Assembly (NCBI GenBank): GCA_965644315.1
Contig: CBFFRQ010000080.1
Location: 186,001-250,000, forward strand
DNA length: 64,000 bases
Direction: 5' to 3'
DNA from: Caecitellus pseudoparvulus
Lineage: Eukaryota > Protista > Bigyra: Bicosoecida
Below, in pieces: positions 1 through 64,000 of the stretch (its first letter is position 1; every line of letters begins with the position of its first letter). The notes beneath the pieces are model-generated. The model had not been told where the DNA came from. It saw only the letters and a list, made by a program, of their open reading frames with translations, and searched no databases. The translations under genes and the position numbers were made by a program.

Positions 1-3000
1 CTCCCCGTTCCAGCCCGCCTGCGCCACCGCCTGCACTTCAGCTGCCAAGTCTGCCTCGAGGGACTTATCCGTGTCCACGGGCTTGCCCCGGGCCACGGAG
101 AGTGAACGGCGTGCCGCCAGCACCGTGCGCATGGAGCTGCGCAGCAACTCTTGAGCCTTGGCTGCCCGGGCCTCCTCCCACAGCTCCCCTGCGCGCTGCC
201 TGTCCAGGACTGCCGAGTTGAACGCATGCAGACCCTCGAAGAGCTCCTTCAGCGTGCGCAAGGCAGGCGTGTCAGGCAGGTCCGCTGCGTCCCATCCCAG
301 AGCCGTGCCAAGGGCGCCACTCAGGCGAGGAGCAGTGCCCATGCGCTGCAGGCGCTTCCGGAAGTCGTCCCCCATCCCGCCCAGCGCACTCTCTGCGCGG
401 CCCCTGGCGCCCCGGCGGGGCGGCGTGTCCGGCCTGCCGGGCGCTGCTTCAGGCACGACGATAGAGACGGACCGCTTGCTTCCCTCTGTGGAAGGGGCCG
501 TGTCCACCGCAGACCTTACCGCTCGGCGGGCGGGTGGGAGGGCCGGGGGTCCTCGGGAAGCCGCTTGGCTGGCTTCACCCAGCGTGCTCTCCCTGCCATG
601 GCGGTCTGTGTGCGTGCCCTGGACAAAATCGAAGAAACTCTGGCGCTTGCTGCGCCCTGGACGGGCACCGGCACTCCCGGCAGGAGCTGCGGGCTGCGCT
701 GAAGGCAACCCTGCGCTCAGCTTGGAGCGCCGGCGGCGTTTTGGAAACAGTCCAGAAGACCGCTCGTGGTCTGAGAGTGGGGGTGCAAGGGGGGGCTGTG
801 GAGTGGGTGGCAGGGGCGCCCACTCTTGGGAATCCTTTGCACGGAGACCGCTGTCCCACCAGTCTTGAACATGTTCCTGGCCTCCTTTCTTTGGCTGCTG
901 TGCGGCAGCAGTGTCCTGTGCCGCAGGAGAGGGCTCAGTGCCGGAGTCCGGGGAGGAGTCAGCATCCCCTCCGCCCATCCACGCCGGCAACATGGACTGC
1001 AGGATGCTTTTGCGGGGCTTGCGTTTGGGCGGTGCTGAGGGGGGCACGCCCTGCTCACGCTTGGGTGGCGCAGACTGCGGAGCGTCACCCTTGAGTTCAG
1101 CTAGGGCCTTCTCCCGGAACACGTCAATGAAGTGGTAGTACAGCAGTTCAGTCACGGCTGCCGCTGCTGCGTTCAGCGGCGGTGGCGTGGCCATGCTGCC
1201 GATGCTGCCTGCTTGGTCAGAGGGTAACAGCGGCAAGGCCGCTGCCTGCCACTGGTGAATGAGTCGCATGGGGTGCGTTCGGGCAGCAAACGCTTCCTGG
1301 GGCACCAGCGCACAGAACTGCGCCGTGATGCGGGGAATGCTGCCTGTGCCCGCGCGCTCACGCTCCGGGAAGGCCCCCGTGAAGCTGACAGCCCGGCTCC
1401 CCTTGTGACTTGCGCCAGCACCGCCTGATGCGATGCCGCCACCCACCTCAGCAAGCGGCAATGTGAGAACGATGCCCCTATCGGCGTCTGGGCGGTTCAA
1501 CAAGGACCGAGCAAAGCTCCCTGCCAGCTTGGGGGCTTCCGTGGGGAGGCCACCTTGGCGCTTGCCTCCTTCAGACTTTCCCCTGCTGCGCTGCTCGGAT
1601 TTTGCAGCGTTCCGCGCGGCTCGTTGCTGACCCCGGCGGTGGGCTGCTAGGCGCTGCAAAATGACTTCCACCCGCACTGAAGTGCGCCCCATGAAGTCAT
1701 CTGCCATGAGGAAATCAGAGTCGTACGCTTCCATGACAATGCTGCCACCAGAACCAGAGATGCCGCTACTGCTGCCGCTACTGTGACCATTGCCGCGCCC
1801 GGCATCAGCCGCACTTGCCTTGGACAACCCTCGCAGCGGAAAGTCAAAGGTGGCCGTGTCCTCCTCCCACACGGGGTTCAAGGTACTCTTCTGCACGGGG
1901 GTCTGCCCGGCTTGGATGCCTGCGTGGAACACACGCACATACGGGTCCGATGACCCCGACAAGTCCATGGCAGGCAAGTCCCGCCCTCGCACCACCCGAA
2001 GGCGCAAACGCATGTCCGACGCTCCGCCGACAACATCCCCTTCCATACAAGCATCGCAGATGCGCTGTGCAGCCGTGGCATGCATGTACGGCAAGACTAG
2101 TCTGGACTTGCTGCACGCGTCACAGCACAAGCAGCCACACAGTCGACAATGGTGGCGGGGCAGGAGAATGCGGTTGAAGGCTGCATCGCACACGGCGCAA
2201 CTTGGCTGTGCGCGGTCGGGTATGAACACCTTCGCAGCGGCAGCCCTCACCCTCGCGGTGTACTCGGCTACACTGCGTGCAGCTTCAAGCGACAAGGCGC
2301 CACTGCCCTCCCCGCCACTCCCTGCACCTGCAAACCAAGCAGCCGCAGCGCCTGCCACCCCAGTGTCCTCCTCTTCATCGGCAGTGCTGTGAGAAAAAAG
2401 AGCCGAGGCTGCGCTGTCGCCTTCCCCTGCCAGCTGCTGCACAACGGCGCTTGTGTGAGCATCCGTGATGGTGCGTGAGAGGTCCTTCATCCAAGCACTC
2501 TTCTCCTCCGCCGACTTGGCGGCGATGACGAAGCTCTTGCTGCGTGACAGAACCATCATGGCGTGTTCTGGGGAGTACAGTGCCGTCTTGGTGCCAGGCG
2601 CGACATCCTCCACCCACGTCTCGCTCAACCGCATGATTCGGTGCACCTTGAAGGCTTTGCCTGGAACCGTCTTGACTGCATCGCTGTACATCAGTGCATC
2701 TGTCAGCAAATGCCAGGTGTATGTTTTATCTGTGCGCCGACACACCTTCACCAGCTGCCCTTCCCGCACGAGGCGGCGGCCAGGGACAGCCAGGGGGATG
2801 CGCTCCCCCACGAATGCGTCCGCGAGGTCTGAAAGCTCTTTCCGTGCCAGGCGCCTGGAAATCGCGCGGTTCATGCGCCTGGCGGCGTTGTCGGCCAGGG
2901 CGAGAGCGGCCGGAAGGCCCTCCTCCACTTCCTCAGCCAAGTCGAGGAGAGCTTGGTTGAAGGCTTGCTGAGACAAGTGCAGGACACAGCATGGGCCATG

Positions 3001-3936
3001 GGGCGATGGGGGGGCGGGGGCGCCTGGGATGTGTGCCTGCGCCGCCTGTGCATCTTCCGCCTCCAAGGCAGCCTGTGCTGGGTGCAGCGAGTCCACGCTG
3101 CCCAGCCTCCGCAGCACTTCCATGCCTTCCAGCGCCACCACCGACGCAGACAAAACCTCTCCCAGCAGCATGCGGTAGCGGGGGATGCGCTGCACGGGCA
3201 TGATGAGGAAGGAGCCCAGGTCTTGTCCTCGGCACTCGGGCTTGGCTGCGAGTTGCGCGAGGGACTTTGCCTCCTCGCTACCCTCCAGCGCCAGAGCCTC
3301 CACTAGCGGGCTGGCACTTTCGTGGAGGTCTGCGTAGGACCCATACAGGGAGAACAACTCAGCTTGGCCAGACATGAGCCGCCCCAGGCGCACAAACGGC
3401 ATCGGCTTGGGCGGCGGCGCTTGGCTGTCCGGCGGAGGCACTGAGTCCCCCACCTCGCTGCGGTCGTAGTCAGGGTTCAGCAGGACCTGCAACCTGTGTA
3501 AGAGCTGTTTGTTCCAGTCCAGGATGCTGTCCAAACTGCTGAACAGCACGGCAGCGCTCTTGTCGCCGCGCAGACGCTTTGCCCAAGACTCAGGCGACTC
3601 TCGCGCAGAGTGGCCGTAGATGCGCTGGAAGACGCTCAGCCAGTACACATACTGGTGCTCCGATGTGAGCACTTCGCGCATGATGTGCTGCCGCTTGAGC
3701 AGGGCCTTGCGCACCCGCTTCACCGACTCCAGCGCCTGTTGCTGCTCATCGGTCAAGGGGACTGGCAGCGTTGCCGCGCCTGCAGCAGTCGCAACGCCAC
3801 TAACTTCGGAGGCTTGGGTCGCTACGCCGGATTCCGTCGCATCTTCGGGGTCTGTGGGGGGCACTTCCTGGTCCGCCTCGGGCTTGTCTTGGCGAGTAAT
3901 GAAGGCGCTAAGCGGCTGGACTGCCTCCCCCTCCAT
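1..3936 (-). CDS. FGD-like Rho guanine-nucleotide exchange factor, DH-PH-FYVE-C2 (3' end runs off the window)
   Basis: Absent from the ORF track because it has no stop inside the window. Manual translation from ATG at 3936 stays open to base 1 (>=1312 aa). DH: KRQHIMREVLTSEHQYV...LGSFLIMPVQRIPRYRMLL. PH: RRLVREGQLVKVCRR...KSFVIAAKSAEEKSAWMKDL. FYVE: FIPD..CAVC..FNRILLPRHHCRLCG..CDACS..RICDAC. C2: VVRGRDLPAMDLSGSSDPYV..KSTLNPVWEE..YDSDFLMADDFMG. Confidence 0.9.
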   Translation of the reverse strand, partial: MEGEAVQPLSAFITRQDKPEADQEVPPTDPEDATESGVATQASEVSGVATAAGAATLPVPLTDEQQQALESVKRVRKALLKRQHIMREVLTSEHQYVYWLSVFQRIYGHSARESPESWAKRLRGDKSAAVLFSSLDSILDWNKQLLHRLQVLLNPDYDRSEVGDSVPPPDSQAPPPKPMPFVRLGRLMSGQAELFSLYGSYADLHESASPLVEALALEGSEEAKSLAQLAAKPECRGQDLGSFLIMPVQRIPRYRMLLGEVLSASVVALEGMEVLRRLGSVDSLHPAQAALEAEDAQAAQAHIPGAPAPPSPHGPCCVLHLSQQAFNQALLDLAEEVEEGLPAALALADNAARRMNRAISRRLARKELSDLADAFVGERIPLAVPGRRLVREGQLVKVCRRTDKTYTWHLLTDALMYSDAVKTVPGKAFKVHRIMRLSETWVEDVAPGTKTALYSPEHAMMVLSRSKSFVIAAKSAEEKSAWMKDLSRTITDAHTSAVVQQLAGEGDSAASALFSHSTADEEEDTGVAGAAAAWFAGAGSGGEGSGALSLEAARSVAEYTARVRAAAAKVFIPDRAQPSCAVCDAAFNRILLPRHHCRLCGCLCCDACSKSRLVLPYMHATAAQRICDACMEGDVVGGASDMRLRLRVVRGRDLPAMDLSGSSDPYVRVFHAGIQAGQTPVQKSTLNPVWEEDTATFDFPLRGLSKASAADAGRGNGHSSGSSSGISGSGGSIVMEAYDSDFLMADDFMGRTSVRVEVILQRLAAHRRGQQRAARNAAKSEQRSRGKSEGGKRQGGLPTEAPKLAGSFARSLLNRPDADRGIVLTLPLAEVGGGIASGGAGASHKGSRAVSFTGAFPERERAGTGSIPRITAQFCALVPQEAFAARTHPMRLIHQWQAAALPLLPSDQAGSIGSMATPPPLNAAAAAVTELLYYHFIDVFREKALAELKGDAPQSAPPKREQGVPPSAPPKRKPRKSILQSMLPAWMGGGDADSSPDSGTEPSPAAQDTAAAQQPKKGGQEHVQDWWDSGLRAKDSQEWAPLPPTPQPPLAPPLSDHERSSGLFPKRRRRSKLSAGLPSAQPAAPAGSAGARPGRSKRQSFFDFVQGTHTDRHGRESTLGEASQAASRGPPALPPARRAVRSAVDTAPSTEGSKRSVSIVVPEAAPGRPDTPPRRGARGRAESALGGMGDDFRKRLQRMGTAPRLSGALGTALGWDAADLPDTPALRTLKELFEGLHAFNSAVLDRQRAGELWEEARAAKAQELLRSSMRTVLAARRSLSVARGKPVDTDKSLEADLAAEVQAVAQAGWNGE

Positions 3937-4473
3937 GCCACGCCACGCCACGCGCTGCAAACGAGTTGGCCACCACGAAGAGTGTCAGCTCAAGATTTGA
4001 CCCACACCTAAGTGCTCAGAGTACACTTAAATGCTGGAAACCACCAGCAATGCAGCGTTCGTTCTCTGTTGTTCGCCACTGATGACGTTGAGAGTTGCGA
4101 GGAGCGGTCGCAGAGCGATGCAGAGGCTTGCCGATGATGCCCAGAGCTGGCTACCAACGACACACGAGGGCAAGCTTGGACAGAAGCCAGTGGAATGCGC
4201 GTGCAAAGTATCAGAACGTGTGGAATGATTCGTGTTGGGTGAAAGGGCAGAGAATCGTGAAGTCAATGAGGCGGCTTCTACCGAGCGCACTCTTGCTTTT
4301 ACTCAGTGCTTTTCTGTAAACATTGCAGGCTCACCAAACGAATATATCAGAATGCTCCCACACTTCTGTCTTTTGACGAGGAATCCTGTGACCTCGTGCC
4401 TTTCTGGTGTCCTCTCTTTCTTGGGTAGACACCTCAGTCCGCGAGTATCGGGGGGTCTCGTACAGCGCCAGAG

Positions 4474-6843
4474 ATGGAGCCAGATCAAGTGGCAGAGATG
4501 CGTGCAACTGCGAAGCTGTGTGGACAGGTGGGCCTTGTTGACTCGTCTGCTTGGTGAGTGTCTTCCTTGTCTAACTCGTTGCATCGCGCAGATCGCATCG
4601 TTTGATTGCAGGGCGCTGGAGATGGTGCTGGAGGCACCGCCAGCACTGAGCGTAACGCCAACACGTAACGCCAATGCCGCACCTGTGGAGACGTTCATTG
4701 AGGAGGCCAAGCAGGACGCCTTCCACCTGGCTGTTCTGTATGCCAGCAGAAAGGAGTTTTCCCGCGCTGCCCACGCCATCGAAGTCTGCTTCGGTCCGGA
4801 AACGAGTCTGTACAGCCCGCCTGTGCTGTTTGTGTGGGGGCAGGCGAAGGTGCAGGTGAGCTGGTGCGCTGCCGTTCGTGACGCGGCATTGGAATCACTT
4901 CACCTTGTCCTTGAACAGGCTGGTGCAGAGCATCAAAAGCTCATGAAGGACTCCGTGTCAGGTGCGTTTCTGTCACAATCCTTGGCTGGAGCTGTTCTTG
5001 CACTCACATGCCGCCTCCGCAGCACACGCTCACCATGCTCAAGGGGTGCGGAATCCAGCCCTGGACGACGTCCTGCCGGCGCTCCACGCGGCGACGGTAT
5101 CCCCAGACTGCCATCCGCTCCTGAAGTACCTGTGCGTTTCATCCCCCATGGCATTCCTGGCATGGCTGACCCTGCAGACGCGACGCTCCCGTGCAGTTTG
5201 GCCAAGGTCCATCTCGGGATGGGGCAGCGAAAACTTGCCATCGCAGCGCTAGTCGATGCTGTAAACGGTTTGCCTTGTCTCTGGGAAGCGTGGGAGGCGT
5301 TGGTGACGTTGTTGGAGAGCAAGCATGTGTCGACTGTGCAAGACTTAGCGCTTCCCGAGCACTGGGTCACGGACGTCTTTTGGTGCCAGCTGCATTTGGC
5401 AGCTCACAGGAACAAGGCTGCGCTGGAGTCCGTGTTCAAGTTACTGCAAGGCCTGCCTACGTCCCTTTTCCTCCAGAACGCGGCGGCGCAGGCGCTGTAC
5501 AACCTCCGCCGTGCGTGTGTGAAACGACATGCGGGGCCCGGGCATGCTGCGTCACGGTATCGTGTCCCTCGCAGGCTTCGAGTCCGCCCAAGAGGCGTTT
5601 GCGGCGCTGGTGCAGCGCGATCCGTATCGCCTCTCGGGCATGGACACGTACAGCAACGTGCTGTACGTGCTGGACGACCGGGCAGAGCTGAGCGCCGTGG
5701 CGCAGCGGACTGCCCTGCACTGCCCTCCCAGCCCCACCACTCATTGCATCCAAGGGAACCTACACTCCGCACGAGGCCAGCATGCCCAGGCCATCCAATG
5801 CTTCCGAGAAGCTCTGAAACTGGACCCGGAGTACCTGTCTGCATGGACGCTCATGGGCCACGAACACGTGGAGCTGCGGGAAACGTCCGAGGCCGTGGCC
5901 TGCTACCGCAGGGCTGTGGACATCGGGCCTCGAGACTTCCGGGCATGGTATGGTCTGGCGCAGACGTATGAGATGCTGGGCCTCCCCCATTTTGCTGCGT
6001 ACTACTACCAGCAGGCGGCGGCGCTGCGCCCTGGGGACCCGCGCATGTGGTGTGCCTTGGGGTACGTGTTCCAGTCCTCCAACCAGCCCGGCCCAGCTGC
6101 GAAGTGCTATGAGCGCGCACACCAGTGCAATGACAGGGAGGGCCTTGCGAGCATCCGGCTGGCACAGCTGGCACGGGAAGGTGGAGATGATGCCGGCGCG
6201 TGCAAGTACTACAAGGAGCACCTGTCGCTTCGCGAGGCGCTGGGGGTGAGTGCTGCGCCATGCTTTGTTTCTGTGCAGTTGTACATGCTCCGCGGACTTG
6301 CTTGCGCAGGATGACGTCACGCCAGAGGCTGCTGAGGCGCTGCTGTTCCTTGCATCTGCAGCGCTGCGGGAGGGCGCCCTGGAGGACGCCGAGGCGTGTG
6401 CCAAGCGCGTCCTGGAGATGCCTTTCGCACAGGAGACGGCCGAGGCAGGGGGAATCCTGCGCGATGCTGCGGCTGTGCGCCTCGCCCAAGGACAGGGTCA
6501 TGCCCCAGCGACGGCTGGCCTTGTCGGCGCACTGCACACCACGGACACGGCAACAAGCCTGTTGGGCAGCACCATGGGCAGCCAGGTTGATGATGGCCTG
6601 GATGCCACGCTCCCAAGTGCGGTGGGCTTGGGCGGAGTCGCTCAAGAGGGCGGTCTTGGCGGGTCCTTCGCAAGCAGTGCGTCGTTCCTTGGCACAGTGT
6701 CCCCGCCCAGGGTGCCTCGAGACCGGCGGCGAAGGCGCGAATCAGCAGGACAAGGAAGCCCGCTGGAGGCATCCACCATGGATGACTCGGCCATGAGCGG
6801 AAGTACCCTGTCAAGCCACAGATCGGAGCGAGGGAGAGGCTGA
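4474..6843 (+). CDS. CDC23: Anaphase-promoting complex subunit 8 (Cdc23), TPR protein, about 6 introns
   Basis: Spliced N-terminus MEPDQVAEMRATAKLCGQVGLVDSSAW/ALEM resembles the APC8 N-domain. Other motifs: LVDAVNGLPCLWEAWEAL, DPYRLSGMDTYSNVLYV, AWTLMGHEHVEL, DFRAWYGLAQTYEML, RPGDPRMWCALG. GT-AG introns near 4554, 4856, 4962, 5132, 5511 and 6246. Confidence 0.9.
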
Positions 6844-6968
6844 GGTGCCAGCCGAGCTCTTTGCTGGCATCGCGAAAGGGAAGTGTGAAGTGACCCGGCA
6901 AATTTCACCACGCCCGCGTAGGTTCAGATGGGCCGGGAAATGCAAGAGTCTCACGCACAGTCAGCACT

Positions 6969-9900
6969 ATGAGCAGGCAAGGTGTGGCAGGGCTGGTGCG
7001 CGGCGTGGCGGCAGCGGCCGCCGCCAGCTCCTCCTCACCATTGGCAGTCTTGCAGCACCTGCTGGCAATCGCGCCTTCCCCAACTGCTGAAGCGCCAGGG
7101 GGAGAGACAGTGCATGTAAGGCTGTCCTCCACACAACGAGAAGCAGTTTGTGCGGTTCTGGAGTACTTCCTGTCCACCTATGGCCGCAATGCTGCCAAAC
7201 TCATCCCCACGTTGTCTGCCTGGCTTGGTGCACTGCCGCACCTTAGCCCACACCGTGACAACCAGGACTACTCAGCGAGGCTGAGTAGCGGCGTCCTGGA
7301 GGCAATGCGCTCTATAAGAATGGCGACAAAGCCGTTGTCTGAGGCCTTCGTCTCAGTGCTGGAGCGGTTTTCAGTGACGCGGGGCGTCCTAGACGGTTTG
7401 GACCACTTGGCTGGCAGGCACCGGGACGCTGGCTTCAGCGTGTCTCCCCGGGGCTTGGCCCCCCTCACGTGCTTGCAGGGGCTACTCCATGCACTGGCCT
7501 GCTTCGACAAAGGACGCCTGCCCTTCTCCGCGACACAGTTGCTTCGAATCAAGGCGGTGCTGCTCTTCTTTGCCAGGCGGCTGGAAGGCATGACAACTGC
7601 TTCTGGATCGGGGGCAGTCGCCCAGCCCACTGCAGATGCCGGCCATGCGACACCAGCAGGGTTGGCCCTCCCATCAGACGCAGAAACTCAGTCAATGTCG
7701 CAGCCCTCTGCCTCTGCCTTGCGTGCGGCCCTCATCGCCTCCATTCTGCACACGCTGGCGGCGACATGCACGAACTCTGACTTTGCACCTGGAACGGCCG
7801 AGGCCGCAGGTGCAGCCAGCTCCTCGGCTCTATTGAGCCGGTCTGCGTCCACAGACACGCTGTGGGTCCGGAGTCCCCAAGCATCCAACGAGGACTCAGC
7901 AGCGAGCGGCACTGCGTCACCGCACCCAGGCGTGGAGGCGGTGGAGTCCATCACGCCCACCGAGCCCACTGTTCTTTCAGATCGTGAGCCGCAACCCCTG
8001 AGCTCGTCCCCTGAAGGCACGTCTGTCCGTCCTCCACCTGTACCTTCCCCACCCCTCTTCCCTCGGGACCGCCTGCTCAGCTCCGATGCCATCCACACAA
8101 TGTCTGCGTGGGGCGGTGCTGTGCCGGGCCTGTCTGAGCTGGGTGCTCTCGCCAAGCTGCATGCGACACCCGAGACATGGGGTGGTGGCGATTCCCCCTC
8201 TTCACCGAGTCACGTTGGCCACTCCCTTGGTGTGCTGGCAGTGGCACTTGCAGAGCGCCACGCTGCCTCTCTGCACGCTCAGGTTCGCCTGGGGGCCGTC
8301 CGGCTTTTGACCAAGGCTGCGCTGCTCCTTCCCCCCATGGCTGCTCGAGTGCACGCCCTGCTCTTGGAGGATTTGACCGTCACAGCCACTCATCCGGAGG
8401 CGGACGTGGGGCTGTTGCTCGGCCTGTCTACAGCACTAGTCCAGCTTGTGCCGTTCTACCCAACTTCCGCGGCACTCGTGGAGGCTGGCATCGCGGAGGA
8501 CTTTGATGCCGCTGCTGGAATCCTGTCCAGCCTGGCCGCAGCTGCTGCCTCGCGCCCCCTGCAGTCAGCACTGTGCGACATGCCTGTGCACCCTGAGCGT
8601 TTGCGCAGCACGCTGACGGTGTTTGGCAGCTTGTTGACCCCTGACGCAGGTGCTTTTGCCGTCCCACCAGATGGCTCCAAGCCTGCCACGGGTCCTGTCT
8701 CTGCATTTAAAAGCAGGCCAGCGATTGGCAGTGTGGGGCGCCGGCGAGGTCGCATGGGCAGGGCGTTCAAAGCCCGCCGCACCACTTCCTGGAGCAGTGG
8801 CTCAAGCGCCCGGCGCCTGGATGGCCCGGTGTCACCCGCCCTTGGACCTTCCACCCCCGCCTTTGCCTTTGAAGGTGCTAGCATACTTGGAACGGGAGAA
8901 ACCATCGGCCCAGGTGGCGTGCCGACCATGAGCGGCCACGCAAGCACCAGTTCTGGACAGACCAAAGCTTTCGACACGCTGGCTGCAGGCACCGCACCGC
9001 CCGTGCTCGTGCCGAAGCACCCTGTGCGTGAAGCTCTGCTGTCCTGCATGTGCGCGGCAGCTGGTCTGGAGGTCACCGGGCAGGGCAAGGCGGCTGCAGG
9101 TCCTGTGCTGGGCACCACTGTCGCCACCCTGTCCGCTGCAGTGTCCCTCGCCGCGATTGCCAAGTCCACGCTGAGCAAGCGCAGGGGCTTGGCACACGCT
9201 TCGCGGTCGACTGTGCGCCAGGATATCGAGAAAGGCTCTCAAGAAGGGGAAGCTGCCGCTATCTCCCTGGACACCATGCAGCAGTTGCTGCGACAAGCAC
9301 GCAACATGATGTCTGGTGCAAGGGACAAGGGTGCGTTGGGCCCAAAGCGAGTGACCCGCACGGCAACTGCATCGCACGGCACTGGTGTGCAAGGCAAGGG
9401 AAAGAAGACCGAGTCTGCAGAGAGCCAAACCTTGGCTGCCTTGCAGGCTGGCTGCGGTGCCTGGGCAAGCGCTTTTGCAGCAGCAGCTGCAGCCGTGGAG
9501 GTGGTGGGTGCCCTGATGCGCAGTCTGGACTGCAAGGCGGCCACACGCCAAGCAGGCGAGCGCCTCCTTGCCCTAATGACCTCCGAGTGCGACTCCTGTG
9601 CGGATGATCCTTACTTCTGTCGCCTCGCGACGCTGTGCCGGCCCGCAGCGCCGCAATCCTCCAGCCAGGTAGCCAGCAGCCCACAAGCTGCAGCCATGCA
9701 AGCAGCTGTGTATGCAGCTTGCAGGCGGTGGATGCAGCAGTTGCTGGCGACCTTGGTGGATGCTGCATTGCTGTCTTACAGGGTGTATGCGCCAGTTGCA
9801 GCTGCCCTTGTGGCTCGCTTCGATTCGCCACCCGGGAACGATCCCCACCGCTTGTCCCCCTGTGTCCGCGACATCCCAGCGGCACTGGCCCAGTTAGCCG

Positions 9901-12900
9901 AGGGCCTGCGCACGATCCCGTCGAAGCGCCAGCCCTTGCGCACTGACTGCCGACAGCGCCTGCTGGGTCTCGCTGCGCGTCTGGGCCGGCGAGGCATTGG
10001 CAGTGATGTGGCAAGCGTTGTGCGCCTGTTCCAACAAGGCTCCGGCAAGGGCACGGGGGATGAAGGTGGGCATGGTGATGTGGTTTTGCACCACGCGGCA
10101 AGTGCGGCTGCAGTGGCCATCTTCACGCACGCTGCAAGTGCTGAAGTCCCCCTCCACTCGCACCTGCTCTCACGCCTCCTCCCAGCCTTGGCACTGAGCA
10201 TGACTGGCTCAGGAGAAGGCGAAGGCGGTTCAGCGGATGACATGGCCCCCCCATCAAAGGCACACAGGCCTCTTTGGGAGCTCCTCACAGGCATGCGCTT
10301 TGGGGAGGGGGGTGTGTGGGGGCAAGCAGCTCTTGGGAGCATGCTAGCTCTGGCTAAGTGCACACCCCCCCTGAGCATTCGCACTGCATCTGTGTACTTG
10401 CCTGTAGAAATCGACGCCACGGCGCGGCCTTCACTGGAAGCGTTGTGTGCGGGGGAATCAGCAAGCAGCGCCGTCGTGGCTGCAATTGAGCGGCAGAGTG
10501 CCCCGCGCCCAGCGGACGCCGCCAGCTGCCGCACGACGCAGCGCTTGAGGGGCACGCTCAGTGCCGCCTTGCCTGCTGCAGGATCGGCAATCGACTCCCT
10601 ATCCCCCCCTCATGTCCTGTACATCTCAGCCGTGCTGCACTTAGAGTGCTTGCGCGCTGCAGCTTCGGGGTCAGCTTCGCACGCCTTCACCTACCTTCAC
10701 AACCCTGCATTAGCTCCGCTATCTGCAAGCGACACACCACACGCGGAGTCAGCTGGAGAGCGTGCATTCGCGGCTTCTGAACTCGCCGCTGGCGGAGGTG
10801 CCATTGGTCCTGACGCGAGCAAAGCGGCCACCTTGGGGCACTTGCGATCTTGCTTGGCGGCTGCGGCCGATGCTGCGCTGACAGTGGCTCTGCGGGCGGC
10901 CCACTCAGGTAAAATTGACGCGAAGGGGCCTGCAGTGGACATGGCTCAGTTTCTCATTGCATCTGCGGGGCACCGACAGTCCACTGTGCGAAAGCAAGCG
11001 TCCCAGGCACTATCACGAGTGACGACAGCCGTGCCGCAGCTGCTGTGGAACTCGCGCGTCCTGGAGACTCTCATGAATGCCACTGAAGCGTTGGCGGCGC
11101 GAGCAGTGCAAGGTATGCAGCCATTGCCACCTGCCGCGTCCAGGGCGGCGCCGCCGTCAGCTGCGACGACGGTGCACGATATGAGCAGCGGAGTGGCCGT
11201 GTCAGCCGGCCCAGGTGCTGGCGACGGCGTGTTGGCGTCCCCGACAGCGTTCGTTGGGCAAGGGCAACGACTTGCCATTCCTGCGGCCCCTCTCCAGGGG
11301 CAAGCAGCTCAGAGCAGCCCTGCGGGTTTGGAGGAAGTTGGCCCGTTGGTGCTGCCTGGCTGCAGGCATCACCTCGAGTGCCCGACTTCGGGCCAGGCGC
11401 TCGCGGTTGTGGCAGTGGAGGTTGCAGAGTTGACTGCCCAGTGGCTGGCTGCAGCCATTGGACATGGCTCTGGGCCCCGTGTCGTGGACTTGCTCAGCTC
11501 TCAGTTGGCGCGTTTCTCTGGCATCATGACCGCCGTGTCAAGCCTGCACTCGCCTCACCCATCCTCAGCCGGCGCAGGCTCCCCAGCATCTGCGCACACC
11601 CTCGCATATCCACCCCCCGGCGGCCTTCTCACAGCGCTCGCGGTCGCAGCACCCACTGCTGCAGCGTCTGGGCAGGCCCTCGTCTGCCCACCAACAGGGA
11701 CCTCGGGCTTGCCGGCAACCAGCGGAGTGGCTGCGGCAGCCCAGGCTGTCGTGGCGGCGCTGGGTGGAGCTGCAGGTGCGCAGGGGGATGACTCGCTGGG
11801 AGCAGCTGCGACATCGTCTGCTTGGAGTACGGCGCTAGTTGCAGCAGTGCGCTCCGACGCGCTGGCTCTGCCGGGTGCCCACCGCCCAACTCAGTTGCCC
11901 ACTGGCGGGACTGTGACGCGTCCTGCTCTAGCAGCTCTCTCAGCCCTCCTTGCCCCCTCTGCCCCGCCCGACTCAACGCACCCCTTGGCCATGGTGCCTG
12001 GCTTACTGCCGTTGGGATCTGGCCCTCCAACGGACTTTTCGTCCCCTTCAGGAGGAGCCCCCACTGTCAGCTTGCTAGCAGGTGGCTCTGGTGCCGAGAC
12101 GCTTGCCCAGTTGCAGCGGCGGTCCTATTTCTTGGGTCTCGTACAAGGCATGGCAGACCACCACGAGCGACTGCGTGCCAAGGCGGTGAGGTCCTCAGCG
12201 AAGCAATTTGCCGCACGCCTGGCTGCAGGTGCATCTCACGCCCATGCAGACTCGCCCAACCTTGGGCCTGCGCACCTCGCCATCGAGGAAGAACTGGTGG
12301 CGCAAGGAGATGCCCTGCTCACCACTGCAGCCCGCAGGTGGGCAGCTGAATCCGCAGGCCTGGCGCTGCGCGCAACATTGGAAGCTTCTGAAGCAGGGAG
12401 TGATCCTGCCGCTGCTCCCCAGCCCCGGGAGCTGGCGCGGCTTGTCAGCAGCAGGTGGGCACGCCGAGTGCGAGCCGCAGCATCCAAGCGGCCCAGTGCC
12501 GCACCACCTTCCGACGACAGCGCCTCGCGGGATGCCGATGCCCACGAGGCAGCTGAGATAGAGCGGGAGGGCGTCGCCGACTCAAGTCCCGGGCCAGCAG
12601 CGGTGCTTCGCCTGCTCCCCGCCGTCGTGCGCCTGGCGGTGGCTGGCTGGCGGTACGCAGCCAGGGCGCGCCAGCGCATGGCAAAGAACTTCGACGGGCT
12701 GGTTACGAAGCAAGTGAACATGTGCGCTGCGTACTTGGTGTGGCACCACCTAGCCTGGCAAGCTGAACACCCAGACGCCAAAGGCGACCAGGATCCACAG
12801 ACTGATGCCACCGCAGCCGCTGCTGCGTTGGCCCCCCCCAGCGCTGCTTCCACAGCCTTTGGAGTGGCGGGTCGCCTGGCGGGGGCGTCGGGGACTTCGC

Positions 12901-15900
12901 CGAGTGCCCTGGACTCCGCCGAAGCGTATCAGCCTCCTCCTGTCATCATTGTATACCTTGTTTGGCTGCCAGTCAGAGCGCACTCATCTGGAGTGATGGA
13001 GGCCGCCGTGGCTGCATGGGAGTGGCTGCTTGCGGCTGTGCCGCAAGCCCGTGTGCAGTTGCTCGCCGAGGTCTTGGCAGCTTGGCGGTGGTCGGTTGCT
13101 CAGGGTTGGGGGCTGTTCTCAGGCAAGCAGTGGCAGTTCGCCCTGTCTGTGGACCCAGCTACAGGGGAGGCACAGTCTGGTGCGGCGGCCAGCGGAGGCC
13201 ACCCAGGCCCGGAGCTGTACGCGCCCCTGCCACAGGGTCTCGCAGGCGGGCGCTTTTCAGAAGCTGCGGCCCACCAGCACAACTCTGGTGTGGCCTCTAC
13301 TCCGCTACCGGCAGACATGGTGAGTGTGGAGCCGCACCGCGTCTGGTTGGGCTTTTGGGCAAGGGTCTGGGGTACTGCGTTGGCGGGGGGCCACGTGGGG
13401 CAGAGCACGCTCATCGCACAGGCTGTTTCAGCAGCCTTGGCATCACCCCAGCGCCTGTGTACCCACCCTGCTGCCCTCGGCACCCGCCTGCGTCTCGTGC
13501 ACCTTGCGCTGACGGTTCTCCAGGCGATGCATCATCCACGGTATGCCACAGCGGCCCCCAAGCTGCGCACCGCCCCAGGACTGGCAGGGCTCACGGCTGG
13601 CCTCGCTGATGCTCACAGCCAGGTTGCCGACGCGGACATTTCGCTTGTCGCGGCTGACCGTGACCTGGCGCACGGCGTGTCTGGCGGCTGGTGGGAGCCC
13701 AGAGGGGACTTGGGCGGTTCCTCCGGCATCGCTCGAGGCGACTCAGGGGTCGCCCCCCCTGCTCACGGCGGCGCGGGGCGCGTGGCTCCCCTCAGCCTGA
13801 GGTCGGTTGGTGTTCCATCACAGTCCGGTGAAGCGTCCAGCACCCTTCTGCAACCCTCGCTCACCTTCTCCGTGCCCACAACGCAAGACGCAAGGGCGGC
13901 CGCTTTGTCTCGCAGCCTCTCCGGTGCTCGTGGCAGTGCCTCCATGCCACGACTCGGTGGTGTGGCAGCATGGAATGGACCACTTGCTGGCGTGGATGCA
14001 GCGCTCGCGGCATATGGGGCTCGGCACATCGAGGAGGCAAGAGAGGGGGGGGCCTCGCCTCGGCGCAGGGCCGCCCCCCGCTTCGCCTTTGCCTTGCATG
14101 ACACGACACCAGGGGCAGACGGTGGGCTTGGAAATGCCCCGTCCGTGCCTCCCCCCAGCGCATATGGCTCGGCAGCCACCGCTGCCGATGCTGATGCCGA
14201 AAGCGCACAGCCTTCTTGGACCTCCTTGGGCGTGGGATCCTTGGGGCTCTTCCGTTCCAGAATTCTCGCGGCAGTGCTGGAGTGGTTCAAGAGTCCTCCC
14301 TCATGGTATGAGGCTGTGACGTCCCAGCACCGCCTGCGCGCAGACTGGCCGTACCTCGTCTCCACCATGCAGCTGCTATCGGCCGACCGCGCCTTTTGGT
14401 ACTCCTCAGCTGTGCCCAATCGCCGCACCGTAGAGGCAGCAGCGCCAGCGGCTGCTGCCGCTGGTTTGGCAGCAGCAGGGCTTCATGGTGACGCCGTGGC
14501 ACTCATGACAGGCCGACCAGCTGGAACGTCAGGGGGGGGCACGGTTGGGTCCGGTCCAGGCTCACGGAACTACCCGTCCATGGCGGGTGCCTTGTCCAAG
14601 TGGGGCAGCCAGACCGCAACTGGCAGCCCTACGCACTGCACGGAGCCGACGCGGAGCTTGCTGCCGCTGCTTCGCCCTCACAGCTCGTTGAGGCTCCCTT
14701 CCCAGCCACCTTCGGAAGGGGCGACCTCACCCTCCCCGTGGGTCACTGCTGCTCGGCACGCGTTTCCAAGCACCAGCTCCATCGGCTCCGAAGCGCTGGG
14801 CGGCGAGCATGTCTCCATCATTGCTGCTACTCGTCGAGGAAGTGGGCTGGGTGATCTCGGACTCGGGCAAGCACCTGGCGTTTCTCTTGGCCACCAGCTG
14901 CAAGGTGGCATGCGCTCATCATACGCTGGCCTTGGGCAGGGCACGGCCGAGGCAGGCAGCGTGCTGAGCGATGGTGCAGCCTCCGGGGACGGGTTCGCCT
15001 TCACTGGCGTTGATGACACCGGCGCTGGCGCGGCTGTGGGCCCAGATGCGCTCACGTCCCTGGCACTTGGCCTCGCAGCTTCAGCGAACGCTGCACCAGA
15101 TGGCCGGGAGTACACAACCCTGTACGCAGCCGCCCAGCTTGCCTACACACGCCACTTGAGCGTTGCCTGCCAAACCCTCCAGGCAGGCGGCCGAGCAGCC
15201 GCTGGCTCAGGGTTGCCCGTGGAGGAAGGTGCGGGGGGCATGTCGACTTCCACTGCGAAGCGTGGCAGCAGCCTGCTTAAGCACTGCCGGGCTTTGCTGG
15301 AGGCACACCCCATCGCTGACCTCGCCCACACACGCCTTCGTGCCCCATCAGGCGGGGTTTCCGTCGCGTCAGGGGACAGCGCCGAGACTGGAAGTGTAGT
15401 GCTCACCGGAGCGTGGGGGGTGCGGGCTGGTCTGTCTCGTCAGGCGCCGTCCAGCCTGCCTCCTGATGCCTTGGCACGCGATGCCCAATACCAGGGCCAA
15501 GAGGGGGGTGGGCTTGGCAGTATCCCTGACGCGTCCAGCTCGGAGGCTTTCCCCGGCCAAACTGCTCTATCCGCTGTCGCTGGACAAGTGGCTGTTGCTT
15601 TGCTGCTGCTGGCCAACGAAGCCGACAGGCAAGTGGCATGGCACAACCCCCTTTCATTGCCAGCCCGCCGGTTGCCCAACGAAAGCATGGTGTCTTTGCA
15701 TGTTTATGCGCGTTCCCAAGGTCTGGACGGGAGCTCACGAAGTGCCTCTGACAGCGCGCTGCGTGGCGTGGACATGGGGGGGGGTCCGTCGCACCTGTCT
15801 GCAGGCGTGCCTGGGCAGCCCAGCACCCCTTTCGGAGTGATGGGCGGCGCAGTGAAGCACGCAACGTACATCGGTGGAGGTGCAGATGCGGCACAGTCGG

Positions 15901-18900
15901 TGAGCCCAGCGGCCTCACACCGTGGGTCCTTGCCAGGTGATGCATGGCACCCTGAAGCGGCAGCGAACAAGTGTGCATCGAGCGTCGGGCGCAGTGTACC
16001 AGCATTGCAAGGTACCGCAATGTCTTATGGACTCCAGGGCAGCACGTGGCGAGCGCACGTCTTGGCGGCATGGAATGTGGATCCAGCTGCAGCAGTGGCC
16101 CTAGGCACACACTTCCCTGCCGTCCCGGCTGTTGCCACGACGCTTCGCGAGGTTGTCCAGGCATCCCCAACTTCTGTGCTCAGCTGCCCAGCCGCAGTGC
16201 AGTACCTCGTGACTTGGGAGACTGTGGAGCAGTGCGCGCCTTGCCTGTCATGGCTCAGTTCTTGGGCGGTGGCTGCGCCTCCCCTTGCGCTGCGCCTGCT
16301 GTCGCGCGTGGCCCCGGAAGGCTCCTTGCAGCGGCCACTTGCATCCCACCCTGCAGTCATGGCGTATGTTGTTCGCAGCTTGCGCCACCAGGCCCCCAGT
16401 ACCATTGTGTTTTATTTGCCTCAGCTGGTGCAAGCCCTCCGGCACGATGGTGGTGGTTTGCTGGCAGACTTCTTGCTGGGAGTCTCCCAGGTTTCAATGT
16501 TAGTTGCGCACCAACTCATGTGGTCATTGTCCACTGAGAGCAAGCAGGAGGAGGGCGGGGAGGGTGACGCGACGCACGGTTTTATGGGTGAGCTGCCCGG
16601 ACAAGACACTCTGCCTCAGCGTGCCAGTGCCCTGTTTGAGCGGGTGCAGGCTTCCTTCCCCCCCCTCGCCGAGGCAATGTTCCGAACCCAGTACGATTTC
16701 TGGGATGCCATCACGGACATTTCTGGTCGCCTCAAGCGCGAAGTGCCATCCAAGTCCGACCGCAGCGCCAAAATCAAGAGTTTCATCAGTCAGCTCTCGG
16801 CTCGTGCCCGTGCTGATGTGCACGAGTACGTGGCTAAGCTCGCAGACACGGCGAAGCGCAGCCCACCGACTGCGGGTGCCGTCCCCGAGCGCTTTGTTCG
16901 TTTGCGCGGTGACGCTAAGCTCGCTGGTGCTGCTGGGACACTGCATGTTGGAGTGAGCGACATCCTCTCCCGCGAGTATGCTGCTCGTCGTACTTTGCAG
17001 GCGGCTGACGCCGTGTCCGGCGCTTCAAGTGAAGCTGCTGTGGATGAGGCACCAGCGCTGGATGGTGCACCTGGGTCGCCCGCTCCGCCAGTCTCCGACT
17101 TAGGGGCTGCCGCCGTCCCGTCAGGCAGGGCGCAGGACATTGTTCGGAGTGAACTTGCGGCTGTGTTGCGCGACAGCGTCTTGTACCTGCCAACAAATCC
17201 GGACTTCAGGCTGATCACGGTGAGGGAGGATTCTGGCCGCGCCATGCAGTCAGCTGCAAAGTGCCCATTCATGCTTTCGTTCAACGTCACGCCTTTCCAT
17301 GGACCAGACGCTGCTTTCCAGAAGCAGCTTCAGGCACTCGAGGAGCCACCCAGCTCGTCCTCCTCCGAGCCCATGCCTGGCTCTACAAGCTCCCCTCGGC
17401 GCGGGGGCAAGCCAGGGGTGTGGAGTCGCACCAAGCAACAGCTGGTGCAGCGCTACCGCCGGCTCCGGGGCCGCCGCAGGGTATCTCTACCTTCAGAAAG
17501 CGCCGAGGAGCCTACGGAAGACAGTGACGAAGAGGTGATCATGTTTCTGGCACAGGAAGAAGGTGAGGAGCAGGATGACATGGTGCTTGTGGTGCCAGAG
17601 GACTTCAGCGAGCAAGTTGGGGACGGCATCGTTATCCCAGCGTCCCACACTCCGGCAAAGAAGGCAGGGCTGCGCTGGAACCTGCAACGCATCAAGCGCA
17701 CGTCAGACCACACCCGGGCAGTGCTCGCGGTGAAGTCTGCAGAGCTGTCATCGTCTTTCGCCCGCAACAAGCTGTCTCTTCAGCGCGCGCTGCGGCGAGG
17801 TGCGGCTGACGTGGCATCTCGCGTTCGTTCTGTGATGGGTGGCGCCAGTGGCGAAGCAGCTGCCCAGGCAGGCCCAGCTGAGGGCGAGTCATTCCTGCAC
17901 ATGCCTTCTCCGACAATCGACGCCGAGGAAGCGGCCGCATTGGAAGGCGAAACGATGGAGGGAGGTGTGGACTTGTCGGCTTTGGAAGATGCGCGGGAAG
18001 AGTCCGAGGAGACCCGGCCTGACGACGTCGACGACTTTGACTTGTCTTCGCTCTCGTCATTCTCTGCATCAGTGGCCTCCGCAGACGAGGAAGCCAGAGA
18101 GCCACAGCACACTTTGGAGCCAGAGCAAAAAGCTGAGGCTCCCAGCGCCTCTGTCTCCTCGGCAGATGGAGTGAATTCTGTCTCGTCAGGCGCGGCAGCC
18201 TCCGGGGAACCTGGTGGCCCCAGCTCAGCTCCCACAAAGACGAGTGACAGCGGCCGCTCCATCAAGCAGCGAGTCGCCGCTGCTTTGAGTTCAGCGCGCA
18301 AGTCAACGAAGCGCATTCGGATCAAGCGGTTCAGGCTCCGGCGCCGGCGCAAGGCACCGCCAGCTCCACAAGCACCGACCCGAGGGGCACTTCAACACCC
18401 CAGCCTCCCCGGCACAGCTCGTGCCATGGCCACGCGTTCAAAAGCCATTATCTTTAAGGTGTACGACGACATTCGCCAGGATGCCTTGGCGCTGCAGCTG
18501 ATTGGGATGCTGAAGGCATCCTTCGATACCACTGCGACAGGCTTGACCACCTTCCCGTACCGCGTGGTCCCTTCTCGTGTCGGGTCTGGGAAGGATGCGG
18601 GGGGGCTTCTGGAAGTAGTGCCGAATGCGCGGTCCATGGATGATATTGGCAAAAGCGGCAACCCGTCGTTGTACCACTACTTCGTCAACAAGTTTGGTCG
18701 GCCAGGTACGCCAGCATTTGATGCAGCGCAGCGCAACTTTGCCCGCTCTTCCGCATCGTACGCTGTGGCGTGCATGCTGTTGTGGATCAAGGATCGCCAC
18801 AACGGCAACATCCTTGTGAATGGGGATGGTCACCTCATCCACATTGACTTTGGCTTCCTGCTGGGCATCTCGCCTGGTGGGAATTTGGGCTGGGAGACTG

Positions 18901-19247
18901 CTGCATTCAAGTGGACCCAGGAGATGATGGACATCTTGGGTGGAGAAGGCTCGGAGCCGTACCAGTACTTCATGCAGCTGACTGCGAGGGCGATGTTGCT
19001 GGCCCATCAGCTGGCCGAGCCCTTGTCAACCTTAATCGGCGGTATGGCTGACTCTGGGCTGGACTGTTTTAAGTTCGACTATACCCTGCAGTTCTTGCGG
19101 CAGCGGCAGCGGTGGTCCGACACCCCCTTGGAGGTGGTGGACTTCATGCTGGACCGCATCCGCGACGCGGCGAATAACCCGAGCACCTGGTCGTACGACG
19201 GTATTCAGAAGGCACAGAACAACATTCACTCGCAGACATGGCAGTAG
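6969..19247 (+). CDS. PI4KA: Phosphatidylinositol 4-kinase type III alpha (Stt4-like), giant single ORF of 4092 aa
   Basis: PIK helical domain (IVFYLPQLVQALRHD..AHQLMW) and kinase motifs MQSAAKCPF, IFKVYDDIRQD, YAVACMLLWIKDRHNGNIL, IHIDFGFLLGISPGGNLGWETAAFK, plus C-terminal YDGIQKAQNNI typical of PI4KIII-alpha. Confidence 0.92.
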   Translation: MSRQGVAGLVRGVAAAAAASSSSPLAVLQHLLAIAPSPTAEAPGGETVHVRLSSTQREAVCAVLEYFLSTYGRNAAKLIPTLSAWLGALPHLSPHRDNQDYSARLSSGVLEAMRSIRMATKPLSEAFVSVLERFSVTRGVLDGLDHLAGRHRDAGFSVSPRGLAPLTCLQGLLHALACFDKGRLPFSATQLLRIKAVLLFFARRLEGMTTASGSGAVAQPTADAGHATPAGLALPSDAETQSMSQPSASALRAALIASILHTLAATCTNSDFAPGTAEAAGAASSSALLSRSASTDTLWVRSPQASNEDSAASGTASPHPGVEAVESITPTEPTVLSDREPQPLSSSPEGTSVRPPPVPSPPLFPRDRLLSSDAIHTMSAWGGAVPGLSELGALAKLHATPETWGGGDSPSSPSHVGHSLGVLAVALAERHAASLHAQVRLGAVRLLTKAALLLPPMAARVHALLLEDLTVTATHPEADVGLLLGLSTALVQLVPFYPTSAALVEAGIAEDFDAAAGILSSLAAAAASRPLQSALCDMPVHPERLRSTLTVFGSLLTPDAGAFAVPPDGSKPATGPVSAFKSRPAIGSVGRRRGRMGRAFKARRTTSWSSGSSARRLDGPVSPALGPSTPAFAFEGASILGTGETIGPGGVPTMSGHASTSSGQTKAFDTLAAGTAPPVLVPKHPVREALLSCMCAAAGLEVTGQGKAAAGPVLGTTVATLSAAVSLAAIAKSTLSKRRGLAHASRSTVRQDIEKGSQEGEAAAISLDTMQQLLRQARNMMSGARDKGALGPKRVTRTATASHGTGVQGKGKKTESAESQTLAALQAGCGAWASAFAAAAAAVEVVGALMRSLDCKAATRQAGERLLALMTSECDSCADDPYFCRLATLCRPAAPQSSSQVASSPQAAAMQAAVYAACRRWMQQLLATLVDAALLSYRVYAPVAAALVARFDSPPGNDPHRLSPCVRDIPAALAQLAEGLRTIPSKRQPLRTDCRQRLLGLAARLGRRGIGSDVASVVRLFQQGSGKGTGDEGGHGDVVLHHAASAAAVAIFTHAASAEVPLHSHLLSRLLPALALSMTGSGEGEGGSADDMAPPSKAHRPLWELLTGMRFGEGGVWGQAALGSMLALAKCTPPLSIRTASVYLPVEIDATARPSLEALCAGESASSAVVAAIERQSAPRPADAASCRTTQRLRGTLSAALPAAGSAIDSLSPPHVLYISAVLHLECLRAAASGSASHAFTYLHNPALAPLSASDTPHAESAGERAFAASELAAGGGAIGPDASKAATLGHLRSCLAAAADAALTVALRAAHSGKIDAKGPAVDMAQFLIASAGHRQSTVRKQASQALSRVTTAVPQLLWNSRVLETLMNATEALAARAVQGMQPLPPAASRAAPPSAATTVHDMSSGVAVSAGPGAGDGVLASPTAFVGQGQRLAIPAAPLQGQAAQSSPAGLEEVGPLVLPGCRHHLECPTSGQALAVVAVEVAELTAQWLAAAIGHGSGPRVVDLLSSQLARFSGIMTAVSSLHSPHPSSAGAGSPASAHTLAYPPPGGLLTALAVAAPTAAASGQALVCPPTGTSGLPATSGVAAAAQAVVAALGGAAGAQGDDSLGAAATSSAWSTALVAAVRSDALALPGAHRPTQLPTGGTVTRPALAALSALLAPSAPPDSTHPLAMVPGLLPLGSGPPTDFSSPSGGAPTVSLLAGGSGAETLAQLQRRSYFLGLVQGMADHHERLRAKAVRSSAKQFAARLAAGASHAHADSPNLGPAHLAIEEELVAQGDALLTTAARRWAAESAGLALRATLEASEAGSDPAAAPQPRELARLVSSRWARRVRAAASKRPSAAPPSDDSASRDADAHEAAEIEREGVADSSPGPAAVLRLLPAVVRLAVAGWRYAARARQRMAKNFDGLVTKQVNMCAAYLVWHHLAWQAEHPDAKGDQDPQTDATAAAAALAPPSAASTAFGVAGRLAGASGTSPSALDSAEAYQPPPVIIVYLVWLPVRAHSSGVMEAAVAAWEWLLAAVPQARVQLLAEVLAAWRWSVAQGWGLFSGKQWQFALSVDPATGEAQSGAAASGGHPGPELYAPLPQGLAGGRFSEAAAHQHNSGVASTPLPADMVSVEPHRVWLGFWARVWGTALAGGHVGQSTLIAQAVSAALASPQRLCTHPAALGTRLRLVHLALTVLQAMHHPRYATAAPKLRTAPGLAGLTAGLADAHSQVADADISLVAADRDLAHGVSGGWWEPRGDLGGSSGIARGDSGVAPPAHGGAGRVAPLSLRSVGVPSQSGEASSTLLQPSLTFSVPTTQDARAAALSRSLSGARGSASMPRLGGVAAWNGPLAGVDAALAAYGARHIEEAREGGASPRRRAAPRFAFALHDTTPGADGGLGNAPSVPPPSAYGSAATAADADAESAQPSWTSLGVGSLGLFRSRILAAVLEWFKSPPSWYEAVTSQHRLRADWPYLVSTMQLLSADRAFWYSSAVPNRRTVEAAAPAAAAAGLAAAGLHGDAVALMTGRPAGTSGGGTVGSGPGSRNYPSMAGALSKWGSQTATGSPTHCTEPTRSLLPLLRPHSSLRLPSQPPSEGATSPSPWVTAARHAFPSTSSIGSEALGGEHVSIIAATRRGSGLGDLGLGQAPGVSLGHQLQGGMRSSYAGLGQGTAEAGSVLSDGAASGDGFAFTGVDDTGAGAAVGPDALTSLALGLAASANAAPDGREYTTLYAAAQLAYTRHLSVACQTLQAGGRAAAGSGLPVEEGAGGMSTSTAKRGSSLLKHCRALLEAHPIADLAHTRLRAPSGGVSVASGDSAETGSVVLTGAWGVRAGLSRQAPSSLPPDALARDAQYQGQEGGGLGSIPDASSSEAFPGQTALSAVAGQVAVALLLLANEADRQVAWHNPLSLPARRLPNESMVSLHVYARSQGLDGSSRSASDSALRGVDMGGGPSHLSAGVPGQPSTPFGVMGGAVKHATYIGGGADAAQSVSPAASHRGSLPGDAWHPEAAANKCASSVGRSVPALQGTAMSYGLQGSTWRAHVLAAWNVDPAAAVALGTHFPAVPAVATTLREVVQASPTSVLSCPAAVQYLVTWETVEQCAPCLSWLSSWAVAAPPLALRLLSRVAPEGSLQRPLASHPAVMAYVVRSLRHQAPSTIVFYLPQLVQALRHDGGGLLADFLLGVSQVSMLVAHQLMWSLSTESKQEEGGEGDATHGFMGELPGQDTLPQRASALFERVQASFPPLAEAMFRTQYDFWDAITDISGRLKREVPSKSDRSAKIKSFISQLSARARADVHEYVAKLADTAKRSPPTAGAVPERFVRLRGDAKLAGAAGTLHVGVSDILSREYAARRTLQAADAVSGASSEAAVDEAPALDGAPGSPAPPVSDLGAAAVPSGRAQDIVRSELAAVLRDSVLYLPTNPDFRLITVREDSGRAMQSAAKCPFMLSFNVTPFHGPDAAFQKQLQALEEPPSSSSSEPMPGSTSSPRRGGKPGVWSRTKQQLVQRYRRLRGRRRVSLPSESAEEPTEDSDEEVIMFLAQEEGEEQDDMVLVVPEDFSEQVGDGIVIPASHTPAKKAGLRWNLQRIKRTSDHTRAVLAVKSAELSSSFARNKLSLQRALRRGAADVASRVRSVMGGASGEAAAQAGPAEGESFLHMPSPTIDAEEAAALEGETMEGGVDLSALEDAREESEETRPDDVDDFDLSSLSSFSASVASADEEAREPQHTLEPEQKAEAPSASVSSADGVNSVSSGAAASGEPGGPSSAPTKTSDSGRSIKQRVAAALSSARKSTKRIRIKRFRLRRRRKAPPAPQAPTRGALQHPSLPGTARAMATRSKAIIFKVYDDIRQDALALQLIGMLKASFDTTATGLTTFPYRVVPSRVGSGKDAGGLLEVVPNARSMDDIGKSGNPSLYHYFVNKFGRPGTPAFDAAQRNFARSSASYAVACMLLWIKDRHNGNILVNGDGHLIHIDFGFLLGISPGGNLGWETAAFKWTQEMMDILGGEGSEPYQYFMQLTARAMLLAHQLAEPLSTLIGGMADSGLDCFKFDYTLQFLRQRQRWSDTPLEVVDFMLDRIRDAANNPSTWSYDGIQKAQNNIHSQTWQ

Positions 19248-19256
19248 TGTGCCCGT

Positions 19257-20533
19257 TTATGACTCACACAGAACTCGCCGGGTGTCAATGGCGGGCCTTG
19301 TTGTGCCCTTGCCCCTTGGGAATTCGGCTTGCAGCGCCTGGGTGTCGAATGTTCCCGGCTTCAAGTGCGTGTAGTCATCGAAATGCACGGAGCTTGAAAA
19401 CTTCCCTTTGTGCATGCGACGCACTTGCTTGTAGTCAAAGTGCCCGTGAGGTGTTCCGCGAAGAGCTCGGGCACTCCACTGCTCTGAGCTCAGAGTCTCC
19501 CGAGCCCGATGTGCTGGTGGGACAACGGGGGGCAGCTTTAGTGCGTCCACTCCTGCAGTGAGCAACCGCTCTTCTTGTTGCCTTCGGGACAATTGCTTCT
19601 TTAGAGGGTCTTGCATGGAAATGGCCACTTGGATGGGAGGCTTGGAAGCTGCGAAAGGGAACGAAATGTGTGAAGCCTGGTGGCACTAGACAGCTTACCT
19701 AGCTGCACACACTGGCCGTGGGCTGGTAGTCACCGTCCTCGTGAGCCTGCAAGAATACGCCTTGCTCCCGGGAGGTGGCGGCCAGGTACGCTTCGTGCCC
19801 CTTCTGCCACTCTCGGCTGTGCTGCTTGGCAGACTGCGAGGCGTGCAACCCAATGTGCGCCCCTGTAGTGGATGCACGCCATGGCCAAGCTTGCATGGCT
19901 CCGGCTTACCTTGCTGTCAATCTTTCGCCTCATGCCCTCCAACACAGGGGTGTAGTAGTTGTCTTGCCAGTCGACGTACCTTTGTACGGCACGTTGGCGC
20001 TGCACCAAGTCAAAGGCGCCGATCACCTCTCCGACCCGCTTCTTCAATGGGGTTTGTGCCTGCTTGAGGCTTTGATGGAGTGGTGCGTCTGGCAAGTCAC
20101 TTGTCAGCATCAGCAGTACACTCACAAGGATCTTGTTGACCTTCACCCGGAGCTGGGCGATTTCTGCTTCCTTGGTTGACCGTGCATACGTAGCTTCCTG
20201 CAGAGCCTTGTACGCGTCATGCTTGCGCTGGATGTTCCTCCACTTGCGCTTCGCTGCCTCGGCTTGGGCAGCTTGCAGTCGCTTGGCCTCCATCTCAGCT
20301 TGGGTCAGCGGCCGCGGTTCAGGCTGCAGCCCAAGGTGGCGTCGCAGGGTGGAGCGCGCTCCTGCTTCAGACAGCCGCTGATGATGGAGGGCAGAGGCTT
20401 CGCTTGCAGCGGTGCACAAATCCGCGTACGCTGCGGTGCTGTGCAGTGTGACAGTGTGGAGTTGGTTGCCTGTGTCACTGGTCGGAAGGCGGGCAGCACC
20501 TTCCCCCTGCGATTGTCTTGATATACGGGGCAT
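19257..20533 (-). CDS. FAM228-like protein (cilia-associated family), about 3 introns
   Basis: Exons from ORFs 19730-20737, 19699-19896 and 19257-19628. Motifs YVDWQDNYYTPV, EAYLAATSREQGVFLQAHEDGDYQP, QDPLKKQL, RETLSSEQW..TPHGHF, HFDDY and AEFPRGKG match my recollection of FAM228. Start taken at MPRISRQ. Confidence 0.6.
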
Positions 20534-20941
20534 GCTTTTGCCTTGGTTGCCACCTGAACTGCCAGGGTACTGCGCAAGCGTCGCGGGATCGGTTTTTGGG
20601 AGCGATTTCCGCTTGCAATGACTCGGCGTTGGCGTCACTGCCTGCGGCCAAGGGGCACCTAGTCGCAGTGTGCTTAGTGGCGTGTTGAGTCCCCAACTTG
20701 GTCTGGCGCATGTTAATGATTTGGGGGTGCGTAGCAAGTATGATCGGGTCAGGCCGTGGAATCAGGAATGGCGCCTGGCGCAGCAGCTTCGCCCTCAGGC
20801 CGCCAAGCGAAGCGATGGACCGACCGGCCACGCGAGGCACACTTTCCACTTCCACCCAACGCAAGTGCAGAGCGGCGCTTCCTGTGTCCAGTGGCCCTTC
20901 CATTGCCCCTTTCTCCCCTTCCTGACCTCCACGCGTCTGAC

Positions 20942-23015
20942 ATGGCAGCTGCAGCAGGCGGAGGCACCGTCGAGTACGGCACTCGGGCAGGCATCTTGCC
21001 CTTGCAGCCGCAGACCAAGCGCGGCGAGCCAGCGAAGCTGAACGCATCGCCAGATGGCACCAAAGTTATCTACTGCAACACCAACACTGTGATCGTGCGC
21101 GACATCGACGACGCGTCGAAGGCTTTCGTGTACGGCGAGCATGCGGCAAATGTGACGGGTGCGTGGCGGGGGCTGTGTACAACGTGGGCTCGAGTTTCCG
21201 TGCTCGGCCTGGACGCCCTGGTCAGCTGCAGCCGCCAACGCCATGTTTTCTCACCCCCCACAGTTGCTAAGTTTTCGCCCAATGGCAATTGGGTCGCGTC
21301 AGGAGGTGCGTCAGCGTACTGCTTGGCTGGGGCTAGGCGTGTTGAGGTGTTGGGCAAGTTCCGCACGCCGCTTGCACCCGCGCATTGCAGATGAGCACGG
21401 CAAGGTGCGTGTGTGGTCCTGGACCAGCGAATCTGCAAGTCTGAAGAATGAGGCCATGGTGTTGGGCGGGCGTGTGGAGGACCTGGACTGGGACGGCGAA
21501 GGCAAGCGCATCCTGGTTGTGGGTGGCGGCAGCGTCACAGCTCGTGTCATCATGTGGGACACTGGGTCCCAGCTGGGGACGCTGATGAAGCACGACAAGA
21601 CTGCCCTCACCGGTGCCATGAAGCCTGTGCGCCCCTATGCTGCTGCGTACGGTGGAGCAGACTTCGCTTCTGGCGTTACCTTCTGCAAAGGCCCACCCTT
21701 CAAGTACGACCACGCGGTGAAGGAGCACACGAACTTCGTGAACTGCCTGCGGTATGCGCCTGATGGCTCTGCATTGGTTTCTGTGTCCTCTGACAAGTCA
21801 GTACTTCTGTATGACGGCGCTGCTGGCACGCTGAGTAAGACCTTGAAGGGGCACAAGTCCGCCGTGTACGCCGCGTCATGGGCGCCAGACTCAGCTGCTT
21901 TCGTCACTGCGTCCTCTGACAAGACGCTGAAGACATGGAGTGCTGCCGATGGCACGTGCACCAACACGATTACCATCGGCAGCACAGTCGCCGACCAGCA
22001 GCTGGGCGTTGCATGGGCCGGCGCTGACCGTGTTGTGTCGGTGTCACTGAAGGGTGACCTGAACATCGTCGGCACGGCAGGGGAAGCTGATGTGAAGACC
22101 ATCACAGGGCACGTCGCCCCTGCCACTTGCCTAGCCTACGATGCCAGCAGCCACAGCATCGTGTCGGGTGACCTTGACGGACGCGTTGTGCTGTGGACAC
22201 CCCAGGACGACGCACACACCGCCTACGTTGGGAGCGTCGCGGGCGGGGACGGACACACTGGCAAGGTCAGCTTTGCTGTGGCGAGCAGCGGCAAGTTTGC
22301 AACCGTGGCCTTTGACGACACCCTGCGTGTTGGCGACTTTGCCTCAGGTTCCTTTACGTCTGCGGTGCCGCTGGAGGAGCAAGCCCGTGCCCTGTCTACC
22401 TCTGCAGCTGCACCAGACTTCTTCCTGGTGGCAACCTCCAAGAAGGTGTCTGTCTTTTCCGCCAGTGCTGAGGTGGCCAGCGTGGACGCTGCCTGGGGCC
22501 CCACGTGTGTGGACGTGGCGGCTGTGGCTGGCGCTGATGGCGTGTTGGTGGCCGTCGGCGGCGAGGACAAAAAGGTGCACTTCTTCCACCTGGACGCTGC
22601 CTCGGGGGCCCTCACCGAAGCTGGCACCAACGCCACCGAGTTGCGCGCTGCGGTGCACCGCGTGGCCATCGCCCCCGATGCCAGTGTCGTCGCAGCCGCC
22701 GACACGGTGAAGGAGATCAAGCTGCTGGAGGCGTCTGGGGAGTTCAAGAACATCGTCTCTGGCCGGTGGACGAAGCACAGCACTAAGCCTGTGGCCCTGG
22801 CGTGGAACTCCACAGGCACAGTGCTGGCCAGTGTCGCAGCCGACAGGCGCATGGCCTTCTGGAGCCCATCGAAGAAGACCGGGGCACTGGAGGCGCGTGA
22901 CCTCGCGCACTTCCAGCCGTACTTGGGCATGGCCTGGGCCGGCTCTCACGATGCTGTCTGGACTGTGGGCTCTGACGGCAACATCATCCGTGTGGACGCG
23001 CCATCTCAAGCCTAG
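20942..23015 (+). CDS. WDR1: Actin-interacting protein 1 (WD40-repeat, AIP1/WDR1), 2 introns near the 5' end
   Basis: PQTKRG..VIYCN, VYGEHAANVT/VAKFSPNGNWVASG/DEHGKVRVW, DLDWDGEGKRI, KPVRPY, GPPFKY..HTNFVNCLRYAPDG. These are diagnostic AIP1 segments, followed by many WD repeats. Confidence 0.93.
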
Positions 23016-23915
23016 AAATGCAGGCACGCAATCGGCAGTCCCCGCCGGAGAGGGAGTGAGAAGGGAAGCGGAGTTCGCTCAGCGTTCACAAACTGCGAGG
23101 GCCTTCACAACGACACGGGCCACAAAATGATGGGCACGGCAGGCCTCTGAAGAGAGCTCTCCGAGGCTTTGCGCCCTCCAGTTCCCTGGCTGAATTCTGT
23201 GAGTGCTTCCGTCGGCGTGTTTTGCTGGCAAGGAGCCCTCAGTCGCAGGCTTCAGCGCGCTGAGCGGCTCGTGAGGCACCGCATGCCCTGCGCGCCTGCC
23301 TCACGCACCAAACGGGCTGTACGAACTTGCACGTCCCGTGGGGATCACTGACCGTGTGGGTAACGCTCACTGACGCGCGCTGCCGTGCTTGTCGCAGGCG
23401 GGGCTTCGAGCGTGGGCTGCTCTCTTCGCTCGGACACACGCTCGGCTAAGCATTGCTACTGGCGCAGGAGAGCGTCGAAAACCAGAGGCCTTGCCGATCA
23501 AGTTGCTCGGCAACGAGGTGCTCCCACTTCCCTTGCGCTGTAAGTCCCCCAAGCTCTGCGTTGGCACCTCGCAGTGCAACATGTGGCCCGAGGCACGGCC
23601 CACTGTCTGGGCCGGCTGTGTGGCAAGCTGTGCTCAGCCACGGCTCCTCGTTGACATGACTGTGCCCCAGGCTACGTGCACTGAAATACCTCTTCCTTGG
23701 AGTCTCCTGCACTGGCGCTCTTCCGCTCATGTGTGTTCCTGGGCGCATGGCGAGTCCACTGTGCGGATTTTGCCTCGGCTGGCATGCCCGGACAGGAAGT
23801 GTTTTGCGTGTGCCTGATAACCAAGCATGGATGAAGCTATAACCTGAACCCGCAGTAATTGCGGTCACCTCATCCTTGTGCATTGCCTGTCTCTTTTCTC
23901 GCTGTGCAGGGCCTC

Positions 23916-24710
23916 ATGAGTCATGTTGAAGCGCAGGCTGTGGCTCCGTCCCGGCCGCTTGTGACGCCCATCACATGCTCTCCAGCTGGGGGTCTGGGCA
24001 GCCAACCACAGACCATGTACGCTTCACCACCAGTACAACTGCAAGGTTCTGTGTGGCTGCCATCGCCTACCAGGGCGTCGAGGCCAGAGTTGTCGCCCAG
24101 CAGAGCTGGCGCGGCGCCGCCTAGAAGCCGCGGCTCTTCGGAGGGCGACGTCCTCCCACCTCCCGGCCCACGCGCCACTCTCAGTGAAAGCCTGCTCCAG
24201 ACGCCTCGCATGAGTGCTGGAAACTTCACAAAGGTGCTGCCGGTTCGCCAAGGCACCTCACGCCGACGGCGATCCAGCAAGGGTCGCCGGGCATCCTCAG
24301 CTCGCACAAGGCGAGAGCGGGCAGCAGCGGCTGTCGCCTTCAAGGCTGCCTCCACAAGGGCTGAACCGGGAGACCCCCCTTCGCGCGTCTTCCTGTCTCC
24401 TGGCATGGAAAGCTCGTCTCGACCGTCCCCCGGTGGCTCTTCCACGCCGTACACACCGGCCAGTTCGCCTTCACGGCCAGTGTCTGCAGATTCGCTGCCA
24501 GCACTGCAACTGGACCCTGAGCGAGCCGTCGCTCTGCAGTTGCGTGCTGGCGAACTCACATTGGAGTACTACGACGCCAAGGGCCCAGGGGTGGCGGCAG
24601 CGGAGCTCGTGCCTGCAGGTACGGCTGGTGCCAGTGGCGCAGCTGCTCCTGTGGTGTCTCGCCGTGGCAGCGGCAGCAAGCGAAAAGGGAGTAGGAAGTC
24701 ACGGAAGTGA
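23916..24710 (+). CDS. Hypothetical Ser/Pro/Arg-rich disordered protein (probable last exon; upstream exons in 23020-23910 unresolved)
   Basis: 283-aa ORF preceded by a polypyrimidine..TGCAG acceptor at about 23890-23909. Basic C-terminus KRKGSRKSRK. No recognisable domain. Confidence 0.4.
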   Translation: MSHVEAQAVAPSRPLVTPITCSPAGGLGSQPQTMYASPPVQLQGSVWLPSPTRASRPELSPSRAGAAPPRSRGSSEGDVLPPPGPRATLSESLLQTPRMSAGNFTKVLPVRQGTSRRRRSSKGRRASSARTRRERAAAAVAFKAASTRAEPGDPPSRVFLSPGMESSSRPSPGGSSTPYTPASSPSRPVSADSLPALQLDPERAVALQLRAGELTLEYYDAKGPGVAAAELVPAGTAGASGAAAPVVSRRGSGSKRKGSRKSRK

Positions 24711-24839
24711 AGCCTGTGTCTTCGATAGTGTCTCAATGCAAGCTAGGGTTGTACGTGGTGCCACCATGAGAAGACGTACATTGCCCGGTGAGGCGGAGTC
24801 CACGGTATGGACAGTGCGGTGGAAGAGACAGCGGCCAAA

Positions 24840-27800
24840 CTAGCCATGCACAACAGAATGCACTGCGTGCATGAGCTGTGTGCGGGTTTCAGACAGAGAC
24901 TCCTCAATCAGCTCCTTGAAGCGGTCGGCAGCCTCAGTGTCAGTCTTGCCGAGCAACAACGTCATCTTCAGCCAGTCCAAGTCCTCCTCCGCCTGCAGCT
25001 CCGGGATGCCGCACGAGATCATGAGGAAGAAGAGAGTGATGAGCAGATTGCTCTTCTTGCGCAGGATGTTGTACGCGCGCGTGCAGTAGGCGAGGAAACG
25101 CCCATACGCGTCCGACTCCTTGCCACCCATTGCCGCAACCATACTGGGCGTCAGGACGAAGGGAGCCTTCTCACGCTTGAAGCCCATCTTGGACTTGAAG
25201 TTGCCCAGGAAGTGCCCGAAGTCGATGTGGAAGAATTTGCCGTCGCGGGTGCACATCAAGTTGTCATTGTGTCGGTCGCCCAGACCCAGGATGTACGTGG
25301 CTACACAGTACCCAGCTGCAGAGCGCGCAAACATCTCCTCCACGTCCTCCATCTTGCCGACGTTGCAGTCTTGTGACTCCAGCCACAGCCGGATGTCCTT
25401 GTCGTTGTACATGGCGTTGTACCCCGTCTTGAGCTTGGCCCACAGCTTGGAGCTGCCGTCCGTGGATGTGCCATCTTTGGTGATGCCCGCCAGCGTGTTG
25501 GAGTTGGTGACTACTTCCACCATGCCCACTTCATCGCCAGTGGAGATGACACGGTAAGGGGACATGTTCAAGTCCAAGCCCTCTGCCTTCCACAGCTTGT
25601 CCATGATGCCGAGAATCTGCAGGGTGAGCTGGTCCTGCCGCAGGTCATCCCCAGCCTTGAACAGCACCTTGTGCGTCTCTCCATCGCCAAAGTCCATGTA
25701 ATCGGGGGGCGGCGTTTCTCCCACTCCGCGAGTGAAGGTCAGCCACAGCGGCAGCTTCTTGGAGGTCATCACGCGGCACTTGTCCACGACGATCTTGTCT
25801 GCAACCATGTACGGGGAGATGGGCAGCTGGAAGTTCTCAGGGAACACGATGCGGGGAAGCTCCTCCCGCAGTGTGCGCATCATGGCCTTCTTGTCGTCAG
25901 CAGCCTTGACGTGCTCGGCGGTCTCTTCGAGCTTCGCCATGACGAACATCTGGTGCCCCAGCACGGTTCGGTGTGCACCAGCATTGCGCAGGTAGTTCTC
26001 GATCAGCACACCGTACCGCGATGCCACCTCGGGAATGTGCATCTCTGCCTTCAAGTACCAGAACAGAACGTGCCCGATCAGTCGCGGGTTGCGCAGAGCA
26101 CGGCGTAGCAGGAAGCGGGCCAGCGCAGAGTCCAGGAACGACTCGAACTTGAGCACTTGTGTCAGCTGCAGCATGTACTGCCGAAGCTCCTCATCATCCA
26201 TGCGCTCCAGGCACTGGACAGCGTACGCGCGCACCTTCGGGTCTGGGAAGTTCACGTCCAGCAGCTGGAGGGCGTCCAGCGGCTCAGGCGCCCGCCACTT
26301 GTCCATGAGCAGGTACGCCTCTTCCACACCCATGCAGTCGTCCCAACGCACACTCTGCAGGAACTTCGGCAAGGCCTCGGGGTACCCCAGCAGGTGGTGC
26401 CGGCACTTCCAAACCAGCAGCTTCTCCTCGGGAGTCATGCGGTACAGGGGCTCCGATGCGAACAGTGTCTGCAGCTTGGGCTTGTTGTGCCGGAACTCAG
26501 CATCAGTGGCACGCATGGAGACATACGTGTCCGTGCGTCCTTTGACACTGGCCCAGTCTGCCCCGACGCCTGCCCCCGCCTTGGGCTTGGCTTGTGCCGA
26601 CGTGTGGTCCGGGCCGGCAGCCAGCGCGCCTGGCACCTTCACGACGTTGTTCTCGAAGCGGTGGAATTCCACCTTAAGCTCACCAGTGAAGTGGGGGTCC
26701 CCGTACTTGTTGCTCAGGGACGTCGTCATGCCAGCCTTCTCCGGGGTGGTGTCGCCGCTCCACATGCGCAAGTCCAACTTGCCTGTGCGCAGGGCATTAT
26801 CGTACTTGAAGGCGCTGCATCCTGCCCAGCCTGCGGTTGTGCCATCCTTGTACGTAACCTTGAAGACGACGCGGGTTGCAGTGGGCAGGTTGCAGAAGCG
26901 GATGCAGGCAGGGAGCCACTGCCCCCACATGGCTGACACCACTGGCCGCGCAACGCCATCTTCAGACGGTGCGTCAGCCTCTGGCACCTTGCACACCAGA
27001 GGTGCAGGCTCAGAGGTCACTTCCGGCGCGAGCAACGTCCCTCCATGCACCAGCATCAGGTGCACGGTGGCTGTCGTGTCGATGGGCTTGGGCCACTTGG
27101 ACTTCTTGCCACGCTTCTTCACCCACGAATCAGGCGGATCCAGGTTGCCACCTCCCATGACGCGGATGCGGAAGAAATTGTTCTCCGTGTGCAGCGGCGT
27201 CATCTCGGCAGTGCCGAAGATGACGTTCAGCTCACCCTTCACATGGGTCAAGCCCAAGGCGAAGGTATCCGCCACCCCAGCCACCACCTGCACATCTCGC
27301 TCCGAGAAGGGGATGGCAGGGCCGCCTGCCGCAGCGGTAACCGGCTCATCTTCATCGCCCTCCTCGTCGCCTTCAGCCATGGTGCCCAGTGCAGGGGCCT
27401 TGGCAGCGGAAGCGGCACCCTTGCTGGTCCAGGTGCCCATCATGGACAGGCGTTTCTTCTTCTTGCTCGTCCCAGGTGCGATGCCGGCGGCAGTTGCTGG
27501 GGCAGCGGGCGTGGTGGCAATGGGTGCAGCCTCCTCCGTGCGGTGCAAGATCTGCAGCACCGCCTGCACCTGTCCCGTGGGCGAGATGACCGGCGCCACG
27601 ATCATGCTGGAGCCGTTCGTAGTGGAGGTGCTGAAGGACATGACGTCGGAGTCGAGGCCAGCACCCTTCCGGCGCCGCACGCCTGCCAGCTGGTCGGCGG
27701 CCTTGGCGTGCATGTCAGCCGCGAGCTCATTGAACATGCGGTCAATCTCCACCTGCCGCATGCCCCAGCCCATGCTCACTTGGGCATCCACATCGGAGGG

Positions 27801-29726
27801 GTCTGTCTCGGGATCACCAGCCTGGGGGTTCCGGAAACGCACGTCAGTTGCCGTGTCATCCACCACGATGACCTTCTTGGTGCGCAGGCAGGCAGCCAGG
27901 ATGCCCCCTTCCCGCAGTGGCAGGGAGTCCACATCCTCCACGCCCGACCCCACCGCCAGCAGTTCCTGCGCCTCAGCGTCGTGGATGGCCACACGCACGC
28001 ACGCGGCAGAGACGAGGGTGGCTAGGGACTTCGTGACGCGATCTATGACATCCTCCAGGGACAGCTCGGGAGCGTACATGGACATGGCATCCACCAGCGC
28101 TCGCTCAGTGGGCATGCGCGCGTCGGACTCCACTGGGTCGTTGACGTCCACTCCGGACGACCGCGCACTGTCCACGAGCAGGCCAAAGAGCTGGCAGTGG
28201 GAGGCCAGGGCGAGGTACTCCGCAGAGGAGTTGGCGAAGTGTTGTGTCGCGTAAGACATGAGGGCAGGGCCACAGCTGTCCTGCAGCATGGAGAAGGAGG
28301 ATTTGGACAGCTTCAGACACACGACGTTGTCCACTGCCACGACGGAGGCCAGTTGCGGCTCCCCCGTGAGCAGTGCCCGCTCGCCAAAGAAGAAGCCCCT
28401 GCTCAGCTCAGCGACGACCGGGCCGAGGTCGCGCCCGCCTGGCGCCTCTGACACGCGCAAGTCAATGCCTGGCCGGTCCAGGGCCAGAGAGAACGGCGAG
28501 CCTGACAGCATGCCTGGCGGGGCCTTCACGGCAGCCTCGCCGTCGCCGGCCGGCTTGGGCATGGCCTTGTGCACGGCCACCTTGCCGGTGATGATGATGT
28601 AGAAGGCGTCTGGCGTGCCGCCCTGCTCCATGATGATGCTGCCGCTGGAGAAGTCCTCCTTCACGATGGACGTCGCCAGGCGAGTGAAGTCCGACTCGGA
28701 GAAGTGCATGAACATGGGGATGGACTTGAGCAGGGACAGCTGCCCTGCCATGCTGGTGTCTGTGCTGCTGTCCAGGCGCCCCAGGCGCATGCTGCGGCCC
28801 ATGGACACGCTGGCGAAGCGTGAGCGGGGCGATGCAGGCAGGGAGTCGTCGTCATCCCCCGCGCCCGCTGCGGCGGTTGCCTCCTCTGGCGCTGCGAAGG
28901 ACACCGCCGGCGGGCGAGAGTCAGGGCCGGACGCAGCAGAGGCAGCAGCTGCCCTGGCGGCTTCCAACTGAGTCGTCAGCTCCTTGATGCGGGTCTTCAG
29001 TTCACTGCGCAACAAGCAGACGGGAAGGGCGGTGGTGCGGTTTGAGTCCAGGTGCGGAAAATGCAGGGGTGTGCGTTTGCACTTCAAGGCTATGCACGCA
29101 CGCGTTCTCCCGCTCCACAGCCTTCAAGCGCTCCTTCGTAGATGCAAGCTGCGAGTTCGTGGACTGTACCTGGTCCCTCAGCTCCCACAGAGCTCGACTG
29201 TCGTCATGCGAAGTGGAGGCAACCTGGGATACGCCGGTGGCGTACCCCTCCTCCGCCGTCGCAGCGGCGTACTTGGCAGCCAACTCATGAGGGTTGGACC
29301 ACGTGGAGATGTCCAGCCTGGCATTGTACCAGTATGAGTCCCCTTCCTCGTCTGGGACCTCCTCCCAATCAGCCAGCTCTTCAGGCTTGACCACTAGCTC
29401 AGGTTCACCGTCGGCCAGCACCTCCTCGGCAACCTCCTCTCCGTCATGCTCGATTTCGATTTCATCTTCACGCAGCTGTGAAGTACCAGGCCAAGAGTCA
29501 CGTGAGCAGCTGCAGGCGCCGGGCGCGGCATGCCCGCAGCAAAGCCTGGGGGTGCTCGTGGCGGGCTGCCAGCGGCACTGCAGCAAGCCTCGTGTGCACA
29601 GCAACTTACAATGACGCCTTCCTCAGGGCGCTCCCACGAAGTCTCTAACGTCAGGTTGTGGTAGTAGTACACCTCCCCTGTCTCAGTGGTGGTCTCAATC
29701 CACACGCCTTCGTCTGTGGCGGCCAT
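24840..29726 (-). CDS. Class-I-like phosphoinositide 3-kinase with N-terminal WW-WW, coiled coil, cNMP-binding and GAF domains; 2 introns
   Basis: Exon 1 MAATDEGVWIETTTETGEVYYYHNLTLETSWERP (WW). Exon 2 DWEEVPDEEGDSYWYNARLDISTWSNP (WW) plus coiled coil. Exon 3: cNMP (LLKSIPMF..IIMEQGGTPDAFYIIITG..FFGERALLTGEPQLASV), GAF, PI3K-C2 (IRFCNLPTATRV), PIK (YMLQLTQVLKFE) and kinase (VMTSKKLPLWL, FKAGDDLRQD, YCVATYILGLGDRHNDN, HIDFGHFLGNFK). Confidence 0.92.
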
Positions 29727-30275
29727 GTTGAGCCTGGCGGGGTGTGTCTGCAGCTCCCTCCTGAGAACGTGCTGCGCGGCGCCCGCAAGCTCTCAATCGT
29801 AACCAGCCTCCCCACGTCAGGCAAGCAAGCAGCGCGGCCTTTCACCCCAACGGCCACTCTCCCAGGACCTGCCACAGCACAGGGGCTTGGGCTGGCCTGG
29901 GTCGCTGCGGCCGGCGGAGGTAACGCAAGTTTCGCGGTGAGAGCCAGCCCACTGCAAGCGGACGTGTGCAGCGCGTCCAGCCAGAGGGGGACCGTGGGGG
30001 TGGGAAGGGTTTGCGTTCCTTGAATTGAAGGGGAGAGGTTTGGTGTTGCTCGGCTTGGCCCCGTCTGCGAAGCTGCTTGAAGGGGCCGTCCACCCGCGCC
30101 CGCCAGTGGCGTGGCGGCGATCTGGCACATTCCATTCCCACGTCACAGCAGCAGGCGAGTGCTGTGCACCAGGCACAGTCCCCCCTCAGGCCCCATTCAG
30201 CCCGTCTGACTGCCGTGGCCGCACCCACCTGCACGCTGCCTTACTGCCATCCCTGCCTTCCCGCACACTGCCACC

Positions 30276-32464
30276 ATGGCCCTCGCCAAGGCAACCGAGT
30301 TCTTCAAGAATGTCAAGGACACCATCCAGAACAAGACTGAGACGGAGAAGATGCTGGATGAGGCACTGAGCAAGTCCAGCGACTTCCCCAGCTCCACGCT
30401 GCGGCAGAACATTGCCAAGCTCACCTTCGACTAGTGCGTCGCCACCTGGCCTGGTACACCACCGCCCCCTGCTCTCACGTCCGTTGGCCCACACTCGCCT
30501 GTCCTGCTGTGCCCATGCAGCATGGAGTATCCCATTATCATGAAGGCTGTGTGGGATGGGCTGAACCATGCCGGCAAGAACTACCGCCAAATCCTCAAGG
30601 TGCGTGGGCGTGGTGCGGGCGTTTCGCCGCACTGCCCTGGGCACCCCGCCAAGCACATCTGTCTTGGGAGGGCCCTGTACCCCCCCTGAGCCTGGTCGAA
30701 GCACCGTGACGGAATCAAGTGATGCAGGGGGTCACTCTGACTGGAAGCTTCAAGCTGTCACTCCGCTGTTGCCTGCTGCGCAGGCACTGCAACTGCTGGA
30801 GACCATGGTCAAGCACGGTGCCGAGAGGGTGGTGGACGACGCCCGGGACCACCTCTTCCGCATTCGACTGCTCACGGATTTCCAGTTCCACAACGAACAG
30901 GGCCAAGATATGGGGGTCGTGGGTACGTACCAGCTGCACTGGCGCCGGCACAGGCCCTGCTCCCAGGACGGCTCTGAACCGAAGCACCTCCCTGCCTGCC
31001 ACAGTGCGCGAGAAAGCCAAGGACCTGGTCAGTTTGCTGAACGACACCGAACGCATTCGTGATGAGCGGGAGAAGGCTCGCAAGCTGGCGTCTAAGATGG
31101 TGGGCGTTGGCTCAGACACGGTTCGCACCGGAGGAGGCCGCCGTGAGTTCCCCCGCACCTCCTACAATGCTTGAGCTTAATGCTGGAACACCTCGTCGCT
31201 TCTCTGCCATCCAGGCGGCCCATCCTCTTCATACGACGGCTTCCGGGACACTTCTCGAGGCTCCACCAGCCACGGCGGCGTGGGGTCGACTGGCCGGTAC
31301 GGACTTGGCGGTGGTGGCTACAGTGATGGCTCCCCACTGCCCGCTGCTCCCGCCCCTGCCAGTGGCCGGTCCACGGGCCGAGCTGCCCGCGCCACAGACA
31401 CTGCCCATGCAGCTGGCAGTGGTGGTGGCGGCATGCGCATTCGCATGAAGGGCAGTGCCAAGCCGAAGCGGTCCACCCCTGCGCCCCCGTCTGACGATGA
31501 AGGGGAAGGGGATGATGGCTTTGACCCCTTCGCGACACCCGCCCCAGCCCCAGCTCCAGCAGCAGCCCCAGCTGCCAGCGAGGAGCCGTATGACCCCTTT
31601 GCGCCGGCACCAGCACCTGCAGCGCCTGCACCAGCCCCTGCACCCCAGCCAGCGACAAACCCTGAGGATGACTTGGGGGACTTGTTCTCTGGAGCGCCTG
31701 CCCCTGCCCCCTCGCGTGCAGCAAACACTGATCCGTTTGGAGCACCTGCACCGGCTCCAGCGTACGTGGACCCTTTTGCTGCGGCGCCAGCGCCAGCGCC
31801 AGCGCCGCAAGATGATGGGTTGGGTGGCCTGGACATGTTCGCTGCTGCGCCAGCCCCCTCACAGGGCACCCAGCAAGGTGCCTCGGGGGGGATGGATTTT
31901 GGTGACTTCTCAGCACCTGCTCCGGCGCCTGCGGAGCCAGCGGGCGATGTGGATCGCTTGGTTGCCCTGGACGGCTTCTCCCTGACTGGTCGCGGGAGCA
32001 CGCCTGCAGGCACCAAGCAGCCAGCAACGAAGGCCCGCCAAGGCATGAGCATGCAGCAAATGGCTGGCACTGCGCAAGCTGGCGGACGCAGCACTGGGCT
32101 TTCGGGAGGGGGGCCGACCATGCCCATGCAGCAGACTGGCGGGTTTCCGGCTGCTCAAGGCAGGGGCCACCCAGGCATGATGCAGGGGGGGTATCCGACC
32201 CAGCCAGGCATGATGCAGGGGGGGTATCCGACCCAGCCAGGAATGATGCAGGGCGGATACCCAACCCAGCCAGGAATGATGCAGGGCGGATACCCAACCC
32301 AGCCAGGAATGATGCAGGGTGGATACCCAACCCAGCCAGGAATGATGCAGGGCGGGTACCCTCCTCGAGGCCAGCCGGGTATGATGCAGGGCGGGTACCA
32401 CCAAGGGCACCCGGGCATGATGCAGGGCGGTTACTCTCAAGGTCAGCAGCCCAGGTATCAGTGA
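30276..32464 (+). CDS. ENTH-domain epsin / epsinR-like clathrin adaptor, 4 introns
   Basis: Spliced ENTH: [96 protein letters not shown]. The tail has four DPF motifs, one DFGDF motif and Met/Gln/Gly repeats. Confidence 0.9.
32171..32436 (+). repeat. Coding tandem repeat, 33-bp unit, 8 copies of PGMMQGGY in the epsin C-terminus
   Basis: Unit CAGCCAGG(C/A)ATGATGCAGGGNGGNTA(T/C)CCNACC is directly visible and encodes [11 protein letters not shown]. Confidence 0.95.
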
Positions 32465-32520
32465 GCTGACAGTTACAAATGCATTGACGCAAGAGGCGAC
32501 TCATCGTTGCAGCCCCTTCT

Positions 32521-33760
32521 TCAGCTGCTGGTTGATGAAGGCGGAGACAAGGAGGCCGCTCGCGCGGGAACCATGGTAAACATGATGTCAGATCGCATGG
32601 AGTACTTCACCTGCACTGGTGGGGTGGCTTCTGAGAGCCTGTCAGCTGCTGCTGCTAGGTCTCCTGGGCACAGCCCCAGAGCCTTCTCAGAAGCCACGAC
32701 TGCCGCTTGGTCCACTTCGCCGCCTCCCAGCAGCCCAGACAGTCGAGCAGCCTCCCACACCTCCTCTGCCTCTTTTTGAGGTGCAAGCGGGGCGCCTTGG
32801 TGCATGATGTCGTGCGAGAAGACGAGCACGGAGCCTTGTCTGGCTGGCACATCGCAGCTGGAGAGCTTGGCACGCTTCCAGGCATCATCAGGCTCCCCGA
32901 AGCCCCCTTCGATAAGACGGGTGGCCCCGCCTACATAGCTTTCGTTCAAGTAGACATGGAGAGTGAGCAAGGACAAATCGTGAGCCTTGGTTGGGTGGGC
33001 GCCACGGCGCACATACGTGCCATCCCTGTGGGGCTTGAAGTACTCCTCAGAGCCGGAGTACCGCAGAATGCGCATGCGCTCATTGATTCCCTCAAGGTAC
33101 AGTGTGCCCTTTTCTGCGCGCGCAAAGTCAATGACAGCAGGGTCAGTTCCAGCCTTTGCAGCAGCTTGTGGATCGTACCGGGCCTGACTTGGCACCGGCA
33201 CACGGTCTGTGAGCACCTCACAGGACGCCGGGAGAAAGGGGCGGACGCGCTTAAAGATTTCACCTGCAAAAGCTTCATCATCAATCATGCAGCGGCTGTT
33301 GTTCCGCAGGCCTGCATCCTTTACCTGCCGCAGACAGCGCGTGGAGCAGAGGTCAACGCAGGCTTGCCCACCACGCCAAAGAGTTTGCCTCACCATGCCA
33401 GCGCTGCCGAGGTTCACCAGTGCAGCCTCAAAGCGACCTGCTCCAAAAAATGAAGGCTATCGAATCCCCTTGCAGCATTGTGACGCATTCAATGCGCCCG
33501 CACCTGATTGCTCGGCGGCCGCGATGATGGCTTCACACTCTGGCTTTGACAGGACATTGTGCAGGACAAAAGCCTGGACGTCGCGGGAGAGCTGCAGTGG
33601 CACAGGGAGCTCGTGGTGAGTGATGGCTGCTGGGGCAGCCTCTGTCAGTGCCGAGTGCAGGAGGTCCGAGAGTGGGGCTTGCTGCGCAGCGGCACCACGT
33701 GAACTTTCTTCAGCACTCCCCGACTCGGGGGCGGCGGCGGAGGATTGTTCGCTTCCCATG
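32521..33760 (-). CDS. 2-oxoglutarate/Fe(II)-dependent dioxygenase (prolyl-4-hydroxylase-like family), 2 introns
   Basis: AFVLHNVLSKPECEAIIAAAE, RNNSRCMIDD, GINERMRILRY, FKPHRDG (HxD), LHVYLNESYVGGAT, FSHDIMHQG (distal His), KYSMRSDIMF (2OG-binding Arg). The start MGSEQSS is a possible myristoylation site. Confidence 0.85.
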
Positions 33761-33847
33761 GTGGCGGACGACACACTCAGGCCGCAAGGGCTTTCGATCC
33801 CCGAGCTCGTCGCTTTTGGGATTGCCATGAAAGTGCTCGGAGGCATG

Positions 33848-35350
33848 TCAGCCATGCTCTCCCTTGTGCAGCAAGGGCGTGGACAGCGCGGTGGCGGCTG
33901 CTTCCTCTGCGCCGTAGCCCCCCTGGGGTCGGGCCACCAGTTCTGTAGAATCAGAATCCGAGTTTGACTGTGTGCGTGCTTTGCCCGGAGAGATGAATGC
34001 GTCTCCAGTCTTGTGCCCTTGGTGGTATTCCATGCGCGCCACTGCTGCCTCGGCAGCCCCAGCGACCCCGCTTCCCAGTATCGTGGACGTGACCCCCCAC
34101 GCAGGTCTCCGTGTGGGTGTATGGGACGACCGCCCGCGAAGGGTGGGGGCTGCACTGACTAGAATGGCCAGCTCCTCCTCAGGAAACGGCTGCGAGTTGG
34201 ATGCCATGACCGTTTCAAAGGGGAAGGGGAACGGCTCGGACTTGCGCGCCCACGAGAACAGCCACGTGGCAGCATAAGGGACCAAAGACATCACGAACCA
34301 ATTCAAGGTGATGGCTTGCAAGTACCCAAGCGCGACATGCTGTGCATCCGACTCCATGTCAGCTATCGGCTTCGAGGAAGAAGAGCCGCTGCTGAGAAGA
34401 CGCGCAACCAAGAAGGCGGCACCCACGAGGACGAGAAGCAAGCCAACCATCGTGCGGAGGCAGATGGACAGCAGGTTGAACGTTAAGCAAGCCAAGATGC
34501 TCTGCCACATGCCCTGCTGTCCCCTGCACTCTCCACAACTACGCGAGTGCAGGGCCGGGGACATGTTGGACGGAGCCCCGTTCTTTCCCTTCAACGGCCA
34601 GTCAAGCCACGGTCGCAGGCAGGGGCGCCTCATGACGGAGAAGCACACCGACAGAGATGCGGTCAGAATTGACACCTGTGGCCAGCGCGCTTGTGGTTCT
34701 GTACGGCAGAGCTGACGCTGGCCGCTGCTCGCAACGCACCATGGTACTGGAGATAAACGTGACGGCCAAGAGGGCATAGTTGTGCTCCTGGAGGAAACGA
34801 AAGATGAAAAGCCCTTCTAGCCTGTGCACTGACTGGCACTCCGCAGACATGGCATCGCTGCGCGTGGGGGGGAGACTGGTCAGGCAAGTGGCTGCGTCGC
34901 AACGCTGCTGCTACGCACTGAGCGGGAACGGCGCTGCTATTGCCCGGGTGCCGTGGGGCTCCATGACAATAATCTTGCACATAGCCATACACTCTCACTG
35001 CGTTGGTTGCCACTGCTAGAGCTGCGCGGGAAGGCAAAATATTGGCACCCTGGGGTAGTTGGCGGTGCGGGCATCTCCGGCGCACCTGCCAAGGTTGACA
35101 GGAGCTGAAACAAGCCCTCCACGCGCCGCTCAAAAGAGTTGATGGGGTGAAGACGATGTGCACAAAAGATCATGAGAATTGGGTGCGAGTTCCGCGCGGA
35201 AAGCGACCACTGCAGCAAAAGGCTGCGGAGGCAAGGCCAGAAGCCAGCTGGGCCAGGCTCCCAGAAAACTCGGTCCTCCAAGATGCCCTCTCGGACCATC
35301 CCAGGCCGCGTGCGAGCACGGTAGTCACTGCACACAGAGTTGTTCATGCT
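33848..35350 (-). CDS. Hypothetical multi-pass membrane protein (exon structure and start uncertain)
   Basis: Hydrophobic segments spread over ORFs 34937-35413, 34602-34850 and 33848-34777 (HPILMIFCAHRLHPINSFERR, NYALLAVTFISSTM, LLSICLRTMVGLLLVLVGAAFLVARLL, YLQAITLNWFVMSLVPYAATWLFSW), joined by plausible GT-AG introns. Confidence 0.45.
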
Positions 35351-35824
35351 CCCCGCCTGCCACAAACGTGGTGTGCCTGGCCTTGTTCTCTGCAGGTCCT
35401 CTCCCACGATCACCGGGCGTGGTGAGCTTGGTCAGGCGCAGCAAGTCTGCTCCAACAGCACGCAGGCAGCGTGCGAAGTTCACCACTGATACCAGAAGAG
35501 AGCAAGTTTGACCAAGCACGATGTACTCCCAGCGCTGATGGTTGTGAAGCGGAATTTTGTGTGGCCACCAAGGCATCGAAGCTGGGTGCCCAAGTGGGGG
35601 CACTCGTGCCGGTTGAAACGCATGCCGTGCGTCGCAGGTCGCGTGCTGGGTCAAACCTCACTGGCTGACTGCACATCCCAGTCACCACGTCCAAGCCGAG
35701 CGCAGTCCAGGCGCTGTGCAGAGCCGCCTGGCGACGCAGGCCATTTGGACTGGCGGTGTGCAAGGTGCACGTGCGGAATTTGGCCAGCATCCACGGCTCC
35801 TTGAAGGCTGGGCTCTGAGCCACC

Positions 35825-38800
35825 ATGGCCGCCCATGCGGGAGATGAGAGGTTCTGGTTCCCAGACAAGGAATCTTGTTGGGCCATGGGGCACTTGAGGT
35901 CCATTGACGACGCCACAGGGAAGGCTGTCATCATCAGTGTGGACACCGGCATTGCCAACACCATCCCCTTCGACAAGTGCCACCCAGTGGATGCCTCTCA
36001 CTTGGAAGACCAAGATGACGTCAGTGAGTAGTGAAGTATGCAGGGCATTCCGCCCATGCCGGCAGGCGTGCCCGCTGCGGGTTCTCTGCCTCGACGGCAA
36101 GCACGGCGCAACTTCACCTGCAGTGCCGCTGTGGCACCTTGCAGCGGCTTGCCCCGCCAGACTGCTGCGGCCTTCCACGCTGCGCTGACCGCCGGTACAT
36201 TTTCCGCCCCGCTCTCCCAGGCACCATCAACAACCTTCATGAAGCCCCATTGCTGCGGCTGCTGGAGAGGAGGTGCGGCAGGCGTGCGTTTTTTCTCCGT
36301 GAGGTGGCACCCACGCCTTGCATGTGCCTCCCGCCTCAGGTACCTTGAGGACAAGATTTACACTTGGACAGGGAACATTCTCATTTCCATCAATCCCTAC
36401 TACATGATTGAGGGGTTGTACAGCATCCCTCCTCCCACAGAAGGTGAGGAGTGCCGTGCTGCAAGCTCAGGCACTGGCCTGGACACGCTCGCCCGATGCA
36501 CCCACACGCCCTCCCTGCTCTGCGACAGACCTGCACGACTTTGTGAACTTCCGCAAGCCCCACGTGTTTGCCGTCGCGGATCACGCGTACCGGTGCATGC
36601 TGGACTCCAAGGGCGCCGCACACACCAACCAAGCCATGATCGTGTCAGGGGAGAGTGGCGCTGGAAAGACCGAGGCAGCCAAGCAGGTGATGAAGTACCT
36701 GACTGCTCTGTCAGGGAGGTACATGGCCCAAGTCAGCAAGAAGGCTGGCACCAGCGCGCCCACTGGCAGCATTGAAGTGAAGGTGCTCAAGTCCAACCCC
36801 TTCTTGGAAGCCTTTGGCAATGCCAAGACCTTGCGCAACAACAACTCCTCCCGCTTCGGAAAGTTCCTGAAGATCCAGTACATCGACGGCGGCATCGTGG
36901 GCGCCACCATGGAGCACTACCTGCTGGAGAAGGCCCGCGTGGTGAAGCCGCTGGATGGCGAGCGCAACTTCCACATTTTCTACCAGCTCGCCCTCGCCTG
37001 CCCTGACGAGTTGCGAGCAGACTTCCAGCTGCAAGACCCCAGCAAGTATGACTACTTGACGCACGGCGGGTGCGTGTCCGTGGACAACATGGACGACGTC
37101 GCGGAGTTCGGGGATGTCGTGGATGGCCTGTCTGCGGTGGGCATCGACTCCGCCTTGCAAGCCAGCATGTGGCGTGTCGTGGCTGCCGTCATGCACCTGG
37201 GTAATGTCCGGTTCAAGGATGTTCCGACGAAGGACTCCGACAACAAGTCCCAGATCAAGAACCCAGACGTCGCAGAGGTGGCGGCAGAGCTGTTCGGGGC
37301 CATGGACTTGCCGCGTCGCCTGGTGACGCAGAAGATGAAGGTGGGTGTGGAGGTAGTGCAGCGCCACCAAGACGCCCGCAAGGCCAAGAACAGCCGCAAT
37401 GCCGTGGCCAAGCACGTGTACGACAAGATGTTCACGTGGCTCATTTCCCGTGTCAACTCTGTGCTGGCCAACCCCGAGGGCACCCGCAACTTCATCGGCA
37501 TCCTGGACATCTTCGGCTTCGAGATCTTCAAGGTGAACTCCTTCGAGCAGCTGTGCATCAACTTTGCGAACGAGAAGCTGCAGTCGTTGTTTAACACGCA
37601 CATTTTTACCCTTGAGCAGGAGACGTACCGCCTGGAGGGCATCGACGTCACCTCCATCAAGTTCCGCAACAATCAGCCATGCGTGGAGCTCATAGAAGCT
37701 GGCGCCAAGCACAAGAAGTACCCGCCAGGCATCCTCACTCTGCTGGATGACGTCTGCCGCGGCGGCCAGCAGGGCATGACGGACGAGAAGTTCTTGAACA
37801 ATGTCACGCGGGCCCACTCGGGCAAGAATGAGTACTTCGTCAGCGCCAAGATCAAGTCTGCAGACAAGTTCGCTGTCAAGCACTTTGCCGGCAAGGTGAC
37901 CTACACCGTCAAGAACTTCATTGGCAAGAACAACGACAAGCTGAACGACGACCTGACCGAGCTGCTCATGGAGTCCAAGGTGTCGTTCGTTCGGACTCTG
38001 TTCTCAGACGGCTTCTCGGCAGGGGAGGGCGCCATGTCCACTGCCGGCCAAGCAGCGGCGACTCCCCCCTCTTCCCCCCGCAAGAAAGCCACGGGGGCGC
38101 CCACTATTGGCGGCCGCTTCAAGCGCCAGCTGAAGCACCTCTACGACACGCTGCTGCACACCAACCCACACTACATCCGCACCATCAAGCCCAACGAAGT
38201 CAAGAAGCCTCACGTCTTCGACTCGCCCAAGATCTTGGAGCAGTTGCTGTACTCGGGGGTCCTCGAGACAGTGCGCATTCGCAGGGAAGGGTACCCCTTC
38301 CGGGAGCCATACATCGACTTTTGGCGCCGGGCCACGCGGTGTGGCCAAGCGCGCGGGTACATACACATGGTGCCCGAGTGTGCCTCCGTACCCCTGCCCC
38401 CCCTCCCCAAGCTGGAAGAGCGGGGGGATGGCACTATGGTGGACACCAGCATCACGCCTGCAGTCTCCGAAGCTGCCCGGCGCGGCACGGCGGTGCTCCT
38501 GAAGGGCTTGTTGGCGGATGACGAGTGGGCGCCAGGGCACACCAAGATCTTCATGAAGGATGGCTGCTTGGACCGCATCCACAAGAAGTTCCGCGCTCTG
38601 GTCATGAACGACATCATGAACTTTGTCAAGCGGCGTGTGCGGTGGATGCGCATGCGGTATGCAAGGGCCAACCGACTGCGACGCCGCATCTGCGTGCGGC
38701 ACTTGGTGCGGCGGTACCGCGCGTGGCAGTTGAAGAAGAAGTACATGGCCAGTATCAAGTATGTGACGAAGCTGCAGGCGCACATCAAGGGGCGGCACAC

Positions 38801-41753
38801 CAGGGCTTGGTTCGTGAAGCACAAGCGGGACCGCATCACGGCAGCCACCAAGATCCAGGCCACGTTCCGCATGTTCAGCGTGAACAAGTCCTCCATCCGC
38901 GGCAAGTGGGCCCTGCGCAAGGTCCAGGCGGCCTGGCGTGCCAAGCTGGCGCAGCGTGAGCACAGCAAGCGCCTCGCCCAGATCCTCAAGGTGCAGTGCA
39001 TCGCACGGGCGTACATTGCGCGCAAGCGCGTGCGCAAGGTGCTGGACTCACGGCAAGAGGCGGCTGTCAAGCTGCAGGCATTCATGCGGGCTCGCCAGCA
39101 ACGCGCCAAGTTCGTCGTCTTCCGTGCCCAGGTGTTCACGAGCGCCTCCAAGAAGGTGCAAGCCCTGGCACGGGGCTTCATCGCCCGGCGGCGCCTGGCC
39201 AAGCAGCACGCCGCTGCGACGCGCATCCAGGCCACCATCAAGGCTCGCCAGGCCAAGGTGTCCTACAGCGCGAACCTGGCTGCCAGCAAGGCCATCAACC
39301 GGTGGATCATCGGGAACTACCGCAGGTGGGCGCTGCGAGAGTGGATCGCGGAGACATTTGCCTGCGCCTCAAACGGGTATGCCGAGGATGTCGCGGAGCT
39401 CCTGGCCCGAACGCAGGACATGTACCGGTGGCTGCGGGACATCCCCCAGCACGACTTGGCACGCTTGCGAGACCCAGATGACGGCTTCAAGTCCCTCATG
39501 CATGCCTCTGCCCTTAGTGGGGACTTGGAAACCACTCGTTTGCTGGTGCAGGTGGGTTGCTCAGTTGAGGTGGCCGATGTGACTGGGTGCACGCCCTTGC
39601 ACAAGGCTGCTGCCATCGGGGACTCTCACCTGCCTGTCGTGCAGTACATGGTCAACTTGCTCCCACAAACGCCAGATGACGCAGCACACGCACGGGTTAC
39701 GTCACTGTCGGCTCGGTACGTGGTGGCAGAGGGTGTGCCAGGTGCTCCTGCGTCGTCTGCAGACGTCGAGCGGGCATGGGGCAAGCCGTACGCCACCCGG
39801 CAGCTGTGTTTCGTGAACTTGCCGTCAGCAGCGGGGGAGACTGCCCTGGACTGTGCCGTGGCCATCCAGCGTTCCCGTGGCCGCCGTGAGCACGACGACA
39901 CCATTCACTACCTGCTGTCCGTGGGCGGCATCTCCCACATCATGGGCTCTCGGGATGCTGTCCTGGGCTTGCTGCAAGGCCTGCAGTCCGACGCTGCTGT
40001 GGCTGCTGCTGCAGCTGCACGTGAGCGCGAGCTCCTGGAGCGTCGCCGCCTGGAACGCGAGCACAACCCGCATTACCAGTTCCTGCTGGTGCAGGAGCAA
40101 GCCCGCAAGTCCACCGCTGAGAAGGCCAAACTGGCCGCTGCCAAGAAGAGCCGGGAGGAGGCACAAGCCCGCATTGCCCAACGAGATGCCGCCTTGGCGC
40201 CGTCCACGAGCGCAGTGTCCGCTGCCCCACGTTCAGGGTCCACCAGCAGCTCGCGTGCTGGTGATGGGAAGGCGCCAGCGCAAGCCTCCCGAGCTGCCTC
40301 TGCCGCCGGCCCGTCTTCATCCCCCAAGGCTGGTGGCTCGTCCTTGGCCTCCCCGTCCCGTGTCGCATCATCCCCCAACGCATTCAGTGCAGGTGGTGTC
40401 TCCTTCACGTTCCCCGCCGAGGAGACAGCTGGCTCTGCTCCACCTGGCTCTGGCGGCTCGCCTGCCCCAGCCCAGTCCAGCCAGGCACAGGCCAGTGCAT
40501 CCCCAGCTGTGCGGGGAGCAGGCGGCCCAGGGCGCTCCGTCGCTGCCTCCCCTGCAGCTGCCACGGCTGAGTTCATGCAGTCTCTTGCCGCCTCCGGGAC
40601 AGCAGCTGGCAGCACCCTGGCGCCCGACCCGTACAGCACTGGGCCCAGCACCACTGCCAGCGAGGCAGCCCGTGGTCTGGGTGGCGTTGCATCCTTCAGC
40701 GGCAGCAGTTCCCCAGACACGGTGTCCCTGACGCTGAAGGCAGATGAGGCTGCTGCCTTGCAGCGCACAGCTGCGCAACACGGCGTGGCCCTCAATCCCG
40801 CCGCAGCACAGCTGCTGAGCCACTCAGCAGGCACCACCAGCACCTCGCCACGTATGGGTCGGTCTGGCAGGTCTGGCAGCCGGGAGAGCAAGGCCTCTGC
40901 GGAGGCGGAGGGCAGTCCCAGCGGCCATGCCCTGGCGCGAGGCAGCAAGCCGTCTCCGCTGGGCGAAGGCCACAGTGACTCAGAAGCCACTGCTGAAGAC
41001 ATTCGGTCCCACCGGTCGGTGTCGGCGTGGGCACTGCCAGGCAGTAGCTCGGCAAGCAAGCCTGCAGCGGAGCCTGCAGCGCTGCAAGTCCCACAGCCCT
41101 CTGCCAACCCCTCGTGGAGCGTGCACCAGTCCAACTCAACCGGCTTGCTGTACTTCCACAACGCATCCACTGGGTCCACGCAGTGGACGGAGCCCGAAGG
41201 CTTCGACGCGCAGTATGAGCCGTGGATGCTGGAGGTGTTGCGCAAGACTGACGTGCCGTTTACGCTGGCCATGCAGCGCGATGGGGGCCTGCTGGAGGGG
41301 GGTGGCGTGGACTTGGCTGCTTCTGAGGGCAAGCCAGCGACATCCCCGGCAGCCGAGCTGGCCAGCACGTATGGTGTGAAGGGGTCCAGTGGCGCAGCAC
41401 CCGGTGCGCTGGCAGGGGATGCAGCGATTGCCGCGGCTGACGCCGAAGACGGGCCCCCTTCCCGCTGGGAGGTGTACGAGACAGATGACGGCATCCCATA
41501 CTTCTACGACAAGCTGACTGACTCGACGACTTGGGACAAGCCGTCTTGTCTGGCTGCCCGCGAGGGCAGCAGCACCAGCAAGAGCGCCGAGGAAGACTCT
41601 CCGTCTCCTAGCGCCAGTGACGCGGGAGCCGAGCCCATGGATGGCAAGAAGGGCGGCGGCGGCTGGACCAGCTACGTTGATGATGAAGGGTATGTGTACT
41701 ACCACAATGAGCGCACAGGCGTGACGCAGTGGGACAAACCCGCCGCGTTTTAG
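35825..41753 (+). CDS. Unconventional myosin: motor, multiple IQ motifs, ankyrin repeats, low-complexity linker, three C-terminal WW domains; 3 introns at the 5' end
   Basis: N-terminal exons INNLHEAPLL and IYTWTGNILISINPY. P-loop GESGAGKT, LEAFGNAKTLRNNNSSRFGK, switch-2 DIFGFE, HYIRTIKPN. About 8-9 IQ-like repeats. Ankyrin: GCTPLHKAA, GETALDCA. WW: WSVHQS..YFHN..TQWTEP, WEVYET..YFYD..TTWDKP, WTSYVD..YYHN..TQWDKP. Confidence 0.95.
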
Positions 41754-41858
41754 GCGTGGCGTCTCCGCCGCTGCAAGGTCAGCCCCTGGCCACATCGTTT
41801 TCATTTGTTTTCTTTCAATCGACTCGAACCTGGGCCTTGCGCACCCTTCGCACACACA

Positions 41859-42980
41859 ATGGCATACGTTTGCTCGCACCATCTGCTTTCCGTGTGGCGG
41901 CGCCTGTTCAAGGCAAACGGGGTGGACGAGCCAGCCGCCTCTGCTCGGTGAGCAGGCTGCGGTATTTGGTTTGTGCCCACGCCACGCCCACCCCGTGCTG
42001 AGGCGCACTCTCGCAGGATCTTGCTGGAAGCGGCCGTGAACATTAATCACACAGCTGGTCATTCCATTCCGGACCGAATCCACGAGGCAGAAGTGTCCCG
42101 CTTCTACGCCTTGGCACGCCGGCGTCTGCAGCATGAGCCGCTGCAGAACCTGGTGGGCTGCTGGCCATTCCGCCAGCTCCCAGACTTGCTCATGGTGCCC
42201 CCAAATCTAGTGCCCCGACCCGAGACAGAGACACTTGTGGACTTGGCTGTGGACGCCTTGAAAGCTGCTCCAACGCCCTGGCTACTGGAGGTAGGCTGCG
42301 GCTCCGGTGCCGCGAGCCTGGCGGTGCTCGACGAGCTGCAAGCTGGGGGGAGCTCCACGACAGCTGCCACAGCCATAGTCGCAGACATCAGCCCATCTGC
42401 TATTGCAGCAACGGTTGCCAATGCTGTGAAGCTCAGCAACCCCGTGTACTGGGTGGATGCCACCCACCCCGACGCGGCGGTCGATGCAAGCGCCTGGCTT
42501 GCCGATTCGCTATCCCCTTCCGGACGGCTGCTGGCTGTGCTGGGGGACGTGATGGCACCGCACGTGCAGAGCTTGCTTGGGACACTGCTTGCGCTCTGCC
42601 CGGTGCCATGTGTCTGGGGGGCTCCAGTCGTGGTGAGCAACCCTCCCTACATCAGCGCAGCAGAGCTGGCTGACATGCACGCCACAGTCACCCAGCATGA
42701 AGACTTGAGGGCACTGCTGGGGGATCCACTTGGCCGAACTTGCGGAGACGGGCTGTCCTTTACCTTGGACCTGCTCAGGCAGGTCTTACCCAGTGTCGGC
42801 CAGGCCGCGCGACGTGGGCAGCCAAGCCAGGGTTTAACCCCGTCCTGCGCGGTGCTGGAGCTTGGCGGGCCAAACCAAGTGCAAGCTCTGGTAAGCGGTG
42901 GTGAGTGGAGTGTTGCGAGCACCCACATGGACCTGGCAGGCATCCAGCGCTTCGCGCAAGTGAGGCAGGACCGCTGTTGA
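41859..42980 (+). CDS. HEMK1: HemK/PrmC-family release-factor glutamine N5-methyltransferase (likely mitochondrial), 1 intron
   Basis: RRRLQHEPLQNLVG, LVPRPETETLV, SAM motif LEVGCGSGA, ADISPSA, VSNPPYI, HEDLRAL..DGL, DLAGIQRF. Exon 1 MAYVCSHHLLSVWRRLFKANGVDEPAASAR. Confidence 0.88.
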
Positions 42981-43034
42981 GGCTGGAGCAAGTCGCCGGT
43001 TTCGGCAGGGGTGCATTGCTTGGGAGCAGGCGCA

Positions 43035-45263
43035 TCAGCCAGTGGCGACCAGGTGGTTCACGTACGCCCGCACCAGCTCGTTGATTTCCTTGCCCTGCTC
43101 GGAGGCAAAGTACAGCTTATCCTGCTTGATGAGGTTCCCCACATGCAGCACGAAGGAAGAGCCCGAGTGCCCCCAGGTCGGCACTTCAGCGTACGGGTAG
43201 TCCTTAATGATCTCCTTTGTGTCGGGGTTGATGATGAGGATGCCCTTGGGGTTGACGGCGAGGAACACTTCGTCAGGCAGGTCCACGGACATCTGCGGCT
43301 CGCAGAAGAAGAAGGAAGAGCCGTAGATCTGCCATGCCTTGACGATTGCCATGTACCGCGAACGAGCTTGCGCGTTGGTGTTGCCGGCCAAAGCGGCATG
43401 CTCGGCCTTGATGCGGGAGATGTAGTCGGCCGTCTTTGCAGCATCCAGGTATTTGGTGGGCAGGAAGCGCACCAACGTCTCGCGGGTGAGGTCGAAGCCT
43501 GCGTCGCCATACTCCACCTGCATCTGAATGGCAGCCAGCTTCAACACATCTTCCTCAGCACATGGGTACCTGCTGGATACAACATCGTACACCGCCTGGC
43601 GGTACATCATCTCCTCGGCATACACATCCTTGGAGTCGGGCTCGAAGTACACGTGCACCTTGTACACAATGCGGTACATGGATGTGACGTTGGTGCCCTT
43701 GTCCTTGGCTTGCTTCTCCTCCTCATACAGGCGCTGCCAATACGCCACCAGGTCCAGGATGCGCTCATCCTTCTCCAGGTACCGCTCCTCCATGTCCGGC
43801 GTCAGCTCATACACCGCGAAGGCATCAGGCTTCTCGATGCCCAGCTGGAAAGCCATCATCTTGTTCAAGTCCTCGGCAGTGGTCCACGACGTCACGGGCA
43901 TGACTTCGTACTCGCCAGTCAGCTGGAAGACACGCACAACCGATGGCTTCATGCTCTTGCAGGCGTCGATCTCCATGGACGTGGGGATCTCACGGCGTGG
44001 TCCGAGCTGGGTGCTCTTCATGACACGGCCCAGGCAGTACCGTGCATAGCGGCCGATCATGCCATCGTCGTCCATGTGCTCGGCAAAGTAAGATGTCAGG
44101 TAGTCGTGGAACTCGGCAGAAGGCGGGAATGCACCTGTTGCGACTGCGAACAGCTGCCATCCGCGCAGGCAGGACTCAGCGTTGGGGTTCTTGTTGGTCT
44201 GCTTCATGATTTGGCAGTACACTTCGTCACGCAGCTCCTGTGGCGCGTGCAGAGAGTTCTTCATCAGCTTCTCTGCGTGCCCACCGTCCTCCTTCTGAGT
44301 CTTGCGGTCGCCCATGTACCCGGTGATGTTGCGGAAGCACTGCGTCGCCTGCGTCTCCAGGTCCTTGCCGGGCATCTTGCGCAGGGAGGTCTTGATGACG
44401 TCTGCCTTCCATGCTGTGATCTTGTCCACAGTGGTCTTCTTGCCGAAGATGCCCTTGCGGTTCAGGTTGAAGTAGTCAGCAGCGTAGTCCTCAAAGTTCT
44501 TCGTGGGGTGGTCAGACCGCTCGCCGACGGGCACCTTCATGAAGTCCAGCAGGGTGCGGGAGAGCGCCTCCGCCTCGGCCGCTCGAGCTGCCAGGTCAGA
44601 CGCCTCGGAGGCGTCCTTGCGTGCCTGCCGCCGCGCGGTTGCCTCAGCCTTCTTGCGGGCGCCGAAGTCAGCGAACTTCTTCAGCTTGCTGAACTTCTCT
44701 GCGTCCCCACCTGCAGTCAGGTTCTTGCGTGCAGTGAGCTTGGCATGGGACAGCACCTTGATCCAGCGCAGCTTCACGCCAGCGGACAACTTCCCAGTGC
44801 CGCCAGCGCCAGTGTCGGCGCCCGCCTCGGGGTCAACCCAGCCAGCGGGTTGCTCCCAGCTGCTCTCCCCAGTTTCGTTGTTGTACCAGTAGGGGTGCCC
44901 TGAATCCTCGTCGACACCCTTCACCCACGGTGAGGCGCCGGTTGTCGTGGCTCCTGCCACCTGAGTTGCCTTGAGCTCCTCAGGGTACTCCCACTGGGTC
45001 TCGCCAGCTGTGACGGCGGAGCGCAAAGCACATCTGCGGGCTGCTTCGTGCGGAGCTGCACAAAAAATGTACGCACTCTTTGTGTTTGCATAGTATGTGT
45101 GGCCAGAGCTCTCGTCGACGGCCTCAACCTGTACAGCGGCAGTGTTGCACGGTGCAGCGCACACCAACCCGCCAACGCCAAGCCAGCGCAGAGCGTGGAG
45201 AACCGGTGTCCCACGCGGGACTCAACGTACCCAATCACCGCCGATCGGCGTTGCATCAGACAT
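43035..45263 (-). CDS. Motor-less WW-WW-MyTH4-FERM protein, 2 introns
   Basis: Spliced MSDATPIGGDW/VEAVDESSGHTYYANTKT/GETQWEYP (WW1) and PWVKGVDEDSGHPYWYNNETGESSWEQP (WW2). MyTH4: FRNITGYMGDR..ELRDEVYCQIMKQTNKNP..RGWQLF..FPPS. FERM: YRQAVYDVVSSRYP..KLAAIQMQVEYGD..WQIYGSSFF..LAVNPKGI. Confidence 0.92.
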
Positions 45264-45710
45264 TCTGAGCGACTTGCTGCGCAGGGCAGGGCTGGGGTTG
45301 TGCAGGGGCCGGCGCTTCGTCGAGCCGACAGGGTACAACAAGCTGCACTCACGAATGGAGTGCTGAGCGACAACAGGGTGGTCAGCCAATGTATCTGTGC
45401 AGCTAGCTGCGCTCACAGACTGCATTTATTTTCCGGTTCAGGTTTTAGCTTGGCTGCGTGCTGTCGCTGGCACCTCCCTGCAAGCATGTCCGGGGGGGGG
45501 GTGCATGCTCGCACAGCGACATGGAGTTTGAAGAGCGAGGGAAATCCTCCCCGACATGCTGTGCGAGAGCAAAATTCCTGGCACGTGGGGTCTAGCAGAC
45601 CAATATATGACGCCCTTATCAAGTTATTTCTCTCCATCCTCCTCTGTGGCGTGTCTGGTAGCGCAGCTGACTTGTGTGCGTTTCACCCACGTTTTACCAA
45701 GCCCAACTCC

Positions 45711-47237
45711 ATGGCCTGCGCCCGGCTCGCGGCAGCTGTGGGCCTGCTTGCCTTTGTACTCAATCAGGTACCTACCTTTGGTGCTGAGGCACTCCCCAAC
45801 CCCCCAACAGCAGTTCCGAGGCACGAGTTTCGGCAGGCTGTCGGTGGTCGACTGGACCGCCATTCCGGCCAAGGCTGGGTTCAGCAAGCAGTGCGCAGCC
45901 TGGGGGGGGACCAGCCGTTCATTTTGACCAGGACGCCCCTAGTGAAGAAGTGGAAGGCGTTCTCTGCTTGGCAGTCTCCTTCGGCTTTCGCCAAGGACAT
46001 GGCAGGCCAATCCTCGCTGGATGCATGCACAGCCGCCACTGACCACGTCTCTTTCCCTGGGGCCTACCAGAACACTGGGCCCGTGTTCGGACCATACTAT
46101 GATGCTTCACGCCCCCTCCATAGCTTTGTACAAGGATCCCTTCCCTACGTGTCCAACGTGACCTTGCCCCTTGCAGACCTGCTCCCCTCCATTTGCGCCG
46201 ATCGGCAGGAGGAACCTCTCCCAGCTTCGGGGGCCAGCCCCCTGGCGGCATCCGGCCAAGTTGGGCACGCGGACATCAGCGTAGACAGCGGCGGGGAAAC
46301 CACTCCTGTCCGCTGGTCGTACCTCTCAGGGGGGGTGGACGACCTCCTGACCCCGGCGGTGCAGCGCAGGCGGCTGCTGGGACTTTCTTCCCTCGTCGAG
46401 CTGAACCCACGCAAAAGCAGCGTGAACATGTGGCTTGGCCAGAGCGGCGTGGTGGCCCCCTGCCACTACGATGGGTACCACAATGTCTTCGTGCAGGTTG
46501 GTGGGCGGAAGCGCTTCCTGTTGTGGTCCCCCCAGGCGTGGCGGCAACTCAACCCCCGGCCTTTCTTGCACCCCCAGCACGCACAGTGCGGTGTGAACGT
46601 CAGTGCAGAGTGGGGGACGCTGGGACCCCTGGCAATGGTGGCTGATTTAGGGCCGAAAGATGTGCTGTATCTCCCCCCAGCCTGGTTTCACGAGGTGGTG
46701 TCCTTGCAAGACAGCATCTCCCTCAATGCCTGGACTGTGGACGAAGGCTTGGAGGTGGCCAGTGCTGGGCTCTTTGGCCAAAGACCCCCTGCTGCACCAC
46801 AGCCCAGTTCCCACTCTCCGGCCTCATTTGCAAGGCGTGCTCTGCTCCCCATCATTGCTGCGCTGCGAGCGTGTGCTGCAGACGAGGCCTGTGCGGTTCC
46901 ACTCCTTCCAGGCGACACTCCGACCTCTGCCGCTCTCACATGGCTGCGCGATGTCAGCGAAAGCCGGTACGGTGAGCTGGTCCGAGGTGGCACACTGGCT
47001 TGCCCTAAGCATCTGTATCCCACACCTGACGAGCAGAACTGGGATGCAGGGCCAGTGAACGTGCAAGCAGGCAGCAAGTTGGCGGCGTGGGCTCAGCGCG
47101 CGGCAGAGGCCATGCAAGCCCTGCCTCGCGATCTTGCAGAGTTGTGGATCGGGAACTGGGTGGAGTTTCAGGCAGCACTCGCCCTGGGCGGCGCCCCTGG
47201 CGTCGCTTGCCTCCTGACTCACTGGCACCTGCATTGA
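45711..47237 (+). CDS. JmjC (cupin_8) 2OG oxygenase with N-terminal signal peptide
   Basis: QPFILT..WKAF..W, VNMWLGQSGVVAPCHYDGYHNVFVQVGGRKRFLLW (HxD), LGPKDVLYLPPAWFHEV..SISLNAW (distal His). Start chosen at MACARLAAAVGLLAFVLNQVPTFGAEA. Confidence 0.85.
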   Translation: MACARLAAAVGLLAFVLNQVPTFGAEALPNPPTAVPRHEFRQAVGGRLDRHSGQGWVQQAVRSLGGDQPFILTRTPLVKKWKAFSAWQSPSAFAKDMAGQSSLDACTAATDHVSFPGAYQNTGPVFGPYYDASRPLHSFVQGSLPYVSNVTLPLADLLPSICADRQEEPLPASGASPLAASGQVGHADISVDSGGETTPVRWSYLSGGVDDLLTPAVQRRRLLGLSSLVELNPRKSSVNMWLGQSGVVAPCHYDGYHNVFVQVGGRKRFLLWSPQAWRQLNPRPFLHPQHAQCGVNVSAEWGTLGPLAMVADLGPKDVLYLPPAWFHEVVSLQDSISLNAWTVDEGLEVASAGLFGQRPPAAPQPSSHSPASFARRALLPIIAALRACAADEACAVPLLPGDTPTSAALTWLRDVSESRYGELVRGGTLACPKHLYPTPDEQNWDAGPVNVQAGSKLAAWAQRAAEAMQALPRDLAELWIGNWVEFQAALALGGAPGVACLLTHWHLH

Positions 47238-47242
47238 ACGCC

Positions 47243-50200
47243 TCAGGAGGCCCCCTCTGATGCCGCGGCGGAGGCCTGCCCCAGGAGCTGTGCGAAGGCA
47301 CTGTCCGGGCGCCCCATGAGCGTGGCTGGCGTGTCGTACTCAGCCACTTTCCCTGCATCCAAAACCAAGATCCGGGTGCTGTCCACGATCGTGTTCAGGC
47401 GGTGAGCGATGGTGAGCACGGTGCACTGGGCGAACTCCGAGCGAATGGTCTGCTGCAGCACAGAGTCTGACGTGACGTCCACAGAAGAGGAGGCTTCGTC
47501 CAGGACTACGATACGGGCCCCCCGCAGCAGCGCCCGGGCGACGCAGATGAGCTGGCGCTGGCCTTGGGACCAATTCTCCCCACCCTCCGCGACAGCGGCA
47601 TCCAAGCCCCCCTCTTGCTGCTTCACCGCAGCCTCCAGCGACACTTGCTGCAGGGACCGCCACATTGCAGCATCGCTGGTTGCGTGTGTCGGGTCCAAGT
47701 TGTCCCGCAAGGTTCCCTTGAACAGGAACGGCTCCTGGGGGATGATGGCGAGGGAGGAGCGCAGGCGGTGCAGGGACACGTCATTGATGTCGATGCCGTC
47801 GATGGCGATGGTGCCCTCCTGCACGTCCGCCAGCCGGAAAAGGGCCGAAACGAGGCTGCTCTTGCCCGCCCCAGTGCGGCCGCAGATGCCAACCTTGTCG
47901 CCGCCGCCCACCTCTGCGCTGACGCCGTGCAGCACGTACGGCGTGCTCGTGCGGTACTTCATCTTGAAGTCCTTCAGGGTGATGGCGCCCTTGGACGGCC
48001 ACTCGGGAGGGGGAGTGACCTTGGCCACGGGGGCAGCCGGCCCGTCAGCAGCTGACGTGCCGGACGGCTCCACGGGGCTCTCCGTGTACTCAGCGATGCG
48101 CTCCACAGAGACGATCTGTGTCTCCACTTGCCCTGCCATGCGCACGACCCAGTTCAAGCCTTGAGTGATGGAAAGGGCGTAGGACACGGACAGGCCCGCC
48201 AGAGCCGCGGAGATGGAGCCGGCAGACACGACAGTCAACAAGGATGCCATGACGACGATGACAGTGCCGATGGTTTCAAGGCGCACAGCCAGCCATCGGT
48301 TGGTGGATGTGAATGCAAAGTACGCCTGCTGGTTCACATCGGTCAAGCGGTCATTCAGGGTGACGAAGCGCTGTTCATCTTGGTAGGCGCGGATGGAGGC
48401 TGCGCCGACAATCGTCTGGCCGAAGTTCGAGTAGATGGGGGAATTGGACACTGAGTTCAAGCGCTGCAGTTCCCGGGATGTGGCGACGTAGTACCGCTGG
48501 ATGAAGTAGTACAGGACCAAGAGGGGCACCAGCACTGCAATGAACCAGGGTGTGACCGACGCGATAACGACGAAAGTGCCCAGCACGCCGAAAGAGGTGT
48601 TGGCCAGGGAGCTGCAAGTCTGGGCGAGCTGCTCGTCCACCTTGTACTGGTCTGAGGAGAAGCGGTTCAAGATGCGGCCAACTGGGACGGTGTCAAAGAA
48701 CGACTGCTTTGCGTGGAAAATGCGGGCAAGCAAGCCATCATGCAGCGTGCGGGCAGCCCGCACGCCGAAGAGGGCCGTGCACACCCGCAGAATGGTGAGC
48801 ACAACCAGGGCACCCACAGAAATGCCAATGTACACTTCCAAGTACTGCATGTTTGTGGCGGAGGAGGTGTTGGCGTCGATGTGGTCTGTCCAGTACGACA
48901 GCCACCAGTTGGCCACGAGGGTGCCGGCCGTGGACAATGCGAACATGAACAGGACACCAGCCAGGGCCAGCATGCCGCCTCCTGCCTCGGCATACTTCTT
49001 GTATACCTGCCAGTCCACACGCCCGCGCTCGCGGCCCTCTGCCTTTGTGAGCTTGCCTGTGGAGCTCGACCCAGCGTCGGTGGTTCGGTCCGTGGGTTTG
49101 GCAGGGTCAGCTTTGGGTGGTGAGTGAGCTTCCGACTGCACTTCACTCTCAGCTTCACCCTCGTCTGAGGAAACCCCATCTGCAGCTTCCCCCCCACGAG
49201 TTGCCTCGACGTCTTGTTCGTACTGCTGCAGAAGGGAGGCAAACCGGCCGCCTGGCTGAGCAGCGAGCTCGGCATGCCGTCCGTCCTCAGCAATGGCACC
49301 ATCCGCCATGACGACAACGCGGTCCGCCCTGGACGTGTACTGCAGTCCGTGGGTCACCAGCACCCGGGTGCGGTCGCCCAGCAAGCCCAGCATGCACTTG
49401 TTGAAGATGGTGCGTCCGACGTGAGCATCCACAGCAGACAGCGGGTCATCAAAAATGTACACGTCTGCGTCAGCGTACACCGCCCGAGCCAGGGCGACAC
49501 GCTGGCGTTGGCCCCCTGACAAGTTGATGCCTTTGTCACCGATTTCACACTGGTCACCAGCTGGCAAGATGGCGATGTCGGGCGTCAAGCAGCACACGTC
49601 CAGGACCTGCTCATAGCGCGCCCTGTTCATCGGGCGCCCAAACAGGATGTTCCCTTGCAAAGTGTCGTTGAGGATGAAGGCGGTCTGGGGGACGTACGCA
49701 AGGGAGCCGCGAATCCAGGCGGTGCCTGCAGTCTTGGGCATCTCGCCCAAGAAGGCAGACAGCAAGGAACTCTTCCCGCTGCCGACCTGCCCGACCACTG
49801 CGAGGAACTGCCCTGTGGGCACAAGTAGGGTGAGGTCACGCAGTCCACGTGAGGCACTAGCTGGCGACAAGCCGCCCTCCATGACCTCCCCAACACTGTC
49901 TTCAGCTGTAAGCGGGGCAGTGGCGGAGGGCTCCAGCGCCTCCAAGGCAGGGGTGGAGGCTGCTGCGGGCTGGGGCTTGCTTGCTTGCCACATGTACGTC
50001 CCCTGCACAATGCCCATGGCATGTTCAGTCGCGTGCTGCGCCAGAACAGGCCGAGCTTCAGCGACGGCCTGCGAAAAGGCAGGCGTCACGAGGGGCAGGT
50101 CTGTCTCCACCACACCATCTGCAGGCTCTTGCACGTGCACCTCTCCGCCAGAGGTGGTCTGGTACCCGACAGTCTCAATCCGAGCAGCGTGGGGCTGAGT

Positions 50201-52553
50201 TGGGGCGACCCCATCCAGCGCCTTCTGCAAGCCAGCAGGGTCCACTGGCAAGCGCAGTGTGGCATTGGGATCCAGCTCTTCCGCCAGGAGGAAGGACTTG
50301 ATGCGGCGCACAGACACCGTCGCCTCCACGAGGTTGTTGATGCTCATGGGCAGCATGGTGAGGGGGAAGCGCAGGAGGTTAAAGAGGGACAGAGCTGTGA
50401 AGGCCTTGGCTGCCGTGAGCTCGTGGCCCAGCCCAACGTACGTCGCGAAGGCTGCGACGGACACGAGGAGGGGCATGCCCACCCACATGATGACAGAGGA
50501 CTGCTGCACCACTGCCCAGGAGGTGAGGGCTTGGATCTCATCGGCACGCACTGCGCCGATCTTGGCGAGGAAGTGGTCCTCCCAGGCGCTAAGCTTGATG
50601 ATCTTCATGCCGTTGATGGCTTCGGACGTCGCGTTCACGCGCTCGTCCCGGCGCCGCATGAGCGCCTTCTGGAAGCGCTTGATGATGGAAGCCACCACGC
50701 CATTCAGGGGGATGAAGATGACCATGACGCCGACACCCGCCAACATGGCTGCCCCCAGCTGCTGCCAAAGGAAGTACATGGACAGGGCGATTTGCAGGGG
50801 TCCTGACCAGACCATGTTCACGTACGAAGTCAGGTTCTGCATGCGAGAAGCGTCCGTGCTCTGCAGGTTCGTGATCTGCCCCACGCTTTTCTGCTGCCGC
50901 GCCCGCGTGGACACACGCAGGCTCTTGCGGTACGTTGCCAGGATGACCGCTGAGCGCAGGTGTTGCCCCACGCGGAACATGCGCAGGAAGTACTGGTGCA
51001 GGATGATGGTGGAGGCGAGGGATGAGGCGGCGAGGATGCCGACGTAGGAGTACCCTACCCATGCCCGAGTCTCCTTGCCGTCTGCATAGTCCTGCAGGAA
51101 GCTGATGAGCGCGTTGAGCACGTTGGGGCCGACGGAGATGGAGAGGACGTCGTACGTGAACTTGAGCATGGCCCCAAAGGCGCCATGCCGTCCGAAGGCC
51201 ACGCACATGGTCCAGCCCAGGGAGGGGTTGCCCACGCCTTTCTCTGGCAGGAGCTTGGGGAAGTCAGCGTCCGCGTCCTTACCATCCTTGCCATCCTCAC
51301 CTGCGTCGGGCGGTGGCACCCAGTCAGCGTACCCGCCCCGGGCCACCGGCAGCTCCGTGAGCCACCTGCCCCCCAGGGCGGCCTTGCCTGCCGCCAGCTG
51401 TGCTCGCCAGGCTGCCATGAACTTGCCGGCCAGGGCAAAGGAGGTGTCCTCCTCCCCCAGGGGTGGCACGTCGGCTTGCTCCAGGGGCCGCTGCCAGCCC
51501 AGGATGATGAGGTCGTTCATCCACCAGAACACGGCCCGGGAGCAGCAGGAGGCGAGCTCCTCGGGAGAGCGCATCGATGCATCGCGGGTGGAAGCGGCAC
51601 CTGCGCCCGCCTGTGCGTACAGTGGGCCAGCTGCTGCGCCGGCAGATGCAGTTTTCTTGGGACTGCCCCCCGCCAGGGGCTTGTACTCCTCGGCACTGCC
51701 TGTCTCCACCCGCAGACACGCACAGGAGCAGTACTGGAAGGTGCTGGTGAGGTCCACCAGCGCTGGCAGGGCGAAGACGGCCAGCAAGATGGAGTGCACA
51801 ATAGAAGCGATGTCCAGTGCCAGCAAGCCGTCCACGGGTGGCTTGCCATTGGCTTCTTGGGTGGCGACGTACATTGCTGAGATGACCAGTTGGGCCACCT
51901 CTGCAACAAACACTAGTAGGTACCAGACCAGTTGGTAGTCTGGGGCGCTCAAGGCGGCGCTGCCCCGAGCAGCCAGCAGGGCTCTGCGGAGCAGAACAAG
52001 GGGTGTGCACCACACGTCATGGCACAGCCAGCACGCGCAGCAGCTCACCCATTCATACCCCAAGCTGCAAGGGCAGCGAATGCCCAGATGTATGAACCGA
52101 CAGATACAGCTTCGTGTGTGATGACGCCAGTGTCTTGCAGAACTGCGCCAGCCGAGGGGGAAGCGATGTTGCTGAAGCCGCTGCGGAATTCGCCGGAGCA
52201 CTTGCGTGTGAGCTTGGGCGGCGGCACGCACTGACGACGGTGAGGGGCATCAGCGCCAGGATGCACGAGACAACCACCCGGATGATGACGGGCACAGCAT
52301 TTGAAGCTGCTCTGCTGCCCACGTAGCCCTTTCGCCGAGACGTTGGCGTGTCCGAGAGCGTGTCCACGATCAAGAAGGGGCTCGCCAGCAGAAACAGCGC
52401 CGTGATGGGAGCCAATGCGAGAGTATCTACGGCGCAATGCACGTGGCCAGACTCTTGACAGACACTGGAAATGACCTTGTCGAAGAGCGTCGCAGGCAGG
52501 GCGCTGGAGTTCGCTGCGGCCAGCAGCCGAGGAAGCGCTTCCACCGCCTCCAT
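47243..52553 (-). CDS. ABCC/MRP-family ABC transporter with TMD0, 2 introns near the 5' end
   Basis: L0 SPEELAS..FWWMNDLI..GWQRPL and TMD1. NBD1: GQVGSGKSS, LSGGQRQR, IFDDPLSAVD. TMD2: FFDTVPVGRILNRF, RWLAVRLE. NBD2: GRTGAGKSS, WSQGQRQL, VLDEA, TIAHRL. Upstream exons from ATG 52553 add hydrophobic TMD0 helices. Confidence 0.93.
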
Positions 52554-52700
52554 CACGCCAGCTGCGTGCTGTAGGATCTTGCACTCTTCCCGCCACACGG
52601 AAGGGCGAGGCAGCCAGGCAAGGTGGGACGCCGCTGGGTGCACGCAGCAGGTCCAGCTGTGTGAATTTGAAGTGGCGGCAGGACGGTCCTGCCAGCCTCA

Positions 52701-54324
52701 TCACGCCCGTGAAACCGGCTCCGCACTTTGCACCTGCGCTGTCGGGGCGTCACTGGCCAACTCCTGCGCCAGCAAGTACTGCGCCGCGACCTTGATCGTG
52801 GGCAAGGCCACACGCTCCGCCTCCGCGAAGCAAGCAGGGCCCTGCGGCAGCCCCTGCAGGTGGCTCGCCAAGGTGACGTAGTCCAGATCGTCAGCGTCGC
52901 CCACCTGTTCTTCCAGCCGTTCGTGCCCGCCGTGCTGTGCCCGGAACATGTCCACGGCCAGGGCCTGCAGGAACAGAGCACTGTCGTAGAAGGCCGGGCT
53001 GAAGTTGAGGCGCTTGGCCGGCACGCCCAACTCCATGCACTTGGCATCCCGAGCAGCGCAGGCAGCCAACTCCGTCTCGTGTGTGCCGAGCAAGTGCAAC
53101 TTGCTGCGGAAGCTCACCCGGGCACGCCAGCCGTCGTGGTGGTGGGACCACTGCACGCCTCGAAAGAGGCTGGTCTTGCGGGGGCGCCCAGCTGCGTCAG
53201 AGCTCACGCGCAGAGCCTCCAGACCCTCTTCACTCAGGCGGCCCTTGCGCAGCAATTGCTCCGTGAGGTGGGCGTACTGCCCCACGGGGAAATTCAGCAC
53301 GGCATCCGCACCCAGGTACTCCAGGGCAGCAGCATCCCGTGCCTTGGCTGCTTCGGCGCCGGATGCGAAGCGGCCGATCTGCACTGCCACGCCATCCACG
53401 CGCACCCTCGCCCTGTACCAGGAGCCCACTCGCTCCACGCCCACAAAGGCCGTCGCAGAGGGGGGTGCCTTCACATTCGAGGCCGACAGGAGGGCGGGCA
53501 ACACCTGGCCTGTGGGATACTCCCGCCGGCCAGCCGCCACCAGCTGTGAGCGCGATGGGAAGTTCAGCCCCACCTCTTGCCCGCCAGCCCTCAGCACTTC
53601 GTCGTACAGCCGAGCGGCCTCGGCGGCTGACGGGAAGACGCGCTGCAGCGCCTCAGCGTGGCTGGGCGGCACGTCGCTGCCCTGTGGCAGCTGCACGCGC
53701 CAGCCTGCCCCCGGCTCAGGCCCTGCCTGTACGACGCCCCGGAAGTGGGATGGCTGCGGCCCCAGGTCAGCCTGGGAGCCGGGTCCGCCCGGCGAGTGGA
53801 AGTTCAGCACGGCCGCGTCGCCATACGCCTCCAGTGCCGCGGCGTCGTGGGCCTTGGCTGCCGCCACTTCGTCTTCAAAGCAGCCCACGAAGAGGCGCTG
53901 TGTGGCGCTGTTGCCCGCTGCCACTGCAGCTGCCAGAGGCGTGCCCTGCGGAGGCTTGGCCCGAGTCAGGCGCACCATCCACTTGCCGATTTTTCGCTGT
54001 GGCAGGAGATGGGAAGGGCGTGACCTTGCTGTCTGCCACTCGTGCTCACCCTGGACAGGCTGCTGCAGGCAGGGCGGCTTGCGGAGGTGCACTCACATGC
54101 CAGTGCACGCCAAGGAATTTGGAGCGTGGGAACAGGTGCCCCAGCCGCAGCAGCTCCTCCTCTGACGGCGCATCAGACTTGGGGACCGTACAGAACAGTG
54201 AAACATGCAGTCGTGCTGCTTTGAAGGAGGCGACGACGGGTGGGACAGCGCGAGGGCCGCGGGCAGTCAGGGCTGGTGCGCAGGCACGCAGCAGCAGCGC
54301 AGCTGCACTCGACAGGGCTGCCAT
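52701..54324 (-). CDS. Four-AP2-domain nucleic-acid-binding protein with putative mitochondrial presequence; intron 53997-54096
   Basis: AP2 repeats: SKFLGVHWH/RKIGKW..VGCFEDEVAAAKAHDAAAL..LNF; SHFRGV..AEAARLYD..LNF; FVGVERVGSWYRARV..IGRFASGAEAAKARDAAAL..LNF; SLFRGVQW..WRARV..LGTHETELAACAARD..LNF. The first 49 or so residues are Ala/Arg/Leu/Ser-rich and lack acidic residues. Confidence 0.88.
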
Positions 54325-54658
54325 GGTCTTCCGGGTGGGCATGCATGCGGTAAAGCGGGTGGAGGAGTGTGTGAAAGAGAATCTTGCTCCAGGACGGCAC
54401 ATGCGTTTCCGGGCCCTTCACTTTGTCAATTGTGGGGGAGCAGGTTTGACTGTGCCTGCGGAAATTGCCTTCGTGTGCGAGGCCTGCCAAGCCCGCTTGG
54501 CAGTCCCCCACTGCGACAAAACTACGTGGGTGGGAAGTGCATGCCCTGCACAGTCAAGTGCTGCTGGGCGGTCACGCTCCGCTCGTTTTTCTCGCCCTCA
54601 CCACGCGGCTCAGGAGGCCGCGAGGGAGAGCTGCCTGTGTCGAGGCGTTTCCTCAGCC

Positions 54659-57600
54659 ATGAGCGCCAGGGGCAGCGGCCGGGCAGGCATGGACGACAAG
54701 CTCAAGCACCACATGAGCAAGAAGATCGCACAGCTGACACGTGTTATTTACCACTTGAACACTCGGAATGACGACCACTCAGCTGAGCTCGCCGCATTGA
54801 AGGTGGTTGCGCCGTCCACCGTTACGGTCGCGACGACCTCTGGCACACACCTGCACCCACCCCCCGCAGGCACGCCATGAGGTGGAGCTGCGGTCCCTCA
54901 CAGACGACGCAGCAGCTCGCATGGCAGAGTTCAAGACTGCCCTGGCTGGCCAGGCAGATGCTGCCAAGGCAGAAGCCGCCTTGGCTGCGTTTCGCCGCGT
55001 GCACGAAGCGGAGGCTGCTAAGGCACGGCGCGTGCTGCAGGAGGTGAAGGAGGAGGTGTCCAAGGCGCTGGAGCAGCGGGAAGGGGACCTCGCCCAGCAC
55101 TTGGAGCGCAAGGTCGGCGAGATGGCAGAGGCCAAGGCGCTGTTCGAGCGGCACATTGCGGCTTTCAAAGACACCACGGCCAAGTTGGAAGCAGCGTTGC
55201 GGCAAGCACAGGCAGATGCCAAGGCCGCTGCTGCATCGAGCGATGAGCAGCTTGCTGCAGCTGAGGCTTCAGCTGCAAGGGCCTTGGATGCTGCAAACGC
55301 AAAGGCGGCTGCGTCAGCTGAGGCGTCCAAGGCAGCGTTTCGTGAGGAATTGAAAGCACAGAGCGCTGCGTTGAAGCAGCAGCACGAAGCGGACATGGCA
55401 GCAGCCCTGGCCAAGGCAGCGGCAGACAAGGAAGCGGCCCTGGCCAGTGTCACTGGGGATGCAGATGCTACGTCTGCTGCGTTGCAGCGTGACTTGGCAG
55501 CTGCGAAAGCCGAGGTTGCAGACTTGCAGCGCGAGTTGACAAGTGCGGCAGCCTCAGCAGACGAAGCTGCTCGGGCCGCCGCTGCGTCGGAGGCGCACCT
55601 GCAGCAGTCTTTGGATTCATGCAAAGCTGCGCTGGAGGCGCGGCAGGGTGATCTAGTGGCTGCCCGGGGCGAGGCAGCCGCCGCCAAGGAGCAGGTTGCG
55701 CAGCTGGAAGGGCAGCTTCGCGATGCTCAAGCAGCGGCGAGTGGCGGTGTGAGCGAAGCCTCCCGCCTTGCACGCGACCTGGCAAGTGCGCAGTCTGCCA
55801 TGCAGCAGGTGCAGGAGCAGCTTAAGCAGGAGCAAGCGGCCACCGCGGCAGCGTTGCAGGACGTGGAAAGTGCGAAACGCCGAGAGGCTGCGTTGAAGGC
55901 AAATGTGGAGCAGCAGCAAAGCACAGTGGCAGAGCTGCGCCAGGCGCTTGCGGACGCACAAAGTGATACCGAACGCTTGCAGTCTGAGCTTCAAGCTGAG
56001 CAAGCCAGTGGCGAGCGCTCCCGTGCCGCCCTGGCTGCTGCATGCGCTGATGCGGAGAAGCTGAGGCTGGAGCTGTCGACGGCGCAAGGCGCAGGGCAAG
56101 AGACAGGAAGTGCGCTGGAAGAGGCCAGGACTGCGTTGCGTGCACGGGACGCCCGTGTGGATGAGCTGACGCAGGAGGTGCGGTCGCTGCAAGCGCGCGT
56201 GGAAGAGGCGGAGGGCGAGGCGAAAACGGCAGCTGCCGCCGCAGCTGCTGCCAGTGCAGACGGCAGCAGTGCTGTGGAAGCCGCCAAAGCTGCTGCCGAG
56301 GCAGAAGCAGCCAGAGTGGAGAAGGAGCACGCAGCTGCCTTGGCGGCTCAGCGGGAAGCAGCTGAGAAGGCGGCTGCCGCTGCCTCTGCGGCTTTGGACG
56401 AGCTCAAGGGGTCATTGCAAGCCGCACATGCGCGCACTGCGGAGGCAGAGGCAGCGGCTGCCTCGTCCAGTGAAGATGCAGCCGGAAAATTGGCCCAGCT
56501 GGAACGAGATTTGAAGGCTGCAAAGGCTGATGGCGAGGCGCTCGCGAAGCAGGTGGCGGAGGGAGAAACCGCACTGCAGGCTGCACGCGAGGCGGCTGCG
56601 CGCGAACTGGCAGAAGCCCGAGCCGCGAGTGGCCAGGCATCCGAGGAAGCCCAGGCGGCACTGGCGGCTGCAAATGCTGCTGCGTTGGCTGCTCAGGCCC
56701 ACGCAGTTGCGGAGGCCATCGCGGCAGAGCAGGTGGTGAAGGCTCGTGCGGTTGCGGAAGCTGAGGAGAAAGGCAGGCGGGAGCGAGATGCGATGAAGGC
56801 GCAGTTCGAAGGGGCCCTGCAGCACGCACAGGCACAGTTGGAGGCAGCGCGTGCAGAAGCGGGCAGCGCACACTCCTCGCTGGAGCAGCAGCTCAAAGCT
56901 GCCCGCGACGCAGCGGCAGCTGACGCGGCGGCTGCAGCCGCGAAGCTTCAACACTCTGAAGAGCAATGGCAGCAGCGCGTTCGGGAGGCGAGTGAGACGG
57001 CTGCACAAGAACGAACGGCGGCACTTGCCGCGGCTAAGCGGGAGGCAGCAGCGGCTGCTGAGGCGGCGGCAGCCGAGGCAGCTGCGCAGCTGCGCAGAGC
57101 AGTGCAGCGGACTGAGGCGGCAGCAGCGGAACAAGCCGCCAGCATGCGCGAGCGTTTCGAGAAGCAGATGCAGGCCATGGCAGCAGAGCACACAAAGGCG
57201 TTGGAGGACAAGCAGTCACAGAGCGACGCCGCTCTGCAGACAGCCGGCGAGCGGCTGGCCAAACAGGCTGCTGATGCCAAGGCGGCCCTCGCTGCTGCAA
57301 ACGCCGCCACCGCAGCTGCCGAGTTGGAAGCGCGTGGCCTCACGTCGCGCCTGGAGGCTGCCCAGGCCCAGGCTGCCGCCGCTGCAAAGGATGCAGAGCA
57401 GGCTGAAGCCGAGCTTCGGCGGGAAATGGCGCGCCAGGCCCAGAGCGCGGAAGCGGCGCTGGAGGCGCGAACGGAGGAGCACGTGGCAGCGACCGCTGCG
57501 TTGCAGAGCGAATTCGACGAGGTGCGCGGCATGATGGAGGAGCAGGCCTCCCTGTTGCAGACACAGTTGGAACAAGTGAAGCAGGCGTTTGCGAGCCGGC

Positions 57601-58022
57601 CCAGTCGTGAGGATGACCTCGTGCGCATTTCCAAGCTGACCAAGCTGGTGCAGCTGAAGGATGCGGAAGTTGGCCGGTTGAAGGAGGAGATGAAGTTCTT
57701 CAAGCTGGAGCTGGTGAACCGGGAGACAAACTTCAACAAAGTCTTTGCCAGGCAGCCCAATGTCGGCGTCATGAACCCACTTGGTGCCCGCGCTGGCGGG
57801 GCCACAGGTGGCGCGGGCGGGAGCGGTGCGTCCACACCCACTGCCCGCACCAGCAAGCGTGGCGCCGCCCCTGCGCCTCCAGGGGGCAAAGGCACGAGCA
57901 AGTTGCCGCATGTGAGCACCATGGCCGCCCCGCCTTCGCTCGGAGGCAGCGGCATGGGCGTTTCTGGCGCCAGCACAAGCACCCCCTTGGCCCGGCGGGG
58001 GGGGGGCGCACGGGGCAGGTGA
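54659..58022 (+). CDS. FAM184A: FAM184-family long coiled-coil protein, 1 intron
   Basis: N-terminal signature HMSKKIAQLTRVIYHLNTRNDDH and C-terminal signature RPSREDD..MKFFKLELVNRETNFNKVF..PNVGVMNPL, with an Ala/Glu-rich coiled coil between them. Confidence 0.88.
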
Positions 58023-58062
58023 TGGCTGCAGTGCCATGCAGCAGTCCGTCAGAGTGCATTCC

Positions 58063-58893
58063 TCAGCTGCGAGTGAGCAACTTTGACACCTGGCTCCAGT
58101 ACTTCTGGTAGTGCCCGTGCAGGTGCAGCAGCGTGGCGGAAGCTGCATCGTCGCCTTCAATGCCAGCCAGCTCCAGCAGCAGAGGCGCCTGCGCCACCAC
58201 GCCCACACCCACGGCACACAGGAAGAAGATGAAAGAAGCGATGCGTCGGCGCAGGACGGCGCCTCTGGCGCGGTCCTCCCACCGCTGCAGCGCCTCGCCG
58301 TCCACGCAGGTGATGCCGATGGTGGAGGCGCGTTTTGAGAAACCGCCCGGGGCCACCACCAGCCCCCTGCTCAGGGGGATGCCGTTCAGCTGCAGCACAG
58401 CCTTGAACTTGGCAACGTCTTCCAGGGGCACGACGCGGGCAGTGTAGTTTTTGCACTCAATGTACGTCTTGAAGATGCGCCCCGCCACCACGTCGATCTC
58501 ACTCAAGTTGCCCTCTGCGTCCTTGAGCATGACGTTGGTGCGCACAGTGGAGCGGCCCTCGGCCCGCAAGATGGCTGCCACGCGTTCCTCCAGTGCTTTC
58601 CCTCGGCGGTAGGCCTTGCGCCCCGCCAGCACTGCCTTGCTGGGTTTGGACCCAGTCAACGCCCGAAAGCCAGAGGCGATGGTGGACTTGCGCCGCGCAG
58701 GACGCCCTCTCGCTGGGGACAAGGACGATGCAGCGGAAGAGATGACACGAATGGGTGAGGAGCTGTGGACCTCCGCGTAACAGGCTGCCCTGGTGGCGAA
58801 AGGAAGCATTGCTACGCAGGCGGCGGGGGTTGGCGTTTCCCGCACCGCCCAGCGTGCAGCCGTCGACAGGAAGGTGCATCGTGCCATTGCCAT
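58063..58893 (-). CDS. Mrr-like PD-(D/E)XK restriction-endonuclease-fold protein with C-terminal transmembrane helix and presequence-like N-terminus
   Basis: GKALEERVAAIL..EG, EIDVV, YIECKNY..V..EDVAKF..GLVVAPGGFSKRA..GITCVDGEAL follows the Mrr_cat pattern. TM helix IASFIFFLCAVGVGVVA. No intron is needed. Confidence 0.8.
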   Translation of the reverse strand: MAMARCTFLSTAARWAVRETPTPAACVAMLPFATRAACYAEVHSSSPIRVISSAASSLSPARGRPARRKSTIASGFRALTGSKPSKAVLAGRKAYRRGKALEERVAAILRAEGRSTVRTNVMLKDAEGNLSEIDVVAGRIFKTYIECKNYTARVVPLEDVAKFKAVLQLNGIPLSRGLVVAPGGFSKRASTIGITCVDGEALQRWEDRARGAVLRRRIASFIFFLCAVGVGVVAQAPLLLELAGIEGDDAASATLLHLHGHYQKYWSQVSKLLTRS

Positions 58894-59250
58894 CTTTGGC
58901 GATCAAGGCCTGGGAATGGTCAAGTTGCAAAAGTCCTTGAGAACAGCCTTGGCTGTGCCGAAGGCCGCAGGGGGTGCGCGTTGGCGAGGACTGCCTCCTG
59001 TGTGTCAAGGTGGTCTGGGCACCTAATTCCGCGCGGCCACCGCGGCGAGCATTGAGTGAGATGGGCGGTGCGGATGGGGCACTGGCAGATACACCTGAGT
59101 TCTCGGCTACTCACAATTTCGCAAGTCGACTCATTTTACCTGTTGCAGTCCAGTGTGCAACGAGTGCACCTCGCCCCGACGGAACTTGCACAGCACAAGT
59201 GCCTTGGCCCAGCGCCACGCACCCTCACACCCTCACACCCTCACCTTACC

Positions 59251-61675
59251 ATGGGCTGTGGGTCCTCCACACCGGCAGAGGATGGCACCTTCTCTGGAGT
59301 GCTGTCTGGGGACCAGTCTCCTTGGGACGCCCTCATGGAGCAGGAGTGGGCTCTCGTGGACAAGGGTGCGTGCCTCGCGGGTGCTTGGCAGCCACTCGCT
59401 GCTCTGCAGCTGCACGACGGCTGGGGGCGGATTCCACACCTCGGACACGAAGTTCCCCGCGACTGATCACAGACAAGAGCGGCTCTCTGGACTTCAAAGA
59501 GGTCAAGACCCTGCTCTTTCACTTGAATGTGAGCGCATGGCGGGGTGGGGTGCGAGCGCCTTGCGAACGGAGCAGCCGCTTGCCGGGCCTTGCAGGTGAA
59601 CATCTCGGACGCGGACGCCAAGGAGCGGTTCAAGAAGTTTGACACGGACGGCAACGGCGACCTGTCCAAGGAGGAGTTCAAAGAGGTGAGGCGTGCAACA
59701 GCGTGCTGCGGTTTTTGGTCCTCACCGCGTTGATGGGCGGCGGTTGCCTGCGCAGTTCTTCAAGACGTGCCAGTCCTTCCCCTCTGAAGAGATCTCCCAC
59801 CTGTTTGGGCGCTTTGCCAAGACCAACCCGAAGTGCCTCCTGCCCGAGGAGCTGTCAGCCTTTTTGATCGAGGGGCAGAAGGAAGCGCCCAGCCCCACCA
59901 ACACTCCCGCTGCCTGTGCCGAGATGATCAAACGCGTGCACACCCTCATGAAGGTGGCTGCAAAGGAGGATGCGACGTCCGGTGCAGCCTCTGCGGGCGC
60001 TGGCGTCGTCGTGCCGTCCCCCCTCGCGCCAGCCACCTCCAAGCCCACTGCGCCGCAGCGGCGGGGCAGCTCCTGGGCCCTGCAAGACCACTCCACCGGC
60101 GTGCCGCCCAACGGCCTGACCCTGGCGCAGTTCACCATGTTCATGGTGGACCGCTCCTTCAACAGCATCGTGTCTGCGGAGCACCAGGCCCAGCACCAGC
60201 CCACCGACCGCCCCCTGAGTCACTACTGGATCTCCTCCTCCCACAACTCGTACTTGCTGGGAGACCAGCTCGCGTCAGCGTCCAGCGCCGACGCCCTGCG
60301 CCGTGCCCTCAGCATGGGCTGCCGTGTGGTGGAGCTGGACACGTACAGCGTCGGCGGGCGCCTCATCATCAAGCACGGCGGCACCATGACCTCCTCTCTG
60401 GACTTCCAGGAGGCCATCCAAGCCATCGCCGAGTACGCCTTCCGCCCCACCAACATCCGCCCCTCCACCTGCCCCGTCATCATCACCATGGAGAACCACT
60501 GCTCCTTCGACATGCAGGGGGAGCAGGCCCGCATCCTGCGGGAGGTGCTGGGAGACCTCCTCTACGTCCCCGCCGCCGAGCCTCGAGCGGAGTACCCCAC
60601 CCTGGGCGAGCTCATGGGCAAGGTCATCATCCGAGACAAGCCCAAGAAGAGCGTGCCGCCGGGAGCCAGCGCAGAGGGCGCACAGGACGCCCGTGCCGCC
60701 CTCGTGGCCATGGCGGAGACGGTGGATGAGGTGGCGGAGGAGGCGGGGGAGGAGGACAGCGTTGCGGGCAGCTCTGCCGCTGGCATGGAGCGGCCTGACT
60801 CGGCGCGCTCCGACGCCACCACGGCGTCGCAGAAGGAGCTCAAGAAGCTCATGCACCCGGACCTGCTGGCGCTGGTGACGGTGCCCAACGTCAAGTTCCC
60901 CGGCCTGGACAAGCTCAGCACACTGACCTTCCCCACCTCCTCCTCCTTCAACGAGGACAAAGTGGAGAAGTATGCCAAGCGGGACCCCGCTGGCCTGCTG
61001 GCGTACACCCAGCGCCACCTCATGCGCACATACCCCCGGGGCACCCGCGTGGACAGCAGCAACTACGACCCCCAGACGGCGTGGGGCGTGGGGGCCCAGG
61101 TCGTCGCGCTGAACTTCCAGCACGACTCCCTGCCTGTGTGGAAGTGCATGGGGTTTTTCACCGCCAACGGTGGCTGTGGCTACGTCCTGAAGCCGCCCAG
61201 CATGCTGTCCACACCGCCCACCTTCGACCCGGGCATGGCCGCCCCTGGACCCTCCTCCGTGCAGGTGCAAGTGAAGGTCATCTCGGGCCACTACTTGCCC
61301 AAGGAGGGCGGCCAGGCTGACACCAAGGGGGAGGTGGTGGACCCCTACGTCACCCTGGCCCTGTCCGGCATCAAGGCGGACTGCGCCATGGCCTCCACGA
61401 AGGAGGTGCGGGACAACGGCTTCAACCCACGCTGGGCGGAGCAGCCCGGCTCCACCATGCGCTTCCGGGTGCTCGCGCCGGAGGTGGCACAGCTCTTCTT
61501 CACCGTCATGGACAAGGACAACATCGGCTCTGATGACGTGCTGGCCTACGGTGGCGTGCCCATGTCTGCCCTGCAGCCAGGCTACCGCGCTGTGCCCCTC
61601 TTCACCAAGCGCTCTGTCCCCCTGCAGCACTCGTACCTGTTCGTGCACGTGGACATCTCGCCCCTGTCGGCGTGA
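59251..61675 (+). CDS. PLC: Phosphoinositide-specific phospholipase C (EF-hands, X, Y, C2; no PH domain) with N-terminal acylation motif; 3 introns
   Basis: MGCGSS start. EF hands DK/DKSGSLDFKE and DTDGNGDLSKEE. X box PLSHYWISSSHNSYLLGDQL..GCRVVELD..HGGTMT..PVIITMENHCS. Y box LMRTYPRGTRVDSSNYDP..QVVALNFQ..NGGCGYVLKP. C2: VDPYV..DNGFNPRW..LQPGYRAVPL. Confidence 0.95.
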
Positions 61676-61901
61676 TGAGGGCAGGGCACACCCCTGCAGC
61701 GCCGCAGCGCCCTCCGCTGACTTTGGGACAACCTCGTGCAGTGCTCTCGTGTCACAAAACGCAATGTCAACTTCTTTCCACATGCCGCCTTTCCTTGCAG
61801 CGGGCCGCTTTTCTTTTCTGTGCTGACGTAGACACAGCCGCACAAACGAGCCCGTGCGCGGATTTTGAAGCTGCCCTGCCGTTGCCGGTTGTCGTGCTGC
61901 C

Positions 61902-62650
61902 ATGACGAGCTACTTCGACGTTGATGCCATTCTGGCAGAGGAGGAACGCATCCCATGCACATTTCGAGTGGATGGCTTCCGGGTGGGGTACCTGGACCCA
62001 TCTGATGAAGACCAAGTGCGTGCGGGGCTGTGGCGTGCTGCCCCTGGCTCGGCGCTCACGACAGGTATCTCCCACGCCCGCCCACGCCTTGCACGCAGGA
62101 TGTCAAGGCTGGGACAGAGCTGGAACTGCCGCTGTGGCTGGCAGAGACACTAGCCGGCCGTCGCATGGTCACTTGCAGCTTCCCCAGGTGCCTGTCCGGG
62201 CCCACCCGCGAAGCCATGCGCGCTGACCCAACTGTCGTGCGCCTGCGAGACCGGTCGCCGTACTTTTACGCTGTGGGGCTGGCCCTCGCGCGCATGGGGT
62301 CCCCTGCTGACGCGGCACAGCTGCCAGCCCTCCTGTGCGCCTCCCTGGCTCTGCGCGGCAGCCTCATCCTGGACACAGCTCACAATTCCCTCGGCGAAGA
62401 CGTGTCAGACTTCGTGAATTCCCTCACCAGTCTCGAACAGCGCCTGTTTTTCCGCGGGTACCGCTGTGCCAAAGCCTTGGCAGGCTGGCGCCGGCGGGAC
62501 ACCACCATCCTGCGCATGTCCGCCCTGGCTCTGGACGCCGGCATCGGGGGGGAGGAGGCCATTGCCGCCGCCAACGCTGACGTCAGCCTCACGGGCGCGC
62601 GCGCCAAGGCGGCAGGCATCAAGCGTCAGAGGAGTGGCATGCGGGTGTAG
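61902..62650 (+). CDS. GINS3: GINS complex subunit 3 (Psf3), 1 intron
   Basis: MTSYFDVDAILAEEERIPCTF..GYLDP/DVKAGTELELPLWLA..ADPTVVRLR..PYFY..FVNSLTSLEQRLF. Confidence 0.92.
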
Positions 62651-62673
62651 GCGGGGGCAGTACATGCATTGCC

Positions 62674-63683
62674 TCAGAGGGCGCCGCTGAAGCAAGCCAC
62701 CGCCAGCCCGGCCAGCACCGCGGTGGCTGCTGTGGTGACAAAGTTCACGCCTTCGTTGCTGAGCACATCCACGCCCGCCACGAGCTTGAATGCGTCTGGG
62801 TTCTCCGCCCACCCGAGAGCCCTCGCACGAGTTGCAGAGACGATGCGGCTCGTCACCTTTTGCAGGACGCTGGCTTGCAGCGTCGCCCCTGCCAGCGAGT
62901 CCAGGAGGGAACCCACCACACCGCAGGAGGTGGCGAGGGGTAGCACCCATGCCTCTGTCCACACACTGTGCAGCCCGCCTGCCAACAGGCAGGTGGCCAG
63001 GAGCCAGGACAGGCCCACCACCGCCCCGCCTGCAGCGGCAGCCAGCGTGCCTGTCGCCGAGACGGCTCCGTTTGTGCCTGGGGGCGCCCGCTTGCACGGG
63101 TTGGTCACCATGACGGGAGGTTGCTTGGAAAGAATGCCCAGCTCGGAGGACCAGGTGTCTCCATTGCATGCCGAGAAAAACCTGTGCACAGCACGGAAGG
63201 GTTTGCCGGGTTCGACATGCGCAGGCAGCGCCTGCAGAGGGCCACCACGCACGCGATGACAAAGGCAGCTGCTGTGCAAGACAGTGGGGATACGTTTGGG
63301 TCCAGTGGGGCTTCTTGGCTCCACCAGTGAGCTGGCAGCCTTTCAGCCTGCGCTGCCCATGCAAAGGCGAGGCTGCCCAAGACACCGATGGCGGAGTTGC
63401 ACAGGACTTGCACCGCGTCGCGCCGCCCCCCTTCCTTGAACTCATCCTCAAGCTTGCGCTTGATCTCCTGCCCCACGCGTGTGATGCGTGAGGCGGTCGC
63501 GTAGAATACAATGAGCGCCCAGCCGGTGCGCCAGGAAGCGGCCATGGAGAGGAACCCCACCACGCCCGCGGCCAGGGCACCGCTGTAGCTGAGAGATGCG
63601 CGCTTAAGACCACGCTGGGCCATGGTGAAGCTGATGGCAGCTGCAGCGAGGCACCGCACCAGCCATGGCAACGACTGCTGCAT
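62674..63683 (-). CDS. TMEM19: TMEM19/DUF92 integral membrane protein, 1 intron
   Basis: SLSYSGALAA..G, FKEGGRRDAVQVLCNS, SACNGDTWSSELG, PPGTNGAVSATG, GSLLDSLAGATLQAS, LSNEGVN. Confidence 0.9.
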
Positions 63684-63780
63684 GGGGCCTAGCTGTGCTC
63701 AACTTCCGCACCACAACGAGGCAGGTCCAGGGAGCATGCACTGCACACTCGGCTAACGTCCACAAAACTACGCCGCCTAG

Positions 63781-64000
63781 CTATCTCAGTTCCATGGCTT
63801 TGGCTGGGATGCTGCCTGAGTCCATGAAATTGTCCAGGGCGCAGGCTTTGGGCAACCGCCTCATCTCAAACAACTCCACGCGCGTGGAGGCTGCGTGCCC
63901 TGCAGCTCGGTAGCCCTGCCCGCAACGGCGCACCATGGCATCCTCTGGACGCTTGAACATTTCGGGCGTGCTGCTGGGTGGTCCTGGCACGGTGAGTCTT
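63781..64000 (-). CDS. Possible 3' end of a gene continuing beyond the window
   Basis: The frame is open from the window edge to TAG at 63781, about 100 bp upstream of the TMEM19 start, which fits the local gene packing. No domain recognised. Confidence 0.3.
   Translation of the reverse strand, partial: RLTVPGPPSSTPEMFKRPEDAMVRRCGQGYRAAGHAASTRVELFEMRRLPKACALDNFMDSGSIPAKAMELR

Follow-up and report, generated by a model that had tools for sequence, protein, structure and literature searches.

A predicted class I-type PI3-kinase of Caecitellus pseudoparvulus with WW, CNB and GAF domains, a member of a stramenopile-wide subfamily

The window (the whole 64,000-nucleotide stretch of a Caecitellus pseudoparvulus contig that was analysed) contains a minus-strand gene of three exons (29726..24840), as defined by RNA contigs and its open reading frame. 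It encodes one protein with the domain order WW-WW-coiled coil-CNB-GAF-C2-helical-kinase. Its sequence predicts a class I-type (class I/II-like) PI3-kinase that is catalytically competent. The same comparisons place it in a stramenopile-wide subfamily, the CNB-GAF PI3Ks, in which the adaptor-binding (ABD) and Ras-binding (RBD) domains are replaced by a WW-WW-coiled coil-CNB-helical linker-GAF module. The architecture is neither unique to the window gene nor rare, and the window copy probably does not act as a canonical sensor of cyclic nucleotides. In the model organisms that have been studied, class I PI3Ks are activated via Ras, G-beta-gamma and phosphotyrosine adaptors. In this stramenopile lineage the usual Ras and adaptor inputs appear to have been replaced by domains whose normal ligands are cAMP or cGMP.

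Results

The earlier note had modelled a single spliced gene running from the WW domains to the kinase, with two introns to be confirmed by RNA. Metatranscriptome contigs from runs X17 and X10 bear this out: they contain the joints 29475->29610 and 29004->29102, both GT..AG on the minus strand, and both introns are spliced exactly as modelled (Table 1). Exons 1, 2 and 3 are joined within one RNA contig, and the start codon, ATG 29726, is the earliest one downstream of an in-frame stop. Since the X10 contig is colinear with the genome over 25194-28695 (the X17 contig is so over 28205-28892), no additional introns separate the sensor part from the kinase part, and this contig of ∼3.5 kb carries both parts on one transcript rather than on separate ones. 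The open reading frame at 24840..29087 (-) comprises 1415 aa in a single frame without stops. In the publicly deposited protein model P0005 the junction at intron 2 is identical to that in the RNA, and the acceptor of intron 1 differs; the residues LREDEIEI at the start of exon 2 are kept in the relative L001. Exons were run separately in the domain searches, P0005 being the sole joined sequence used.

Table 1. Features of the gene, in positions of the window. Pfam scores of the C2, helical and catalytic domains are those of the open reading frame 24840..29087.
Feature	Position	Strand	Evidence and remarks
Exon 1	29610..29726	(-)	Start codon 29726; WW domain 1 at ~29625-29702; end set by RNA joint 29475->29610
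Intron 1	29476..29609	(-)	134 nt, GTAAGT...CAG, phase 0; skipped in RNA contigs, runs X17 and X10
Exon 2	29102..29475	(-)	Acidic linker, WW domain 2 (~29290-29370), start of coiled coil
Intron 2	29005..29101	(-)	97 nt, GTGCGT...GCAG, phase 2; skipped in RNA contigs, runs X17 and X10
Exon 3	24840..29004	(-)	End of coiled coil, CNB, helical linker, GAF, C2, helical (PIK), kinase, stop codon 24840-24842; open frame and RNA contigs
CNB domain	28230..28760	(-)	Pfam 52.8 bits (cNMP_binding); disordered insert of ~35 aa; phosphate-binding cassette FGERALLTGEPQLAS
GAF domain	27201..28136	(-)	Pfam GAF_2 27.8 bits; two long low-confidence inserts; NK..F..DE motif degenerate
PI3K-type C2 domain	26652..27200	(-)	Pfam PI3K_C2 31.8 bits; Z 15.7 to p110alpha C2 2enq; Z 18.9 to PI3Kdelta
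Helical (PIK) domain	25968..26486	(-)	Pfam PI3Ka 200 bits; aligned to p110alpha
PI3/PI4-kinase catalytic domain	24993..25670	(-)	Pfam PI3_PI4_kinase 210 bits; Lys in VLFKAGDDLRQD, GDRHNDN catalytic loop, DFG, activation loop HFLGNFKSKMGFKREKAPFVLT
Kinase motif VLFKAGDDLRQD	25632-25664	(-)	Sequence
DRHNDN	25260-25277	(-)	Sequence
DFG and activation loop	25149-25223	(-)	Sequence

It is very improbable that the fusion is an artefact of annotation or assembly and that WW domains, sensor and kinase belong to separate genes. The protein collection was built with gene callers of the prokaryotic style, and these did split off the WW exons, so that P0001 and P0002 begin inside exon 3. Against such a division stand the spliced contigs that join the three exons, the 3.5-kb contig from sensor to kinase, the stop-free open frame, and the recurrence of the same architecture in dozens of contigs and in complete transcript ORFs of related species, namely P0012 (EukProt TSA), P0039 (MMETSP0198) and P0094 (MMETSP1103).

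The catalytic motifs DDLRQD, DRHNDN and DFG, described as intact in the earlier note, are all present and aligned with p110alpha. The p110alpha match (E 6.3e-132) extends over C2, helical and kinase domains, ∼680 residues in all, with the Lys, DRHNDN, DFG and the KxK...KREK loop in register, and the best 60 PDB matches of the window protein are all class I enzymes. Its activation loop, NFKSKMGFKREKAPFVLT, has class I-like basic boxes: KREK and KxK are present, while the first basic box, NFKSK, is weaker than its p110alpha counterpart, KKKK. In a tree rooted on the Vps34-like gene of the same genome, the window protein falls among RBD-bearing PI3Ks; because class II PI3Ks were not included in this tree, the label "class I-type" is based on how the PDB matches rank and on the nesting among RBD-bearing proteins.

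The activation loop is not a reliable guide to substrate specificity. The enzyme probably makes a 3-phosphoinositide at a membrane, and this product would be PI(3,4,5)P3 if the basic loop acts as it does in class I enzymes. Alternatively, the enzyme may produce no PIP3 and may instead be class II/III-like, making PI3P or PI(3,4)P2 for membrane traffic. The weaker NFKSK box would fit such an enzyme, as would the adjoining trafficking-type genes (epsin ENTH and PI4K-alpha) and the fact that Philippon et al. 2015 (PMC4617754) keep the non-opisthokont homologues together as "class I/II" without subdividing them. We nevertheless regard it as unlikely, given that class I enzymes make up all 60 of the best PDB matches, that the loop retains its KREK and KxK boxes, and that the genome holds a separate Vps34-like gene together with PTEN-like genes (PTEN_C2 matches).

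At the N-terminus, WW1 scored 31.7 bits in Pfam, above the cut-off, and WW2 22.1 bits on its own with the W...W..P signature present; in P0005 the two jointly reached 40.7 bits. The hallmarks of the domain are found: a pair of Trp separated by ∼22 residues, the aromatic core, and Pro at the C-terminal end. By analogy, these WW domains would recruit or localise the enzyme via partners with proline motifs. Family matches of the coiled coil are weak (P0005 residues 100-193). Pfam gave no match to the adaptor-binding domain PF02192 in the window protein, the N-terminus of which is filled by WW-CC-CNB-GAF, and none to the Ras-binding domain PF00794 in the window protein or anywhere in the genome, the genome search being a weak test. 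In the AF2 model the final helix of GAF is followed after only four residues by the opening strand of C2, so that GAF adjoins C2 with no RBD in between. Pfam and the AF2 model thus uphold the absence of both domains that had been claimed at the outset.

This AF2 model comprises 761 residues (mean pLDDT 74), and long inserts break both its CNB and its GAF domain. When it was searched with Foldseek, C2-PI3K matches dominated, and a wide VIA-align search separated the CNB, GAF and C2 folds; a protein-atlas search returned the generic PI3K cluster only (score 0.82). For the CNB domain, which clears the Pfam cut-off of 27.5 bits, the best PDB sequence matches are PKG and PKA-R (E 1.5e-14), and the fold matches 5v4s with Z 16.4 (2.6 A over 132 residues) and 3of1 with Z 15.7. 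A cassette with both Glu and Arg was taken to mark a functional sensor. The window protein keeps the Glu (codon 28380-28382) and has Gln in place of the Arg (codon 28353-28355, with no read differences), the cassette being otherwise well preserved as FGERALLTG.P..AS, ribose-contacting Glu included. Among 39 aligned family members the Arg is found in 34 and the Glu in 38, and the sister protein P0002 has Asn at the Arg position. In CNB domains that have been studied, Gln at this site reduces the affinity for cyclic nucleotides, which does not imply loss of binding.

The GAF score lies slightly below the Pfam cut-off of 28.6 bits, while the predicted fold is close to those of PDE2A (Z 16.1 to 3ibj_B) and of the PDE6 GAF (Z 16.0 to 3jab). 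No PDB sequence match to the window GAF was obtained at E<=1. The GAF of a canonical family member, in contrast, best matches the cAMP-binding GAF of CyaB2 (E 6e-27) and those of PDE2 (1e-20), PDE5 and PDE10. Where the family carries N in 34/39, K in 25/39, F in 38/39, D in 37/39 and E in 20/39 members, the motif in the window protein reads HR..F..DV (HR at 27540-27545, FSERDV from 27306-27308). The NKFDE residues are structural and do not contact the ligand, and the degenerate motif is therefore to be read as suggestive.

The sister locus shows 65-80% amino-acid identity, at which synonymous sites are saturated, and constraint was therefore gauged by per-domain identities instead of dN/dS. 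Against P0002, identity amounts to 80% in the N-terminal part of the GAF domain, 60-62% in the CNB domain and 75% in C2. The sensor-site changes are common to both proteins: neither has the cassette Arg (Gln/Asn), and both have lost the NK/DE residues. In the tree the window protein pairs with P0002 (support 100) and then with P0011, P0012 and P0013 (97).

The architecture occurs in ∼50 of the 120 best database relatives, some of them known from transcripts, and its carriers include Hondaea, Thraustochytrium, Cafeteria, Triparma and Paraphysomonas. They form part of a clade of 75 rows (SH-aLRT 100) that is nested among RBD-bearing PI3Ks in the tree built without class II enzymes. Most members have canonical motifs, with a CNB cassette FGE...PR[AT]A[ST] and a GAF signature NK..F..DE. 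The same clade holds oomycete PI3Ks with decayed sensors (Phytophthora); these have no Pfam-detectable sensors and still align to the family profile with an hhalign probability of 99.2%.

The earlier note knew of no characterised PI3K with this architecture, and reasoned that the proposal would lose its point if the architecture were both widespread and described. It is widespread: the clade that it defines extends across the stramenopiles, and dozens of its sequences are public. As to description, we found no paper that describes or characterises such a PI3K, subscription journals lying outside the search, and GAF or cyclic-nucleotide domains go unmentioned in the PI3K phylogenomics papers PMC4617754, PMC3024228 and PMC3823935. 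The sequences can already be found in public databases, where they bear automatic domain labels; the family is undescribed in the searchable literature.

Discussion

Because most members keep canonical CNB and GAF motifs, a relay from cyclic nucleotide to PI3K is plausible for the family. Such a relay, ending in PIP3, had been proposed for the window protein itself; it fits the family consensus, and it does not clearly fit this gene with its Gln and its HR/DV residues. In the ancestral family protein, cAMP or cGMP would have bound at the CNB domain, at the phosphodiesterase-type GAF domain, or at both. Binding would have freed the C2-helical-kinase core from an inhibitory contact within a coiled-coil/GAF dimer, a control that can be likened to that of the GAF tandems governing phosphodiesterases and cyclases. 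In the window gene, the sensor module would persist as a scaffold for autoinhibition and dimerisation, and release might come through WW recruitment of proline-motif partners, through modified disordered inserts, or through a weak or different ligand. A scaffold is the most likely role here because the Arg and the NK/DE residues are lost yet the sensor cores are well conserved. Dimerisation, autoinhibition and WW-mediated recruitment are all modelled on better-known proteins. The module is more likely to act as such a scaffold, or to bind something else, than to be a cyclic-nucleotide switch. Taken as a whole, this explanation (a class I-type PI3K, ancestral cyclic-nucleotide control, and a sensor module turned scaffold in the window gene) seems to us somewhat probable.

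We consider it doubtful that in the window gene itself CNB and/or GAF binds cAMP or cGMP and thereby switches on PIP3 synthesis directly. The cyclic-nucleotide motifs are intact in the consensus of the family, the cassette in this copy is well kept apart from its Arg, the sensor cores are preserved relative to the sister species, and the genome encodes many cyclases (at least 7 class III cyclase genes), all of which would suit direct gating. It is opposed by the Gln (Asn in the sister protein) where 34/39 members have Arg, by the changes of NK to HR and of DE to DV, by the lack of a sequence match between the window GAF and phosphodiesterase GAFs, and by the long inserts that break both domains. 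A still less probable reading is that the module senses another small ligand, which would make the protein a metabolite-gated PI3K. GAF domains bind many metabolites, and CNB-like domains without the Arg may hold other or intrinsic ligands. An intact GAF fold with an N-terminal half conserved at 80% would agree with this, and the canonical-site changes, being common to the window protein and P0002, look lineage-specific rather than like decay. The sequence points to no candidate ligand, however, and a purely structural module would give the same pattern.

On a broader scale, stramenopiles may possess a class of PI3Ks that cyclic nucleotides gate directly, by way of a CNB-GAF module in place of RBD/ABD; the window gene would be a lineage-specific derivative of this class, re-tuned to another input. 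We hold this tentatively, leaning slightly against it. If true, the cyclic-nucleotide-gated class would range from thraustochytrids and bicosoecids as far as chrysophytes, oomycetes having decayed copies, and two second-messenger systems would be linked in one protein, of which we found no description. Coupling of cyclic nucleotides to phosphoinositides within one polypeptide is a directly testable hypothesis. The family offers natural experiments with intact sensors, half-degenerate ones (the window gene and its paralogue) and fully decayed ones (oomycetes), and their comparison could reveal how PI3Ks are autoinhibited where neither p85 nor Ras is involved. As a research tool, too, a compact PI3K gated by a ligand would be attractive.

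With the catalytic subunits of class I PI3Ks (p110alpha/beta/delta/gamma and Dictyostelium PIK1-3) the window protein has in common the C2-helical-kinase core, the Lys, DRHxxN, DFG and a basic activation loop; it differs from them in having WW-WW-coiled coil-CNB-GAF at its N-terminus and no ABD or RBD. With the PKA regulatory subunit, PKG and Epac it shares the CNB fold (Z 15-16) and the phosphate-binding cassette, and as in PKG and Epac the CNB domain lies N-terminal to the effector within one chain. Unlike in those proteins, the cassette Arg is Gln and an insert of ∼35 aa interrupts the beta-barrel. In Plasmodium PKG one CNB site is degenerate, and the CNB-homology domains of KCNH channels bind no nucleotide; these may be the better analogy for the window CNB.

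The GAF domain has the fold of those in PDE2/5/6/10/11 (Z 16 to PDE2A and PDE6) and in the cyanobacterial cyclase CyaB2, and canonical members of the PI3K family also share the NK..F..DE signature of these enzymes. A regulatory GAF domain N-terminal to the catalytic domain, with a probable dimer, is found in those enzymes and likewise in the PI3K family, whereas the window protein has a single GAF rather than a tandem and a lipid kinase as output; its own copy carries HR/DV for NK/DE and shows no sequence match to phosphodiesterase GAFs. A further comparison is with Hondaea fermentalgiana "Phosphatidylinositol 3-kinase 3" and the proteins of Cafeteria, Triparma and Paraphysomonas, which have the domain order of the window protein and belong to its clade, with N-terminal WW domains in the labyrinthulomycete members. 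In contrast to the window protein, most of these stramenopile members retain a canonical phosphate-binding cassette and NKFDE motif.

Gene structure and transcripts of the sensor-PI3K gene

The earlier note had predicted a single spliced PI3-kinase gene with two introns. When contigs from four metatranscriptome runs were placed on positions 24800-29800 of the window, exactly two splice joints appeared, each represented in runs X17 and X10, and both introns read CT..AC on the plus strand (GT..AG in gene sense). A 1,088-nt contig spans all three exons and extends further upstream, and a 3,502-nt contig is colinear with the gene from 28695 to 25194, the gaps between these contigs being bridged by others from X17. 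Because these RNA contigs are spliced or colinear, both introns are real and no additional intron separates sensor from kinase. Run X10 is flagged 'RNA? (probably DNA)'; since it has contigs with both introns removed, it does contain RNA from the window organism. Transcription of the gene was seen in seawater samples of several studies.

The exons were searched one by one for domains, and the deposited protein P0005 (CAE7223989.1) served as the joined sequence. In P0005 the two WW domains jointly score 40.7 bits, and weak coiled-coil-type matches lie at residues 100-193. Compared with our gene model, its intron 2 junction is identical and its intron 1 acceptor slightly different; an extra intron that would excise the activation loop is backed neither by RNA contigs nor by homology. 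P0005 is deposited as 'pikB [Symbiodinium sp. KB8]' and is near-identical to the window gene (24840-29726; same 90% cluster). The contig that carries it, GC-rich and poor in introns, probably reached that dinoflagellate assembly through contamination or mislabelling.

Features of the PI3K gene, its predicted fold and related loci (window coordinates unless stated; G000, genome of the window organism; C44, a contig in it; L019, handle for a stretch of C44; CNB, cyclic-nucleotide-binding)
Feature	Position	Strand	Remarks
Exon 1	29726..29610	minus	begins at first start codon past in-frame stop; WW domain 1
Exon 2	29475..29102	minus	acidic linker, WW domain 2, onset of heptad-rich segment
Exon 3	29004..24840	minus	one unbroken 4.2-kb open frame
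Intron 1	joint 29475->29610	minus	134 nt; RNA contigs, X17 and X10
Intron 2	joint 29004->29102	minus	97 nt; RNA contigs, X17 and X10
WW 1 and 2	upstream exons	minus	Pfam 31.7 and 22.1 bits
cNMP_binding	exon 3	minus	Pfam 52.8 bits
GAF_2	exon 3	minus	Pfam 27.8 bits (cut-off 28.6)
PI3K_C2	exon 3	minus	Pfam 31.8 bits
PI3Ka	exon 3	minus	Pfam 200 bits
PI3_PI4_kinase	exon 3	minus	Pfam 210 bits
CNB fold	model residues 13-189		Z 16.4 bacterial CNG channel; ~15.5-15.7 PKA-R, PKG
GAF fold	model residues 221-532		Z 16.1 PDE2A; 16.0 PDE6
PI3K C2 fold	model residues 529-715		Z 15.7 p110alpha C2
PI4K-alpha	6969-19247	plus	neighbour of PI3K
WD40-repeat gene	21159-23015	plus	convergent neighbour of PI3K
PI3K-type gene 1	29726..24840	minus	CNB-GAF-PI3K of the window
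PI3K-type gene 2	G000:C44:83851-88752 (L019:1352-6253)	minus	CNB-GAF-C2-PIK-kinase paralogue, 1634-aa open frame
PI3K-type gene 3	G000		giant PI3K with PH
PI3K-type gene 4	G000		Vps34-like gene

A sensor module in place of the adaptor- and Ras-binding domains

The best 60 PDB sequence matches of the window protein are all class I enzymes, led by p110alpha (E 6.3e-132, across C2-helical-kinase). Its VLFKAGDDLRQD, GDRHNDN, DFG and activation loop (NFKSKMGFKREKAPFVLT) align with the p110alpha equivalents, bearing out the earlier view that the catalytic motifs are intact. That view also held that Ras- and adaptor-binding domains were lacking, and Pfam detected neither in this protein; PI3K_rbd likewise had no match anywhere in the genome, in a search run without a positive control. 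An AlphaFold2 model of residues 100-860 was built from a 39-sequence family alignment (mean pLDDT 74, pTM 0.65), and an exhaustive structural search with it found three folds, namely CNB, GAF and PI3K C2. In this model the first C2 strand begins just four residues after the last GAF helix, which leaves no space for a Ras-binding domain. Both the CNB and GAF domains carry long low-confidence inserts. These data show a single polypeptide in which the class I-type (class I/II-like) catalytic core is intact and folded CNB and GAF domains replace the adaptor- and Ras-binding domains.

Distribution and phylogeny

This architecture is not unique but recurs widely in public sequence collections. When the C2-kinase part was used in a word search, 2,336 relatives were retrieved; among the best 120 of these, about 50 carry PF00027, mostly together with GAF families, and 13 additionally carry WW. 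Members occur in Hondaea fermentalgiana ('Phosphatidylinositol 3-kinase 3', WW-CNB-GAF-C2-PIK-kinase), Thraustochytrium (MMETSP0198 transcript), Cafeteria roenbergensis, Triparma strigata, Paraphysomonas (MMETSP1103 transcript; taxid 36769) and two complete transcript ORFs of the EukProt set GECG01. The earlier note had considered that the architecture might be both widespread and described; the former holds, but we found no description in full-text searches of bioRxiv and 8.1 million open-access papers. Public sequences are automatically labelled, for example as 'CRP-like cAMP-binding protein' or 'Phosphatidylinositol 3-kinase 3', and neither GAF nor cyclic-nucleotide domains are mentioned in the PI3K and phosphoinositide-kinase phylogenomics papers PMC4617754, PMC3024228 and PMC3823935. 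The closest relative, P0002 (65% identity in the sensor, 80% in the catalytic part), sits on a 48.7-kb metagenome contig, L001, with the same WW exons upstream. The order PI3K, convergent WD40-repeat gene, PI4K-alpha is kept between the window (6969-23015) and L001 (12494-20176).

A maximum-likelihood tree of helical and kinase regions (122 rows; outgroup, the genome's own Vps34-like gene) placed the window gene in a 75-row clade (SH-aLRT 100) holding all CNB- or GAF-bearing PI3Ks except P0060, P0087 and P0118. The clade is nested among RBD-bearing class I-like proteins, in a quick search from which class II sequences were absent. Oomycete PI3Ks without a Pfam-detectable N-terminal domain (P0119, P0104, P0076 and others; Phytophthora, Pythium) sit within it, and the CNB-linker-GAF-C2 profile can still be aligned (hhalign probability 99.2%, E 8e-20) with the N-terminus of the Phytophthora infestans enzyme, whose binding cassette is destroyed; oomycete PI3Ks thus appear to be decayed members. 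The metagenome proteins P0060, P0087 and P0118 combine CNB with a Ras-binding domain in a separate clade, and may represent an independent CNB-to-PI3K fusion.

Apart from TOR, PIKKs and PI4Ks, the 30.6-Mb genome (215 contigs) has four genes of PI3K type. The paralogue on contig C44 belongs to a different subclade, beside the Cafeteria and GECG01 proteins, and this placement suggests that the duplication is old. Its catalytic Lys, DRHSDN and DFG are intact, its GAF domain shows the canonical NK..F..DE motif, its CNB cassette is degenerate, and its kinase domain carries an insert of ~150-190 aa. The genome also contains at least seven class III nucleotidyl cyclase genes, several of which encode two such domains, as well as a number of PTEN_C2 matches from PTEN-type genes.

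Ligand sites and proposed regulation

Across the 39-member alignment the CNB phosphate-binding cassette of the family is canonical (FGE[RK]ALL....PR[AT]A[ST]; Glu in 38/39, Arg in 34/39) and the GAF domain shows the phosphodiesterase-type NK..F..DE (N 34/39, K 25/39, F 38/39, D 37/39, E 20/39). For a canonical member, the strongest matches of the sensor region are to the CyaB2 GAF, which binds cAMP (E 6e-27), and to PKG and PKA-R (~5e-23 to 2e-21), with weaker matches to PDE2, PDE5 and PDE10 GAFs (1e-20 to 5e-17). Together, these motifs and matches make direct cyclic-nucleotide control a reasonable hypothesis for the family, and we give gating of its canonical members by cAMP or cGMP roughly even chances.

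The relay from cyclic nucleotide to PI3K that the earlier note proposed fits these family motifs, but the window copy departs from them. In its cassette, FGERALLTGEPQLAS, Gln takes the place of the Arg (codon 28353-28355), with no variant among reads and agreement from other assemblies; the sister protein P0002 has Asn there. Its GAF motif is HR...FSERDV, and the GAF part has no PDB sequence match at E<=1, though the CNB part still matches PKG (1.5e-14). Direct gating of the window protein by cAMP or cGMP is accordingly unlikely in our estimate. Nevertheless, conservation of the sensor cores relative to P0002 (GAF N-terminal half 80%, CNB 60-62%, C2 75% identity) argues that the module is being kept rather than decaying. 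We regard the protein as a PI3K of class I type whose regulatory module is of another kind, a sensor, this copy being a derived member.

Both the basic character of the activation loop and the existence of a Vps34-like gene apart from this one favour PI(4,5)P2 as the predicted substrate. The protein would dimerise through its coiled coil and GAF domain. In canonical members, cyclic-nucleotide binding would lift the restraint on the catalytic core; in the window copy, likelier routes of release would be recruitment by the WW domains to partners with proline motifs, modification of the inserts predicted to be disordered, or a ligand that is different or binds weakly. The restraint itself may be imposed by the sensor module, much as GAF tandems restrain catalysis in phosphodiesterases.
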